Shown piece by piece: positions 1 to 60,008 of a stretch of 60,008 nt of DNA. Position 1 is the stretch's first letter; every line of letters starts with the position of its first letter. The notes under the pieces are model-generated. The model saw nothing but the letters and a program-made list of their open reading frames with translations. It had not been told where the DNA came from and made no database searches. The position numbers and the translations under genes are program-made. Origin of the DNA: a virus (lineage: Duplodnaviria > Caudoviricetes); IMG/VR virus record IMGVR_UViG_3300032330_000731, positions 1 to 60,008 of that record; one strand, written 5' to 3'.

Positions 1-123
1 CAAAACTTAGGAGTTAAAAATGAATGCAGCAAGACTTGACATTACACAGTCTTATCAGTTGATGGTCCTCGTTAAGGATGAGTTTGTAAGCTCCAACCTT
101 AACGATGGTGAATTTGCGGAGTA
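1..123. repeat. terminal direct repeat (assembly circularisation overlap), copy 1
   Basis: 1..123 is identical to 59886..60008 (caaaacttaggag...gcggagta). Confidence 0.97.
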
Positions 124-295
124 CGCCACAGATAAACTCAAGTTTCCTGTAAACAACGACCATGTAAAGACTCGGCGCAACGCACTGGGGATTGAACCAA
201 AGTCCCCAAAGAAAATTCTTGACCGCAATGCTATTTTTGAATTGATTCAAGAGCTTGAAGAGCGAGTTGCAAGGCTTGAGAGGATTTGCAAATGA
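20..295 (+). CDS. hypothetical protein
   Basis: SD AGGAG before ATG; ATGA overlap with next gene. Confidence 0.8.
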   Translation: MNAARLDITQSYQLMVLVKDEFVSSNLNDGEFAEYATDKLKFPVNNDHVKTRRNALGIEPKSPKKILDRNAIFELIQELEERVARLERICK

Positions 296-513
296 GTGAC
301 GAAATGGACCCACTAAATACTCAAGTTGGCGGCGATCATTACAGCAAGCTAAAGATTCAGCCAATGGAATACAGCATGGCAAATAAACTAGACCCTTGCC
401 AGCATACTATTATTAAGTATGTAACAAGGTTTAGGGATAAAGGCGGGACCAATGATCTTTTAAAAGCAAGGCATGTGATTGATATGCTGATTGCTTTTGA
501 GGAAGGAGTTTAA
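292..513 (+). CDS. DUF3310 family protein (SaV-like / T7 gp1.7-like)
   Basis: QVGGDHY...IQP.EY...IIKYVTR..DKGG..DL.KARH motif. Confidence 0.85.
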   Translation: MSDEMDPLNTQVGGDHYSKLKIQPMEYSMANKLDPCQHTIIKYVTRFRDKGGTNDLLKARHVIDMLIAFEEGV

Positions 514-515
514 AC

Positions 516-890
516 ATGAATCAAGAGGTTGCTGAACACCAAGCAATTGGTGCCATAAAATACTATAACTGGCATGAAATCAACAGTCTTGCAGTCAAAG
601 CAGCGAGTATGCATGCAGTCTGTGTCGGCAATGGCTTGGAATACGTCACACCTGAAGATAATGAGATTTGGCGGTGCATACAAGATAGTATGCGGAACAT
701 CTACGGCGACAAATCCAGTAAGTTCTACGATGTGATGAGTGGTTTGGTGAGCGGTGGCATGTTCTTTTTTGTCAGCCCTGATGAGGCGCGGCGGTTCTAT
801 CAGGTGTTTGAACTGCCGTTAGTAGATTCCAGTGCAGTCTATGCTTGTCTCTACAATTCCGACGGAACTTGCGCAACGGAGAACACATGA
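516..890 (+). CDS. hypothetical protein (apparent inserted cassette)
   Basis: SD GGAG; flanked by a 27-bp near-direct repeat. Confidence 0.75.
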   Translation: MNQEVAEHQAIGAIKYYNWHEINSLAVKAASMHAVCVGNGLEYVTPEDNEIWRCIQDSMRNIYGDKSSKFYDVMSGLVSGGMFFFVSPDEARRFYQVFELPLVDSSAVYACLYNSDGTCATENT

Positions 891-1012
891 ACCAAGAGGT
901 TGCTAAACACCCAGTAAATTGGTGGCTGGTTATTTTGCAGATCGTTATTATCTTTTTATCTGCGCTTGTTATTTTTACTGGGCTAAATATTGAAATGCCC
1001 TGCCTGCGGTAA
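887..1012 (+). CDS. small membrane peptide (41 aa, MNQEVAKHPVNWWLVILQIVIIFLSALVIFTGLNIEMPCLR)
   Basis: hand translation; ATGA coupling to the upstream gene; one TM segment. Confidence 0.55.
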   Translation: MNQEVAKHPVNWWLVILQIVIIFLSALVIFTGLNIEMPCLR

Positions 1013-1238
1013 TGCTGCGTCTGTTTTAGCCACCAGACAGCGCGGTGATTTTGTAACTTACAGGAGATATAAATGCTTCAATCAACATCGGTTCTCAACG
1101 CTGGAGCAACCGACAACAGCCCAACCGTCCGCAGATACCCAAGAACATTGGACGAAGCGTTCCCTAAAACAGCGTCTTACGGAAATGCAATCACGCATTA
1201 CAAAAGATCGTCAAACAGGTGGATCGTCAGGGTCGTAA
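990..1238 (+). CDS. zinc-ribbon protein (NrdR N-terminal-like)
   Basis: MKCPACG...TR....RRYKC...HRFSTLE. Confidence 0.65.
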   Translation: MKCPACGNAASVLATRQRGDFVTYRRYKCFNQHRFSTLEQPTTAQPSADTQEHWTKRSLKQRLTEMQSRITKDRQTGGSSGS

Positions 1239-1291
1239 CGTACTTGGCTATTTACAGCTTGATTGGCCTGATGGTCTACGCATACAAATAA
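1073..1291 (+). CDS. hypothetical membrane protein overlapping the zinc-ribbon gene
   Basis: SD AGGAG upstream; RRYPRTLDEAFP segment and C-terminal TM helix. Confidence 0.6.
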   Translation: MLQSTSVLNAGATDNSPTVRRYPRTLDEAFPKTASYGNAITHYKRSSNRWIVRVVTYLAIYSLIGLMVYAYK

Positions 1292-1294
1292 AAT

Positions 1295-1501
1295 ATGAAC
1301 GATATTGTTGACTACGCAATGCCAATGATGCAGATTGAAAAACTCATGCGTCAAATCCACGATCTTTGCTTAAAGAGCAACTACAAAGAGGCGGGCGAGA
1401 TTTGTTTGCTTGTAGCCGCCGAAGCTCGTCTTTTAAATGCGTCACTTGCAATCATGGAAAACAAGCAAGCCGCAATCAACAGCACTTACCCAAAAGGATA
1501 A
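1295..1501 (+). CDS. hypothetical protein
   Basis: tightly packed ORF in operon. Confidence 0.75.
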   Translation: MNDIVDYAMPMMQIEKLMRQIHDLCLKSNYKEAGEICLLVAAEARLLNASLAIMENKQAAINSTYPKG

Positions 1502-1504
1502 ATC

Positions 1505-1906
1505 ATGTTTAATGTAAACAGCCCTCGCTCTTGTGACCAAGGTATTGAACAAGAAATTAAAGCTAAAGGTTTGACTGCGCCCCGCATCACTCCTGAAGCG
1601 CTTGAACAAAACATTGTCAGCGAGCATTATTTCACTGCATATGATGGCAGGCACGGTGCCATTTCTAATGGTAGCTATGTTGGTAGAGAAGTGCCAAAAG
1701 CTAACGATGATGACTTGGTATCTCTTGAGTTGTTGACGTTCTGTGTGTTGATTCTTCGTAATGGATTTACTGTTACTGGTGAATCTGCTTGTGCCAGCCC
1801 TGAAAACTTTGACGCAGAGATTGGTAGGAAGATTGCCCGCGCCAATGCAGTTAATAAAGTGTGGCCGCTCATGGGTTATGCTTTGAAAGAAAAGCTGAAC
1901 GGGTGA
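1505..1906 (+). CDS. N4 Gp49 / Sf6 Gp66 family protein
   Basis: LTAPRITP...LTFCVLILRNGFTVTGESACASPENFDAEIGRKIARANA. Confidence 0.9.
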   Translation: MFNVNSPRSCDQGIEQEIKAKGLTAPRITPEALEQNIVSEHYFTAYDGRHGAISNGSYVGREVPKANDDDLVSLELLTFCVLILRNGFTVTGESACASPENFDAEIGRKIARANAVNKVWPLMGYALKEKLNG

Positions 1907-2202
1907 AGCATGTAATCACGGCGGTGGTGTATGACAAGCGTGGTAGGCCAATTGCTACTGCGCAGAATTCATACATCAAGACGCACCCATTGATGGCTAA
2001 AGCTGCGCGTGAAGCAGGCGAGCCATACAAGCTGTATTTACATGCTGAGATTGCTGCGCTGATTAAGGTGGATTGGACAAAAGCTCATTCCATCTTTGTC
2101 TCTCGATATAACACAGCAGGCAAACCGATGCACGCAGCCCCATGCCATATCTGCAGTAAGTTTATTGCAGACGCTGGGATTAAAATTATTAGGCACACAT
2201 AA
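1903..2202 (+). CDS. cytidine/dCMP deaminase-like protein
   Basis: HAE...PCxxC zinc motif (HAEIAAL, PCHIC); GTG start overlaps the upstream stop. Confidence 0.8.
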   Translation: MKHVITAVVYDKRGRPIATAQNSYIKTHPLMAKAAREAGEPYKLYLHAEIAALIKVDWTKAHSIFVSRYNTAGKPMHAAPCHICSKFIADAGIKIIRHT

Positions 2203-2438
2203 TGAATCAATTATACAAAGAGTTTGATTTTATTGAAGCTCTGCAAGCGGCACGCGATCTTTTAGCTGACATGCCGATCCCTGATGGATATTACAGTGCT
2301 AGCATCGAAGTAATTAGCAAGCTAGATAAAGCATTGTCCCAGGGAGAGTTTGAAAAATGGTACTCAAAATACGACCCTGAAGGCAAGGGTTATAAGCAAC
2401 GTTTGTGTGATGCGTATACTGCAGGCGCAAAAGGATAA
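2202..2438 (+). CDS. hypothetical protein
   Basis: coupled ORF (TAATG). Confidence 0.7.
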   Translation: MNQLYKEFDFIEALQAARDLLADMPIPDGYYSASIEVISKLDKALSQGEFEKWYSKYDPEGKGYKQRLCDAYTAGAKG

Positions 2439-2441
2439 GCT

Positions 2442-2795
2442 ATGCGCCCTAGTCCTGTTATTGTAAGTATTTTAAATATTCTGGAAGAAGATGGTCCAAT
2501 GACCAGAGCAGAGCTTGTTCATGCGCTAGGCATGTCAAGGAATATAGTTTCTTCTGTTTTGTCAAGATTAAACCGCAAACAAAAAACAGCACCCAAACGG
2601 ATTTACATTTCTCATTATCAATTAGACAACGAGACTGGCGGTCGCAAATATCCTCGCGCCTCATACGCTGTGGGGGATAAGCCTAACGCCAAAAAGGTTA
2701 AAGCAACGCGGGCGCAGAATTCGCTTCACTATCGCAATAACCTTAAAGGTCGAGTAGCTAGTGTGTTTGATTTAGGACGCACCCGCGAACGGTAA
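2442..2795 (+). CDS. winged-helix DNA-binding protein
   Basis: IL.ILEEDGPMTRAELVHALGMSRNIVSSVLSRL wHTH pattern. Confidence 0.75.
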   Translation: MRPSPVIVSILNILEEDGPMTRAELVHALGMSRNIVSSVLSRLNRKQKTAPKRIYISHYQLDNETGGRKYPRASYAVGDKPNAKKVKATRAQNSLHYRNNLKGRVASVFDLGRTRER

Positions 2796-2873
2796 CGCAG
2801 CTTGTTATTTACTGCGCAGTGAATATCACTGAAACAAAAAATAACATTTCTCAACCTTAATCAAGAAACTAAA

Positions 2874-3092
2874 ATGAAGCTCTGTCAAGTTATTATTGAA
2901 AACCACTCCGCAACTGAAACGCATTGGCTATCTAGCGTTAAACAAGCAAAAGCTTTTGTGAAAGACAAGGCGATTGCTGATGCAAATATTAACGCAAAGA
3001 TTGTGGAAGTAACAATTTCTCCTGGTAAAAAAGGTCTACTTGCTTGGCTTAATGCTCAGAATAATAAAACTGACGACCAAGTTCCTTTTTAA
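2874..3092 (+). CDS. hypothetical protein with SSB-like acidic C-terminus (DDQVPF)
   Basis: ORF track; C-terminal residues. Confidence 0.7.
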   Translation: MKLCQVIIENHSATETHWLSSVKQAKAFVKDKAIADANINAKIVEVTISPGKKGLLAWLNAQNNKTDDQVPF

Positions 3093-3106
3093 TAAAAGGT
3101 AATTAA

Positions 3107-3340
3107 ATGCCCAGGACAAACATTACAGACATTGCTTCGGATATTGTCAAAGACCTGGGCATTTTACGGCAGGCTTTGGCGCCTCAAATGGAAGAGGTTG
3201 AGGATGCTTGGGCTACTGTTGAAACATTTATAGCAATCTCTCTTAGGCTGATGGCTAAGACAAATCCATCAAAGATTAGAAGCATTGCAATGACTGTTGA
3301 AATTCAGTCCATCATTGAAAGCGTGGAGAGAAAGCAATGA
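3107..3340 (+). CDS. hypothetical protein
   Basis: SD AAGG; coupled to the next gene. Confidence 0.7.
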   Translation: MPRTNITDIASDIVKDLGILRQALAPQMEEVEDAWATVETFIAISLRLMAKTNPSKIRSIAMTVEIQSIIESVERKQ

Positions 3341-3597
3341 CAATTATTGAAAAGTTGACAATGATGTGGGGTCAACTTGATCCGCTTGACGAATGGCGCG
3401 GAGTCGTTGAAGATGCTATTTTAGAAATTGAAAGACTGAAAGCGGGCAAACAACCGCTTAGTGGTGAGGAATTGCGCAACCTCGCACGTTTATATAAAGG
3501 TAACACCCAACGCAGATTTCAGGAGCATTGGAGTGAAATAGTGTCCTTCGTCCGTGATGTTGAGTGCGCTCACGGGATTGTTGGAAAAAAGGAGTAG
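3337..3597 (+). CDS. hypothetical protein
   Basis: ATGA coupling. Confidence 0.7.
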   Translation: MTIIEKLTMMWGQLDPLDEWRGVVEDAILEIERLKAGKQPLSGEELRNLARLYKGNTQRRFQEHWSEIVSFVRDVECAHGIVGKKE

Positions 3598-3601
3598 AAC
3601 A

Positions 3602-3985
3602 ATGGAACTTGTTTTGATCCGAGGTCTTCCTGGCAGTGGGAAGACAACGATGGCTAAAGCGATGGGCTATGAGCATCACGAAGCAGACCAGTATTTTGAG
3701 CGTGATGGCGTTTACATGTTTGACCACGCGAAGCTGTCTAAGGCGCATGCATGGTGTCTTGACCGCACGAAAGACAGCCTGTCTCGCAAGGCCCCCTGCG
3801 TTGTGTCAAACACGTTTGTGAGGCGATGGGAGCTTGACCCTTACTTTGCTGCTGCCCAAGCTGCTGGTGTGCCTGTGCGTGTGATTGAGGCCAAAGGCAC
3901 TTGGAAGAACTGTCATGGCGTGCCGGATGATGTTCTTGAGCGGATGCGGGCGCAGTGGGAAGATGTTGTTTTAAACATTGGTTAG
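3602..3985 (+). CDS. P-loop kinase (AAA_33 / polynucleotide kinase-like)
   Basis: LIRGLPGSGKTT Walker A; EADQYF; VVSNTF; HGVP. Confidence 0.88.
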   Translation: MELVLIRGLPGSGKTTMAKAMGYEHHEADQYFERDGVYMFDHAKLSKAHAWCLDRTKDSLSRKAPCVVSNTFVRRWELDPYFAAAQAAGVPVRVIEAKGTWKNCHGVPDDVLERMRAQWEDVVLNIG

Positions 3986-3990
3986 TTCAA

Positions 3991-4179
3991 ATGAAAGAAT
4001 ACATTGCCGGGAAAGCAGTCTGGCGCTATCCCAAAGCAGGGGATGAGCTTCCACCTATAAATGCTAAGTGCCTAATCTTGACTAACGGCGGTGTTTGTAT
4101 TGTTGGGTCTTGGGGTGTTGGGTGTTTAGCATGGGCACCACTTCCAAAGCGGGATAAATTAAAGGAAAAGAACTCATGA
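3991..4179 (+). CDS. hypothetical protein (DUF551-like)
   Basis: PP...K.LILT.GG...G.W.....WAPLPKR pattern. Confidence 0.7.
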   Translation: MKEYIAGKAVWRYPKAGDELPPINAKCLILTNGGVCIVGSWGVGCLAWAPLPKRDKLKEKNS

Positions 4180-4610
4180 ACCACGACATTGAATTGCAAT
4201 TGGATAACACACTTCCACCCTTGCCGCCGCCCCAAGATTATGGCCGTGGTTTATATACTGCTGACCAGATGCGTGCGTATGCCCAGGCTGCGCTTGATGC
4301 CCTTGCTGAGACAGATCGTCCTTTATACGATGCGCCAATTTCAAAGCACGCAACACTTGCCGAATGGTGGGCAGAAAAGCAAGCCGCCAAACAATCACTT
4401 TGCCCGCATGAGCATGCGACCAACGACTGGCGCCTGCACAACAGCGGCACGCCTGCACCCCTGAAGCTGCGCGACTGGTGCACCGACCCCGACAACTGCC
4501 TTCGCTGCAAAGCGCCGCAGTGGGACCAGCAAAACCACGACCATGCCGGCATCCCGCTATCCGGCATCACCGCCACTACGGCGCCCACCACCGGGGACAA
4601 CTATTTATAA
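4176..4610 (+). CDS. hypothetical protein (mosaic)
   Basis: LPPLP...YTADQMRAYA segment; GC-richer 3' half. Confidence 0.65.
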   Translation: MNHDIELQLDNTLPPLPPPQDYGRGLYTADQMRAYAQAALDALAETDRPLYDAPISKHATLAEWWAEKQAAKQSLCPHEHATNDWRLHNSGTPAPLKLRDWCTDPDNCLRCKAPQWDQQNHDHAGIPLSGITATTAPTTGDNYL

Positions 4611-4718
4611 CTGTCCAAAAATAAATCTTGCAACTTCTAAAAGGATGATATAGTACAAAAGTTTGCGTTGAAATTTTGCAAACAGGTGAATTAACACAGT
4701 TTTCAAAAAAGGTTAGTT

Positions 4719-4937
4719 ATGAAAATTAGTGCTGCGCAAATGGTCCGTTTTATGAAACCAAGCTGCGCAGACTGCGCATATTTTCAACGAGAGGAAGCAG
4801 ATTGGGGGCTATGCAAAGCAAATGCCCCGCAGGTTCAAATGTTGACCGACGAGAATTTTGAGCCTTACTGCATGACGTTCTGGCCGCAAGTTGATCAGGA
4901 AGAACGCATATGTGGTCAATTTAAGGCGGGAAATTAA
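4719..4937 (+). CDS. small Cys-rich protein
   Basis: CADCAYF...GLC...P...WP.V......CGQF. Confidence 0.75.
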   Translation: MKISAAQMVRFMKPSCADCAYFQREEADWGLCKANAPQVQMLTDENFEPYCMTFWPQVDQEERICGQFKAGN

Positions 4938-4938
4938 A

Positions 4939-6114
4939 ATGGCCGACATAGACCAAAAGCTGTATGAGTTTTGCACCGTAAGGCAACTGGAGGTATTAGA
5001 GGCTATCCAAAAACACGGCAGTCAGCGCGCAGCAGCAAGGGCGCTTAACTGCACAAAAAATAACGTTAATCAAACATTTAAGTTAATTCAACGTAATGCG
5101 GCGCTTGCCGGTTACAGCCCAGACCATGACCTGATCCGTCCTGTTGCACCAGGGCAAAGGTTAAGTGGCGCTAGCACCCTTTATCGCAGGGGAGAACCTG
5201 AGCCGGTGCTGCAATGGGTTAAGTCCAAGACCGATGACGCGGAGCGGGAAAAAATCATCCGCGAAATCATCGCTAGCCTTATGGATGATGTTCCGCGCAC
5301 AGAGCCAGCACTGTTTAACGGGCCTACAGAATTTAGTCTATGCAATGTTTATACACTGACTGATTCACATGTCGGCGCGCTGTGTTGGCATCGCGAAGGG
5401 GGTGCTGATTGGGATTTAAAGATTGCTGAAGCTACCCTTGTTGGATGTTTTAAGAGAATGATTCAAGCATCACCAGCAGCCGATAAATGCGTAGTAGCGC
5501 AGTTGGGTGATTTTTTGCATCAGGACTCTATGCTTCCAATGACACCGGCAAGTGGTCATATCCTTGATGCGGATGGTAGATTCTCAAAGGTGGTTGCAGT
5601 TGCCGTCCGAGTGCTTCGGGCAGTCGTTGGACTAGCGTTGCAAAAACACAATAAGGTTGTAGTTTTGTTAGCGGAAGGCAACCACGATACCGCTTCATCG
5701 GTTTGGCTACGTGCGATGTTTGGCGCTTTGTATGAGCAAGAGCCAAGAGTTGAGATAATTGATTCTCCGCTGCCGTATTACGTTTATCAACACGGATTGA
5801 CTATGATTGGCTGGCATCATGGTCATCTTCGCAAGCCATCAGAACTGCCATTGTTGTTTGCTGCGCAATTTCCAACAGTGTGGGGAGCAACAACAAAACG
5901 CTACGTCCATTGCGGTCACCGGCATCATGTTGAAGAAAAAGAACACTCTGGCGTGCATGTAATCCAGCACCCAACACTGGCAGCGCGTGACGCTTACGCA
6001 GCACGAGGCGGGTGGATTGCAGACAGAACAGTAACTGCCGTGACGTACCACGATAAATTTGGTCGTTACTCCACAGCAACCGTGTGTCCTGAAATGTTGG
6101 ATGCTACTACTTAA
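4939..6114 (+). CDS. HTH plus calcineurin-like metallophosphoesterase
   Basis: DSHVG, GDFLH, GNHD, HHGH and GHRHH metallophosphoesterase motifs; N-terminal HTH. Confidence 0.85.
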   Translation: MADIDQKLYEFCTVRQLEVLEAIQKHGSQRAAARALNCTKNNVNQTFKLIQRNAALAGYSPDHDLIRPVAPGQRLSGASTLYRRGEPEPVLQWVKSKTDDAEREKIIREIIASLMDDVPRTEPALFNGPTEFSLCNVYTLTDSHVGALCWHREGGADWDLKIAEATLVGCFKRMIQASPAADKCVVAQLGDFLHQDSMLPMTPASGHILDADGRFSKVVAVAVRVLRAVVGLALQKHNKVVVLLAEGNHDTASSVWLRAMFGALYEQEPRVEIIDSPLPYYVYQHGLTMIGWHHGHLRKPSELPLLFAAQFPTVWGATTKRYVHCGHRHHVEEKEHSGVHVIQHPTLAARDAYAARGGWIADRTVTAVTYHDKFGRYSTATVCPEMLDATT

Positions 6115-6120
6115 TAAATT

Positions 6121-6348
6121 ATGATTTATATCAATTGGATTTTAGTCATCAGCGCGATCTGCGCCACGGTGGGCTTTTGGGCATTTACACTGGAGACGAT
6201 CCAAGGTCGCATCCAACGCCGCACACCTTGGAGTGATTTGAATCACTACCAAATAGAATTGGCTGTGCTGACAATACTAGGCGCCACCGTGTTTGTGGGC
6301 ACCTTGATCGTTAGAGCTATCCTAAAATTTTATCAACTAATTGGTTGA
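6121..6348 (+). CDS. two-TM membrane protein (possible holin)
   Basis: two hydrophobic helices; lies upstream of the lysozyme. Confidence 0.5.
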   Translation: MIYINWILVISAICATVGFWAFTLETIQGRIQRRTPWSDLNHYQIELAVLTILGATVFVGTLIVRAILKFYQLIG

Positions 6349-6427
6349 ATAATAACGTTATGTATAGAATATAGGGCATTTGTTAACATGTTTTGAGTAC
6401 ATGTTAAAAAACTAAGGAAATTTATAC

Positions 6428-6610
6428 ATGTCCCACGACGAAAACAAGATAAATCTCATTATTGATTTAATTGATGATTTAGAGCTTGAAAGGGACTATG
6501 ATGTATGTCCAAGCTGTGATGGCCTTGGAGAAGACGAGAACGAAAAAGAATGTAAGACTTGTGATGGTTATGGAGAAGTGTTGCGTGTTTTAAAAAAATA
6601 TAGGCCATGA
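6428..6610 (+). CDS. DnaJ-type zinc-finger small protein
   Basis: two CxxCxGxG repeats (CPSCDGLG, CKTCDGYG). Confidence 0.7.
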   Translation: MSHDENKINLIIDLIDDLELERDYDVCPSCDGLGEDENEKECKTCDGYGEVLRVLKKYRP

Positions 6611-7071
6611 AATCCTCTGACGACTGTTTAGCTTTAATCAAGTCCTGCGAGGGTTTTAGTGCAAAGCCTTATTTATGCCCTGCCGGCGTTCCCACTATTG
6701 GTTATGGTTCTACTAAATATGCAGACGGCAAGAAGGTTTCTTTAACCGATCCAAGCATAACTATTCAGCAAGCCGATGAAATTATGCGGTCCACCTTATT
6801 AGAATATGAAGCCGCAGTAAATAGATATGTAAATGTTCCGCTTACACAAGGGCAGTTTGATGCTCTTGTTGATTTTGCATATAACGCTGGAACACAAAAT
6901 CTACGCACAAGTACATTGCTGCGAATGATTAACGCAGGCGACTATGCTGGGGCTGTTAAGCAATTTGATAAATGGATATATGCTGGCGGCAAAGTTTTAT
7001 ATGGTTTAGTAAAACGTCGCAAATTAGAGGCTGATTTATTTCTTTCAAAACGTCAGCCTGAAAAATCTTGA
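6607..7071 (+). CDS. lysozyme / endolysin (GH24)
   Basis: EG.....Y.CPAGVPTIGYGST; QFDALVDFAYN.G; GLVKRR..E. Confidence 0.95.
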   Translation: MKSSDDCLALIKSCEGFSAKPYLCPAGVPTIGYGSTKYADGKKVSLTDPSITIQQADEIMRSTLLEYEAAVNRYVNVPLTQGQFDALVDFAYNAGTQNLRTSTLLRMINAGDYAGAVKQFDKWIYAGGKVLYGLVKRRKLEADLFLSKRQPEKS

Positions 7072-7367
7072 ATTACCAAAACAAAAAACTACTTGAGATT
7101 ATCAGGGAATCTCCGTGCCAAGCCTGCGGGATTAGTGATGGCACTGTTGTTGCTGCCCATTCCAATCAGTTAAGAGACGGAAAAGGAAAGGGCATTAAAG
7201 CACATGATTACAGGATTGCCGCGCTTTGCTTTAAATGCCACTTTGATTTAGATCAAGGCAATAAGATGAGCAAAGAAGAGCGGCGGGAGTTCTGGGAAGA
7301 AGCTCACCGCCGCAGCATAGGATGGTTATTTGAATCAGGCTTGATTATTGTAAAGCCTTCTTCATAG
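7068..7367 (+). CDS. DUF1364/Ref-like HNH-fold zinc nuclease
   Basis: CQACG...AAHSN...GKG.GIKA.D...A.LC..CH. Confidence 0.75.
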   Translation: MNYQNKKLLEIIRESPCQACGISDGTVVAAHSNQLRDGKGKGIKAHDYRIAALCFKCHFDLDQGNKMSKEERREFWEEAHRRSIGWLFESGLIIVKPSS

Positions 7368-10300
7368 CTTGAGTGTTGCTGGTCAGTTTGTTTTCTGCTG
7401 CCGTGATTTGCCTTAGTGCGTCACGCTTATCATCAGAAGACATACTAGACGAGTTGACCATAATCCGCATCTCTCGGAATTTCTTCATGGTCTTTTCAAG
7501 AGTTTTAACATACTCTTCAGCAACCAGCATCTTGCCGTTTTCTTTTAGATAATCAGCCCGGTCATTGAACCTGAATGTACGCTCAAGTAAGTTATCCGTG
7601 CGTACAACTTGGTCTGCTGCGTTTTTCATTTCGTAGTAAGCAGTGACTGTCCCGCGAGCTTCAGAATCAATCAAGAAGCGCTTTAGCACCGGCATTTGAT
7701 CAAGCCGCTTAGAAGGCTTTTCAATGTCGCTGTTCATGCTGTAAACAGAATCAACGACATCCATCAGGTACATGCCCATTGTTCCTGAGTAGCCTTTGAT
7801 CATGTGATCAAGCTTCATTGGTGAGATGTTTAAAGCCTTACCAATGTCGGCTGCGACACTTGTTGTGCCGGGTCCAGCCTGATACCCGGGAGCTACACCT
7901 TCCATGCCTTGCCCAACAATAGGACGCTGGGTAAAGAATGAGTAGTTTGTAACAGCTTCCACAACAGGTAACGCAGCTTGAGGAATTGGATTAACTGCTA
8001 GCGTTGTTGAAAGCTGCCTAGCCATTGACTTCATAAAATCTTGGCCCGTGTCGTCACCAAAGCTGTAAGCAAGAATCCGCTCAGGGATTACTTTAAACAA
8101 GATACCAATTTCAAACGGGATTGGAATCTTGATGCCCAGCGAAGGAAGAAGCCAGTAGTTATCCCTATTCTCGGATTCTTGTTTCTTGTACTCATCATCA
8201 TCGTGTGTCAGTGCCCAGTACATAGCCGATAGAGCCATCATTTGAGCGCCACGAATAAAGAATAACTTTTGAACCTTCTCTGCGTTTGCTGAGTTAATTT
8301 CACCAAAGCCGGCTCGGTACAGTACATCCAAGCCTTGAATACGTGCATTCAGGAATGGGATTGCAGCAGTGATGACGCGGATGACAGGGGAGTTGCCTTT
8401 GCGGTTGAAGTTCATCACTTCAAGAGCGCGGAACAAAGCTTCTGCCTCGTTGCCAGTCTCTGCCAAAGTCTTTTTATAGACTTCAATCCGGGTTGCTGCG
8501 TCAGAGGCAGTGGTTCCCTTTTCAAGGGCAGACCAAAGACCTGTAACCGGGGAAAGAATCTTCTCAGTCGTGGTCGTGGTTCCGGTCTTCTTGCGAAGCT
8601 CCTTTGACAAAACCTTACCGCTGTACTCAATGTTTTGAGAGAATTCGTGACCGCCCAGAACACCTGCGTTTAAAAGAGCCTGGAATTCAGGAGATTTGCC
8701 TGCGATTGCGCTAGTAAAGTTTTTGATGGTGTCAACGATAGGCACCATCTTGATACCTGAAGTGACATGCGCAGCCAAAGAATCACGCATCATGTTGGCA
8801 AGCATGAAGCCTGGGTCTTTGGTAACCATCGTGCGGAGAAGGTTCGCTGGCCCAGAGATAAATGCGTTAAACGGTAAATCTGCTGCGTTTAGTGCTTTAA
8901 GTGATTCAATCCAAAGTGGGTCAGAGGAACGGTAGTATTTCTTCAACCCTTTTTCAAGAATTACAATGTCGCTGGGAAGCGATGACGCATAGTTTAAAGG
9001 CTTAATAAAGTTAGGCCCAAGCTGCATTGCAACGTTTACAGCCCTCTGCGCAGCCGTGTTCTTAACACCAGCCTGAATGATGGACTGCGTGTTGCGAACG
9101 ATGGTTTCCATGAAGTCTGCAAGAGGCGCTTCACCACCCTTAATCTTCCTGGGCTGCTTTACACCACTGATTGATTGAAAGATGTTAGGGCCAATCGTGG
9201 CTTCACCATCTAATTGACGATAGAAGGGAATGTAATCAGAATGCTCTGAAAACTTCTTGGCGCCTTCTTTGTCAATGATTCCAGTGTCCAGCATGTATTT
9301 GACAAGGCCATCATTGAATTTAATGTAGTCTTTTTGGATGTTTACAAACTCAGGGTATCGAGCTTCAATATTTCTAGCTTCCTGCAAGTCTGCAGCCGTG
9401 TAAGGCGTGTCAATACCTTGTGCATTAAATCGACTAGCCCGTTTTGAGCCTGCCCACTGTTGGTAGGTTTGATAGATGTACGGGTCGCCCTTACCAAGCT
9501 CTGTTAGCTTGGCAAAAATCTGCATTGGCCCGCCGACAGTACCATTTACGTTACTAATAACAGTGATGCCATTACGGAAAACAGGGATACCACCAACACG
9601 GTCATGTACACCCAACGCAGACGCAGTTAAACCTGCACCAAGGTCAGACTGTAATGCAGCAGCTTCTGAGCTTGCATCGGCAAGAAGGCCAGGGATACTC
9701 ATTTGATCAGCAAGCATCTTGTCGTACTTGCCAAGCTGGTTATAACGGTTAAGGTATTGCTGACGGTATGTTGAGAATGCTGTAGGCGCGATTGCTTCCA
9801 TCATCCGCGAAATAAAGCCCTTATCTTTGCGGGCAGTGGTGATGCGGTCGATTGATGCTTGGGTTGATTGTGGGAATGTGGAGCGCAGGCTGAATTTACG
9901 GGGAGCGTAAACTTCTTTAATGTCTTCTCGCGTTAAGGTTCTTGCTTTTTTCCCATCATTAAAATCAACAACCGGGAATTTATAAGCTTTAGTACCAACT
10001 CTTACATCTCTTGAGCCAACAACAGTTGCTTGAGTTGGGGAGGGGTGCAGGTCTGACCAAGTTGCTAATACTTTAGTCCCAACGGGGATGGAGACAAACC
10101 CAGGGAAGACTTCTTCCAAGCTTGTCGCAGGCTTTGATTCATCTAACTTCTTTTGAAACACAAGAGCATCTACATACTCTTTGTTAGTTTCATCATATCG
10201 TTTTTGAAATTCATCAAAAGTTATTTTGCCGGAAGTGTATTCATTCCCAATTTGGTCCCTGATGTTTTGGATACGCTTAAGATAAGTGCCATCAATCTTT

Positions 10301-13300
10301 GGGCCAATAGTTGGTACTTCTTTACCGCTGCGCAGGCTAAACCTGGGCAGGCCAGTAGTCTTCACCTTGTCCTGCATGGCAGGGGTTACGTCGAAGCCGG
10401 GTTGTTGCACCCTTGCATCGTTAAGCAGTTGTTGCGTGGCTTGTTCTTTGGTTAAGTTAAATGCAATTGGCTCAAAATATGGGCCGTCAAATTCATCAAG
10501 CATGCGCTCTTCGATAGCGTATGTACCATCATCGTCTTTCACGATTCGTAAATCTTTACTGCGGGACAGACTAACTGTCCCCATCTGCCCGCCACCAACT
10601 TTTGGCAGCAGCTTCTTTACTGCCGTAGGTACGATGGTGTCGTAAAAAGCACGCATGCCTTTGGCTTCAATCTTTAAATCGTTGCCTTCGTAGTCACGGA
10701 CATTTTTCTTAAAATCGTCAGACGCGCCTGTTTTAACAACAGCCCCGGTTTCATTGATAATTTTGTCGGCCATCTCTTTACCGACAAGCTCTTCAAGAGC
10801 CTCTGGGGCGGCTCCATTTTTAGGCGTTATTTCTTGAGAAATATTGCTATCAATAGGCACCGCCCACAAAGTCCATTTTCCGTCTGAATGCTTAACAGCG
10901 CGGATTAGTTTGACCTGTTTATCAAGCGAAAATCTTTCAGTAGCTTGCTCCCCACGAACAAACGCCACCTTGTCATAGCCGCCTTCAGCGGCCATAACCA
11001 TGATGCGTTTGAGAGCGAGGTTTAGCCAGCCTTCGGTTTTGGTGACAAAGGGGGCTGCTGGAGGAAGCCCCATGCGCTTTGTTTCTTGAATCGCAAACTG
11101 TTGATCCTCGACCGGCATAGAGTCAAACTCTTCGCGGATCATTTGGTTTGCCTTTAAAACTGCCTCAATTGTTCCAGCAAAGCCTTTTTTCTTTCCTTCC
11201 TGGCCGAAATCACTTTGGAGTTCCTCTACAAACAGCACCTTATTACCATCAGCATCAGTGCGGTCGTTTACACGAATGTGGGCAAGGACGTTGGGCTGAT
11301 CCCAGTGGCTGGACTGGTAGTTGCTGTCCTCGACGGCCCTGCGGCCCCTCTGCAACTGGCGGAGCTTTTCGATTTCGTCAGCCGTCAGGTCGGCAAGCCC
11401 CGCCGCCCGGCCGTATTTGTCGAACAGCTCCTTGTTGTAGTCGTCGAGCGCGGAGTCGGGCTTCTTCTCCGGCAGCGTCAGCAATACCTCACGGTAGTTT
11501 TCACCACCGGGGAGGGTGTATTGGCCATACTTGGTGGGCTTTTCAACTTCAGCATTGAACAAATCACCATCAATATCCCTAAATCCACCCGTTGCAACAT
11601 CATCAAGAACTGTCTCCTCAACCTTTACACCACCTTCCTTTAGGTAGGTAAGAAGCTCATCCTTGGTAACTGTGCCCTTTTGTAGGTCAAGCCAGTCCTT
11701 TACACCTGACCATTCAATCTCATCAGGCTTTACACCCTTCTGCGTTAGGCCATTGATGTAGGCTTTCCAAGATGCTGCGGGAGCTTTGTTAGACCCTGCT
11801 TCAATCTTGTTTTCAAGCTCTGAGTACATGCCCAGCTTGTCACGCAGGCTGTAGCGAATGTCAGGATTTGTTTTGCTGTAGGTGCCAATGTTGCCTGTGG
11901 CTGATTTGATTTGAGTAGGCTCAAATGCGACAAATACATCCCCAAACTTTGGGTCAAATGTATTTTTAATAATTACGCCGTCGTGTTTTTGGGATTTTGC
12001 TTTTTTAATTAAATCAGCGTAAGAAATATCTCTAAATTCTTGCCCTTTCATGTCATAAACAAAAGGATTTTGCAGACTTAGGAATACCGGCATGATGTTT
12101 GCGCCGGACTTATTTTTTGTTAATAGAGTTTCAAACAAATCACTGGCTGCTTGATTTCTTGCACGCCACTCATCCGTCATCATCCAACCGTCAGTGCGGG
12201 CGCCCTTCGGCTTAAGTGAATCTCTATATTCTTGCGCATATTTAAATGCTTTTGCATCTTCTTCCGGCCATGAAGTAATAATCTCTTTTACCGAGATTTG
12301 ACCCTTTCTGGAGGCATTTCCTCCCGCGTACTCAGCAGCATTATCAGTTGAGTTTGTAAAGAAAAAGCCCTCGTATGCGCTTTTTGCTTTTGTGTTAACT
12401 CCAAGTGCATTTTTATTAAATTTAAAAATGTTTCCTGTAGTCCCGTGGTAAACCACCAGCGGCTCACCCTTATCATCTACCACCTTGCTATCACCAAACC
12501 AGTCTTTAAACGCTTCTGTTTTAGGAGCGCGCAGGCTGTAGCGGATTTTTACATTTTTATTAGCATCGTACTCAGACTTAATACCTTGATACTCTACAGG
12601 CACGTTATGGTTCAAAATTACCATCATGCCCATGTTAGGCACGGCATAGCCATCGTACCCCGCATCAACAATCAGCGACTCCATAGTATTGGCATCGCCG
12701 CGAGCTTTTGAGTAAATCTTACTTAAAGCAGCCGGTGGGATAATATTGTCAAATTTTTGAGTATAAACATAGCCGCCAACGCCAGACTCTGGCAGCGGCA
12801 TCGTTCCGTCTGTTTTCTCAATATAAAAGTAAACACGTTTCTTTACACGGTCATCCCAGTGCTGATCAAGCCGTCGAGCTTCTGCACCACGAAGGCCAGT
12901 GCCATACTTAGATGCGTCTAAGGTGTCAACTTTTGACTTGCCGTAATGAACGCCGCTAAAAGTAACAGAATCATCCTGCTTGGTGCCAAGGATTAAACCG
13001 TCCCTGGCAATTGCTTCCTTCCAAGTCCATTCAGGCATAAGACCAGTTTTTTGGTCCGCATAAATGGTGTCGGCGCCACTTGCTGTTTTGTTAAATTCAG
13101 CATTAGGACCAAAATTAACAGTTGAGTTTTGACCTCGCGTTTCGCTGGTCATTGCGCCAATAGCAGAGCCTGTAAACAGTTTTACATGAGCTTGCCATGC
13201 GTTTTCTTCGCCATCCGCCCTGAAGCCTGCACCTTCTAACCCATGCCCAAAAGCATCATGTACTGCGCGAAAAAGGTCATTAGCCAGAACTTTTTTCATC

Positions 13301-16300
13301 GGCCCATTGAGACTACCGCTAGGCCATTCAAAATCAGTTTTTGCCAATAACGGATTTGTGCTTACGTCCAAATCACTTGAGCCAAACCCAGCGGTCGTGG
13401 GGAAAACTCCCATCACTTGGTTTTTACGCAAATCACGAATTGCATTCCAAGGGGACGCAATGTAGTCTAAATTGTCTGCGCTATTAAAATCAATAAACCA
13501 GAATTTATACCCAGACTTCTTTAATGCAAGGTACTGATCGGTTGTTTGCTGGATAAGGTTTTTATAAGCCTCTTTGACAACAGGGTCTTGAGGATTATGC
13601 TGCATCGCCTCATAGGCGTCGGCCAGACGCTTTCCTCGGGCGGGGTCTGCCTTGACGTATTCCGTCTGCCGCCTTAGCTTTATTCCTTTGTCTTTTGCGT
13701 ACCGTTCAGCAACGTCAACAATTTTGGGGTCTGGCCCGTTAGCGCCTGGGACAGACGGAGCGCCTTGTAAAGGCGCAATTGTGCGGTCCTCTCCCCGTCG
13801 CTCTCCTCTGTCTCCGGGTTCTGCTGCTCGGATGGAAGACCTTGCCTTGCTTCCTTCGCGGCTTCCTTCATCGGGTCGAACGGCAGATTGTTTAGATCGT
13901 ACTTGTCCATTTTTTTCTCCTTCAACTTGTTGCAAGGTAGATTGTACGCTAGCTTGCGTTGCTTTAGGAGCCTTTAGCTGACCCTTAGCCACCTTGGTAA
14001 AGATTTGTTCTGCGATTTGATCAGACGTATAGAACCCGGTCCCGTTCAACGCAGACTTAATACCCTGAAACAGCATCTTCATGCGGGCAGTCAACGCAGC
14101 AAGCATGCCAGGAGGAGCCTTGACACTGAAGTCTCCAAAGGCATCAGCAATCGCCTCTTCAACAATCATGTCCATGTTGCCGTTGTACTTGACCATATAG
14201 GCGTCGTACCGGCTCATGGTCTTGCCATCAAGCTCTACCTGCCTGCTCTTGAGATACTGATCAATCCACTTACTATTAGCCTGACTGGTCAATGACTTCC
14301 ACTGACTGTCAGTGAAAAAGCCAAGCTCCTTTAAAGCATGGATGGTTTCATGCCTAAGAACACGCAAAGGATTGTCTGCATCAACAGCAATGCTCATTAG
14401 CTTTTCAGCATAAGAGCCTTCTTCTGCGGAGTTGATTTCTTCAATTAGCTTGACTGAAACATCCTTAAGACCCATGCGGGTAAGAATTGTTTTTAAAGCA
14501 TTAGAAAGCTGAACCTTCTTTTCAGCAATTTCTGCTTCAATCTTTTTGGTGTTCTCAGCCTTTTGTTGCTCAAGCTCTGCCCGCGTTTCTTTAGGAGCTT
14601 CTGTGCCGGGAGCTTCTGTCTTTTCGCGCAGAGATTCCTGAATAGGCGATGTTTGGAAAGCGTTAGGAAAATCTTTTACCAGCTTAGTGTTTTTAAACCT
14701 TAAAAGCGCAGCCTGATTGCCAGGGACTTGAAAAGACTGTCCTTGAAAGTTAAATGTGTGGCGGTTAGGAGCATTCGGAGCGGTAGACCCTTCAATTGCT
14801 TGATTAACCTTATCAAGAACAGTCTGCGCTTCTTCGTTTAAAGCAGTTACTGCCTTTGGAGCTTCTACGGGAGCTTCTTGCTTTGTTTTGCTGCCAGGAG
14901 TAACTTCAGTAATTGTTGTACCGAAGTGAATACCAGTGCCCTCGTTACCAATTGGGCTGGCTTCGCTATAGACCTCTACCGGGCTTAGGCCAACGCTGGG
15001 CGTGGTTTGATAAGGCACTGTAGCTAGTACCGTGCCGGCTTTTTTAGGACCGTAATCTTCTGTAAGCCTAAGCTCTAACTGCCCAGTAGGTTTATTGTCT
15101 TCAACGACAGGAACTAGCTCAGTGGCAATGTCTGCGTTTTGAAATACACCACCTACTTTGTTTACATCATCTGGGGTTAAGAATACAGTTTTAGCAGATC
15201 GCGGTTGCAGCCCAGTTGTGGTGTCAAGATGATTAGCACCGCTTCTGTTGCGCGTAGTGCTGTTATCGCTGTGATATGCGTATGTAGAACCACGTTCTGT
15301 TTTAAATGTGGAAACTACATCAGGCAAGTCTAGCAGTGGATTTACTGCAGTGGGTGCATTTCCTTCTCCACCAACAGGGACTCCAGCATCTTGCCCAGTA
15401 GGAATAGCTCCAGTTCGTTCAATTGACTCACCGTTTGCGGAGGTTCCAGCCGTGGGTTCCACAGCCACCGCAAGGTTTCCTCCACTTGGCTGTGCGACAG
15501 TTCTTGTAGCATCTTGTTCCTTTACAGATTGAATTTGATTAGCAATTGCAAGCGGTTGATTACCTGCTGCTAGTGCAGCTAACTCAGTGTTGGCATTGGC
15601 GATTTGGGCCGAAGGGTCTTGAGTGCCTTGCTGTAAATTACCAATCGCAGCCTGAGCATTAAGAATTTCTTGCTGAAGCCTGATTGTAGTTTGCTCTAGG
15701 CTTTCCCCTGCCCTTTGTCCAGGCTGAAGCGGGGCAGCAGGCGCACCTTGTCCAATAACGCCGCCAAGTACACCACCACCAATTGCACCAAGACCCGCAG
15801 CTTGACCTACACCTTGGGTCAATGAGCGGGTGGGATCAATCTGTTGAAGGTTGACATTGGATGCAAACTTGCCGCCACCTTCTTCAATCATTTCAGACGC
15901 AGCTTCGCCTAGTGCCGAACGAATGCGTCCTTCACCGGGAAGACCGGCCATCCTGCGTTCAATTGCTCGACCACCAGGAAGACGTTGGGCTAACAAAGAA
16001 ACAATGCCTGCTTCACCTGCGGTGGCTCTCGCCTTGCTAAGGGCTAAAGCCTGCCGGTCTTCTAAAGACATGCCAGGATATTGCTTTTCAGCTAAATCTA
16101 GTGCTTCTTTATAAGTGTCGGCACCAACATCTGCGCCCTGTTGTGCAACACCAGTGCCAATAGCCACCCTAGCTGCGCCGGCTCGGGCTGCAGCTTCTGC
16201 GGCTTCTTTGGTGCCATACTTGGCTAGTTGACGGGCGCCAGTTGAAAGAGCAGTGTACGCACCACCTGTCAACAACGCAGGAAGTAATTGAGGAACTTGC

Positions 16301-16743
16301 TCTGCGATAAATGAAACAAATAATGCAGGGTCTTTGATGGTAGAAGCTACTGCCGCGACACCCTCTGAAATAACACCATTCTTTGCTGCTTCTGCGATAA
16401 TTGATGCTTGCTGCGCTTCACGGGCCTTTAAACCTTCTGATTTAAGCGACTCAGCAAAGTCTTGCACCTTCTGCGGATACCGCATTGCTGCAGTGTCAAA
16501 GTTTCCAGTTGCCAGACCATAGACTTGACCCGGAAACTGGGCCATGCCAGCAAGGCCCTTTAACACAGCTACAGGAACATCTGCGGCCTTAAGGGCAGTG
16601 AGTTCAGTGCTTGGTGCAGGGGCCGGTTTAGCAGAGGACAAATGACTGCGTAACGCCTTAATCAGTAAGTTTGGATCAGCATTAGCCGGTCCTTCTACAT
16701 CATAAATTTTTCCATCAGGAGCCTGCACTTCATAGACCGGCAT
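7345..16743 (-). CDS. giant polyvalent virion/ejection protein (HExxH peptidase-like, ART-like domains, C-terminal LPD38-like)
   Basis: 3132 aa; HETIH at 14338..14352; FKDWFGDSKVVD..GEPLVVYHGT...QIKSA ART-PolyVal-like; IPFLNARIQG...IPIPFEIG LPD38-like; last gene of the virion arm. Confidence 0.85.
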   Translation of the reverse strand: MPVYEVQAPDGKIYDVEGPANADPNLLIKALRSHLSSAKPAPAPSTELTALKAADVPVAVLKGLAGMAQFPGQVYGLATGNFDTAAMRYPQKVQDFAESLKSEGLKAREAQQASIIAEAAKNGVISEGVAAVASTIKDPALFVSFIAEQVPQLLPALLTGGAYTALSTGARQLAKYGTKEAAEAAARAGAARVAIGTGVAQQGADVGADTYKEALDLAEKQYPGMSLEDRQALALSKARATAGEAGIVSLLAQRLPGGRAIERRMAGLPGEGRIRSALGEAASEMIEEGGGKFASNVNLQQIDPTRSLTQGVGQAAGLGAIGGGVLGGVIGQGAPAAPLQPGQRAGESLEQTTIRLQQEILNAQAAIGNLQQGTQDPSAQIANANTELAALAAGNQPLAIANQIQSVKEQDATRTVAQPSGGNLAVAVEPTAGTSANGESIERTGAIPTGQDAGVPVGGEGNAPTAVNPLLDLPDVVSTFKTERGSTYAYHSDNSTTRNRSGANHLDTTTGLQPRSAKTVFLTPDDVNKVGGVFQNADIATELVPVVEDNKPTGQLELRLTEDYGPKKAGTVLATVPYQTTPSVGLSPVEVYSEASPIGNEGTGIHFGTTITEVTPGSKTKQEAPVEAPKAVTALNEEAQTVLDKVNQAIEGSTAPNAPNRHTFNFQGQSFQVPGNQAALLRFKNTKLVKDFPNAFQTSPIQESLREKTEAPGTEAPKETRAELEQQKAENTKKIEAEIAEKKVQLSNALKTILTRMGLKDVSVKLIEEINSAEEGSYAEKLMSIAVDADNPLRVLRHETIHALKELGFFTDSQWKSLTSQANSKWIDQYLKSRQVELDGKTMSRYDAYMVKYNGNMDMIVEEAIADAFGDFSVKAPPGMLAALTARMKMLFQGIKSALNGTGFYTSDQIAEQIFTKVAKGQLKAPKATQASVQSTLQQVEGEKNGQVRSKQSAVRPDEGSREGSKARSSIRAAEPGDRGERRGEDRTIAPLQGAPSVPGANGPDPKIVDVAERYAKDKGIKLRRQTEYVKADPARGKRLADAYEAMQHNPQDPVVKEAYKNLIQQTTDQYLALKKSGYKFWFIDFNSADNLDYIASPWNAIRDLRKNQVMGVFPTTAGFGSSDLDVSTNPLLAKTDFEWPSGSLNGPMKKVLANDLFRAVHDAFGHGLEGAGFRADGEENAWQAHVKLFTGSAIGAMTSETRGQNSTVNFGPNAEFNKTASGADTIYADQKTGLMPEWTWKEAIARDGLILGTKQDDSVTFSGVHYGKSKVDTLDASKYGTGLRGAEARRLDQHWDDRVKKRVYFYIEKTDGTMPLPESGVGGYVYTQKFDNIIPPAALSKIYSKARGDANTMESLIVDAGYDGYAVPNMGMMVILNHNVPVEYQGIKSEYDANKNVKIRYSLRAPKTEAFKDWFGDSKVVDDKGEPLVVYHGTTGNIFKFNKNALGVNTKAKSAYEGFFFTNSTDNAAEYAGGNASRKGQISVKEIITSWPEEDAKAFKYAQEYRDSLKPKGARTDGWMMTDEWRARNQAASDLFETLLTKNKSGANIMPVFLSLQNPFVYDMKGQEFRDISYADLIKKAKSQKHDGVIIKNTFDPKFGDVFVAFEPTQIKSATGNIGTYSKTNPDIRYSLRDKLGMYSELENKIEAGSNKAPAASWKAYINGLTQKGVKPDEIEWSGVKDWLDLQKGTVTKDELLTYLKEGGVKVEETVLDDVATGGFRDIDGDLFNAEVEKPTKYGQYTLPGGENYREVLLTLPEKKPDSALDDYNKELFDKYGRAAGLADLTADEIEKLRQLQRGRRAVEDSNYQSSHWDQPNVLAHIRVNDRTDADGNKVLFVEELQSDFGQEGKKKGFAGTIEAVLKANQMIREEFDSMPVEDQQFAIQETKRMGLPPAAPFVTKTEGWLNLALKRIMVMAAEGGYDKVAFVRGEQATERFSLDKQVKLIRAVKHSDGKWTLWAVPIDSNISQEITPKNGAAPEALEELVGKEMADKIINETGAVVKTGASDDFKKNVRDYEGNDLKIEAKGMRAFYDTIVPTAVKKLLPKVGGGQMGTVSLSRSKDLRIVKDDDGTYAIEERMLDEFDGPYFEPIAFNLTKEQATQQLLNDARVQQPGFDVTPAMQDKVKTTGLPRFSLRSGKEVPTIGPKIDGTYLKRIQNIRDQIGNEYTSGKITFDEFQKRYDETNKEYVDALVFQKKLDESKPATSLEEVFPGFVSIPVGTKVLATWSDLHPSPTQATVVGSRDVRVGTKAYKFPVVDFNDGKKARTLTREDIKEVYAPRKFSLRSTFPQSTQASIDRITTARKDKGFISRMMEAIAPTAFSTYRQQYLNRYNQLGKYDKMLADQMSIPGLLADASSEAAALQSDLGAGLTASALGVHDRVGGIPVFRNGITVISNVNGTVGGPMQIFAKLTELGKGDPYIYQTYQQWAGSKRASRFNAQGIDTPYTAADLQEARNIEARYPEFVNIQKDYIKFNDGLVKYMLDTGIIDKEGAKKFSEHSDYIPFYRQLDGEATIGPNIFQSISGVKQPRKIKGGEAPLADFMETIVRNTQSIIQAGVKNTAAQRAVNVAMQLGPNFIKPLNYASSLPSDIVILEKGLKKYYRSSDPLWIESLKALNAADLPFNAFISGPANLLRTMVTKDPGFMLANMMRDSLAAHVTSGIKMVPIVDTIKNFTSAIAGKSPEFQALLNAGVLGGHEFSQNIEYSGKVLSKELRKKTGTTTTTEKILSPVTGLWSALEKGTTASDAATRIEVYKKTLAETGNEAEALFRALEVMNFNRKGNSPVIRVITAAIPFLNARIQGLDVLYRAGFGEINSANAEKVQKLFFIRGAQMMALSAMYWALTHDDDEYKKQESENRDNYWLLPSLGIKIPIPFEIGILFKVIPERILAYSFGDDTGQDFMKSMARQLSTTLAVNPIPQAALPVVEAVTNYSFFTQRPIVGQGMEGVAPGYQAGPGTTSVAADIGKALNISPMKLDHMIKGYSGTMGMYLMDVVDSVYSMNSDIEKPSKRLDQMPVLKRFLIDSEARGTVTAYYEMKNAADQVVRTDNLLERTFRFNDRADYLKENGKMLVAEEYVKTLEKTMKKFREMRIMVNSSSMSSDDKRDALRQITAAENKLTSNTQAMKKALQ
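13680..13910 (-). CDS. overprinted small protein inside the giant ORF (76 aa, MDKYDLNNLPFDPM...)
   Basis: alternative frame; SD GAAGGAG and TACAAT (-10-like, 13941..13946) directly upstream. Confidence 0.5.
   Translation of the reverse strand: MDKYDLNNLPFDPMKEAAKEARQGLPSEQQNPETEESDGERTAQLRLYKALRLSQALTGQTPKLLTLLNGTQKTKE
15342..15512 (-). CDS. overprinted small protein inside the giant ORF (56 aa, MLQELSHSQVEETLRWLWNPRLEPPQTVSQLNELELFLLGKMLESLLVEKEMHPLQ)
   Basis: hand translation in an alternative frame; SD AAGGA; amphipathic helical sequence while the main frame is low-complexity linker. Confidence 0.55.
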   Translation of the reverse strand: MLQELSHSQVEETLRWLWNPRLEPPQTVSQLNELELFLLGKMLESLLVEKEMHPLQ

Positions 16744-16755
16744 ATAAATTCCCTT

Positions 16756-18624
16756 TTATTGCTTCTTGACGCCCAAAACGTTATACCCGCTAGCTTGAAC
16801 AGTTCCTGGCTTTAAAGGCTCTGGAAGACCAATCAGTCTATCAGACAGCAACCACTTGCGATACTGAAGGTTGTAATTCTGATCTTCAAAAAACTTATTT
16901 TGTTTAGCTTTTTCTTCTTCGTGAGCGCTTTTGACCGCATCCCATTTCTTTTGTTCTTCTGGCGATCTTTTAAAACCAGCATCATCTTCAGCAGTTTTTG
17001 CTGGGTTATTTTTCCTAAATGTATCGTCTAATAGTTTGTTGGCCGTAGCATTGATCCTAGAGTTTTCAAGGATGCGAGATTCAATTGCATTGATGTCGCG
17101 GCTTTCCGTTGCAAGCTTACGACTTTCTGCATCAGCATGTGCTTTCATTTGAGCAATACTAAGATTTACAGCATTTGTAGCTTGATGAATTGCTGCTAGA
17201 CCTTTTTCACTCATTGACTTTGATTGCAAGTCTGCAATTTGCCTTTGAATATCGTTTTTGCTAATCCTGATTTTTTCATCACGATCATTCTTTGTGGCAA
17301 TATCACCAAGTAACATTGCCTTATTTCTCTCGTTAATCAACTCTCGTTGATTATTGATTTTGTCCATAAACTCTAGTTTCTTACCACCCCAAATAAGATC
17401 ATCAGCCTTTTGCAGCCTTTCAGCAGCTTGATAGGCTTGAGTGCCCCTAGCAAGACCAGAGAATAATGTTGGCGCACCACCAGAGTTGGTAAGCATGGTA
17501 ATTAGATTGTCCATGCCACGACTTTTATTTGCTTCAGTGCGAGCAGCTTCTTGGTTTGCAAACTCTTTTTCTAATGCGGCGGTACGAGCTTTAGATTCTG
17601 CGCCGTATAAATCTACACCCAAAGCCTTGGCGTCAGCTTCTCTTTCTGCCCGAAGTTGTTGAGTGGTATATGCGGTTGGAAGATTTTTTTGTTGTTCATT
17701 AACCGCATCAAGGGCGGCTTTTTTGTCTGCTTCCATTGCGCTTAGGTCTACTTTACCAAGAGCAGTCGCAAGCGATCCAAGACCGCCTGTGCTGGGCCGA
17801 GCAGGGAAATTAAGACGCTGTGCGGGTGCGGCTTGAGGGGCAGCTTGAGGAGTAGCTTGAGGAGTAGTTTGAGATACTTGGCGTTCCAATGCCCTAAGTT
17901 GCTCAAGACTAAGCCTTGGTCCTTCTGTGGGCTTAGGTTCTTGTTTATCTTCTGTCACCCCACCAGCCCTGCGCAGTGCGTCAGAAATTGGTGTAAAGCT
18001 TACATCACTCCCCTCTGCCTTGCGCTTCCATTCTGGAGTGCTAGCTGCAGCCAATGCCCGTACCGTATTAACTGGCAAACTAAGAACATCAATTGCGCCC
18101 GTTACAGGAAGACCGGCATATGCTAGCAACTTCTTAAGATCAGACGCCTTTTTTGGTTCATCAATAACTTCAGACTGCGGTGCTTCGACAAACTCACCCA
18201 TTGTCCCGTTAAATCCTACAACACCGCCATGTTGAAACTTCATGTTTCTTGCGCTTAAAGACGCAATACCACCGCGAGCCATCTGCTGCGGTTGTTGGCT
18301 TGCCATCTGCATAAGCTGTTTTTGTAATTGAGCTTGTTGCGCAGCTTTAATTTGATCAGCAACATTGGCGCGCATTGCCACTTCACCCATAGGGGTGTTA
18401 GGGACGTTTTGAATTACTTCGCCTGGAGCTTCTGAAGACTGATTAAGCGCAGCAAGGCCCTGCTGTTGAATTTGCTGTGCAACAGTCCCAGAGGGGGCTT
18501 GATTTGATTCAGCTTGTTGACTGCGTTGAAGTTCTTGCAGTCCTGCGTTGATTTTAAATAAAGCTTTAAGAGGCTCTGAAGCCTCTGCTTTCCTTGATTG
18601 CTCTGCAAAAAACGGGGTATTCAT
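16756..18624 (-). CDS. putative internal virion/ejection protein
   Basis: Q/A/K-rich coiled coil; position before the giant protein; MARGG and FQHGG motifs. Confidence 0.7.
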   Translation of the reverse strand: MNTPFFAEQSRKAEASEPLKALFKINAGLQELQRSQQAESNQAPSGTVAQQIQQQGLAALNQSSEAPGEVIQNVPNTPMGEVAMRANVADQIKAAQQAQLQKQLMQMASQQPQQMARGGIASLSARNMKFQHGGVVGFNGTMGEFVEAPQSEVIDEPKKASDLKKLLAYAGLPVTGAIDVLSLPVNTVRALAAASTPEWKRKAEGSDVSFTPISDALRRAGGVTEDKQEPKPTEGPRLSLEQLRALERQVSQTTPQATPQAAPQAAPAQRLNFPARPSTGGLGSLATALGKVDLSAMEADKKAALDAVNEQQKNLPTAYTTQQLRAEREADAKALGVDLYGAESKARTAALEKEFANQEAARTEANKSRGMDNLITMLTNSGGAPTLFSGLARGTQAYQAAERLQKADDLIWGGKKLEFMDKINNQRELINERNKAMLLGDIATKNDRDEKIRISKNDIQRQIADLQSKSMSEKGLAAIHQATNAVNLSIAQMKAHADAESRKLATESRDINAIESRILENSRINATANKLLDDTFRKNNPAKTAEDDAGFKRSPEEQKKWDAVKSAHEEEKAKQNKFFEDQNYNLQYRKWLLSDRLIGLPEPLKPGTVQASGYNVLGVKKQ

Positions 18625-18635
18625 TGCATTTCTCC

Positions 18636-20414
18636 TTAACCCGGCTTCACCGCAGTATCAACTGCTTTTTGCGTATTGAGGATTGCACCAATCCCCGCCG
18701 CAAGATCAGAGAATAATGAACCATTATCAGTGGCAGTCTGCGAAGAAATTGGCAGGCCAGTAAGAAGGCTTTGTTGAAACTGTAGTTGTTTATACGGATA
18801 CAGTTGAGCCTCTTGAAACTGACTGCGCTCTGCATCAAGAGCAGATTGTTCAATGGCACTTTGAGTTGCCCCTGCGCCAAGTTGAGCGTTTAGATTAGCC
18901 AAGCCTGCTTGATTCTGCTGAAGTCCTAGATTGCCTAACGCAGTGCCTGCATTAAGCTGTCCTTGTAGTCCGCTTAGGCCAAGGTTAGCACCAAATTGTT
19001 TAGATTGCTCAGTGCCTTGTTGCGCTTGCAAACCTAAACCTTGCTGCTTGTTAAACATATCCATCGCATTATTAAACGCGGTGTTGTATCCTTGCCCAGT
19101 GATGTTGGCTAAATTTTGACCTAAATTACGCTGAGTTTCTGTGTCCATCAGAAAACCACGCGAACCCCCAAAAGCACCTGCCTGGGTAGCTTTAGCCGCG
19201 TTCTGCATCTGGGTAATTTGTGACTGACGCCGCGCTTCTTCAAGCTGTGGCTCCAATGACATTTGCAGATACGGGTTCATATACTGCTGCACATTAGCAG
19301 TATTAAACTGATCTACATTAAACTTGGTTGGGTCATACTTTAAATTGCCCAGCTTATCACCAACTGAGCTAATCATATTTGCGCCCTGACCTACAGAGAC
19401 AGGCATGCTTAAATTAGACGCAGCATTAAATGCTTGTTGTTGCAGCGGGGAAGTTCCTGCAGTTAGTTGACCGCCATAAGCCTCATAAGGCTTGTTAGAA
19501 AGGGCAGCACCCTTCTCTAGCATACTGCCAACATAAGGCTGAACCCAAGGCGATAGACTACTAGAGACAGTCCCTGGCGCAGTAACCCTTGCAGCCCCGC
19601 CAGTCTCAAAAGCAACCTGCCCACCTTCTGCGTAGTTGTTTAAATTAGCTGAGTAGTTGTTTAAACTAGCAAGGCCACCGGGCATAAATTTATTAGGATC
19701 AATCTTTTTGCCTTGTTTTTTATTACCTGTCCGTGCTTGCCTAACACGATCAAGCATTTTATACAGTACATCTGCGCCTGCATCAGAATTGCCATTCCCA
19801 AGATGAGACACAACATCCGCAGGAACAACAAATTCTCCATGACTTAGCTTTGCAGGCTGTACACCATCAATGCTGGTGTCAAGCTTATCTGCCATGCCAT
19901 CTGTTTTGCCGCTTAAATAGTTTGTTGCGCCGCCAGAGGCTAGGCCCATTAGACCGCCTTCTGCAGCAAAAACAGGTGAACCATACTGTTGACCCATTGC
20001 TCCAGCCCCGTAAGCGCGAGGCGCAGGCTTATTACCAGTGCCCGGAGCAAAGGTATATTTATTCATGTTAATTGGCGTCTGCGTGACTTGATTAGCATTC
20101 CTTTGTTTGTTCTTTTGCAATGCGTCAAGAAGGCCAAGTAATCCTACCGCAGTCCCGGCGTAAGTGCCAAGAGAACTTTTGCCGGATAAAAAATTCTTTA
20201 ATGCTTTTACAACAGAAGAATCAGGGGCACTAGCGCCTGTAACGGCACCAATACCGCTACCTCCGCTCAAAGTACCGTCTGGATTAAGAATTACTCCTAC
20301 ATCACCACCACCGGGGGCGCCATAGTTAAAGTCACTATCATACCCGCCAGAACTGTAATCAATATCTTGCGTTGGATAAACGTATGTATTGATGTCAAAA
20401 TCTTCATCAGGCAT
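18636..20414 (-). CDS. putative DNA ejection/pilot protein
   Basis: DGMAD...AKLSHGEFVVPADVVSHLGNG; YMNPY; GAFGGSR; Q/G/A-rich. Confidence 0.75.
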   Translation of the reverse strand: MPDEDFDINTYVYPTQDIDYSSGGYDSDFNYGAPGGGDVGVILNPDGTLSGGSGIGAVTGASAPDSSVVKALKNFLSGKSSLGTYAGTAVGLLGLLDALQKNKQRNANQVTQTPINMNKYTFAPGTGNKPAPRAYGAGAMGQQYGSPVFAAEGGLMGLASGGATNYLSGKTDGMADKLDTSIDGVQPAKLSHGEFVVPADVVSHLGNGNSDAGADVLYKMLDRVRQARTGNKKQGKKIDPNKFMPGGLASLNNYSANLNNYAEGGQVAFETGGAARVTAPGTVSSSLSPWVQPYVGSMLEKGAALSNKPYEAYGGQLTAGTSPLQQQAFNAASNLSMPVSVGQGANMISSVGDKLGNLKYDPTKFNVDQFNTANVQQYMNPYLQMSLEPQLEEARRQSQITQMQNAAKATQAGAFGGSRGFLMDTETQRNLGQNLANITGQGYNTAFNNAMDMFNKQQGLGLQAQQGTEQSKQFGANLGLSGLQGQLNAGTALGNLGLQQNQAGLANLNAQLGAGATQSAIEQSALDAERSQFQEAQLYPYKQLQFQQSLLTGLPISSQTATDNGSLFSDLAAGIGAILNTQKAVDTAVKPG

Positions 20415-20416
20415 GA

Positions 20417-22252
20417 TTAACCCTTGCGTTGTAGTAAGCGGACCAGATCATCCATAGAGCCGGATGATGAGTCTTGGTAAAAAGAATTTGGGTCAAAGTT
20501 TAACCCTTTTACTAGCTCCATGGGAAGTGGCTTAGATTCTTTTCCACCCATTCCTAATAGCATCATAAGACTAGCCAAGTCAAAATCATCATTTTGGCTT
20601 TTTGTAGGTGCATTGGTGATGGGTTTTTCACTAGCCTTGTTTACACCAGTGACTTTATTTTTATCAACATCTCCAGCCTTAATGTCTGGGATAGTGCCTG
20701 TGACATCTTTTGGCAAAGCATTTAATACATTACCTAAGTCTAAATCTACAGGCGGCTGAATCGCAGTTACTTCTCTTTGGACAGGGTTGTACGGGTTACT
20801 TTCAGTTTTACCTGTAATCTCTACTTGCTGCTGTTCCTGCCCTTGAGAGATAGGAGGGGGCGCACCATCGTACCCTGGCGGGACATAAGCGTCTCCACCG
20901 GGCGTTTTTTGCCCTGTAACTTCTACCTGTGCCAAAAGGTCTTCAAGAGTCTGCGCTGGTTCTGTTTGCGTGTCTGCTGGGTAGGAAGCCTCAACACCGT
21001 CCCCGCCGTCATCAAACCCATCGTCACCAAAACTGTCGCCTTTACCTGCATCGGGCTTGCCGGTTTTTGTGCCAAATGTACCTACAAGGTTTACAAAATC
21101 ATTTGGAGTTAATTCATTGCCACGCAAAACTTTAGATGCAATACCAAGACCAGCCTGAACTTGATTTAAAGGCAGTTTGTATTCGTCAGAAATGCCTTGT
21201 GCAACAGCGGGGATTAGTGAATTTACAACATCAACATTTCCACCTGTGATTCCTGCTTTTGCTAAACCACCTGCAAGCCCGCCGATGCCTTTTACAATTG
21301 CGTTATCAACATTTGCATTGACGTTTATATTGTCTGGCAATACGTTACCAACAGCATTACTAACACCTGACCCTACGCCGCCAGCTAACGCGCCGGTAAG
21401 TAGATCGTTGTAATTGCCACTAATTACAGCACCGGGCAAAGCACCTGCTGCGCCTTTGACTGCGCCAGAGGCAGCGTCAGCCAACCACGCTGGGCCACCA
21501 GCGTTTGCGACACCTGATGCAGCAGAGGATGCTAAAGGCGCCGCAGCCCCACCAACTCCACCAGTTAAGCCGCCTGTTAAAATGCCTTTTAAAACATCCC
21601 CACCCTGAATGCCTGCGTTAATACCACCAGAAATGGCACCTGAAGCAATACCTGTAGAGATAGCCCCCGGTGCTGCTACACCAAGTGCGCCTAATAATGG
21701 CCCAGCAAGTGCGCCGCCACTTATGGCAGCAATACCAAGTGGTACAAGTCTTTCAAACCAGCTTGGTTTATCTACATACTTATTGATATTACCAATAGTG
21801 TTTCCGGATTTGTCAAGCAGCGCCATTTGCTGCTCAGGTCCAATATTACGATAACCAAAAGAATATTGATTGTCGTTCAACCATTTTTTAAACGCAGGTG
21901 AATAGACAGATTCTTCTCCGTATCCAAGGCGAGTTGCAATAGCCTCACCTTCGCCCACTGGATCGTATTTTGTATACCAATGGTTATTTGGGTTTATTAA
22001 ATCACCAGAATAGCCTGCCTGCCCAAAAGCAGGTTTAAGCGCATTAAAATAATTACTGATTGCCTCATCATCAGCAACATCATTTCCAGAAGTTGCTCCT
22101 GTTAATTTAACAATATTCCAAGCTGGTCCTTGCGTAGCTACGGGGGCAGCTATAGGGGCGGGCATTGGTTTAAATGACTTCTGCGGGGCAGTAGGAGTAT
22201 TAACAATATCTACTAAGTCTTCATTGTAAAGACCTGGGTTGTTCTGTGACAT
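20417..22252 (-). CDS. Gly/Ala-rich putative internal virion protein
   Basis: glycine-zipper-like hydrophobic core; position in the ejection cluster. Confidence 0.65.
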   Translation of the reverse strand: MSQNNPGLYNEDLVDIVNTPTAPQKSFKPMPAPIAAPVATQGPAWNIVKLTGATSGNDVADDEAISNYFNALKPAFGQAGYSGDLINPNNHWYTKYDPVGEGEAIATRLGYGEESVYSPAFKKWLNDNQYSFGYRNIGPEQQMALLDKSGNTIGNINKYVDKPSWFERLVPLGIAAISGGALAGPLLGALGVAAPGAISTGIASGAISGGINAGIQGGDVLKGILTGGLTGGVGGAAAPLASSAASGVANAGGPAWLADAASGAVKGAAGALPGAVISGNYNDLLTGALAGGVGSGVSNAVGNVLPDNINVNANVDNAIVKGIGGLAGGLAKAGITGGNVDVVNSLIPAVAQGISDEYKLPLNQVQAGLGIASKVLRGNELTPNDFVNLVGTFGTKTGKPDAGKGDSFGDDGFDDGGDGVEASYPADTQTEPAQTLEDLLAQVEVTGQKTPGGDAYVPPGYDGAPPPISQGQEQQQVEITGKTESNPYNPVQREVTAIQPPVDLDLGNVLNALPKDVTGTIPDIKAGDVDKNKVTGVNKASEKPITNAPTKSQNDDFDLASLMMLLGMGGKESKPLPMELVKGLNFDPNSFYQDSSSGSMDDLVRLLQRKG

Positions 22253-22262
22253 GCTCTACTCC

Positions 22263-23627
22263 TTACCGCTGTTCAATCCAAGTCAATGAACCGACCATAT
22301 CTTTGTTAGTAGTTGTAGCCGCAGCAGCTAATGTAAGGGTGTCGCTGACAGTGCCTAATGAACTACGGCCAAGTTGGTAAACAGTATCTGGGTCTAGTGT
22401 ATTAACTACACCACCACTAGAGTTGGGTATAAACCCACTAAATAAATCTGTGCCGTTGGTGATGGCCCCGGTACTTGTGTAGTTGTATTGCGCAAAAGAA
22501 TTTGCATCTGGCATATCTACCCAAGTCCCATTTACTGTGGCATTACGAATGATCTTAAAAAAGATATTAGCATTGTCTAAAGTAGCAACTTGGAATGATG
22601 TAGGCAGTACAACACCTTGAAGTGCAGTGCTTTTTAGTCGAATGCTAACAACTGGATAAAATGTATTCGCCGCAGCGGCTCTAATACCCGCTAATGGAGT
22701 TAGGATATTTTGCCCGATGCCTAACTTAACTGTGCTGCCATCAGAGATAAGCGAGTTAGAACCTTGCCATAAATAGTGCGTACCCGCTGCGCCTGTTGTG
22801 TTCTTAATTTCTAAGCGAATAGGCAGGAATGGTGTTCTGCACCAAGGCGCGGTCTGTAAATTGGCTGAACTAAACGTTTGAACAGTGATAGGGTTACCGT
22901 CAATAATGAATTGGAAAATTACTTGCCCCGCACCGTACCACTCATACTGCACATTGATTAACTGAATTGCTGCAGGATCGGCAGTAATACCACTAGCACC
23001 AGTGCCGTCTAATTTATCGCCATTCCAATTAGCGCGTGTTACACGGTTGTACACCGTTGACCCTGAAGTGTTGCTAACAATTACGCAGGAATAAACCCCG
23101 CCATCGTCCTCAAAAAAGAACCCGTTATTGCCGTCAAAAAGACCAAAGCGCCTACGAATCCCTACTACTGGGGTTTGTAAACGCACAGAAAAAGCTAATG
23201 AAGAGGAGCGACCAGGGATATACCGCTGCACAATTAATGTCTGCCGAATACACTCAGAATTTGTAGTAGAAGTAACTGCCATTTGCACAGAGCTAGTAGC
23301 AGCTTCAAACGTGGCAGTACCCCCACTAACTGTGCTGGTTTCCCATACATCAGTCTCAAGGCCAAACTGAAATGTATTGAAAAAGATAGTCTGCGGATTG
23401 GTTACATGTAAACGTCCCCGGCTATCATAGGTGCCTACATACAGCGGATCAGCTTCAGTGCCAGCGGGAATGATGGTCGCCACAATCTGCCCTATCAGTT
23501 GGTCTAGTTGGTTGAAGTACAGACGAAGGATATTAGCCATCTGATTAGTGGCTAGTTCGTTGTACTCTTTAGTAGCTAACGGGAGCGCAGGCGCCCGAAA
23601 GTTTTTAACAAGTGATAGTAGTCCCAT
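22263..23627 (-). CDS. virion structural protein
   Basis: APALPLA..EY.......LRLYFNQLD N-terminus followed by a beta-rich domain (RYIPG, DKLDGTG.SG). Confidence 0.7.
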   Translation of the reverse strand: MGLLSLVKNFRAPALPLATKEYNELATNQMANILRLYFNQLDQLIGQIVATIIPAGTEADPLYVGTYDSRGRLHVTNPQTIFFNTFQFGLETDVWETSTVSGGTATFEAATSSVQMAVTSTTNSECIRQTLIVQRYIPGRSSSLAFSVRLQTPVVGIRRRFGLFDGNNGFFFEDDGGVYSCVIVSNTSGSTVYNRVTRANWNGDKLDGTGASGITADPAAIQLINVQYEWYGAGQVIFQFIIDGNPITVQTFSSANLQTAPWCRTPFLPIRLEIKNTTGAAGTHYLWQGSNSLISDGSTVKLGIGQNILTPLAGIRAAAANTFYPVVSIRLKSTALQGVVLPTSFQVATLDNANIFFKIIRNATVNGTWVDMPDANSFAQYNYTSTGAITNGTDLFSGFIPNSSGGVVNTLDPDTVYQLGRSSLGTVSDTLTLAAAATTTNKDMVGSLTWIEQR

Positions 23628-25501
23628 CAACGTCGGCCATCAAGTTTGACATCGAGTCGTGGCGCACCTAGCTGCCACTGCACACCTAGCGCGCTAGATT
23701 CCACTTTAAACGCCATTTGGCGTCCACGGACACGGATGTTAATCTGCCCAGTGAATTGGTCTACATAAGCGCTTGTGGCGGTTCTAGTGACTGTTCCTGA
23801 GCTACTGCCCCCTTGAGACTGCGGATTGTTGTACCCTGAACCTGAGTTTTGCAATGGTAGCAAAGTCATGGTTACATTGGGACTGCTGGCAGTGGAGCTA
23901 CGGAAGTTAATGTCCGGTAGTACCCGCCACACAAACCCAAAGTTATGACCGTCATCAATGTCAAATTCAGAAGATGTAATATACGCGGCAATTGGGGCTG
24001 GTGTTAGCGCAGCGTTATCGTCAATGCCAGTTTCTTGGTAGATTAGGCGGCCATTATAATCAGCCGACACAGGTACACTAGACACCACGCTATCATCTAC
24101 CCAAGCAGTACGGGCTAATGTGCCGTCATACCAAGCATTTTCTAAGTAGTTGTAAACCACATAGCGATTAATAGTATTGCTATCTGCAGTGCAGTAGAAC
24201 CACCAAATTTCATTAAATTGCTCTACCGTAGAGGCAAATACTTGCTGTAGCTGGCCAAAGTTAAAGTCGCTAAATACAGACGCTCTTAGATCACAATTTA
24301 ATGTTTCAGTACGCCCGCTGTATTTATAGAACTTCTCATCCCCCATCCAGTAAGTTACACCTGATGCAGTAGCCCATGCACGGTCACTAACGATAGAAAT
24401 GTTGTCAGCTAGTAGCTGAGAACCCCAGACAATAGGCGCCCCTAGATACTGCAAAGAGTACATAGAGGTATCAGTCCAAATCAAAATTTCTTGACGTACC
24501 TGCGCTACAGCTTGGATGGATGAGCCATGTGATAATAGTAGGCTACCTGCCTGATTGGTAGTTTCGGGGTACCACTCAACTGCGTTTTCTTGGTCAGACC
24601 AGCGGATTAGCATTGGGCTTTTATCTACCGAATCATAAGGATTAGTGCCAAATGCCAACACAAATCTAGATGCGTCAGATACTAGGATGTTGTCTGCCAT
24701 CAATGGCACAAATGAGGCTCCTGGCCGCGAGGACAAAAGCACTCCACGGCTGGCGAGTCCTGATGAAGCGGGCCAGTAATATAAGGCACCGCCCCTGGGT
24801 CCGTAGATTAGGTCGGTACCAAAGTTGTAAGCATTCCAGACACGAAGTGATGAATTAGCACCCACTTCTCCGATGCCCCAACCACCAGCACCCCAACCAC
24901 CAGCACCCCAACCAATTGCGGGTAGTTGAATTGCAGCCCCAACATTTACTTGGTAAGCAGCAACAGTTGACCCGCCACCATTGCCTGAATCTGCGGACGT
25001 TGCATTAACAGCCGCAGTGATGGTATAGGTATTTACTGTTAATACAGTAATTTGATATTCTTTGTTTAACACTGCGGCAGTGACATTCCCGCCCAGTGAT
25101 ACAGCCCCACTAAATGTAACAAAATCACCAGTAATGCCACCGTGCGCTGTATTAGTTACAGTGATAACAGTGTTAGAGGAAATGTTAGCAGCAACACTGG
25201 CTGCAAAAGTTACTGCGCCTGCAGCCGTAGTAGTACGAATAGGTGTAATGTCGTAATACGCGCCGCTAAACTGAACGTAATACTTTAAATTAGTGCCTGT
25301 GCCGATGTAAACAGACCAGGGCCATAAAGACCTACATACACCCAGGTATTGTGAATCAGAAATACGCTGCCATCCGCCGATCTTTTCGGGGGTGCCTTGA
25401 CGGAATCTAACCTTGTCGCATTCATACCAACCGCCTTCGGTTGTGTAGCGGGTATTCTCTCGATTTACACCCGACTTAAATAACAACTTTTTTAGCGGCA
25501 T
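23627..25501 (-). CDS. tail nozzle / P22 gp10-like head-stabilisation protein
   Basis: beta-propeller-like; RFRQG.PEKIGGW; IRWSDQE; RVRGRQ. Confidence 0.75.
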   Translation of the reverse strand: MPLKKLLFKSGVNRENTRYTTEGGWYECDKVRFRQGTPEKIGGWQRISDSQYLGVCRSLWPWSVYIGTGTNLKYYVQFSGAYYDITPIRTTTAAGAVTFAASVAANISSNTVITVTNTAHGGITGDFVTFSGAVSLGGNVTAAVLNKEYQITVLTVNTYTITAAVNATSADSGNGGGSTVAAYQVNVGAAIQLPAIGWGAGGWGAGGWGIGEVGANSSLRVWNAYNFGTDLIYGPRGGALYYWPASSGLASRGVLLSSRPGASFVPLMADNILVSDASRFVLAFGTNPYDSVDKSPMLIRWSDQENAVEWYPETTNQAGSLLLSHGSSIQAVAQVRQEILIWTDTSMYSLQYLGAPIVWGSQLLADNISIVSDRAWATASGVTYWMGDEKFYKYSGRTETLNCDLRASVFSDFNFGQLQQVFASTVEQFNEIWWFYCTADSNTINRYVVYNYLENAWYDGTLARTAWVDDSVVSSVPVSADYNGRLIYQETGIDDNAALTPAPIAAYITSSEFDIDDGHNFGFVWRVLPDINFRSSTASSPNVTMTLLPLQNSGSGYNNPQSQGGSSSGTVTRTATSAYVDQFTGQINIRVRGRQMAFKVESSALGVQWQLGAPRLDVKLDGRR

Positions 25502-25508
25502 ATAGACC

Positions 25509-25892
25509 TTACTTGGTTACACCCTTGATTTTTTCAAAACTGCGCAACCCGCCTAACCCCAACATACCAAGCATAAGCTGCCATAGGTTATCATCAATCC
25601 CCGGCAGTGTGGGCCAATTATTTCCTGTGATGACCCCTACCCACATTAGCATGGGTCTAAAAATATACTGGAAAGCTAAAGCTAATGCACATACCCAGCC
25701 AATTGCAGGGCGCCATCCAGAGGTAAATGGGCTAGGATTACTTGCTTCTGCTTTGTTTATATCAAGCTGACCTTGGACAATAGCGACTGCAGCAGCTAAC
25801 TGCGCAGCTTCCTGTGCTGATTTATCAGGCCAAATTTTGTTAATAACTGTTGTGGCTAAGTCTACACCAGCAGTAAGAGGGTCTAAGGCCAT
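25509..25892 (-). CDS. 3TM holin (GTA-type holin family)
   Basis: GQLDINKAEA...F.SGWRPAIGWVC...LLGMLGLGGLRSFEK. Confidence 0.85.
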   Translation of the reverse strand: MALDPLTAGVDLATTVINKIWPDKSAQEAAQLAAAVAIVQGQLDINKAEASNPSPFTSGWRPAIGWVCALALAFQYIFRPMLMWVGVITGNNWPTLPGIDDNLWQLMLGMLGLGGLRSFEKIKGVTK

Positions 25893-25924
25893 ATTATGTC
25901 CAAAGAGTTGATTTCATAAAGGTG

Positions 25925-26818
25925 TTAAGCTAACGTGATATTAGCCACCCGTGTCGTGCCATCACTCCCGCGTACACTAATACGTAAATTAGTATTGCTA
26001 GTTAGATTAAAAACCATCTGTTGGTTTGTTGCTAATGTAGGTGGTGTAGTTTGGGCAATTGGGATCATGTTCCCGCTGCTGTCAATCTGCATGCGCTCAA
26101 GTCCCGATGTGCCGAAAACCATTTTGGCACTGGACAAGTTAAAAATATAAGCATCATTAGCTGAGTTTTGTTGGATATTAAGACCCCCAACGCCCGGGGT
26201 ATTATTGTTGGCAGCTAACTCCAAGCTTGCGGATGATGTTGACGCCGAACGAATTACTACCAGATTATTTGATGCGTTATAAACATCTAACTTATAGCCT
26301 GCTGTTGGCGCGGCCCCAATACCAACATTCCCGCTAGCATCTTTATAAAGCTGCCCGCTACCTAAATTAACAACACCAGTGCCACCAGTGAATGTGCCGG
26401 TATAGCTTAGGTTAGTAATATTATCTACAGCTTCGCGGACGTTTGTACCGTCGCACAATACCACCATTGATTTACCGTTGGGGATGCTGACAGTTGTTCC
26501 AGACCCTATGGTTACAGTGATTGCGAACCCGCCAGTTGTATTGTTCCTAATAAAATACAGTTTACTCCTGGCCGGAATAGTTACAGTACCCGTCGCCGTA
26601 AGAGTACCAGTAACATTTAACATCATACTACGAGCCTGGTTTGCCGCCCCATCTGTAGTAGTTAGAGTGGCCGCATTACTAGTAGTTGGTACACCTGTAT
26701 ACCCCGCAATAGCTGAATCAATTAAGCTGGTTGTGCCATTGTTTATAGTCGTGCCCCAGCCAGTATCACCGTCAGCGGGCAGAGTTAAACCTAATAGGGG
26801 GGTATAAGTGGCGGTCAT
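25925..26818 (-). CDS. tail fibre-like protein
   Basis: LGLTLPA.G...WG...N N-terminus; GNVGIG and ERMQIDSSGN fibre repeats. Confidence 0.75.
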   Translation of the reverse strand: MTATYTPLLGLTLPADGDTGWGTTINNGTTSLIDSAIAGYTGVPTTSNAATLTTTDGAANQARSMMLNVTGTLTATGTVTIPARSKLYFIRNNTTGGFAITVTIGSGTTVSIPNGKSMVVLCDGTNVREAVDNITNLSYTGTFTGGTGVVNLGSGQLYKDASGNVGIGAAPTAGYKLDVYNASNNLVVIRSASTSSASLELAANNNTPGVGGLNIQQNSANDAYIFNLSSAKMVFGTSGLERMQIDSSGNMIPIAQTTPPTLATNQQMVFNLTSNTNLRISVRGSDGTTRVANITLA

Positions 26819-26826
26819 AGTTTGTC

Positions 26827-27240
26827 TCAGCTAAAGCGGATTACAGCAGTTGTGGCAGAGCCTGGAGGAAAAGTAACTTTAAACGTCGCATTGGTCACAG
26901 ACCTATCTGCGCCAAAATCAAGTACAGCAATTGCTGTGTTACTTTGCGTGCTATCGTAGATCAATGCACCACGGGCTGTGATAGTAGCAAGCGGCCAGTA
27001 AACATCATCGAATGTGAGCCATCCGGTGTTACCAGAATATCCTGCAGTTCTGCCAGTTAAAGTCAGTCCACCAGCAGCATACCCAGAACCAACAATTTCA
27101 CCACTTGATGTATACGCAGTAGTAGAACTACTTAGATTGGCTAGACTGGTGTATAAAGCAATCTTTAATACATCGGTTGTTGGTAGGCCCCGTAAAAACA
27201 GAGCATTGCCCGCGCCACATAGACCTTGAATAATTGCCAT
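26827..27240 (-). CDS. virion structural protein
   Basis: KIALYT...TTAY...GE..G.GY.AGG; ARGALIY; VLDFGAD. Confidence 0.75.
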   Translation of the reverse strand: MAIIQGLCGAGNALFLRGLPTTDVLKIALYTSLANLSSSTTAYTSSGEIVGSGYAAGGLTLTGRTAGYSGNTGWLTFDDVYWPLATITARGALIYDSTQSNTAIAVLDFGADRSVTNATFKVTFPPGSATTAVIRFS

Positions 27241-27902
27241 TAGATCACCTGTGTACGCACTTGACCATTTCGGTAAGCATCTTGACGCAGCTTGCCATCA
27301 ACCAGATTCTTAAACAGGGTAAGTGACTGTTTGTATTGGTCCGCGTATAGAGCGACCATATCTTGCTCACCCTTCATAAAGCGGATAGCTTCTACCATTA
27401 CCCCGTTGAATAACACAGAGTCAAAGTTGGTACTTAGCCAAGTAGACCCTGCAGTAACAATAGTCTCAGGATAATATGAATAAGTGAGTGTTGCAGAGCC
27501 GCCTGATGCTAATGCTGTGGTTGGTGTAGGGCCAAGAATAAACGCCGTCAGAAGCTGATTTGCAGCTTGCGGACCATTAACAGCATAGTATTTAGGAGTG
27601 CCAGTCGTAGCCGGTGTTGGGTACGCTTCATAGATGAAGTTGGCATCCTTATTTACCAAGTAGTTATAGGCACCTGTGGTATCAATAACCGCGAGAGAGA
27701 ATGCGTTTAAAAAGTCAGACGGCGCATTTAAAACGTTGCTACCCCCGGTAAGGGATAGTGATTGCGTCTTGCGCATAATTGGTAGCTGAACAGAGTTATA
27801 AATCTTCTGTTCAGCTAGTTGAGTCATAGTGGCGAAGTCTACCGATGAAAACGTGTTTTCGGTGTAATCCTGTACAGCGACTTGTAATGCAGCGTAGTTC
27901 AT
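27240..27902 (-). CDS. head-tail adaptor / tail tubular protein A-like
   Basis: MNY..L...VQDYTEN; AEQKIYN; GTPKYYA; LGPTP; YYPE. Confidence 0.75.
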   Translation of the reverse strand: MNYAALQVAVQDYTENTFSSVDFATMTQLAEQKIYNSVQLPIMRKTQSLSLTGGSNVLNAPSDFLNAFSLAVIDTTGAYNYLVNKDANFIYEAYPTPATTGTPKYYAVNGPQAANQLLTAFILGPTPTTALASGGSATLTYSYYPETIVTAGSTWLSTNFDSVLFNGVMVEAIRFMKGEQDMVALYADQYKQSLTLFKNLVDGKLRQDAYRNGQVRTQVI

Positions 27903-27914
27903 CGCCACTCCTAT

Positions 27915-28130
27915 TTAGGCCATAGGGCCACGACTCATGGTGCCTTTGGTAGCTGCACCTGCACCGCGCATTTTGATGCCAGTTGTTTTGGGTTCATGCA
28001 AAGGACCGATGGTCACTGGAGTACTACGACCCATCATGCTAGTACCACCTTTAACTTCAGTATGAGGTTCAGCATAAACAGCAGCATCACCCACTTCTTT
28101 ACCCATCATTTTCTTGCTGAATTTAGGCAT
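27915..28130 (-). CDS. small basic protein
   Basis: KTTGIKMRGAGAATKGTMSRGPMA C-terminus. Confidence 0.75.
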   Translation of the reverse strand: MPKFSKKMMGKEVGDAAVYAEPHTEVKGGTSMMGRSTPVTIGPLHEPKTTGIKMRGAGAATKGTMSRGPMA

Positions 28131-28132
28131 GA

Positions 28133-28258
28133 TTAGTTTCCTTGATTCTTAGCGCGAGAAAGATTGCGACCATATTTGGCACGATCATCCGTAGTAGGAC
28201 CACCCGGCTTACCTTTGGGGGCTTTAACAGATTTGTCAATTGGAGCTTTTTTGTCCAT
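28133..28258 (-). CDS. small basic protein (41 aa, MDKKAPIDKSVKAPKGKPGGPTTDDRAKYGRNLSRAKNQGN)
   Basis: hand translation; fills the gap; SD AAGGA. Confidence 0.65.
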   Translation of the reverse strand: MDKKAPIDKSVKAPKGKPGGPTTDDRAKYGRNLSRAKNQGN

Positions 28259-28267
28259 GATGTTTCC

Positions 28268-28702
28268 TTAATTTTCAACAATATATTGTTGGGTTAAAAA
28301 GTTTAAATACAGAGAGTAAGTAAACTCTCCCGCCGTTACAGCGCCAACTGCGCCGATTGCTACTAAATTGTTTGGGGTTAGTGAGTTTGCTGACCCACCA
28401 CCTACGGGTGCCCATCCCCACTGGAAAATTCGGCTTCCCTCGCCAATTGAACCATTTGCGGTCGGGCCTGAAGTGAAGTAGCTGCGATCAGGTCTAGGGT
28501 TACGCAAAGCTTGGGGATCATCAATCGGATACATACCCAACTGCAATTGAGGATGATCCATTTCCCAACACTGTCTACAGACCAGAATATTAACATTCTT
28601 GGTCTTAATAACCAGCCCTTTTAGCTCTTTAAGCTTAAAGCGAAAACCACATCGGTCGCATTCCGATATGGCTTTTATGCCATTTGCAAACCGATTGCCC
28701 AT
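28268..28702 (-). CDS. zinc-binding virion-associated protein
   Basis: CDRCGF...VC..CWE.DHPQ...DPQALRNPRPD. Confidence 0.75.
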   Translation of the reverse strand: MGNRFANGIKAISECDRCGFRFKLKELKGLVIKTKNVNILVCRQCWEMDHPQLQLGMYPIDDPQALRNPRPDRSYFTSGPTANGSIGEGSRIFQWGWAPVGGGSANSLTPNNLVAIGAVGAVTAGEFTYSLYLNFLTQQYIVEN

Positions 28703-28705
28703 GAT

Positions 28706-29398
28706 TTATGAGATAAATTGTTGGCGTGGGACGAATCTTACCGCTGCCTTCTCACGGTCTTCGGTCGAGGCAAATTCCCAAGCTTCATCATATTGAGCTT
28801 TTAGAACTTGCATGCGATCTAAAGCGCCTGGAAGCTTCATTGACAAATAATAAGCTAATCCCGCTACCATGCAAGGTAAAAACCGGAATGGTACATCCAT
28901 CGTATTAACGCCTGATCCAGCATCCTGAATGCGACGCAGACGCCAGTAAACAAAGGTGTATGTAGTACCTGCATCAGGTATTGGCCATACAGTAATGTTT
29001 GGGATAGGAGATTGGCGGTTAATATAAACTTGGATCGGTCGAGCTTGGGTTAATTTATTTGGAATAGTTGCATAGGTAGAAACACTAATGCGGGTGATGT
29101 TTAAATCAGCCTGCGTAGATGCTACACCAGCACCAGTCCGAATTACATGCTCAAGTAGGTCTACGGTATCTGCGGGGAGATCATAAGTAGCCGTGCCTGC
29201 GACAAGAGTAATTGACCCTTGCTCTACCGTCCAAAGATTGATGCCTTGGTTTGCCCAAGCTGCAAATAAAAGATTTAAAGACCTTCGTGCAGTTTTCAGG
29301 TCATAGCCTGTGCGTAACTCTGCACCACACCGCTCAAAGGCTTCCTCTACTAACTCAGTGAGTTCTAAGTTAAATGCTGTGGTGCCTGAAGTTGCCAT
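28706..29398 (-). CDS. head-tail adaptor / connector-like protein
   Basis: MATSGT..F.L...ELVEEAFERCG...ARRSLNLL...WAN.GINLWT; VWP.PD. Confidence 0.75.
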   Translation of the reverse strand: MATSGTTAFNLELTELVEEAFERCGAELRTGYDLKTARRSLNLLFAAWANQGINLWTVEQGSITLVAGTATYDLPADTVDLLEHVIRTGAGVASTQADLNITRISVSTYATIPNKLTQARPIQVYINRQSPIPNITVWPIPDAGTTYTFVYWRLRRIQDAGSGVNTMDVPFRFLPCMVAGLAYYLSMKLPGALDRMQVLKAQYDEAWEFASTEDREKAAVRFVPRQQFIS

Positions 29399-29637
29399 TA
29401 TCTGTAACCTGCTGTTTTCTTAGCGATGCGTTTAGGTTGTGCTACAAACTGTTTGCCTTCAGCTTTACCCTTGCGCTTTGCGGTTGTAGTGGCTGCGTAT
29501 TCTGCTGGGGTTAATGCTTTGATGGCTGCGGATGGTAAGTAGCGTTCTCCAGTTTTAGAAGAAGGTTTGCCTGACTTAGTTCGCCATTCAGCGTCACCCC
29601 AAGCCTTTAAACTTTGCTGCTCTTTTCGCAATGCCAT
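29398..29637 (-). CDS. small basic protein (DUF5872-like)
   Basis: QQSLKAW....WRTKSGKPS.KTGERYLP. Confidence 0.75.
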   Translation of the reverse strand: MALRKEQQSLKAWGDAEWRTKSGKPSSKTGERYLPSAAIKALTPAEYAATTTAKRKGKAEGKQFVAQPKRIAKKTAGYR

Positions 29638-29645
29638 GTTATAGC

Positions 29646-29924
29646 CTAGTCACGGTAAGAACCACCAGCAGCCTTGTACTTCTTAGCCACTAACTGTGCT
29701 TTACGCCCGCTCCATTCGCCTGCGTCTGTGGCTTGGGTAGCTGCGGCTTTAACTTGAGCTACGATGCGTTTACGCAGTTCAGGCTTGGTATAGTTGCCTG
29801 CAGCATTGACAGTGCCACCCTCCTTGTAGACATCTACAACGTTAGGGTTGTCCTTGCGCTTCACCTTTTTGCGTGAAGGCATTTTGTCTGGGTTGATGGC
29901 ACCCATGCCTCGGCTAGCTAACAT
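29646..29924 (-). CDS. small basic protein
   Basis: SRGMGAINP.K; NYTKP.LRKRI; GEWS.RKAQL..K.YK..GG.Y. Confidence 0.75.
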   Translation of the reverse strand: MLASRGMGAINPDKMPSRKKVKRKDNPNVVDVYKEGGTVNAAGNYTKPELRKRIVAQVKAAATQATDAGEWSGRKAQLVAKKYKAAGGSYRD

Positions 29925-30883
29925 TAGCAAATCTTCCCTTTGGTTTTGCCCTTTTGAGCAATGCCGTCTGCTCGCTTAGAGGCCATACTAACAGAGCCGC
30001 CGGAAGCATATTTCTTTACCTTGCCGCCACGTTTAAATTCCATTCCTGTCTCATCTTCATTAAAACGAGTCCGGTTAGGTTTTTTAACGCCGCCAAAATC
30101 TTCTTTCTTTGGCATTTGGCGATTTTTTGCATTACTGCCACGCAGAATATCAAGAACCTCATCTGTTAAGCTCTTCTCTTCAGCCTTGCTGCCGGCAATT
30201 TGACGAGGAGCCAAAGGCTTTGCTTCAGCCTTGGCAAGCCTACCCAGGTCACTTCGCTCAATCTTTGCTGCGCCAGCTTCGATACGAGGAGCCTGCCGCA
30301 TTCCAATCTGTTCAGCCGGGGTGATATTTTTAGCCCCACTACGGCCCAGAAATGTTAGGGGGGTATCACTGGTAACCAAACCCCGTTCAGCAGAACCAGC
30401 AGCCTCTGCGGCCCCTTTACGCCCCATTAGCCCACGAAGACCGCCTCCAAGCAGCGCAGCCTCTGGATAAACACCTTCAATGGCATCCCGGCCAGGACGC
30501 ATCATTTCGTCTTCGGCTGCTTTATCCCTTGCCATCTTAGCTGCGCGCTCGATAGTTGGTCCAACCCGGGGACCGCTGCGGCTAACGGGAGCTTCTTCGT
30601 AACTACTGGGGAAACGACTGCTGTTATCCGTATAAGCAGCATCACTATTGGTTTTGCGACGAGTTAAGCCACGCTCTTTATTTAAAAAATCACGCAGACT
30701 AAGACCAGAATCTTCTAACTCTTTTTTGCTAACAATGCGCTGCTTAGGCTTTGATGCTCCTCCTAGCATTGACCTAGCATAACTGCCAGAAGGGTCTTCC
30801 GGATCAGCAACAACATCACGACCTTCGGCAATTGCTTGCGCGTAGTCAGACATGCCGCCCTCGGCAAATTTACGCTTTTTCAT
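29924..30883 (-). CDS. low-complexity basic protein with RADGIAQKGKT tail
   Basis: FAEGG, FKRGG and YASGG motifs; shared C-terminal motif. Confidence 0.75.
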   Translation of the reverse strand: MKKRKFAEGGMSDYAQAIAEGRDVVADPEDPSGSYARSMLGGASKPKQRIVSKKELEDSGLSLRDFLNKERGLTRRKTNSDAAYTDNSSRFPSSYEEAPVSRSGPRVGPTIERAAKMARDKAAEDEMMRPGRDAIEGVYPEAALLGGGLRGLMGRKGAAEAAGSAERGLVTSDTPLTFLGRSGAKNITPAEQIGMRQAPRIEAGAAKIERSDLGRLAKAEAKPLAPRQIAGSKAEEKSLTDEVLDILRGSNAKNRQMPKKEDFGGVKKPNRTRFNEDETGMEFKRGGKVKKYASGGSVSMASKRADGIAQKGKTKGKIC

Positions 30884-30885
30884 GT

Positions 30886-31260
30886 TTACACCACCTTACA
30901 GCGGGTTTTACCACGTTGAGCGCAGCCATCAGCGCGGCGTGAAACATTACCAATCATGCCGCCAGAAGCATACTTCTTAACGCTCTTGATTGGAATTTCA
31001 TCCGGCACAAGAGGGTTCTTCCTGGTGTTCTTAGTTGGACCTTCATCCGGCATAGGAGGAATGCCCTTCTCTGCCGTATAAATGTCGTCGTATGAGTCTT
31101 CTGCCGGGACAGCTTTTGCTCCCTTGCCTCGGTTAGGCATTGGAGTGTCTTTAGGCATTGGGGTAACCTTAATGGCTGATCCCATCCTTGGGAGACGCTG
31201 CGTTCCAGGGCGTTCGCTGTCCGGCGCATCAGGTGTCAGGTCATTTACAGGTCTTGGCAT
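30886..31260 (-). CDS. small protein with RADGCAQRGKT tail
   Basis: YASGG plus shared C-terminal motif. Confidence 0.75.
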   Translation of the reverse strand: MPRPVNDLTPDAPDSERPGTQRLPRMGSAIKVTPMPKDTPMPNRGKGAKAVPAEDSYDDIYTAEKGIPPMPDEGPTKNTRKNPLVPDEIPIKSVKKYASGGMIGNVSRRADGCAQRGKTRCKVV

Positions 31261-31269
31261 ATCAACCTC

Positions 31270-31674
31270 TCAGCATTTACCGCCACGGGTCATTTTAACC
31301 TGCATAGCCTTGGTCTTGCCCTTCTGAGCAATACCGTCAGCAACACGTGTAAAACCGCCTGTAGCCATCTTTTTAGCCATGCCACCACGCTTTAGTTCTA
31401 GCGAAGTACCCTTGCCGCCTTTATGCTCTTGGGCATCATGCTGCTTAAAAGCTTTCTTGATCATAGCTTTATCTTGGGCTTTATCCATCATGCCGCCTTC
31501 AGCCATCATTTTCTTAGTAGCCATAGTTTCACCGCCTTTTGCGAATTTACGGCCCTTGTCGGCCTTTTCAAAATCAGAGCCAACGCTCTGGGGGATACCC
31601 ACCTTTTTGGCAAAAGCAGGTGAATGAGATACTGCCAGCATGAAATTATGCTGCTTCTTTGTGCTACTCGGCAC
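31270..31674 (-). CDS. small basic protein with ADGIAQKGKT tail
   Basis: KQHNFM.AV.HSPAFAKKVGIPQSVG; several xxxGG motifs. Confidence 0.75.
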   Translation of the reverse strand: MPSSTKKQHNFMLAVSHSPAFAKKVGIPQSVGSDFEKADKGRKFAKGGETMATKKMMAEGGMMDKAQDKAMIKKAFKQHDAQEHKGGKGTSLELKRGGMAKKMATGGFTRVADGIAQKGKTKAMQVKMTRGGKC

Positions 31675-31855
31675 TTTTATTCTCCAAAGGTTTACCGTGG
31701 ATTAATTTCTGCACCGTTGGGGTTTCGTAGATACGAATACCAGTCCAAACAATAGTAAATAGCGCAGCGATGGCAGGGAGCATATCCATAAGGGTGCCCG
31801 CTACTGTTAAAACAGACAGAGCATCTACAGTGTATTTGGTGGCTTCGTTACTCAT
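31664..31855 (-). CDS. small membrane protein
   Basis: VAGTL..MLPAIAALFTIVWTGIRIYET.TVQ hydrophobic helices. Confidence 0.7.
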   Translation of the reverse strand: MSNEATKYTVDALSVLTVAGTLMDMLPAIAALFTIVWTGIRIYETPTVQKLIHGKPLENKSAE

Positions 31856-31856
31856 T

Positions 31857-32117
31857 TTAACACCGCCAAGCTTTGAGAGATTTATTAACGCGACTGTTGG
31901 GGTCTTTGGCCGTCTTTGCGCTAGTAAGTTTCTTTTTTAAACCTTCCATCCGGGCACAGAATGAGTCCCTACGTGGGCCACCTTCAGGCTGCGGTGCTTT
32001 GAGTCCAGGTTTGCCAGGATTAGCCTTGTTGTAAGAAGCGCGTCCTTTGGCGTTCAAACCGCCCGTCTCGCTTTGGCCTTCAACCCTAGACCAAGCAGGG
32101 GTTTTGTGTTTCTTCAT
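31857..32117 (-). CDS. DUF6321-like small basic protein
   Basis: GGLNAKGRASYN...LKAP...RRDSFCARM.G...KDPNSR.N.SL..W.C. Confidence 0.8.
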   Translation of the reverse strand: MKKHKTPAWSRVEGQSETGGLNAKGRASYNKANPGKPGLKAPQPEGGPRRDSFCARMEGLKKKLTSAKTAKDPNSRVNKSLKAWRC

Positions 32118-32830
32118 ACCGTTGCCCCAAGAATGCGTTTGCACCACATCAAAAGCTCTTTTTGAAGCAACTCTTGCTTCATGCGGTTAACAACATCGCA
32201 TACAAATTGCACGTTACCGCGTACATAGCCTACAGAACTATCAATCCGGTCAATGCTTATGTTGGTGTTGACACGCCCAGACCCCGCAATGTACGTCATT
32301 TCAACTCCAGACAAAGCACAGAAGCCTTGCTGTTTTGCGTAAATTTGAAGAAGGTAGACAAGATCGATATCAAACCCAAGATGTTGTTTGCGTTTTGCGG
32401 CGTGATTAAGGATTCCGGAGATAAAGTTTTTTGGACTTGACGACCGCCTTTGCGCTTTTGATGCGTAAGTTTTTGGGTGCTCTTGTTTTGCCCTTGTAAG
32501 TACGCAACTTTTGCATCGGCTACGGTATTTTTTTGTACCATCTGTAAAACAGCCATTTGCATAAAACTCTTTAAGCGGCTTGTCAACATTGCAAATTTTG
32601 CAAGTTTGTGCGTTTGCTGAAAGGATAGCGGCATAAGCGGGCCTTGCCCAATTCTTTCTGCCCCCTTTAACGCGGCACTCTTTGCAATACGGACGATACC
32701 TTGTTGCTCCGTCCTGGCGCTTGCTGTGAGCATAGTATGCCGATGGCGGCTTGTCTTGTCCGCATTTGGCACAAAAAGCTGGAGAAGTATCCCCCGTTGC
32801 GCGGACAATGTAAGAGTTGAAGCGTTGCAT
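32114..32830 (-). mobile_element. free-standing HNH-type (putative homing) endonuclease gene
   Basis: two CxxC...CxxC zinc ribbons plus CALSG...SIDRIDSSVGYVRGNVQFVC..VN.MK; interrupts the DUF6321-like gene start. Confidence 0.75.
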
Positions 32831-32859
32831 GTAGCCATCTTAACACATCCATGAAAAAC

Positions 32860-32904
32860 TTCAGCCTTGCCTTCTTTACGTTGCCATGCTGGAGATTTAG
32901 CCAT
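32860..32904 (-). pseudogene. orphaned original 5' end of the DUF6321-like gene (MAKSPAWQRKEGKAE)
   Basis: similar to TPAWSRVEGQSE at the present gene start 32117. Confidence 0.6.
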
Positions 32905-32906
32905 GA

Positions 32907-33197
32907 TTAAGCCCAACGACGACTAGGAGTTTTAGGGGTGACTACCCAAGCCTGTAGCTCCGGCATTTCTGCGGTGTGCCGTACATTTACATGCCAACCT
33001 TCGATAGGGGCCATTGCGGGCCAACTGCCGTCTTCAGACTCAACCATTTTACCAGTGGGCTTATAAATAGCGCCAATAATATCAATGGCAGCGTACTTAG
33101 GCACCTTGTAGGTTTCACCGTCTTCAGACCGTTCGGTAAACAACACCGCATTAGCCTCTGCTTCGTCTTTAAACTTGAGGTTTAGATCGTAGTACAT
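32907..33197 (-). CDS. fibre-associated small protein (possible chaperone)
   Basis: ID.IG.IY......GWHVNVR.......V.PKTP.R.WA; follows the fibre genes. Confidence 0.7.
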   Translation of the reverse strand: MYYDLNLKFKDEAEANAVLFTERSEDGETYKVPKYAAIDIIGAIYKPTGKMVESEDGSWPAMAPIEGWHVNVRHTAEMPELQAWVVTPKTPSRRWA

Positions 33198-33198
33198 A

Positions 33199-34374
33199 TT
33201 AAGAGGTTAGAGCTTGGAGTTCAGAATTGGTTAGACGCTTGGGGTAGTAAATGACACGCTGTAGGTAACCATTTAAAAATCCATCATCTGCCGCAGCGTT
33301 GGAACCTAGACGGAAATTAGTTACCGTTTGCGCGGTCGTGCCACTACTTGTACCAGCTACAGCACCATTGTCAACAAGGACAGAATCACTTGACTTACTG
33401 CCAAGCGCTAGTTTTCTGGTATTTGTAGTTACCCAAGAACCACCTGTAATTGTGGTGCCAAATACTACCGCAGTAGTCACACCAGTGCTTGCGCGGTAAG
33501 AACCAATTCTATTAGTGTTAGTACCATCACTGAGTAAAGCTGTGTTTTGATTTTGGGTAGCAGACAACCCAATTAGCTGCACTTGTGCGTATACCGTGCC
33601 TTCAGTTGCGTTATACCAAGGGCTAAGGGTATTGATCGATGCTACGTCCGCTGCGCGGGTAGTCGGTGAACCAGAAGCAATAGTATCGATATAGCTAGTA
33701 GCAAATGCGCCCTCTTCAAGCTGCGGAAAAGCTAGATAGACTATAGGAGTATTAAGCGCAGTTGCAGTGTAGAAAAAACGAAAACGAGCAAATAGAGTCG
33801 TGTTAGTAGTTGTTGTAAGCGTAATTCTATACCAAGAATTTTTATATGCGGATATGGTGGCAGACGTACCCGTAAAATTACCATCGTTAACAGCACTTGT
33901 TAACGTACCAGTAATAAGATTGAAAATTGCTCTCCCGCGATTGGTTGTCGTGCCGTCATCTAAAGTCAAAGTGAATGATGATACACCGCCTTTAACCCAA
34001 AGACTTACTGTATATGTAATAGCAGTGGCAGTTTTATCTATTACATAAAACGCTTGAGGTATTGTACCTGCGCCACCAGTGGGAGCCATGCCAAAGGAGT
34101 AAATAGACCCAGCGGGATCAACACCCTCATAATAATCTATAGTACAGTTTGTAGGATACCAATAACCAGTATCAAGAGCGTACATAATTTGATTAGAACG
34201 CTGTTCTTCTACTAAAAATCCCAGAGGGGCTAGTGTTATTGGATCGTAGCTAAAACGAGGTACATCATATTCAAGTAAAAATGTAACATACCCATTACTA
34301 TCTACATAGGTTGCTGCATAACTAGCCCGTGTAAACGTGATTAGGTTACTAAAAGTTGTATTAACTAATGCCAT
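33199..34374 (-). CDS. spike/fibre protein (lectin-like domains)
   Basis: TFTRAS.ATYVD; GFLVEEQRSN; QLEEGAFATSYI; TRAAD; YYPKRLTN.ELQALT. Confidence 0.8.
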   Translation of the reverse strand: MALVNTTFSNLITFTRASYAATYVDSNGYVTFLLEYDVPRFSYDPITLAPLGFLVEEQRSNQIMYALDTGYWYPTNCTIDYYEGVDPAGSIYSFGMAPTGGAGTIPQAFYVIDKTATAITYTVSLWVKGGVSSFTLTLDDGTTTNRGRAIFNLITGTLTSAVNDGNFTGTSATISAYKNSWYRITLTTTTNTTLFARFRFFYTATALNTPIVYLAFPQLEEGAFATSYIDTIASGSPTTRAADVASINTLSPWYNATEGTVYAQVQLIGLSATQNQNTALLSDGTNTNRIGSYRASTGVTTAVVFGTTITGGSWVTTNTRKLALGSKSSDSVLVDNGAVAGTSSGTTAQTVTNFRLGSNAAADDGFLNGYLQRVIYYPKRLTNSELQALTS

Positions 34375-34376
34375 GT

Positions 34377-36452
34377 TTACACCGTTAGGGCTTGGAGTTC
34401 ATAGTTAGCCATACTACGTGGGTAGTAGGTAATGCGCTGAATGTGGCCGTTAATAACATTTACTGCAGTGCCACTTGGGTCTGTGCCAATATTCATCTGC
34501 GTGAGTCCTACAGGCAACGCACCAGCCGTGCCAGCAACAATAGTCCCACCATTTCTATTGGCTCTAAAGTTGTCTACTGCGTAAGATGTAGCTACTTTAT
34601 TTACCGTGCCAACAGTGCCAATGGCGCCTAACGAGAGGATAGCCACCGGGGCTGACCCAGAGTAATACACAGAGCGCATTAAACCACTATCATTATCAAT
34701 ATAAATTGAATTTTGCGCGGTTACACCATTAGAAATATCCACATAAGCAGTGTAAGTGTTTGGTGACGCTTCAAACTGCGCAAACAACGTGCCTTGAGAA
34801 CTATTGAACCAGGGGCTTAAAGTGTTAATAGCTACTAGGTCTGCTTCGCGGGTGACTGATGCGTTAGTGGAAACATCTGCTGAACGAGGGGCACCACCTA
34901 CTGTACTGACATTGGGAATATAGCTGGTAGGGAGAGCGCCAGTGCTGGTTTCTGTTTGAGCACCCCAGACAATAAAAGTCTGCGCTGAGCCAGAGCTATT
35001 TGCGCGAATAAACCCGCGAACTGATGTGGTGTCGGCAACGTATGTAAACCAATAGCGCCACCAGCCATTACCAAAAGCCTGTGACCCTGAGTTAAGAAGA
35101 GTGCCTGATGTGGCTGTAATCACACCTGTAGAAGGGTTAAATACTATATGTCGGCCAGCCCCAGTGTCGTCCCGAAACATCATAGATGTTGCTGTACCTG
35201 CTTTGACAAAAATTGATTGAGAATATGTTGTACTAATAACTGCTACAATACTTTGAAACACACCTGTATCTTGATTTGCTGTTACGGTATCAGCAGTTGT
35301 AGTTCCATCAGGTGCGACTGTTGTATTTGCCGATACAGTTACTGCTACTGTGCTTTTAGTCCATACAGCATTATCAAACTGCTCTGTGTAAAGAAGGCGA
35401 TTGGTTGCCGCCGCTTCTAATAGCAAAAATGGAGCCGCAGTTAAATTTTCTGGGTTATATTGGTATCTAGCCACGTTGATAGCCGCAGTTGCAATAAGCC
35501 CGCTTGAGTCTACGTAAGTAGCCGTACTAGCTCTGCTGACAAAAGTAGGGATGGTGGGAATGTAGCTAGTAACAAATGCGCCTCTTTCTATTTGCGCACC
35601 CCACATTGTTAATGTAAGTGTTGCAGAAGTTGCGGTAGTCTCGTTTGCTGTAGAGTGGTTCATCTGCCAGCGGAGGCTAGTTGCAGACGCACCGGTAGTA
35701 CGCACTACAGAACAGCGATACCACCCGTTACCATAGTTCTGAATGGTAGCGTTTGACATTCCTGTTTCTACACTGCCAATAGTCCCGCTAATTAAATTGA
35801 ACCATGTTCTAGGAGTAGTAGAACCATCAAACCCTGCAAGAATAACCCAGGTGCTAGTTCCGGCTTTAAAAAAGCCACTGATTACATAAGCGGTTGACGC
35901 TGCCGCCGAAACTGCTTGAAACATGCCCATAGCTCCACCACTCGCGCCAGTACCAGTGGTAAGGTCTGCGGAAGTCGTGCCATCCGGGGCAGTAGATACG
36001 TTAGCGGTTACTGTAACTCTTTGTACACTCCAAGCGGCGTTATCAATTTGCTCTGAACAAAGAACTAAATTAGTGCGCGCTTCTTCAACCAAAAAGCCAT
36101 TGGCAACTAGCGTTGTTGGGTTGTAGTCAAACCGTGGAGTGTTAGTTGTTGCGGTTTGTATTAGCCCATTACTACCTACAAACGTTCCCGCACTAGCCCG
36201 CGTGAAGGTAATAATGTCGCTAAATGTCTTAGCTGTCAGCGCGCCTGTGGTGTTGTCCCATACAGAATACTGGGCAGGAAGTTGGTATTGCTGCGATAAG
36301 AAATTAAGGTCTAAAGACTGCCCTACAAAAGTGCTGTCTACTGTAGGCACTCCTGTAAAGATTAAATCTAAAGTAGGCCCAGACTGCGTAAACGGCCCCA
36401 CGTTAGGGGGGTTATCATACGCAGGGAACGCAAACGCAATACCAAGGGACAT
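34377..36452 (-). CDS. spike/fibre protein with internal module duplication
   Basis: two copies of the TF.RAS...E...TN...EQ.DNA.W...GW.R...WGAQ.E...TSYIP module. Confidence 0.8.
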   Translation of the reverse strand: MSLGIAFAFPAYDNPPNVGPFTQSGPTLDLIFTGVPTVDSTFVGQSLDLNFLSQQYQLPAQYSVWDNTTGALTAKTFSDIITFTRASAGTFVGSNGLIQTATTNTPRFDYNPTTLVANGFLVEEARTNLVLCSEQIDNAAWSVQRVTVTANVSTAPDGTTSADLTTGTGASGGAMGMFQAVSAAASTAYVISGFFKAGTSTWVILAGFDGSTTPRTWFNLISGTIGSVETGMSNATIQNYGNGWYRCSVVRTTGASATSLRWQMNHSTANETTATSATLTLTMWGAQIERGAFVTSYIPTIPTFVSRASTATYVDSSGLIATAAINVARYQYNPENLTAAPFLLLEAAATNRLLYTEQFDNAVWTKSTVAVTVSANTTVAPDGTTTADTVTANQDTGVFQSIVAVISTTYSQSIFVKAGTATSMMFRDDTGAGRHIVFNPSTGVITATSGTLLNSGSQAFGNGWWRYWFTYVADTTSVRGFIRANSSGSAQTFIVWGAQTETSTGALPTSYIPNVSTVGGAPRSADVSTNASVTREADLVAINTLSPWFNSSQGTLFAQFEASPNTYTAYVDISNGVTAQNSIYIDNDSGLMRSVYYSGSAPVAILSLGAIGTVGTVNKVATSYAVDNFRANRNGGTIVAGTAGALPVGLTQMNIGTDPSGTAVNVINGHIQRITYYPRSMANYELQALTV

Positions 36453-36709
36453 TAGTACACCCGCACGATGTTGGCTGCTGTGGTATTGGTAGACCACACT
36501 TGATCTACCTGCACAGGGATAACGCCCCCAGCAGGGACGTTAGAAAACACCACATCATCCCCTTGCGCAGTAGTTACCCGCACATTGCCCGCAGTGCCTA
36601 CATAAATCACCGAAGGTGATGGGAACATAACCGTGTCGCTAGGAGTAACAGCTACGGCCCCACCGGGGAACATGGGGAATGTCGGGCTAAAATTAGTCGC
36701 TTTTCCCAT
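36452..36709 (-). CDS. small virion protein (spike base-like)
   Basis: AVTPSD......IYVG.AGNVRV.......F..VPAG..IPVQV..V.ST.TTA. Confidence 0.75.
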   Translation of the reverse strand: MGKATNFSPTFPMFPGGAVAVTPSDTVMFPSPSVIYVGTAGNVRVTTAQGDDVVFSNVPAGGVIPVQVDQVWSTNTTAANIVRVY

Positions 36710-36720
36710 GATTTCACCTA

Positions 36721-37203
36721 TTACGAAGCAGCGCCGTAGGTGCCGTCAGCATTACGAACTACATAAATCAGAGTCAAAGTGCCCGCGCCAGAAGTAGCAG
36801 TAACGTTTGCCTGGGTGAAGGTAATGATTGCGTCAGTAGTACCAACGTTATTACACAGCACAGCGCCAGCAGCACTGTTATTGCCAACTGGTAGATTTAC
36901 CACGCCCGTATTTGTAAACACGCTACCGTTAGCAGCCGTGTTAATTGCACTACCATTAACAAACAACGCATAAGTAGGCGTTGTAGTAGCGTAAGCAACG
37001 GTAGTATTAAAGAATGCTTGGAGAATTTGTGACCCGGCAGGGATCGTAAACGCAACGGTGCCAGCAGTAATGTCTGTATACAGAACATCTTTAGACTGCA
37101 TAGAAACAGTCGGACCCATATTGCGAATGGTGCCAGCGGTGGTGCCGGTAGTGTTAAGAACAGTACCCAGCAGCCAGGGGCCTAGACGAGAAGCAACACC
37201 CAT
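36721..37203 (-). CDS. virion structural protein
   Basis: beta-rich; IPAGSQI; follows the major capsid gene. Confidence 0.7.
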   Translation of the reverse strand: MGVASRLGPWLLGTVLNTTGTTAGTIRNMGPTVSMQSKDVLYTDITAGTVAFTIPAGSQILQAFFNTTVAYATTTPTYALFVNGSAINTAANGSVFTNTGVVNLPVGNNSAAGAVLCNNVGTTDAIITFTQANVTATSGAGTLTLIYVVRNADGTYGAAS

Positions 37204-37286
37204 GATATTTCCTCAGATTGCACCTACTGTCCTTGAGGGGAGGTCTGACCAAGAAACAGTCAGTAGGCTAAATAGCTTGGTATGCC

Positions 37287-37317
37287 CAGATTAACACCTA
37301 AGTACAAGTATTGTCAA
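37287..37317 (-). promoter_or_regulatory. sigma70-type promoter downstream of the capsid terminator
   Basis: TTGACA followed by TG-T-TAATCT on the minus strand. Confidence 0.5.
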
Positions 37318-37322
37318 GCAAC

Positions 37323-37347
37323 AAAAAAGCCCTCCGAAGAGGGCTTT
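37323..37347 (-). terminator. rho-independent terminator after the major capsid gene
   Basis: AAAGCCCTC-TTCG-GAGGGCTTTTTT. Confidence 0.9.
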
Positions 37348-37374
37348 GTGTTGTAGTTACTAGTCCCCTTGGTG

Positions 37375-38286
37375 TCAACTGCTTCCAGGCGAACCGAAGA
37401 TACCCAGCGGATCCGACACTCCAAACGAATACCGCTCTCGCGCCTTATAGCGAATATTGCCAGTATCGAAGTCACCATCGCTTGAAGTTGACAGCGGCAC
37501 GCGGATGAAGTGCTTCAGACCGTTAGGTACATCGGTGGTTAGATACCAGCCGTTGGGGTCGGTCAGGAAGTGGTTAACGGTGTAGCCTTCCGGGATGCTG
37601 CCATTGTTCTTGATGGCGTTGATGTCGTTGTCGGTGGTGCCGACACGCAGTGACGTCTCAAGCAGACGGGTGGCAACGAACATCAGGCTCGGGGGGACAA
37701 TCAGCTTCTTTGGCTTTGCAGCGATCAGCAGGCTGCGCTCATCGGTCCAAGCTGCAATCTGAATAACAGCCGATTCCAGCGAGGTTTCATTCAGGTCAGC
37801 AGCAGTCGCAGGACGATTGCTGTTGGTGCCACCAGAAACCAGCGGGTGAGCGGTTGAGAACAGTGAAACACCGTCGCCGTAGGTCACAGCATTGCTAAAG
37901 CCATTGTTTAGAATGGAAGCAGCCTTAACCTGTTTGGTGTAAGCCATACCACGGGCCAGAGCCTTGGTATAACGAGCCGACAGTGAGTCGTACAGGTTAT
38001 CTTCCATTGCCTCTTCGGTGATGGAGAAGCCAAGAGCAATGGTTTCGTGATTGTAGCGAGCGGTCCAAGCTTCTTGGCCGTTGTCGTACTGAATCGCTTG
38101 ACCTTCATTCTTCACCGGGGCGGCAGAGAAACCTGACAGCTTGGTTTCTTCTTCAAACGAACGCTCGGAAGTCTCGGTATCGTAGATTTCCTTGTGTTCT
38201 TCGCCGTAACGGGCGTACTCCAAACCAAACAGGGCGTTAAGACCCGGCAGGAGTTCCTTCAGTAGTTGTGCGCGTGAAATAGCCAT
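37375..38286 (-). CDS. major capsid protein
   Basis: MAISRAQLLKELLPGLNALFGLEY...YKARERYSFG.SDP.G.FGSPG; follows scaffold; strong terminator downstream. Confidence 0.9.
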   Translation of the reverse strand: MAISRAQLLKELLPGLNALFGLEYARYGEEHKEIYDTETSERSFEEETKLSGFSAAPVKNEGQAIQYDNGQEAWTARYNHETIALGFSITEEAMEDNLYDSLSARYTKALARGMAYTKQVKAASILNNGFSNAVTYGDGVSLFSTAHPLVSGGTNSNRPATAADLNETSLESAVIQIAAWTDERSLLIAAKPKKLIVPPSLMFVATRLLETSLRVGTTDNDINAIKNNGSIPEGYTVNHFLTDPNGWYLTTDVPNGLKHFIRVPLSTSSDGDFDTGNIRYKARERYSFGVSDPLGIFGSPGSS

Positions 38287-38297
38287 GATTTAACTCC

Positions 38298-39122
38298 TTA
38301 TGCGATGGAAGTACCAGCGTAATACTGGTGCTGACCAAAGTTAATCTTTACAAGTAATTCAGGGTACTGGGTGAAAACCAGAGTGCCAGAAAACGTTGCA
38401 TTAGGAGCTTGATTTAGGATAAACGAAGTCGCACCAGCAGAAGCGGCCGTATCCACAAACGAGCCCGATGAAATAAACTGACCATTTGCAGCGATAGAGC
38501 CAACATCAGTACCGACTGGCAGAGCAAACGGTAGCGCAGAGCAAGTCACCGTAGCTGTAGAAATGCTAGTATATGTAGCAGTCCCCAGACTCACAGCCGT
38601 ATCATTAACCACACCCAACACACGCACCGGCAGTGAGCTAGTGGTTGCAGGGGTATCGCTTGGTGCCAGCAAGGCATTAGCTGAGTTACCAGTATTAACG
38701 CTACCAGTGTTGTTGATACAAGCCAGATTCTGACCAATCATGGCGCGGGCACCTGATGCAACAACCGTAGTGGCAGAGCAAACAACGGCCTTAAACACAG
38801 TGTCAGGGTCATCAGAGACAATAGCGAGTGCATCGCCCGCCAGGGTGGAGGCAGGCCAATACTGCGAAAAGCGCTTCTGCTTTGTCACTGGGTCAGTGAA
38901 CGAGCAGCCCAGGAAAATACCTGACTGGTTACCAGCAGTGCCGGTTGTCACAGATAAACGCGCAATTTCACCACGGGTCAAACCAACATAATCTCCATAG
39001 AAAATGTTAGTAGAGTAGCCGTAGGGAATATTGTACATCCGCGTAGAACCCGCGAATACCTGACCGCCGATCAGATTGACCGGCTTTAGGCCATACGGGG
39101 CGTCGATAGTGGGGTAAGCCAT
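38298..39122 (-). CDS. capsid decoration / minor capsid protein
   Basis: APYGLKPVNLIGGQVFAGSTR; G.F.GCSFTDP; DDPD..F; position before MCP. Confidence 0.7.
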   Translation of the reverse strand: MAYPTIDAPYGLKPVNLIGGQVFAGSTRMYNIPYGYSTNIFYGDYVGLTRGEIARLSVTTGTAGNQSGIFLGCSFTDPVTKQKRFSQYWPASTLAGDALAIVSDDPDTVFKAVVCSATTVVASGARAMIGQNLACINNTGSVNTGNSANALLAPSDTPATTSSLPVRVLGVVNDTAVSLGTATYTSISTATVTCSALPFALPVGTDVGSIAANGQFISSGSFVDTAASAGATSFILNQAPNATFSGTLVFTQYPELLVKINFGQHQYYAGTSIA

Positions 39123-39140
39123 TTATCACTCCAATTTAAG

Positions 39141-39590
39141 TTAAGAACCTTTGCCAAAAGTCACCTTGCTGCTGCGCTCTTTAAATAGCGGCATACGAGG
39201 ATCGTTTTCGCGCATGAAATTGTTGTCAATAGAATTCATCTGATTTTCCGCTTGCGCATTAAAATAAGCATCGCGTTGTTCAGTGAACTCCGTAGGTGTC
39301 TTGCATAGCATTAGCCCGCCAATTTCAACACTGTCTGGATAACGGGCATTGCCGCTTCCTGTCAGGTGAATCTCAGGGTGATCAGAAGCCTTGACTGGCT
39401 CCCAGCCTTCACGAAGTTTGGAAGATACGTTCATTGGGTCTGCGGTGCCCAATGTGCTGGTACGTACCCAGCGGAATGAATACCCTGGTTCCGGGTTAGG
39501 AGAGGGAAGCAATTCAGGTGGCATCCACTTAGTAGGACGCTCTGTTTTTGCTCGGGTTTCAAGTTCACGGGGGGTGCGGGTATCAGCCAT
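39141..39590 (-). CDS. conserved head-module protein
   Basis: W.PP..LP.P....G..FRWVR...G..DP.NVS.KLREGWEPV. Confidence 0.75.
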   Translation of the reverse strand: MADTRTPRELETRAKTERPTKWMPPELLPSPNPEPGYSFRWVRTSTLGTADPMNVSSKLREGWEPVKASDHPEIHLTGSGNARYPDSVEIGGLMLCKTPTEFTEQRDAYFNAQAENQMNSIDNNFMRENDPRMPLFKERSSKVTFGKGS

Positions 39591-40530
39591 TATTCTTCCT
39601 AAAATCAGCAGCCACTTGTTTGGCATAGGCTTCCAGAGGAACCCCAAGCCGCTTGGCGATATTTACTTGTGATTGAGTCAGCACGATTTTGCGCGGTGCT
39701 GTACTGCGAGTAGCGGATGCCACAACTGTTGGTTTCTTCGGTTTTTCCGATTCCTGCTTTTCCGAGGTGAACGCATCTGGAAAAAGCTGGCGTACACGAG
39801 AGTTAATCTTCTCGTAATACTCATCACTAGTTGGGTCAATCTTGCTTTCAACAAGCTTTTTGTGAACAGTTAATGCTACGGCGGTCATTTCGTCGTCTGA
39901 GCCAAACCAAGGATTTTCATCCTGCCACGCTCTTGCCCTGGTATCAACGACTGGTGATTGCTGCGTTTGTACTACAGGTTTAGTTTCTTGTAAAGGGGCC
40001 GGCTTAAAATTATTTACACGGTCAAGTTTAATCTTGGCGCTAGTAAGTTCTTCTTGAGCCTCAAGCAAAGCATCTGCGTCTCCAGATTCATAAGCAGCTT
40101 TATATCGGCGCTTTGCATCTTCAATTTCAGACGAGACAACCTTCTTAGCTTGGTCAATTAAAGCAGCTTGCCCTTGACCTAGTGAGCCTTGAAGACGTTT
40201 ATTTTCTTCAACAAGGCTTTGTGCGAGAGCAATTGCTTCTTCACGCTCACGTAAAGCAGCTTCTTTGGACCGGCGCTCTTCGTGGTAACCCTTGGTGAAG
40301 TGTTGAATCCGCTTCTTAACACTGTCGCTATATTGATCAAGCTCTTCTTCGGTTACATCAGCCGGAGCTTCCTTCATCGGCTTGCGATTACGATCTTCTT
40401 CAGGGGTGTCGTCCTGAACTTCAATCTCAATCTTTTCGTCGTCGGGCTTAACAACGATATTCTCGTCGGGGAAGCTATAACTTTCATGCCCTTGATCGTT
40501 TTTACCTGCGCTAGGTTGTGTTTTATCCAT
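39583..40530 (-). CDS. scaffolding protein
   Basis: acidic coiled coil; W...NPWFG; C-terminal QV.IAKRLGVPLE.YAK. Confidence 0.75.
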   Translation of the reverse strand: MDKTQPSAGKNDQGHESYSFPDENIVVKPDDEKIEIEVQDDTPEEDRNRKPMKEAPADVTEEELDQYSDSVKKRIQHFTKGYHEERRSKEAALREREEAIALAQSLVEENKRLQGSLGQGQAALIDQAKKVVSSEIEDAKRRYKAAYESGDADALLEAQEELTSAKIKLDRVNNFKPAPLQETKPVVQTQQSPVVDTRARAWQDENPWFGSDDEMTAVALTVHKKLVESKIDPTSDEYYEKINSRVRQLFPDAFTSEKQESEKPKKPTVVASATRSTAPRKIVLTQSQVNIAKRLGVPLEAYAKQVAADFRKNNG

Positions 40531-40539
40531 GTTTACTCC

Positions 40540-40944
40540 TTATGCACGGCTAATACCGCGGGGGTCTTCCACTACTGCCTCAACGCTGTCATCGTTAATG
40601 ATGCGGCATTCCCGGCCATGAATTTTTACCCGCGTTCCAGAGTTTGGCCGCACCAAAACAAAATCTCCAACTTTGCAAGACGGCCCGCTAGGGAATCGAG
40701 TCTTGTCGGCATAACAGTCTGGCCCCATTTTTACAACAAACAATACTGGAGATAAAACCTCCTCAAAGTGCATCGTCTGACCAGATTTAACAATCCCACT
40801 ATCATATTTTTCATCTGTCTCTGGGATCATACAGAGAAGGTGGTAAGTAGATGGCTCAGGCAGTTGCTTTGCCTTATCCATAGTAACCTTTGGCAAGGTC
40901 GTGGGAATATCAAATAGGTTAGAAGCTAGCAAAATATCACTCAT
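40540..40944 (-). CDS. groES: GroES-like co-chaperonin
   Basis: SGI...V.KMGPDCY.D..RFP.GP.CKVGDFV.....SG.R......RIINDD.VEAVV. Confidence 0.8.
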   Translation of the reverse strand: MSDILLASNLFDIPTTLPKVTMDKAKQLPEPSTYHLLCMIPETDEKYDSGIVKSGQTMHFEEVLSPVLFVVKMGPDCYADKTRFPSGPSCKVGDFVLVRPNSGTRVKIHGRECRIINDDSVEAVVEDPRGISRA

Positions 40945-41128
40945 CGTTTTCTTCCATTTTACGCACAAGGTCACTTAAGGAAAGTTGAGCAAAGGAAAGA
41001 CCCCGGATTTCCCCTACTAACTGCTTGTAATCTTCATAAGATTTTGCTGCCCCATTCGCAAGGGCATCTGCAATTTGCTTTTGACGATCAGCAAGGCTTT
41101 TATTTAGGTATTCTAAATACTTGTCCAT
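40937..41128 (-). CDS. hypothetical protein
   Basis: G.AKSYEDYK..VGEIRGL; between portal and GroES-like gene. Confidence 0.75.
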   Translation of the reverse strand: MDKYLEYLNKSLADRQKQIADALANGAAKSYEDYKQLVGEIRGLSFAQLSLSDLVRKMEENDE

Positions 41129-43557
41129 TATTTACCTCCCGGCTTACTTGTTAAGCTTTTAATTAAATCAGCTTGGATTTTTTGATTATGCTGTTGTTGT
41201 TTAGCAACAGTTCGCATAACTTCTGATTGGGTGTTTGTTTGAGCTTGTTTAGCTGCCTTCGCTGCGTCTAGTTGGACTCGCTGCGCATCAAGCTGTAAAC
41301 GCTGTTGAGCGATTTGGTTGTCTGCTACGTCCTTTTGTTGCTTGCGCTGTAAATCCTGTTGTTGGATTTGAAGCTCTGCTTGCTGCATTTGGATGCGTGG
41401 GTCTTGCTGGGCTTGTTGAGCTTGTTGAGCCTGGGCCTGCCTCATGGCCTTCTGTTGGTTGATCTGCGCTAGTTGTTGCGATGCTTGAGCAACTAGACGA
41501 GAAAGCTGCACTTCGGTGTCTTCATCAAGCTCTGCGTTTGGTGGTGTTAACGGTGCGCCTAGTTGTTTTTCAATATTTGCACGGTAGTTAAACGACAAAT
41601 GCTCTGCAATGTGCGCCATGATTGCAGCTTGCATCTGTTGAGCCATTGGGCTTTGACCAATCATTTGCATAACTGATGGGTCTTGCAGCAAAGACATGTG
41701 AGATGCAATGTGGGCATCGTGGTCTTGATAAATAAACGCTTTGGTAGGTTTACCAACAATGAATGCCATGTTTTCACTAACCGGGTCTTTTGGTGTTTGA
41801 TCATCCTCGACCGGGACCAGCTTTTCTGCGTTTTTGATACCTAGAACTTCTAGCATCTGACGATGAAGCTGCGGCAGGTCATAGATTTGTGGAGCGCCTT
41901 GTGCAAGCTGGATTGCAGCTTGGTACTGCATGATCCGTTGAGCCATTGTGGCTGCATTGGGATCGCTGACTGGAATGACATCGGTTAGGTCATAGTCAGA
42001 CTGTTTGACTTGACGGGTTGCGCCTTGCGGGTCATAGCTATAGCTTGTCGGGGTGAAGTCACGAATGATTTCTTTTAGAAGCTTAAACTCAATCCGCATA
42101 GACGCATGGACACGCGCCTGAACCGCAGACATTGTTTTAAGCGTCCGCTCAAGCAGGGCCAGCGTGGTCCCAACTGGAGCGTTAGAACTCAAGTCGCTAA
42201 TATTCATGTCACTGATGGCGCCAAGCCGGCGACCTTCTTCAGTGATTTGATTTAAAAGCGCAAGCAGAGTTTGTGATGGCTCCTTATAAGGAAGCGGCAT
42301 GATGTTGTCGCGGACGGTCCCGCTTGGAATGTCAACATCACGGAATTCGCCAGGGGCAATTGGGGTGTCATCCCCTTTAATGCGCAGTCCACGGGCCTTT
42401 AAACCACCGGGTAGGTTGCTTAACGATCCTGCGTCCACCAACTGACGAATAAGAGAAGTCCCAGCACGAGCATACCCACCAATGAGATGAATAAGGCCCA
42501 GACCATAAGAGCCAAAGCCAGGGATGTAAGTGTATTGTACAAAATGCTGCCTCTTTAAACGCTTTTTGTCGTCTTCATTCCAGTTACGACGAATTGCAAG
42601 GACAGTTTGAGTCCCGCGCTCAATGGTGATTACATAGGGTAGCGCAATACCATCTTCATCCTCAAAGCCTGGGAGGTCATAGTCTGCATGGATTTCAAGG
42701 AACTGATAACGATCATCATCAGTTACAGAATAACCCTGCTCTTCTGCCTTCTTTTTCTCAACATCTGTAAAAATGCGAACAGGATCACCAAGATCAACAT
42801 CCCGGTAGAAGCCTGCAACTTGTAGTTTGCGGACTTCATTCTCTGTTTTACGCATTACATGCGTTACACGTTCTGCGCTGTAGATGTTGCTTGCCCCATA
42901 GGGCATCACAATGTCTTCTGCGGGCAGGAAAATTGCAATTTGCCGGCCAATTGCTGGGTCTGAGTAGACCTTTTTAAACGCAGCGCCTGACAAACCTAAG
43001 CTGTACAGCATCCGCTCATGCTCAGGGCGGTACTCAACCATTACTTCGGTGAGTTGATAGTTCATGTCATCACGAACCCGCTCTGCAGCTTCTTCTTTTA
43101 GCTTGTCTATAGCCCCAACAATCTGCGTTTTGACTGGTCCTTGTGCCGGGAACGTCTCAGTAATCATTTCAGCTTGAAACCGAATAGCTGCTTCGGTCAA
43201 AAGCGTGGAATAGACGCCACAAGCCCCGTTCCAAGGCTCAGTGCGCTCCTCATACTTCATGCCAAGGACTTCTAAGCCCTTTACAAAAGCATCTACCCAG
43301 TCTTTTCGGCTGTTGATGTCTGCTTCAACAAGGTCAATTAGCTCATTTGCAATAGAAGCAAGATGGTTTTCATCAATGACTTCGGCCAGATTTTCATTAA
43401 AATCATCTTCTTCATCAGGAATGATGGTCACTTCTAGGCCACCAATGCCAATACTGACCGATTCCGGGTCTTCAATCTCAATCTCAATGCCTGGATCACT
43501 GTTTACATCATCATCCATTGTAAACGGTAGGGCTGCTTTATCAAAATTAGTAGGCAC
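41128..43557 (-). CDS. portal protein (P22-like, with C-terminal barrel)
   Basis: follows terL; PW.GACGV; G.AFKKVY; GLGLIHLIGG; Q-rich C-terminal coiled coil. Confidence 0.88.
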   Translation of the reverse strand: MPTNFDKAALPFTMDDDVNSDPGIEIEIEDPESVSIGIGGLEVTIIPDEEDDFNENLAEVIDENHLASIANELIDLVEADINSRKDWVDAFVKGLEVLGMKYEERTEPWNGACGVYSTLLTEAAIRFQAEMITETFPAQGPVKTQIVGAIDKLKEEAAERVRDDMNYQLTEVMVEYRPEHERMLYSLGLSGAAFKKVYSDPAIGRQIAIFLPAEDIVMPYGASNIYSAERVTHVMRKTENEVRKLQVAGFYRDVDLGDPVRIFTDVEKKKAEEQGYSVTDDDRYQFLEIHADYDLPGFEDEDGIALPYVITIERGTQTVLAIRRNWNEDDKKRLKRQHFVQYTYIPGFGSYGLGLIHLIGGYARAGTSLIRQLVDAGSLSNLPGGLKARGLRIKGDDTPIAPGEFRDVDIPSGTVRDNIMPLPYKEPSQTLLALLNQITEEGRRLGAISDMNISDLSSNAPVGTTLALLERTLKTMSAVQARVHASMRIEFKLLKEIIRDFTPTSYSYDPQGATRQVKQSDYDLTDVIPVSDPNAATMAQRIMQYQAAIQLAQGAPQIYDLPQLHRQMLEVLGIKNAEKLVPVEDDQTPKDPVSENMAFIVGKPTKAFIYQDHDAHIASHMSLLQDPSVMQMIGQSPMAQQMQAAIMAHIAEHLSFNYRANIEKQLGAPLTPPNAELDEDTEVQLSRLVAQASQQLAQINQQKAMRQAQAQQAQQAQQDPRIQMQQAELQIQQQDLQRKQQKDVADNQIAQQRLQLDAQRVQLDAAKAAKQAQTNTQSEVMRTVAKQQQHNQKIQADLIKSLTSKPGGK

Positions 43558-43597
43558 GTTGCATCCTTTAGAAGATTGTAGAGTATAGCTTTACATT

Positions 43598-45094
43598 TTA
43601 ATAGTATTCAACCCTGCGACGAGGCAAATCATACTCTGCTTCATCTGTGTCAATTGTGATAAATCCACCTTGTCTAAACCTAATCAATGCTTGACTAGAA
43701 GAGTCCACAAGGTCATCGTTATCACCATTGGGAAAAGCTGCAAGTTCTTCCATCACTTCATCTGCCCATCTAGTCTCAGGGCACCAAACAACACCTGAAG
43801 CGAAAAGATCAGAAATAGCATTTACACGCGCAATCTTGTCATGTCCTTTGCCTGGGGTGTACTCAGACAATGGAATACCAATCTTCCTTAATTCATAAAT
43901 CAAAGGGGCACCTGCAGCCTTCTTTTCAATAATTAAGGTATCAGGCTCCCATTCCTTCCACATATCAAACGCAGCCTTCTTAAGCTCAGGAAACTCCATT
44001 CGTTTCTTAAAAGCATTTAGCAAGATGATATTTGGTTTTAAATTACCATACTTGTCAGGATGGTAAAAAACACCCCAAGTTGTACAAGCAGAGTAGTCAG
44101 CCCTGTTTGATTTTTCAAATGCTGTGTCCCAAGACTGAATAAGATAATCACAAGAGGGTGGGTCTTCTTTTTTCCAAATCTGCCATTGATCCCTCTTGAT
44201 GATCGCACCCTCTTCTGAGGTTGGATTTTGTTGGTACTGCGCTTCCCATTTGGATACAGGTAGTTCAGCCTTGAGGGCTTCTAGCTCTTCTTTACTCCAA
44301 AACGCAGGCCATAACGGAGTACCAGAAGGAAGGATTGCAGGGAACTCAATAACTTCCCACTCATTTACACCATCCTTCTCTGAGCCTTTAAGAATCTTTC
44401 CTGTTAAATCTCTGGTACTCCATCGAGTCATAACAACAACAATGGCCCCTCCAGGCTGTAAACGCTGACGGGGGCCTGATGTGTACCACTCATACACATT
44501 ATCAAAGATTGCAGGATTGTTTTGCTTTGCTTCCTGTTCACTATGAGGGTCGTCAATAATTAAAAGATCAGCACCCTTACCTGTTACAGCACCACCTACA
44601 CCAATAGCAAAATAATCACCACCTTTATTGGTATTCCATCGTCCTGCAGCTTTTGAATCACTAGATAGCTTTGTATCAAAAACTTTACTATATTGTTCAG
44701 AAGAAACTAGATTTCTAACTTTACGTCCAAAGCCTACAGCCAACTCCGCAGTGTGTGCTGTTTGAATAATCTTCTTCTCCGGGAACTTACCTAAAAACCA
44801 TGAAGGAAGTAAAAAAGAAGCAAACTCAGACTTAGTATGCCTAGGCGGCATGTTAATAATTAACCGCTTCAATTCTCCAGAAGCAACTCTCTCAAAAGCA
44901 TCAGCCATGATCTTATGGTGTTTACCTGAAATAAACACCGGCCACATCTGTTGAGTAAAGAACAAAAAAGACTCTTTACACCGTTCTACACGGTCAAGCT
45001 CCATTAAAGCAAATATCTTATTTCTCTCTGCTTCAGGAACTTGATCAACAATTGCTAAATAACTAGCAATCTCTTGTTTTGTCAAAAGACTCAC
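43598..45094 (-). CDS. terL: terminase large subunit
   Basis: MPPRHTKS Walker A, LLIIDD Walker B, QSWDTAF and DDLVDS nuclease motifs. Confidence 0.95.
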   Translation of the reverse strand: MSLLTKQEIASYLAIVDQVPEAERNKIFALMELDRVERCKESFLFFTQQMWPVFISGKHHKIMADAFERVASGELKRLIINMPPRHTKSEFASFLLPSWFLGKFPEKKIIQTAHTAELAVGFGRKVRNLVSSEQYSKVFDTKLSSDSKAAGRWNTNKGGDYFAIGVGGAVTGKGADLLIIDDPHSEQEAKQNNPAIFDNVYEWYTSGPRQRLQPGGAIVVVMTRWSTRDLTGKILKGSEKDGVNEWEVIEFPAILPSGTPLWPAFWSKEELEALKAELPVSKWEAQYQQNPTSEEGAIIKRDQWQIWKKEDPPSCDYLIQSWDTAFEKSNRADYSACTTWGVFYHPDKYGNLKPNIILLNAFKKRMEFPELKKAAFDMWKEWEPDTLIIEKKAAGAPLIYELRKIGIPLSEYTPGKGHDKIARVNAISDLFASGVVWCPETRWADEVMEELAAFPNGDNDDLVDSSSQALIRFRQGGFITIDTDEAEYDLPRRRVEYY

Positions 45095-45315
45095 AGGTCT
45101 TTCTCCACAACTTTTACAGAATAAAACTTACGTTTTGTATATTCCAAATGACCAGACTCAACAAGCCTCATAACAATCCTGTGCATATTAGACCTTGATT
45201 TCATCTTAAAACCTTTTGCTAAAGCCTCATACGATGGACTAATACCATGTAGCTTGTTATAAGCTTTAATAAAGTCCAATACAGACTGCCATCGTCTAGT
45301 CAATTTTTTAGCCAT
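45091..45315 (-). CDS. LexA-like DNA-binding domain protein (no protease domain)
   Basis: LT.R...VLDFI......HG.SPSY..LA......SRS..HR....L...G.L. Confidence 0.85.
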   Translation of the reverse strand: MAKKLTRRWQSVLDFIKAYNKLHGISPSYEALAKGFKMKSRSNMHRIVMRLVESGHLEYTKRKFYSVKVVEKDL

Positions 45316-45349
45316 GATTACATTGTAAATACAAGTGTACGCACTTATT

Positions 45350-45545
45350 TTTTTACAAAAATATATATACCGGGGGGTATAGATTAAGAAAGTGATGGGG
45401 GGGGTGTTAAATATAAGATATTGTAATGAGGCAAGTGGAAATTAGTGGATTAATTTGGGTAAGTATTAGTTTGAGTGGATTAGAGCGTTACTGTTGGACG
45501 GGTCACTGCTAACCACAAAGGGGTATACCCCGGTGGGTGGGTCAA
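45350..45545. other. G-tract/palindrome-rich intergenic region, candidate packaging (pac) site
   Basis: ATATATATACCGGGGGG, a G8 run, and the perfect palindrome GGGGTATACCCC (45520..45531) between terS and terL. Confidence 0.4.
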
Positions 45546-45590
45546 ACCATATCCACATATTCACCCAAACCCTCTCCCCACATTTACACA

Positions 45591-46187
45591 CTACGCCTTC
45601 TTCTTCGTGTTATCCAGCAGACGTAAATGCCCAGACAGTTCCTTCTTCAATTGATCGGCTGTCACGACTGGTGCTGTTTCGGATGTGGATTGTGTAAATA
45701 CGCCTGATGCTTTGCCGAGTAATTCAAGGGCCTTTAAACGTGATCCTTCCTGTTTATCGTTCCGACTATGCGCAACCAACTCCCTCAGCACATACCTTCG
45801 TGCCGCCGCCAAGTCATCCGACAACGCCTCTACTGTCTGTCCCCACGCATCATTTAACATTTGGGACACCCTCGGGTGCCGACTTAATTTGTACGCAGAC
45901 GATGCGATTATTTGATCTGAGCTAGTGTCGTTTGGATAAGCAGCCTTATAGGCATCCTTCATTGTCATCCCTGAAATGATGTTGTTAATAAACGCCTGCT
46001 GTGCGATGGTCAGTGGGCGTTGTTTGGGTAACCCCCTTAGTGTTCCGTCTGATCTAGGTTTTGGTCCTGGTGCGAGACTAGCTAACTGTTCCACTTCAGA
46101 CTTTTCCGCGTTTTCTAGATTTAAATCATCCTCAGCGTCTTGACGGTCTAACTCTGCCAAATAATCTCTAATCGGTGCTTTGCTCAT
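45591..46187 (-). CDS. terS: terminase small subunit
   Basis: LT..QQAF......G.....AY.AAY HTH; A..L...P.V; RLKALELLGK..G.F. Confidence 0.85.
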   Translation of the reverse strand: MSKAPIRDYLAELDRQDAEDDLNLENAEKSEVEQLASLAPGPKPRSDGTLRGLPKQRPLTIAQQAFINNIISGMTMKDAYKAAYPNDTSSDQIIASSAYKLSRHPRVSQMLNDAWGQTVEALSDDLAAARRYVLRELVAHSRNDKQEGSRLKALELLGKASGVFTQSTSETAPVVTADQLKKELSGHLRLLDNTKKKA

Positions 46188-46256
46188 TTTTGAAACCTCG
46201 TTTATGCGAACGACCATACCCTTATCAGGATAGTGCTTTGTACGCAGTGTAAACCC

Positions 46257-46300
46257 TTGTCCACAGCTTGTCCACATACTCTATCCACATCTTATCCACA
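46257..46300 (+). promoter_or_regulatory. four tandem DnaA boxes (TTATCCACA orientation)
   Basis: TTGTCCACA 46257, TTGTCCACA 46268, CTATCCACA 46281, TTATCCACA 46292. Confidence 0.8.
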
Positions 46301-46346
46301 AGACGTAAGCACCCGGAGTCTGCCTGTAAACCCAGGGTAAACCCGA

Positions 46347-46429
46347 GTCTTCTATAAGACCTATTCCCACTCTTATATAAGACACAAGACTAGTCTTCTA
46401 TAAGACCTGACCGCAGTCTTCTATAAGAC
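46347..46429. repeat. four 14-bp palindromic repeats GTCTT-(C/A)TAT-AAGAC with a 23-bp period
   Basis: copies start at 46347, 46370, 46393 and 46416. Confidence 0.92.
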
Positions 46430-46432
46430 CTG

Positions 46433-46476
46433 TGTGGATAAACCTGTGGATAACTTATGTATAACCCTGTGGATAA
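46433..46476 (-). promoter_or_regulatory. four tandem DnaA boxes (TGTGGATAA orientation)
   Basis: TGTGGATAA 46433, 46445, 46468; TATGTATAA 46456. Confidence 0.85.
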
Positions 46477-46672
46477 CTTCGTTGTATAAAAGAGACAAAA
46501 CGCCTAGGATCGACGAACGGACCACGGTTGATAGCACGGTAGCTATCTGACCATTAAACGCAGCCTGGGCCGTTTTAATGCGTTCTAGGGGCATGTATGT
46601 TTAGACAGTGCTTGTGCTTTACAGGCCAGTCCAGTCTAGGTGTTTACCCTAGTCATGCCTTTTTGGTCTTTT

Positions 46673-46689
46673 CTGGCACGGTGGTTGCT
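46673..46689 (+). promoter_or_regulatory. sigma-54 (-24/-12) consensus site
   Basis: CTGGCACG-GTGG-TTGCT matches YTGGCACG-N4-TTGCW; faces the early operon. Confidence 0.6.
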
Positions 46690-46857
46690 ACGCGGGCGCG
46701 CACGGGCGCACGTTGGGTAGATTGATTGATGCTTGTCGGTCTGACGCGAGAACGACCATCACTTAGGGTAAGCACCTAGGCTATCGTGTTTACAGTGCGC
46801 GCAGCAATCGATAGCATCGGGGCTGGTTTAACAGCCCATGATGGGCATGGAGTGAAA

Positions 46858-47370
46858 ATGAACAGAGAGCAATGGTTAATGCAGGCGGTGGAAGAACTGC
46901 GCCCACTATTCCAGGCTGCTGGATACTCTTTGCCCACCACTGTGCGGGTTACCTGCGGGTTCCCTAGCACTGCCCGACGCAGTGGCACGTTGGGTGAAAC
47001 GTGGTCCGCAGCAGACTCTGCGGACGGCGCCACGGAAGTGATGATCAGCCCGGTACTGGCCGGCGCTGCGGATGTGCTGGCGGTGCTGCTGACACAATTG
47101 TCAGTGGCCGCTGATGGGCGTAAGCATGCCCAGGTGCTGTCGGCTGTCGGGTCCAATCCTGATGACTATGCCGGCCTGCTGGCGGACCTGGGCGACTATC
47201 CCCATGCTGCCCTGGCACTGCCCACCAAAGCCACTCAGGTCACCCGCATGCTGAAGGCCTGCTGCCCCTCGTGCGGTTACACCGTGCGACTCACGCAGAA
47301 ATGGGTTAGCAAAGGCCTGCCCATTTGCGGCACTTGTGGTGAAGGGTTTAAATTGGAGGCTGCAGAATGA
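46858..47370 (+). CDS. SprT-like protein lacking HExxH, with C-terminal zinc ribbon
   Basis: REQWL...LRP.F...VRVTCGFP...GE.W....SADG..E..ISP; TRMLK..CP.CGYTVR...KW...GLP.C. Confidence 0.75.
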   Translation: MNREQWLMQAVEELRPLFQAAGYSLPTTVRVTCGFPSTARRSGTLGETWSAADSADGATEVMISPVLAGAADVLAVLLTQLSVAADGRKHAQVLSAVGSNPDDYAGLLADLGDYPHAALALPTKATQVTRMLKACCPSCGYTVRLTQKWVSKGLPICGTCGEGFKLEAAE

Positions 47371-48956
47371 GCCGCGCTATTGTTTCGATTCTCAAGCACC
47401 CTGCTAGCACTGTGCTGGCTGCCGCCCGCGCACTGGGCTACACCGGGGCAGACGACAAAATGACCGCCGCAGAATGGATCGTTGTTTGCGGGCATGTCCA
47501 GGCGTTTGAGGGGCTTGTCGCGTCAGCGCAGCCGGCGCCAATCCTGGCGTATAAACCCAGCACCGCGATGGCAGCACTGCCACCCGCAAAACCTGCTAAA
47601 CCTGATCCGGTGTTTGTCCCGGTTGTCAATGACTGGGGGCAGAAAGCGATGTCGGCCATTACTGCGGTGGACAATCAACTCCAGGCAGTGGTGGTGGCTG
47701 TTGCTAAGCTCACGGGTGATCTGTCGGGCATCGATTCCCGCGCTGACAGCGCAAAGCTGGCCGCCGCTACTGCCCGTTCAGAGGCTCAACGCGCAGCAAC
47801 GCAGGCGGGCGACATGGTGCAGCAGGCCCGCGCCGACATGCAAAAAACCGAGACCGAATTGCGCCGCGCTATCGCTGATGCGGTGGCCCAGTTGCAGGCC
47901 CGTCCCGCGCCTGTCATTGACCCTGCTGCAGTCGCTACGGAGGTCTCCCAGGCTGTCGCTGCTGCGTTTAAACCGTTTGCCCAGGCTGTGACTGATGCCG
48001 GCGCAGAATCGACCATCGGCGCGATGACGTCAGCTAGCATTGTTGATCGGAAAACCGCAAAACAGGTTTTCGGAGTGAATGTTAATGACGCAAAGGGCAG
48101 TCCGGTAATGGTTGATATTTGGGACCATCCCGGCGCCCCTGCGGTTGACCCGACCTTTATTTGGTCTAAACCCATTCTGCGGCACCTGCTGCTGTCGCAA
48201 TCGACGGGCGAAAATGTTTGGTTTGGTGGAGATAAGGGCACAGGTAAGTCTGAGACTGCCCGACAATTTGCTGCACGCACGGGCCGTGGATTTACACGGA
48301 TTAACTTTCACAAGTATTCCGCCCAGGAGGACTATCTCGGCGCGACTGGCCTTCAAGCCGGGTCTACCGCCTTCGAGCCGCAAGCCTTTTTGAAGGCTTA
48401 CACAAGCCCTAGCACGGTCATCCTGCTGGATGAAGTGACTAACGCTGATCCGGGCAATCTGGCGCCCCTGAATGGCCTGCTGGAGCCCGGCGCTGCGGTT
48501 TCAATCGGTGGTCACGTTTGGAGGCGTGCCCCGGGCGTGCTTGTCTTTGCTGCAGACAATACCCTAGGCAGTGGAGATCAGTCGGGCCGGTATGCTGGCA
48601 CCCGTGAGATGAATAGCAGTCTGATTGACCGTTTTCCTCGGATTGTGCGGTTTGATTTTCTGCCCATGAAATCGGAAGTGGAAGCTGTCGTCCGACATAC
48701 TGGGTGCGTGCCCGAGTTGGCAGAGCATATTCTGCAGGCAGTTAATATCGCCCGTCAAAAAGTCACTACGGGCGATATTGTGGACGCACCCTCGATCCGC
48801 TCGGTGATCGGTTTCATCCGTGCGCTGGCGATGATGCCAGTAGAGGATGCGTGGGCCTCCAGTATTGCCGCACGCCAGCCCGCTGAGTCTGCCCTGGCGC
48901 TGGAGGCTATCCGCACGGCATCAATTGATGAATCTAAAATTAAAGGCTGGATTTAA
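47367..48956 (+). CDS. MoxR/CobS-like AAA+ ATPase with N-terminal coiled coil
   Basis: GDKGTGKS Walker A, ILLDE Walker B, AADNTLG.G, LIDRF. Confidence 0.9.
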   Translation: MSRAIVSILKHPASTVLAAARALGYTGADDKMTAAEWIVVCGHVQAFEGLVASAQPAPILAYKPSTAMAALPPAKPAKPDPVFVPVVNDWGQKAMSAITAVDNQLQAVVVAVAKLTGDLSGIDSRADSAKLAAATARSEAQRAATQAGDMVQQARADMQKTETELRRAIADAVAQLQARPAPVIDPAAVATEVSQAVAAAFKPFAQAVTDAGAESTIGAMTSASIVDRKTAKQVFGVNVNDAKGSPVMVDIWDHPGAPAVDPTFIWSKPILRHLLLSQSTGENVWFGGDKGTGKSETARQFAARTGRGFTRINFHKYSAQEDYLGATGLQAGSTAFEPQAFLKAYTSPSTVILLDEVTNADPGNLAPLNGLLEPGAAVSIGGHVWRRAPGVLVFAADNTLGSGDQSGRYAGTREMNSSLIDRFPRIVRFDFLPMKSEVEAVVRHTGCVPELAEHILQAVNIARQKVTTGDIVDAPSIRSVIGFIRALAMMPVEDAWASSIAARQPAESALALEAIRTASIDESKIKGWI

Positions 48957-48957
48957 A

Positions 48958-50535
48958 ATGAATCTCCAAACCATTATTGGCCGCCCGCAGGTGCTGGGCT
49001 GGGAATTGCGCACCGCAATCGAGCAGGCTTTGCCACGCATCACCCAGGCGCTGGCAATCAATCCTGTTAGCGTTTTTTGGGCGCCCGGCGCCACTACGGC
49101 ATCCATCGGACAGTATGGTGACATCCGGCTTCCCATGGTCAGTGATGATGCCGTTATCGGTCGGTCTATGGTGACGCGGTACGTGGGTTATATCGTCCAC
49201 GAGCTTCTGCACCGCAAATATACTGACTTTAATGTAAACGCTCCAAACGAGTATTTGGCCCGCTTCCACAATGCCGTGGAGGACGTTTGGATTGAGCGTA
49301 GGGCTGTCTCTGCTGCTTTGCTGGGCAATATTGAAAACCTTTTGTCCGGTTTGGTTGACGGTATTGTTGGCGAAGCCCTGGCACAGACTATTGATTGGAC
49401 AAACCCGGCCCAGTTTCCATTCTCTTTTGCGGTGTTTGGCCGTAAATACGTTTCCCGCAAAATCCCTGTCCCGGGCAATCTGCTGTCAATTTACATTGAA
49501 GCAGACAAGCGCATTGATTCCTGTCAATCATCCGCAGACACCCTAGAAGTGGCCCGCTGGATTGTGGATCAAATTGGGAAACAAGACAGCAAGCCAAACA
49601 AGCCCAGGGAGGCCCAGGGAGGCGCGCAGGGCGACGCACAGGGGGAAGCCCAGGGCGATGCACAGGAAGGCGATCAGGAAGCCCAGGGTGACGCGAAGGA
49701 AGGCGCCCAGGAAGCCCCTGATGCGGGGCAAAGCAAGCCCCTAAACGGCAAGCACGATACGGCAGTCGAAGTGGAACCCGGCCTGCCTGCTCGCCCTGGC
49801 GATAGGGGGACGTTCTGCCGTGGAAATAGTGTTTTGCCTGATCGGATTCACACTCCCACATGGGCATCGTATAGGTTAGAAGATTCTGATGTTCCTGCAG
49901 CACTGCGGGTTGATATTCGGAAGCTGTTTGCCAACACAGCAAACGACGATTGGCAAATGCACCGCAAAACAGGGTCAATTGATACCCGTCAATTGGCGAC
50001 TGGAGGCGCCAGCATGTTTAAACGTCGTCTGGAAACCTCCGGTGTTGATTCTTCGGTTGTTATCCTGCTGGATGTTTCCGGGTCTATGTTCCCTCGCCTG
50101 ATTGGACCGGCTGCAGGTGCCTGCATGGCCCTTATGTCTGCACTTGATGGTGCTGGAGTTGAATCCGCGCTGCTTACGTTCGGCGACGGTGTTTCGACGG
50201 TCAAACCGTTTGGCAAGAATAGTCGCCAAACAAAGCAACATCTTCAACATATAAACATGGGCGGAGGAACTGATGACTATGTTGCTTTGCTGCATGCGCA
50301 TAGTCTTTTGCATACCCGCAAAACAGGCCGGAAGGTTTGTTTTGTAGTGACCGACGGAGAGGGCCGTGTTTCAGAGACTAGAGCGCAAGCAAAAATTGGC
50401 GCAAACCTGGGCATTACGACCATCGGTATCGGTATTGATAAAGATGTTTCATATATTTATAAACATGCCGTGATGGTGAGAAAAGTGTCCGACCTGGGCG
50501 CCGCGATGTTCTCAAAGATCAAAGGAGTTCTTTGA
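48958..50535 (+). CDS. CobT-like VWA-domain protein with HExxH
   Basis: HELLH...N.VED..IE; acidic linker; LLDVSGSM (MIDAS), GGT, VTDG. Confidence 0.88.
   Translation: MNLQTIIGRPQVLGWELRTAIEQALPRITQALAINPVSVFWAPGATTASIGQYGDIRLPMVSDDAVIGRSMVTRYVGYIVHELLHRKYTDFNVNAPNEYLARFHNAVEDVWIERRAVSAALLGNIENLLSGLVDGIVGEALAQTIDWTNPAQFPFSFAVFGRKYVSRKIPVPGNLLSIYIEADKRIDSCQSSADTLEVARWIVDQIGKQDSKPNKPREAQGGAQGDAQGEAQGDAQEGDQEAQGDAKEGAQEAPDAGQSKPLNGKHDTAVEVEPGLPARPGDRGTFCRGNSVLPDRIHTPTWASYRLEDSDVPAALRVDIRKLFANTANDDWQMHRKTGSIDTRQLATGGASMFKRRLETSGVDSSVVILLDVSGSMFPRLIGPAAGACMALMSALDGAGVESALLTFGDGVSTVKPFGKNSRQTKQHLQHINMGGGTDDYVALLHAHSLLHTRKTGRKVCFVVTDGEGRVSETRAQAKIGANLGITTIGIGIDKDVSYIYKHAVMVRKVSDLGAAMFSKIKGVL
49609..49716 (+). 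repeat. degenerate 12-bp tandem repeat encoding (E/D/G)AQG units
   Basis: EAQGGAQGDAQGEAQGDAQEGDQEAQGDAKEGAQEA linker. Confidence 0.7.
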
Positions 50536-50547
50536 CCCTAGCCGCTA

Positions 50548-50565
50548 GCCCTGGTTCGCCAGGGC
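50548..50565 (+). other. GC-rich hairpin in the early intergenic region (no U-tract)
   Basis: GCCCTGG-TTCG-CCAGGGC. Confidence 0.6.
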
Positions 50566-50610
50566 GTGCGAGTGGGGCCACAGTGGCAACACATACCCGG
50601 ATATAAAACA

Positions 50611-50934
50611 ATGTCAAACGACGAACTGAACGTGCAGCAGGGCGCTGCATATGAAGCACTTCGCAACGCAATCGAAGCCGCAGTGGATGCCCTGGCAAGC
50701 GCTACAACCGCAGCCAACGTCTACGCCCATGTAGTGGCACTGCAGAGCGATGACCCTGCTCAGACCCTGGCGCAGTTAGCCTGGACGAACCGGGGAAGCT
50801 GGAGCGGTGGCCCGTTGGGCAAGAACAATCTGCAGGAGAACCTGCTGCGCGAGGAGGCTCTGCAACTGATGGTGCGCGATGAGTGGATGCGCCGCCCCTT
50901 GCGCAAGCTGCGCCCCATGAAAGGCCCGCAATGA
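50611..50934 (+). CDS. hypothetical protein
   Basis: ORF with GC-rich codon use. Confidence 0.7.
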   Translation: MSNDELNVQQGAAYEALRNAIEAAVDALASATTAANVYAHVVALQSDDPAQTLAQLAWTNRGSWSGGPLGKNNLQENLLREEALQLMVRDEWMRRPLRKLRPMKGPQ

Positions 50935-51014
50935 TGGAGGAAGTCTGGGATTTGCTGTTTGCCGCAGCACTGGGCGTGGCGGGTGCCTACCTGCTGGTGC
51001 TGTGGATAGCATGA
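50931..51014 (+). CDS. small membrane peptide (MMEEVWDLLFAAALGVAGAYLLVLWIA)
   Basis: hand translation; ATGA coupling. Confidence 0.5.
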   Translation: MMEEVWDLLFAAALGVAGAYLLVLWIA

Positions 51015-51069
51015 AATTAGTTACTGCTTAACGCGACATTTTTGCAATCATGTAAACGGAGATATTTAA

Positions 51070-51387
51070 ATGAACTTTATTAACTTGACCCCTCACGCCC
51101 TCACGATTGAGGGAATCGGCACCATTGAGTCATCAGGCGTGGCCCGCGTCAATGTCACGGCATTCCCTAGCATCAGTGCGTCTGGTGTGCGAGTGATGAA
51201 GAATGTGTTTGGCAATGTGAGCGGGTTGCCTGCTCCTAAGACGAACACTGTTTATATCGTCTCGGCGATGGTATTGAACGCAATCGGAATCCGCGCAGGG
51301 TCTGATGTTTTTGCGCCTGATACTGGCGAAGATGCAGTCCGAAACGACAAAGGCCACATCGTGGCCGTGAAGGGTCTGGTGTTTTGA
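51070..51387 (+). CDS. conserved phage hypothetical protein (NLTPH motif)
   Basis: INLTPH...GLP.P......IVS..V......D...PDTG...VR...G.I..V. Confidence 0.8.
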   Translation: MNFINLTPHALTIEGIGTIESSGVARVNVTAFPSISASGVRVMKNVFGNVSGLPAPKTNTVYIVSAMVLNAIGIRAGSDVFAPDTGEDAVRNDKGHIVAVKGLVF

Positions 51388-51602
51388 TCAAGCTGGTCAC
51401 AGACCGGCCTGCGATGATTAAAAACGAAGTTAATATAAGACAATCACTGGTTTTCGCAAGCCTGTCGGAGATTAAAACAAACGAGGTTTACATATCTTTT
51501 ATGGGGAGATGGTCAGTATATAGAATGGATAAAGATAGAATACCCCGATTGTGCGGGCATTACCCCGACATTCAATCCGCAATGTTTAGAGCTAGGAGAT
51601 AA
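51384..51602 (+). CDS. hypothetical protein
   Basis: coupled ORF. Confidence 0.55.
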   Translation: MIKLVTDRPAMIKNEVNIRQSLVFASLSEIKTNEVYISFMGRWSVYRMDKDRIPRLCGHYPDIQSAMFRARR

Positions 51603-51603
51603 T

Positions 51604-51747
51604 ATGTTGTTTGATGTATTTGATAATGACTTCAAAAAGGTGGGGACCGTCCAGGCCCCTGACCCGATTACCGCACTTCAAAAGGCCAAGCAACAGTTTA
51701 AATATGTTGCCGCGCCGATGGTGCAAGAATCCAGAGACAAACAATGA
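51604..51747 (+). CDS. small hypothetical protein (MLFDVFDNDFKKVGTVQAPDPITALQKAKQQFKYVAAPMVQESRDKQ)
   Basis: hand translation; SD AGGAG upstream. Confidence 0.6.
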   Translation: MLFDVFDNDFKKVGTVQAPDPITALQKAKQQFKYVAAPMVQESRDKQ

Positions 51748-51810
51748 TTTTATGTATTGGGTTGTTGTTGGTACTCGCTGTTTTGTTTACAGTCTATGAT
51801 GAATGGTAAT

Positions 51811-52011
51811 ATGAATACAAACACCAAGAGAAACGAGCACCCGTCCTGCGGTTGCACTTCATGCCGTCGAGGCGGAGCAAGCCACTGGGGGCAGTACATT
51901 CACACTGCCGTAAACCGTGCCATCCGGCGCCGAAACAAGGCCGCACTTAAAGCGATGAAGGACATTGACACCTATATGGCGCTTGTCAAATCAACACCAT
52001 ACACAGATTAA
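51811..52011 (+). CDS. small basic Cys-containing protein
   Basis: SCGCTSCRRG; last gene before the terminator. Confidence 0.6.
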   Translation: MNTNTKRNEHPSCGCTSCRRGGASHWGQYIHTAVNRAIRRRNKAALKAMKDIDTYMALVKSTPYTD

Positions 52012-52034
52012 AAAAGGGGCTTAGGCCCCTTTGT
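52010..52034. terminator. bidirectional rho-independent terminator
   Basis: AAAAAAGGGGC-TTAG-GCCCCTTT between convergent genes. Confidence 0.85.
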
Positions 52035-52038
52035 TGTT

Positions 52039-54786
52039 TTAAAACTTATCCACTAATTCAGAATACGTTCCTGCGGTTTTGTTATATAGCAAAGCCGTCT
52101 CGCCCTGGGTGCCAACCCATCTATATCTGCACTTCCAGACTGCAATCTCTACCATCTTGTCTGCCCGGTGGACGGTAATACCGCAGTCTGTTTTGGCCCA
52201 CCATGCCATTGAATTACCAGATACAACAACCTTGCCATTCCTCCGCGTGATGTATGCGCCTGTCGATACAGTCAAGCAATACACCTTACCTGCGTAAGGT
52301 ACAACAACCATATTTCGGGCGGGTTCAACCGTTCTTTCTTTTTCATTTCTGATCATTACGATATAACGGTCGTAATGATGAGACAGCGCCCCAGCGTAGG
52401 ATGAAATGTGCGCCCACATACCAAGCTCAATACATAGCCTCTGCACATCGTCTGCAAGCTGCTTGCTGGCAGTGTGATAAGTCGTATACCCTGATTCTTG
52501 TACGCTTCCGTCCCCAAAAATCATCCCGTCAAGCAACGCCTTCTTTGCTTCAATGGAAGATGACCATATCAGATTTGGAAGCCGCTTATTGGCGCAGCCT
52601 TCACCACAGTTTTCAATAACAAATTTCTGAAGCTCAGGGTTAGATCGCTTAAACATCCTGTTAACCCACATTGGCTTTTCGTATTCGCGTGCTGATTTAC
52701 GAACAACGCAAGAGGATTTGACGCCAAGAGCGCTTACAACTTCCCTTGGCAGACTAGAGTTCTCATCTACTTGGCAAACTGACAGTGCGCCCATAGACAC
52801 ATGCCCCTCCGCTATCCAAAAACCAACGTACCACCAGAACGGGTGGAGCGCATAGCCGTGATCAAAGTTTAAATTAGTAGGCGACGAGGCTTGGACTGGA
52901 TTGCCGACCATTGGAATAGACCAGCGTGATGTGGTTACATCCTCGCTATTGCAAAAATTAAATCCTTTACTCCAAGTGCATGGACGGCCCGTCTTTTTTG
53001 ACCCCTTAGTCTTCTTCCGGCTAAATGCAGGCTTAACCAACATTCTGTGGTTTGGAGTTATCAGGAAGTCGGTTCCATTACCAGACCAGTGATGCATTGG
53101 TCCGTCATGGTCGTATTCATGGATATGCTCCGGCAGTTCATAAAAAACATCCTGGGTATCTGGATTGAAGACGGCAACCCTATCTTCGTAGGATACTTGA
53201 GAGTGGTTGACCCATCCCCTCATCGTCAAGACTTCCGTATCTGACGAATAACACCCGCTAATGCTCATTCCATCCGGCCTGGGTTGATCGACGCCTGAAC
53301 GATTGACCTTACTAGGGTGAGCAACGAAAAATGTGTGGACATCGAACGCCTTACAGAACTTTTGAATTCTGGTCAGCATGTTACTGATTGCTTCTGTTTC
53401 TGTAGTGTTGTCCCGGGGAAGCTCAAGATAGTTATAAGGGTCAATCACCAAACCCCGGATTCCCATACGCTTTACACCGACCCTTGCTCTGTCAAGGATT
53501 GAGTCTAGGGTCGATGGTTCCTCTCCGTTTGAGTCGATGAATAGGAAGTGGTCATTCACCCAGTCAAGCGCAGCAGACTTTTCTGAATGAGACATGCGGT
53601 CCTTACCCTCAAAGAACCGTTTACCCGTGTAAATCTCCATCAGCCGGGATATATGAATCTCGGGTTGATTCTCAAAGCTACAAACCGCAAACTTCCAGTC
53701 ATCTTTCCTGGCAATGTTTACCATCATTTGATCAACGAAATTACTTTTGCCCGATGACGGATAACCCGTCACGACCGTAAGCTGCCCAGGTGCAACTGTG
53801 TAAATCTGGTCAACCGAGGAATATCCAGTCGAGAATCCCTTGCCTGTTCCTTTGGCGTATAAATCATTCAGCCTGTCTTCATACGAGGCTGCGATGGTCA
53901 GGCCGGCGATTGGATACGGCGCGGCAGCATCAATAATTTCATTAACCCTGACCCTCCCCGTCCGTGATGGGTCATTCCGTGATGGGTCAAGGAAGACTTC
54001 ATTCAGGTCTTTACTAGAGAACTTTGCAATCCTGCATTTCTCTTTGCCAATTCTGCGTGCCAGTTCTTCGGCTAACGCTTGGCCGGGACCATCCTGGTCT
54101 GTTGCTAATACTACATACGGTGCTGCGTCCAGTATCTCCCGCGCATTCCATACATAAGCAAACTTTTTATCCTCAGACGGCAGTACCTTTCCATCTGCGA
54201 CTTTGATTGGCGCCCCGGAAGGCACACTAACTGCATTTAAAACTCCAGACTCAATCAATGTCAGGCAATCAATCTCACCTTCGACAATGATGATTGGCTT
54301 GCCTTTTTCTACAAGGTCAATACCAAAGAAGTCATGCGCACCCCCGGCGTCTTGTGTAAAATCCTTTTCAGGGAACGATCTATATTTGGCAGATACTAAC
54401 GCCCCGTTCCTGAAATAAGGAAAACCAATTGCATCTGCGGTTTTGTTTAGGCGACTAAAGAATTTATCCGCAGCAAATAACTGCATTTTGTCTGCGGTTT
54501 CTTTAGTTATACCCCTTGTAAGTAAATAAGCATAATGTTTTTCTTCTAACTTATTACTGATAATTTCTTTAGTCACTATAGCTGCCAATTTAAACTCCCG
54601 TTTGGTCTTTGGTTGTATAGCGCCTGTCTCTTGACAGTGGTGACAGTAGTAAAGAACTGCCCCGTCACCCTTGCGGGTGAGCGTCATGTCTTTTGCCCTG
54701 CTGTTTTTTCTGTCTCCCGAGCATGCGGGGCAGGCTACTCTCGTTGATTCATTGAAGTCAAATTGCTCAATGAACTCAGGTGTCAT
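52039..54786 (-). CDS. Twinkle/T7 gp4-like primase-helicase, intein-containing
   Basis: N-terminal CPAC...CHHC zinc finger; TOPRIM (EGEID, DQD); GYPSSGKS; VIDPY; VAHP. Confidence 0.93.
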   Translation of the reverse strand: MTPEFIEQFDFNESTRVACPACSGDRKNSRAKDMTLTRKGDGAVLYYCHHCQETGAIQPKTKREFKLAAIVTKEIISNKLEEKHYAYLLTRGITKETADKMQLFAADKFFSRLNKTADAIGFPYFRNGALVSAKYRSFPEKDFTQDAGGAHDFFGIDLVEKGKPIIIVEGEIDCLTLIESGVLNAVSVPSGAPIKVADGKVLPSEDKKFAYVWNAREILDAAPYVVLATDQDGPGQALAEELARRIGKEKCRIAKFSSKDLNEVFLDPSRNDPSRTGRVRVNEIIDAAAPYPIAGLTIAASYEDRLNDLYAKGTGKGFSTGYSSVDQIYTVAPGQLTVVTGYPSSGKSNFVDQMMVNIARKDDWKFAVCSFENQPEIHISRLMEIYTGKRFFEGKDRMSHSEKSAALDWVNDHFLFIDSNGEEPSTLDSILDRARVGVKRMGIRGLVIDPYNYLELPRDNTTETEAISNMLTRIQKFCKAFDVHTFFVAHPSKVNRSGVDQPRPDGMSISGCYSSDTEVLTMRGWVNHSQVSYEDRVAVFNPDTQDVFYELPEHIHEYDHDGPMHHWSGNGTDFLITPNHRMLVKPAFSRKKTKGSKKTGRPCTWSKGFNFCNSEDVTTSRWSIPMVGNPVQASSPTNLNFDHGYALHPFWWYVGFWIAEGHVSMGALSVCQVDENSSLPREVVSALGVKSSCVVRKSAREYEKPMWVNRMFKRSNPELQKFVIENCGEGCANKRLPNLIWSSSIEAKKALLDGMIFGDGSVQESGYTTYHTASKQLADDVQRLCIELGMWAHISSYAGALSHHYDRYIVMIRNEKERTVEPARNMVVVPYAGKVYCLTVSTGAYITRRNGKVVVSGNSMAWWAKTDCGITVHRADKMVEIAVWKCRYRWVGTQGETALLYNKTAGTYSELVDKF
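52213..53253 (-). mobile_element. intein with LAGLIDADG endonuclease (347 aa)
   Basis: SISG|CYSSDTEVLT...GFWIAEG...LLDGMIFGDG...VYCLTV...RRNGKVVVSGN|SMAWW. Confidence 0.93.
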
Positions 54787-55022
54787 TTCATAGACCCATC
54801 TGATTTTCTAGGGAATGATCGGTTTTTTGACGGCTTCTCCAGCCGTACCCCGTCTTTATTAAGCCCTCCTTTGGATAGGGCTTTTACGTGCGCAACATCT
54901 TTACCAGTTCGATCAACTCCTTTGGCATCGAGCTTTCGTCTAGCCCGCTGTCGCTCCATGCGGTCTTCATGCTCTCCTCTGGCGAGTTGAGTTGCGTATT
55001 CGGTTTTGTAATCTCTGGGCAT
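54783..55022 (-). CDS. small HNH-like protein
   Basis: RDYK.EY...R.RARR......GKDVAHVKALSKGG.N.......S.NRS. Confidence 0.75.
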   Translation of the reverse strand: MPRDYKTEYATQLARGEHEDRMERQRARRKLDAKGVDRTGKDVAHVKALSKGGLNKDGVRLEKPSKNRSFPRKSDGSMK

Positions 55023-55134
55023 AGCAATTCCTCAAATGGAATCTCAAATGTTACCTTGTCTGCTGGGTCTTTCATAACAAATCCTGTTAATGATGTACAG
55101 AAACCCCTGTAGATTCTTATTATTGATATTGACC

Positions 55135-55353
55135 ACCTAAAGGCCCCCCTTCCCCATTGAAGGGGATCGGGGGAAGGTGCCACCGCCTTGCGGCATCTGC
55201 ATGCTAGTCTCCTAGCCCCTGGGCTTGCAGATAAGTCCAGCCCCACGGATTGTAGGGTAGTTGCCCTTGCCTTTCGGCTACCGTGTACCCTGTTCTTCCA
55301 CGCTGCCGGGTTCGCACTTGCTATCGGATGGAGTCCGAGGGGTGTCCCCCTGG
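55135..55353 (-). ncRNA. structured RNA / leader upstream of the primase operon (unknown family)
   Basis: three GNRA-capped hairpins and a possible pseudoknot on the minus strand; upstream TTGCAC-N16-TACAGT. Confidence 0.55.
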
Positions 55354-55453
55354 GGTCGCACTGTAGCAGGCTGCGCGCAAAGTGCAAGCCCCTTTGTGTG
55401 TTGTATGTTGGCAACAAAGCCCATGATGTGAGCCATATGTTTAAACACAGGTC

Positions 55454-55482
55454 TTGATACATTTAATTGTCTTTGCTACACT
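55454..55482 (+). promoter_or_regulatory. sigma70 promoter (extended -10)
   Basis: TTGATA-N17-TACACT with TGn before the -10. Confidence 0.7.
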
Positions 55483-55488
55483 AGCCGT

Positions 55489-55577
55489 GCCGGCTACTCC
55501 CCCGGCTCCGGGTCGCAGGCTCTGTCTCCCCGGGTCTTAGCCCTCACCTTGCTTACGCTTGGTGGGGGCCTTTTTTT
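55489..55577 (+). ncRNA. candidate ~90-nt sRNA with C-rich anti-SD loops
   Basis: promoter, two hairpins with CUCCC loops, then a terminator hairpin plus T7. Confidence 0.65.
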
Positions 55578-55973
55578 GGGCGCCACATCTTCCATAGGCT
55601 CGATCAGGATGTCCGTCCTGGGCGACACAGGATCAAGATGCCAGTAGATGTGCTTCTCCTTTACCTGCCTGTCGTTGATGTAAACAACGTCTTGAAGTAG
55701 ATCAAGAATCAAAGACTCATCTAGGTCAGGGCGTCTACTCGCATAGTAGATGTGCAAGGTCACCCGTACATCACAACTCAACAACGGGCTACATCGCTTG
55801 CACTGTCGTTTAAATGACTCAGAGTAGGTCAACGCCTTCTCTGACTTGATCAGTCTTGACATCCCGCCGTACCGCACCACACGACGACTGTTCGCCTTGC
55901 TGGCCGGCTCATCAAAAATTGTTTGCGATAGTGCTTGCGCGCCATCATTGCGTGTGCTATCGTCTAGGCTCAT
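55494..55973 (-). CDS. rusA: RusA-like Holliday junction resolvase
   Basis: PASKANSRR; RRPDLD...ILD.LQ...Y.NDRQV; exact start uncertain. Confidence 0.85.
   Translation of the reverse strand: MSLDDSTRNDGAQALSQTIFDEPASKANSRRVVRYGGMSRLIKSEKALTYSESFKRQCKRCSPLLSCDVRVTLHIYYASRRPDLDESLILDLLQDVVYINDRQVKEKHIYWHLDPVSPRTDILIEPMEDVAPKKRPPPSVSKVRAKTRGDRACDPEPGE
55540..55577 (+). terminator. rho-independent terminator
   Basis: GCCCTCACC-N12-GGTGGGGGC-C-TTTTTTT. Confidence 0.75.
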
Positions 55974-55986
55974 CGAAGGAGTTCTT

Positions 55987-56841
55987 ATGAAGGTGACCAA
56001 CAAGCACAACGCACCAGCTACGCTGATGACGTTGGCAACCACTGAATACTACAGCAAGGGTGCTGCGCAGTATTCTGTAACAGAGATCATGGGGCCACCC
56101 AAGATCAGGAGGCTAAGGGAGCAGTACAACGAGCAAATCACTACCGACGTCTCAGACATGCTGTGGCAGCTTCTAGGCTCTGCCCTACATGTAGTGATGG
56201 AACGCGGACAGACCGAGAACCATATCACCGAAGAACGCTTGTTCACTGTTGTAAATGGTGCAACCATCAGCGGGCAGATCGACCTCCAGGAAGTCACCCC
56301 TCAAGGGATCATCATCACCGACTACAAGTTGACAAGTGGCTGGGCAGTGATGCAGAACAAAGCTGAGTGGGAAGAGCAGCTTAACATTTACAAATGGCTG
56401 GTCGAGGTAGCTAAGAAAGAGAAAGTCACTGCGCTTTACATCTGCGCTTTGATCCGGGACTTTGACAAGCACAGCAACAAAGAAGGTTATCCAGAAGCCC
56501 CGATCCACATGCTTAGTATCCCCATGTGGACCGCTGGAAAGGCTCAGGCTCACGTAGAACAACGCATTGCCCTCCACAGTGCAGCCAAGGCAAAACATGA
56601 GCTTGGAGAGCCTTTAGACGACTGCACAGACCAAGAGCGATGGATGTCTGAACCTGTCTTTGCTGTTAAGCGAGAAGGTAGGAAGACGGCCATCAAGTTG
56701 TTTACATCTAAAGAAGCAGCAGAGGAGTTGGCAATCAAAGAAAAAGGTTATGTTGAAACGCGCCTTGCAGAGCCTAAGCGATGCACAGGTAATTACTGCG
56801 GTGTCGCAGAGTGGTGTACTCAATATCAGGAGTCAAAGTGA
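55987..56841 (+). CDS. PD-(D/E)xK (Cas4/RecB-like) exonuclease
   Basis: G.ALH...E; ISGQID; ITDYK; QLNIY; C-terminal RC..NYC.V..WC.QY. Confidence 0.85.
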   Translation: MKVTNKHNAPATLMTLATTEYYSKGAAQYSVTEIMGPPKIRRLREQYNEQITTDVSDMLWQLLGSALHVVMERGQTENHITEERLFTVVNGATISGQIDLQEVTPQGIIITDYKLTSGWAVMQNKAEWEEQLNIYKWLVEVAKKEKVTALYICALIRDFDKHSNKEGYPEAPIHMLSIPMWTAGKAQAHVEQRIALHSAAKAKHELGEPLDDCTDQERWMSEPVFAVKREGRKTAIKLFTSKEAAEELAIKEKGYVETRLAEPKRCTGNYCGVAEWCTQYQESK

Positions 56842-57107
56842 AAAAACTACTTGCAGATTTTAGTATGGCTTCCGGTTTGTTAATAAAGCATATCGGTGGT
56901 TTTCACCCATCATACAACCCTCTTCGCAGAGAAGTTGATGGGTTTACATATGACGAAGAGCTTCAAGAACCCGGCGTTATTAGCGCTGTAGCTACAACTT
57001 ACACAAGTTGCGATTTGCGAGAATTTGCTGCAGCTTTTATTGAAGTTGCAGACTGGCTGGATAAGCGCGCAGAACTGGCGCAGCTTGAACTGGAGAAGTC
57101 GAAGTGA
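56838..57107 (+). CDS. hypothetical protein
   Basis: GTG start coupled to neighbours on both sides. Confidence 0.6.
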   Translation: MKKLLADFSMASGLLIKHIGGFHPSYNPLRREVDGFTYDEELQEPGVISAVATTYTSCDLREFAAAFIEVADWLDKRAELAQLELEKSK

Positions 57108-57805
57108 ATGCCAATGATCTTTTGAAGCTCAATGTAAATGATCACGTTGAGAAGAAGAATGGCCTAAGCTATCTTTCATGGGCCTGGGCCTGGGCCGAGG
57201 CTTTGAAGGCTGACCCTACAGCAACGTTCCACGTTGAGTCCTATGAAGTTGACGGGCAAACGCAGTGCTACATGGATGTAAACGGAACTGCGATGGTGTG
57301 GGTGCGGGTCACCATGTTTGGTAAACCCATGACTTGTATGCTTCCGGTGATGAACTCAAAGAATGAACCCATCCCACTGATAGGACGGACGTTCAAAGAC
57401 AAGTTTGGTAAGGATAAGACAGAGAGGGTTGATGCCTTCAATGTCAACTCCGCAATCATGCGTTGCATGACCAAGGCTTTGGCCCTACATGGTCTTGGCC
57501 TTTACATCTATGCCGGAGAAGACCTGCCGGAAGAAGATGACAAGAAGGAAGACAAGAAGGAAGACAAAAAAGAAGAGCGAAAAGTTGACGAAAAAGCAAC
57601 AAAAGCCCCTAAGAGCGATGCTGATATTGAGTTGTTTGCTAAGAGCATGATCGAGTACACTCTTTTTTCAAAGACAGCAAGCGGACTGAATTCATTCTGG
57701 ATTGCCAACAAAGCGCAGCTAGATGAACTGAAGGTGTCGCATCCCGGGTTGTATGCAACGGTTCTTGATTCTTTTAAGGCTGCTAAGGCCGCAATTGGAG
57801 AGTAA
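57104..57805 (+). CDS. sak: Sak-like (DUF1071, Rad52-type) single-strand annealing protein
   Basis: EKKNGLSYLSWAWAW; LPVM; N.AIMRC.TKALA.HGLGLYIYAGEDLP. Confidence 0.9.
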   Translation: MNANDLLKLNVNDHVEKKNGLSYLSWAWAWAEALKADPTATFHVESYEVDGQTQCYMDVNGTAMVWVRVTMFGKPMTCMLPVMNSKNEPIPLIGRTFKDKFGKDKTERVDAFNVNSAIMRCMTKALALHGLGLYIYAGEDLPEEDDKKEDKKEDKKEERKVDEKATKAPKSDADIELFAKSMIEYTLFSKTASGLNSFWIANKAQLDELKVSHPGLYATVLDSFKAAKAAIGE

Positions 57806-58080
57806 TGATGGCAGATTTTGAACAACAGGCCGACTCTGGCCGACTGATGGCAAACGCAACCAAGAAGACTCAGAAGTCTCCCGACTACTGGGGTGAGATT
57901 GCGATTGATCCCAAAGACTTGACCAATGTGCAGGTGGTCAATGGTTTACATGTCTTCAAGCTCAGTGGCTGGAAGAAGACTAGCAAGTCAGGAGCGGTTT
58001 ACTTGTCTGTCTCGGTGAATAGATACGTTCCTGAAGGCACAGTTACTAAGCAAGACCAACAAGACGATGTTCCGTTTTAA
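57805..58080 (+). CDS. putative ssDNA-binding protein
   Basis: SG.L.......K.PDY.G; LSGWKK.SK.G..YLS; acidic DDVPF tail; follows Sak. Confidence 0.7.
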   Translation: MMADFEQQADSGRLMANATKKTQKSPDYWGEIAIDPKDLTNVQVVNGLHVFKLSGWKKTSKSGAVYLSVSVNRYVPEGTVTKQDQQDDVPF

Positions 58081-58099
58081 TTAAAACTTGGATATAAAA

Positions 58100-58522
58100 A
58101 TGAAAAACTTTATTGTTATTGTTTTGGTATTTTCTGTTTCTGCATGTAGCTCTAAGCTTGCTTCGCAAGACATCGTAGACACAAACATGACTATCTCTCG
58201 CCTAAATGCTCAGAAAAATGCAAATAGTTACTTGCCTCAAGCTTGGCCCGAAGGTTCTGTCCATCCACAATGGAACTCCAAGCCAACGCGCATTTTGATG
58301 CAGTCTGATTCAAGTATCACTGCGGAATGCCGATACGGCGATGGTTGGGCTTCAGGTGATCTGCAGTTTGAAAACGGCAGGTCCATCAAAATTAAGTGCC
58401 AAACAAATGGTGTTGGCAAAGGCATCAATGGCTGCATGCAAGATGCAGAGTTTCAGACCAAAGCATACAAAGCCGAAGACGGCAAGTGCGCCAATCTTGA
58501 TAAATTGGAGAAATTCCAATGA
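58100..58522 (+). CDS. lipoprotein
   Basis: MKNFIVIVLVFSVSAC signal peptide and lipobox; four further Cys. Confidence 0.8.
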   Translation: MKNFIVIVLVFSVSACSSKLASQDIVDTNMTISRLNAQKNANSYLPQAWPEGSVHPQWNSKPTRILMQSDSSITAECRYGDGWASGDLQFENGRSIKIKCQTNGVGKGINGCMQDAEFQTKAYKAEDGKCANLDKLEKFQ

Positions 58523-58620
58523 TGGGAGACTTAGCAGCAGCTTTAATTTTTGTGTTTGGCTTAATTGTTGGTTGCATGCTAAACATTTTAGTAAAGCGAT
58601 TCTTCGGCAAATTCAAATAA
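58519..58620 (+). CDS. small membrane peptide (33 aa)
   Basis: hand translation MMGDLAAALIFVFGLIVGCMLNILVKRFFGKFK; ATGA coupling. Confidence 0.5.
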   Translation: MMGDLAAALIFVFGLIVGCMLNILVKRFFGKFK

Positions 58621-58626
58621 AGTTAT

Positions 58627-59013
58627 ATGCCAATGAACTTTGAATGCCTCAAGGTGGCGCTCAAGCAAGACCGCACAGGTTTTGTCTTGACGCTAAAGAT
58701 TCACCCCGATGAAATCCCGGAAGCACTTATCCGCGACTTTGTTGGTGCCCGGTATGGCTGCGCTTTAGTTCGTATAAATGACGACGAGACGCCGGTTGTT
58801 TACAACGACCGGGTAATGAGGGCAGCAACTCTCTGCAAAGACAAAGAGTTTCATGGATTCCTCGGTGTTCTTAGTGAGGATACTGCAGTAGAAGCTCTGT
58901 ATAAATACTGTAGGATTTCTTCTAGGTCTGAGCTTAACGGTAATAAGAAAGCTCAGGATTTGTTTGATACCCTATTTGCAGAATACAAAGAAAGTCAAAA
59001 TGACCCATTCTAA
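58627..59013 (+). CDS. conserved phage hypothetical protein
   Basis: FE..KVALKQD..G.VLTL.IHPDE.PE...RDFVGARY; SRSEL. Confidence 0.75.
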   Translation: MPMNFECLKVALKQDRTGFVLTLKIHPDEIPEALIRDFVGARYGCALVRINDDETPVVYNDRVMRAATLCKDKEFHGFLGVLSEDTAVEALYKYCRISSRSELNGNKKAQDLFDTLFAEYKESQNDPF

Positions 59014-59293
59014 ACTAAAGTCCTTCCTAGCTTATATTGAGCCAGAGTCATACGATGAGCTAAAGAAGTTTGCATTGGCTAATAAGATTCCAATGACAAG
59101 GGTTGCGCGAGAAGCAATTAACGCACGGCTGTCTGGCAATGAACCTTACACAGCAGGATTTGATGAGGGCATTCAGCGGGCCATTGATTCTGTAAACAAG
59201 AATAAAGCAGCGCAGATGCGGTTTCCGAATGGCGAATCTGTTGCAGATTTAATTATCAAAGAGCTAAAAAATGAAATCATTGCCAAGCCCTGA
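59000..59293 (+). CDS. ribbon-helix-helix-like DNA-binding protein
   Basis: F.AYI....Y..LKKFA....IPMT.V.REAI..RL. Confidence 0.65.
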   Translation: MTHSKLKSFLAYIEPESYDELKKFALANKIPMTRVAREAINARLSGNEPYTAGFDEGIQRAIDSVNKNKAAQMRFPNGESVADLIIKELKNEIIAKP

Positions 59294-59344
59294 ACAACGC
59301 AGGGAGATTCGTTCTACAAAAAACATCAAAAATCGAGCAAAGAA

Positions 59345-59674
59345 ATGAAAAAGATTGATATGATCCGATCAGAGCTTGCCAAAGACATCAACCGCAGCGC
59401 AGCACTTATTGCAGAAATGACTGATAGTCAACCGCAATATGTAAACATGATTCGCCGTAGGGTTAAAGCAGAGATTGCTAACACCACGTCAAAGGTGCTT
59501 GAAAAGCCTAAGCGTAAGTCGTCAAAGGCGGTGGGAATTGCAAGTTTATATCTGCCAAAGCCTGAGCCTGTGAAGAAAAAATTTTATAACACAGAGCATA
59601 AAAACTACTATTGGATTGGTGCCGTTTCAATTGTTTGTATCTTTGCTTATGTCATTTGGCATGCTGCGCAATGA
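59345..59674 (+). CDS. hypothetical protein with C-terminal TM
   Basis: N-terminal HTH-like segment; hydrophobic C-terminus. Confidence 0.65.
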   Translation: MKKIDMIRSELAKDINRSAALIAEMTDSQPQYVNMIRRRVKAEIANTTSKVLEKPKRKSSKAVGIASLYLPKPEPVKKKFYNTEHKNYYWIGAVSIVCIFAYVIWHAAQ

Positions 59675-59895
59675 TTATTGGCAAAGGAAAAGCTGGTAGG
59701 CCACCTAGTATTGGATGGTGGCCTACTGGAGAACACACTCTGCGATGGTGGGATGGGGAGTTTTGGAGTTGGCCTTGCATAGACACAGACAAAGAGATTG
59801 ATGTTAGGTACTACAGTGCAAAGCGCGACCCGGCGCAAGACAAGATTAAATGGTATCCGCGCCCAAAAGAATGGCCGGAAAGAAGCAAAACTTAG
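59671..59895 (+). CDS. Trp-rich hypothetical protein
   Basis: PPSIGWWP......RWWDG..WS...W..RP..WP. Confidence 0.7.
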   Translation: MIIGKGKAGRPPSIGWWPTGEHTLRWWDGEFWSWPCIDTDKEIDVRYYSAKRDPAQDKIKWYPRPKEWPERSKT

Positions 59896-60008
59896 GAGTT
59901 AAAAATGAATGCAGCAAGACTTGACATTACACAGTCTTATCAGTTGATGGTCCTCGTTAAGGATGAGTTTGTAAGCTCCAACCTTAACGATGGTGAATTT
60001 GCGGAGTA
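59886..60008. repeat. terminal direct repeat (assembly circularisation overlap), copy 2
   Basis: identical to 1..123; ORF 59671..59895 runs into it and the 20..295 gene start is repeated. Confidence 0.97.

Follow-up and report, generated by a model that had tools for sequence, protein, structure and literature searches.

A probable small RNA gene beside rusA in an uncultured tailed phage and its fast-evolving counterparts in related phages

Does the 3' end of the resolvase gene rusA in an uncultured freshwater tailed phage cover a gene for a small regulatory RNA, and on what would such an RNA act? The question is raised by positions 55489-55577 (+) of the window, by which we mean the whole stretch of DNA analysed here. 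The window is an entire virus record of 60,008 bp. It has direct terminal repeats, is rated complete and carries tailed-phage genes for terminase, portal, tail and virion proteins. The sRNA locus lies in the replication and recombination module, which contains the following genes:

52039-54786 (-), primase-helicase with a probable intein, Toprim and DnaB_C domains
54783-55022 (-), orf79, 79 residues, followed by a 570-nt gap before rusA
55494..55973 (-), rusA, Holliday junction resolvase, convergent with the sRNA; Pfam RusA at residues 23-124 of 159
55987-56841 (+), PD-(D/E)XK exonuclease, which opens the exonuclease/Sak recombination operon
57104-57805 (+), Sak-type annealing protein

The primase-helicase has 915 residues and contains a LAGLIDADG-type insert, probably an intein, with Pfam LAGLIDADG_3 at residues 748-796. 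Elsewhere, the window holds an ORF of 3132 residues whose role is not known (7345-16743, -) and two adjacent genes (47367-50535, +) with weak PHROG matches to porphyrin biosynthesis and to the cobaltochelatase CobT subunit.

Homology of RusA to all of its relatives stops at residues 121-131 of 159. The stop codon lies at 55494; over its last ~32 codons (55494-55589) the frame reads on across the sRNA gene. Since the frame is open down to 55494, rusA overlaps the sRNA on the opposite strand.

The predicted transcription unit is composed of these elements:

55454..55482 (+), sigma-70-type promoter: TTGATA 55454-55459, 17-nt spacer, TG 55474-55475, TACACT 55477-55482
55489..55577 (+), predicted 89-nt sRNA, from a +1 at 7 nt after the -10 through the end of the U-tract
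55489..55506 (+), 5' hairpin: GCCGG 55489-55493, loop CUACUCCC 55494-55501 (8 nt), CCGGC 55502-55506
55507..55534 (+), second stem-loop: outer UCCGGG/CCCGGG around inner GCAG/CUGU; contains UGUCUCCCC 55523-55531
55540..55577 (+), intrinsic terminator: stem GCCCUCACC...GGUGGGGGC 55540-55569, then C, then U7 55571-55577

An earlier note on this DNA had read the promoter as TTGATA-17-TACACT, and our scan found it at 55454..55482 with the TG in addition. The hairpin GCCGG/CCGGC, which the note had placed at the predicted +1, has the sequence given there and encloses CUACUCCC; the terminator hairpin with its U7 is likewise located where it had been put. Since the minus strand has no U-run behind the hairpin, the terminator works in one direction only. 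Within 2 kb there are four promoter-like sites, with 1.6 expected, and three terminator-like sites, with 1.7 expected. As consensus matches of this kind are frequent by chance, the case for an sRNA rests on conservation in relatives. Among four DNA sequencing runs, contigs of X2, X4 and X8 span all or part of the sRNA with a few differences; in X8 there are insertions behind 55522, 55527 and 55570.

The 89-nt RNA folds with a minimum free energy of -42.7 kcal/mol, compared with -31.4 +/- 2.9 for shuffled sequences (z -3.93; 0 of 200 as good). Three stem-loops make up the favoured fold, in which UCCGGG (55507-55512) is paired with CCCGGG (55529-55534). The hairpin AGGCUC-UGUCUCCCC-GGGUCU of the earlier note is not favoured; UCCGGG and CCCGGG pair around a small inner hairpin instead. 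This outer helix leaves UGUCUCCCC mostly paired, its mean unpaired probability in the partition function being 0.32 for the window and 0.16 for L059, the nearest relative. A consensus fold of these two sequences has UGUCUCCCC single-stranded, but at a worse energy. In loop 1, CUACUCCC, the unpaired probability is 1.00 at all 8 bases in both the window and L059. Hence, of two anti-Shine-Dalgarno loops that had been proposed, the first stands as predicted accessible, whereas the second does not, its motif being mostly paired. An accessible and conserved sequence complementary to the Shine-Dalgarno region is thus predicted in loop 1 and not in the second motif, and loop 1 is, by these folds, the sole convincing seed in the window's RNA.

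L059 encodes an exonuclease protein 90% identical to that of the window. Promoter, RNA body and terminator are all kept there, and loop 1 differs by one base, which bears out the conservation in relatives that the earlier note had named as a check. The sRNA (L059:352-444) is 86% identical, rusA DNA 83% and the 100 nt further upstream 50%. The -10 TGCTACACT and the TG are identical to those of the window; the spacer has lost 2 nt, but the -35 has moved by 2 nt to a new TTGCGG, which restores the 17-nt spacing. Hairpin 1 has an identical stem and a loop that differs at its first base alone, C to U. In stem-loop 2 the outer helix reads UCUGGG/CCCAGG, a C-G pair having become U-A with both sides changed, and this one compensatory change is so far the support for that helix. 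The terminator shows a U.G pair turned into C-G and a tract of U8 in place of U7. The extra U shifts the frame of rusA, so that the part of RusA overlapping the sRNA is not conserved: its tail has 18 codons in L059 (stop at L059:403) and 32 in the window. We therefore rejected conservation of the sRNA body as a by-product of coding for the RusA tail, since frame and length of the tail differ in L059; in another relative, L009, the ORF overlaps the U-tract alone.

Relatives were gathered by means of the exonuclease protein (26 IMG/VR loci and 69 metagenome loci). They keep the gene order primase, orf79, gap, rusA, exonuclease, with a gap of ~390-2270 nt. A DNA search with the gap did not find the sRNA in IMG/VR loci; it found another conserved block instead, the structured RNA of 55120-55345 treated below. 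Inspection of the DNA at the 3' end of rusA nevertheless showed, in most relatives, a + strand unit made up of a promoter, a short RNA rich in C and U, and a terminator that has a U-run; these units mostly differ in sequence from the window's sRNA. For a tally we required a promoter score of at least 8, an RNA of 45-130 nt and a terminator at the rusA end. Loci with rusA numbered 88 including the window; 12 were excluded as too short, and 62 distinct loci were judged. Clear units were present in 40 of the 62, weaker or displaced units in 13 (of which six are clearly homologous and have a poor -35) and none in nine. Some promoters are strong, e.g. TTGACA-17-TGnGACAAT. Four loci (L308, L323, L331, L332) yielded extra variants of the same sRNA design, and a contig binned with a beta-proteobacterial metagenome-assembled genome (MAG), L129, carries a unit of the second subtype described below. 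In distant relatives binned with other phyla, coding sequence takes the place of the sRNA.

The RNA body is usually kept at least as well as the coding DNA beside it, which is not true of the DNA just upstream. Its identity equals or exceeds that of rusA DNA in 11 of 13 locus pairs and exceeds that of the 100 nt upstream in 12 of 13; between L009 and L013, for instance, the sRNA body is 96% identical, with 78% for rusA and 54% upstream. One exception is L006/L007, where the L007 unit was mis-delimited. All 16 members that were folded are more stable than their shuffled versions (z -3.3 to -7.3), and all have in common a 5' hairpin, an exposed C/U-rich stretch and a terminator. Short members begin with the hairpin at the predicted +1, followed by a single-stranded C/U-rich stretch and the terminator; the stretches read:

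L006, ACUCUCCCCUCUUA
L008, UCUUUCUCCUUUUU
L088, UGUCUCCUCCUU

Read by eye, many members of this first subtype share AGUUGUC ahead of the C/U stretch, a TAnAnT-type -10 that precedes the hairpin by 6-7 nt and, 25-60 nt upstream, the octamer GTTTAAAC discussed below. An alignment of 15 short members with MAFFT did not bring the shared AGUUGUC into register. In the second subtype, which includes L009, L015 and L026, GCCUCC stands close to the 5' end and is followed by a hairpin whose loop is often rich in CUCCUCC. This hairpin persists while its stems vary among L015, L017, L019 and L114:

L015, stem GACCGGUU/AACCGGUC
L017, stem GACCAGAA/UUCUGGUC
L019, stem ACCGUUC/GAACGGU

In the terminator stem both sides have changed in 5 of 7 pairs. 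RNAalifold recovered the terminator alone from 12 members of the second subgroup. What the comparison shows is anatomy, conservation, structural covariation in relatives and shared motifs. The C/U tetramers CUCC, CCUC, UCCC and UCCU occur in 31 of 36 RNA bodies and are absent from five, with a mean of 3.36 per body; 5000 segments drawn at random from the same loci average 0.56, and 33% of them contain at least one such tetramer. The 36 sequences are mutually related, so that these motif counts are not independent events.

Beyond the clade the searches returned little. GenBank phages gave no DNA match to 55100-55620, and their exonuclease relatives are at most 37% identical, the best one having another gene order and no convergent rusA. 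In IMG/VR, the 14-mer of loop 1 gave chance matches only, the four longest in high-GC sequence; the terminator 20-mer gave no match, and a motif-plus-linker pattern gave mostly chance matches plus four terminator-linked look-alikes. The latter consist of UCUCCCC..UCUUAGCCC with a terminator hairpin and U-run on unrelated IMG/VR contigs outside the rusA clade (L031, L049/L057, L055), and may represent more sRNAs built on this plan.

The palindromic octamer GTTTAAAC is a separate feature of these genomes. It has five copies in the window against 1.7 expected, one of them at 55439-55446, without extended context. In relatives L002-L026 it is enriched, mostly to 3-9 copies per locus of 5.7-6.9 kb (one copy in L019; none in L021 and L027). 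It often stands 25-60 nt upstream of the sRNA -10, and also at a fixed position within rusA.

With the unit kept in L059 and analogues in most related phages, comparison supports the self-contained phage sRNA gene that the earlier note had proposed. Consensus and conservation, computational evidence throughout, point to an independent transcription unit, one that has a promoter and an intrinsic terminator of its own. We conclude that 55489-55577 (+) is very probably a genuine sRNA gene of the phage. The sRNA family to which it belongs evolves fast and is kept at the 3' end of rusA by a clade of uncultured phages with a link to Betaproteobacteria. The family is apparently undescribed: it is not in Rfam 15, and no description of it was found in the literature searched. 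The link to Betaproteobacteria is drawn from L129 and from the presence of RF02932, a family named Betaproteobacteria-1 RNA, in the relatives.

On the minus strand, RF02932 lies in the orf79-rusA gap of L002, L005, L009, L010, L012, L013, L017, L021, L026, L082 and L089 (70-93 bits). In the window the same slot, between the sRNA and orf79, holds another structured RNA of ~230 nt at 55120-55345, most likely on the minus strand, with strong covariation. The minus-strand consensus fold of ten sequences has 47 pairs, 14 of them with both sides changed, and a consensus energy of -38.1 kcal/mol, as compared to -24.8 for the plus strand; many U.G/C-G alternations occur, which would be A.C on the + strand. 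The structured RNA has no Rfam match at E <= 10, and the RF02932 consensus is unrelated to it. Its core pattern on the + strand, CTTCCACGC, 12-32 nt, GGATGGAGTCCG, is present in 65 IMG/VR stretches, in the rusA clade and in other gene contexts; among the 63 loci that are new, tblastn detected rusA in 23 and an exonuclease homologue in 37. An alignment of 41 sequences was too divergent for a consensus fold outside the core. The element has the look of a phage RNA that is widespread but unclassified. In L006 and L007 it shares the gap with a tRNA, and the orf79-rusA gap behaves like an island whose non-coding RNA genes are interchangeable.

On what would the sRNA act? Known families give a first indication. 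No Rfam family matches the window at gathering thresholds. The best match in the phage genome is to RF02278 at 55523-55577, with 21.7 bits against a gathering score of 50 (E 0.0013); the next match has 10.8 bits. Sub-threshold matches to RF02278 recur at the same locus in L088 (34.2 bits, E 0.0027), L082, L074, L018 and L083. In all, 6 of 22 phage loci scanned in E-value mode have one; L059 has none. The covariance-model check suggested by the earlier note was thus answered in two parts, with no family at threshold but a recurrent weak match. None of the RNAs that it cited, cuckoo, AbcR and suhB-type, is the closest known family; this is RF02278, itself below threshold. Other weak matches were to sX13, suhB/mmgR, ar14, LhrC, anti-hemB and NsiR1. 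Weak matches to several C/U-rich families mean that the signal is partly generic, arising from a C/U-rich stretch and a terminator.

In true members of RF02278, UGUCUCCUCC is followed by a hairpin whose loop is CUCCUCC; an AUU linker and the terminator come next, and the whole is often preceded by an upstream hairpin. The sequence GUUGUCUCCUCC of L088 is identical (12/12) in 6 of 15 true members, and in the fold of L088 it is unpaired over its full length. In the true member L176, the loop of the upstream hairpin contains CUACUCCC, as does loop 1 of the window. The MAG (G001) that holds L129, the best relative among genome contigs, has an RF02278 match of 44.2 bits. Within its order, the likely host group, RF02278 is found at E <= 0.001 in 42 of 61 genomes, 18 of them above the cut-off, and in none of 14 controls.

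Published work describes what this host family does. RF02278, named Betaproteobacteria toxic small RNA and reportedly first described by Kimelman et al. in 2012, comprises the 'double-hairpin RNAs' ncS03, ncS05, ncS27 and ncS62 of Burkholderia cenocepacia, and S17S of Bordetella pertussis is a close homologue. Their unpaired C/U-rich regions are reported to be complementary to ribosome binding sites, and overexpression of NcS27 attenuates growth (PMC5688073; PMC4603805; PMC10987360). S17S is described as Hfq-dependent, with one reporter directly repressed; in its absence 92 genes are de-repressed, 70 of them with matching sites at or near ribosome binding sites (PMC11722255). According to the papers on NcS27 and S17S, the regulon includes transporters, carbon-source catabolism and a sigma-54 activator. 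The word 'phage' was not found in PMC5688073.

On balance, we favour the reading that the phage sRNA acts in trans on ribosome binding sites. Host RNA polymerase would be expected to transcribe it from its own sigma-70 promoter. The 5' hairpin would display CUACUCCC in its loop, and UGUCUCCCC would be held in the second, largely closed stem-loop. The C/U-rich seed would then bind certain mRNAs, most likely of the host, by pairing with their purine-rich Shine-Dalgarno region, and would block initiation of translation, as reported for NcS27 and S17S of RF02278. Hairpins followed by a terminator hairpin with a U-tail are the usual shape of Hfq-type sRNAs. We infer transcription, action in trans, targets and any Hfq dependence in the present case. 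Within the phage, a duplex scan of both strands with the seeds only gave no site at a start codon beyond the self-complement, and no extended complementarity to either seed was found at phage mRNA start sites. The best non-self seed duplexes fall inside phage genes; two are perfect matches of 10 nt, which is within chance. Duplexes of the full-length RNA were uninformative for a target search within the phage.

A narrower version of action in trans may be entertained tentatively, with more doubt than belief: the phage family might consist of captured or convergent copies of a host core sRNA (RF02278/S17S/NcS27) by which the phages, through the shared seed, seize its regulon early in infection. 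If true, this would be regulon hijacking by sRNA mimicry in abundant, uncultured Betaproteobacteria phages of fresh water.

The best of the alternatives, which we nevertheless consider unlikely, is that the RNA works in cis in the manner of the OOP RNA of phage lambda. It would pair with the rusA 3' end and with read-through RNA toward orf79 and the primase-helicase and trigger cleavage or transcriptional interference, its C/U-rich content being incidental. The arrangement invites this reading: 84 of the 89 sRNA nt lie inside the rusA ORF of the other strand, the RNA is fully complementary to the rusA transcript, most relatives keep the convergent arrangement, and rusA transcripts should read through the sRNA terminator, there being no minus-strand U-run. 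Across relatives, however, overlap with the rusA ORF ranges from 0 to 100%, being full in the window, L002 and L005, ~10 nt in L009 and none in L015, where the stop codon is 46 nt away; a conserved functional overlap of the OOP type is not found. Moreover, three relatives have the module on the strand of rusA itself, directly after the stop codon:

L020:~2530-2595 (-) and L101 (-), AGUUGUCAC and terminator (also given as CGCAGUUGUCACC)
L021:~2530-2590 (-), CUCCCCUCCUUUU and terminator

These modules may represent sRNA derived from the rusA 3' UTR; CAGUUGUCAC is common to L020, L101 and + strand members. With the module on the rusA strand in three relatives, antisense action on rusA is probably secondary. 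Same-strand modules and variable overlap together indicate that what is conserved is a C/U-rich stretch with a terminator beside rusA and not the antisense relation. Nor does pairing in cis need conserved exposed C/U-rich stretches or a seed shared with host sRNAs. The earlier note's remark that the sRNA is antisense to the extended rusA 3' end is accordingly right as to the overlap, which is real; the read-on is not conserved, and antisense action on rusA is unlikely to be the conserved function. In the window's phage, pairing with the rusA transcript is unavoidable, yet probably a side effect.

It is improbable that a real sRNA serves here to titrate a protein or RNA, as a sponge for Hfq or another RNA-binding protein or as a decoy for G-rich host RNAs. 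Strong promoters in relatives, a terminator hairpin with U-tail and the lack of a specific mRNA target in the phage would fit such a role. Nothing specific speaks in its favour, however, and the feature that the family shares is Shine-Dalgarno-complementary sequence, the mode of action reported for related host sRNAs (PMC5688073; PMC11722255).

We think it very improbable that there is no gene at all and that a one-way terminator or insulator merely ends the replication module behind a chance promoter-like site. The excess of such sites over expectation in the 2 kb, given above, leaves room for chance. Against this stand the restoration of promoter spacing after the indel in L059, the position of the -10 at 6-7 nt before the 5' hairpin in every family member inspected by eye and a body more conserved than its flanks; in addition, the window has no upstream + strand gene that the terminator could serve. 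Hardly credible, finally, is a 5' leader or attenuator of the + strand exonuclease/Sak operon (start 55987) whose terminator, antisense to rusA, sets read-through: the promoter is the sole sigma-70-like one found on the + strand between 55124 and the exonuclease start, and the start codons of rusA and exonuclease are just 13 nt apart, but the terminator is strong with no alternative antiterminator fold evident, ~400 nt of antisense rusA would need to be transcribed, and in L020, L101 and L021 the module is directed away from the exonuclease gene.

The preferred reading, an sRNA acting in trans on ribosome binding sites, gives the family a wider meaning. An entire clade of uncultured phages has retained, in one fixed position, an sRNA gene that evolves quickly. 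The one thing that stays constant in it is complementarity to ribosome binding sites, and in some members the seed is exactly that of a core host sRNA family whose overexpression slows growth. A function is known for few phage sRNAs, the majority of them from enterobacterial prophages. If the RNA works as proposed, it would be a compact device for host takeover or timing, and the family a natural experiment in the evolution of sRNA seeds. The RNAs are small (50-90 nt), easily synthesised and testable with standard reporters.

Among known systems, OOP RNA of lambda is a short RNA with its own promoter and terminator, convergent with and overlapping the 3' end of a protein gene in the early/replication region, and it acts via perfect antisense overlap. 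The window's sRNA resembles it in having its own promoter and terminator and in the convergent overlap with the 3' end of a gene. It differs in belonging to a family with variable ORF overlap and, in three relatives, a module on the same strand as rusA. OOP is not known to have a conserved seed complementary to the Shine-Dalgarno sequence.

Cuckoo/ar14, sX13, suhB/mmgR, LhrC and Neisseria NmsR likewise direct C/U- or C-rich loops or linkers against purine-rich start regions. Unlike the window's sRNA, they are chromosomal and belong to other bacterial groups, and none comes near its gathering score (sX13 13.3 bits in the window; in relatives ar14 22.1, suhB 19.6-22.6 and LhrC 30.1 bits, all sub-threshold). 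Convergence on a common target sequence is the simplest account of their likeness.

RF02278 comes closest. Like the window's sRNA, its members are short C/U-rich RNAs with an exposed stretch complementary to ribosome binding sites and an intrinsic terminator with U-tail, and both share UGUCUCC, followed by a linker of the UCUUA type and a terminator that starts with GCCC. In the window, however, UGUCUCC is internal and mostly paired and not a free 5' end: the single-stranded 5' seed UGUCUCCUCC is absent, and UGUCUCCCC, to which the 5' end of the RF02278 model aligns, is found internally. The CCAYC...GGUGG hairpin with its CUCCUCC loop is lacking as well, the 19-position hairpin of the model being reduced to 1 position, although linker and terminator are present; the exposed element is instead the loop of the 5' hairpin, CUACUCCC. 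Moreover, the window's sRNA is encoded by a phage beside rusA, whereas RF02278 RNAs lie on bacterial chromosomes. The window's RNA thus lacks the defining features of RF02278, but it is of the same design and shares part of the seed.
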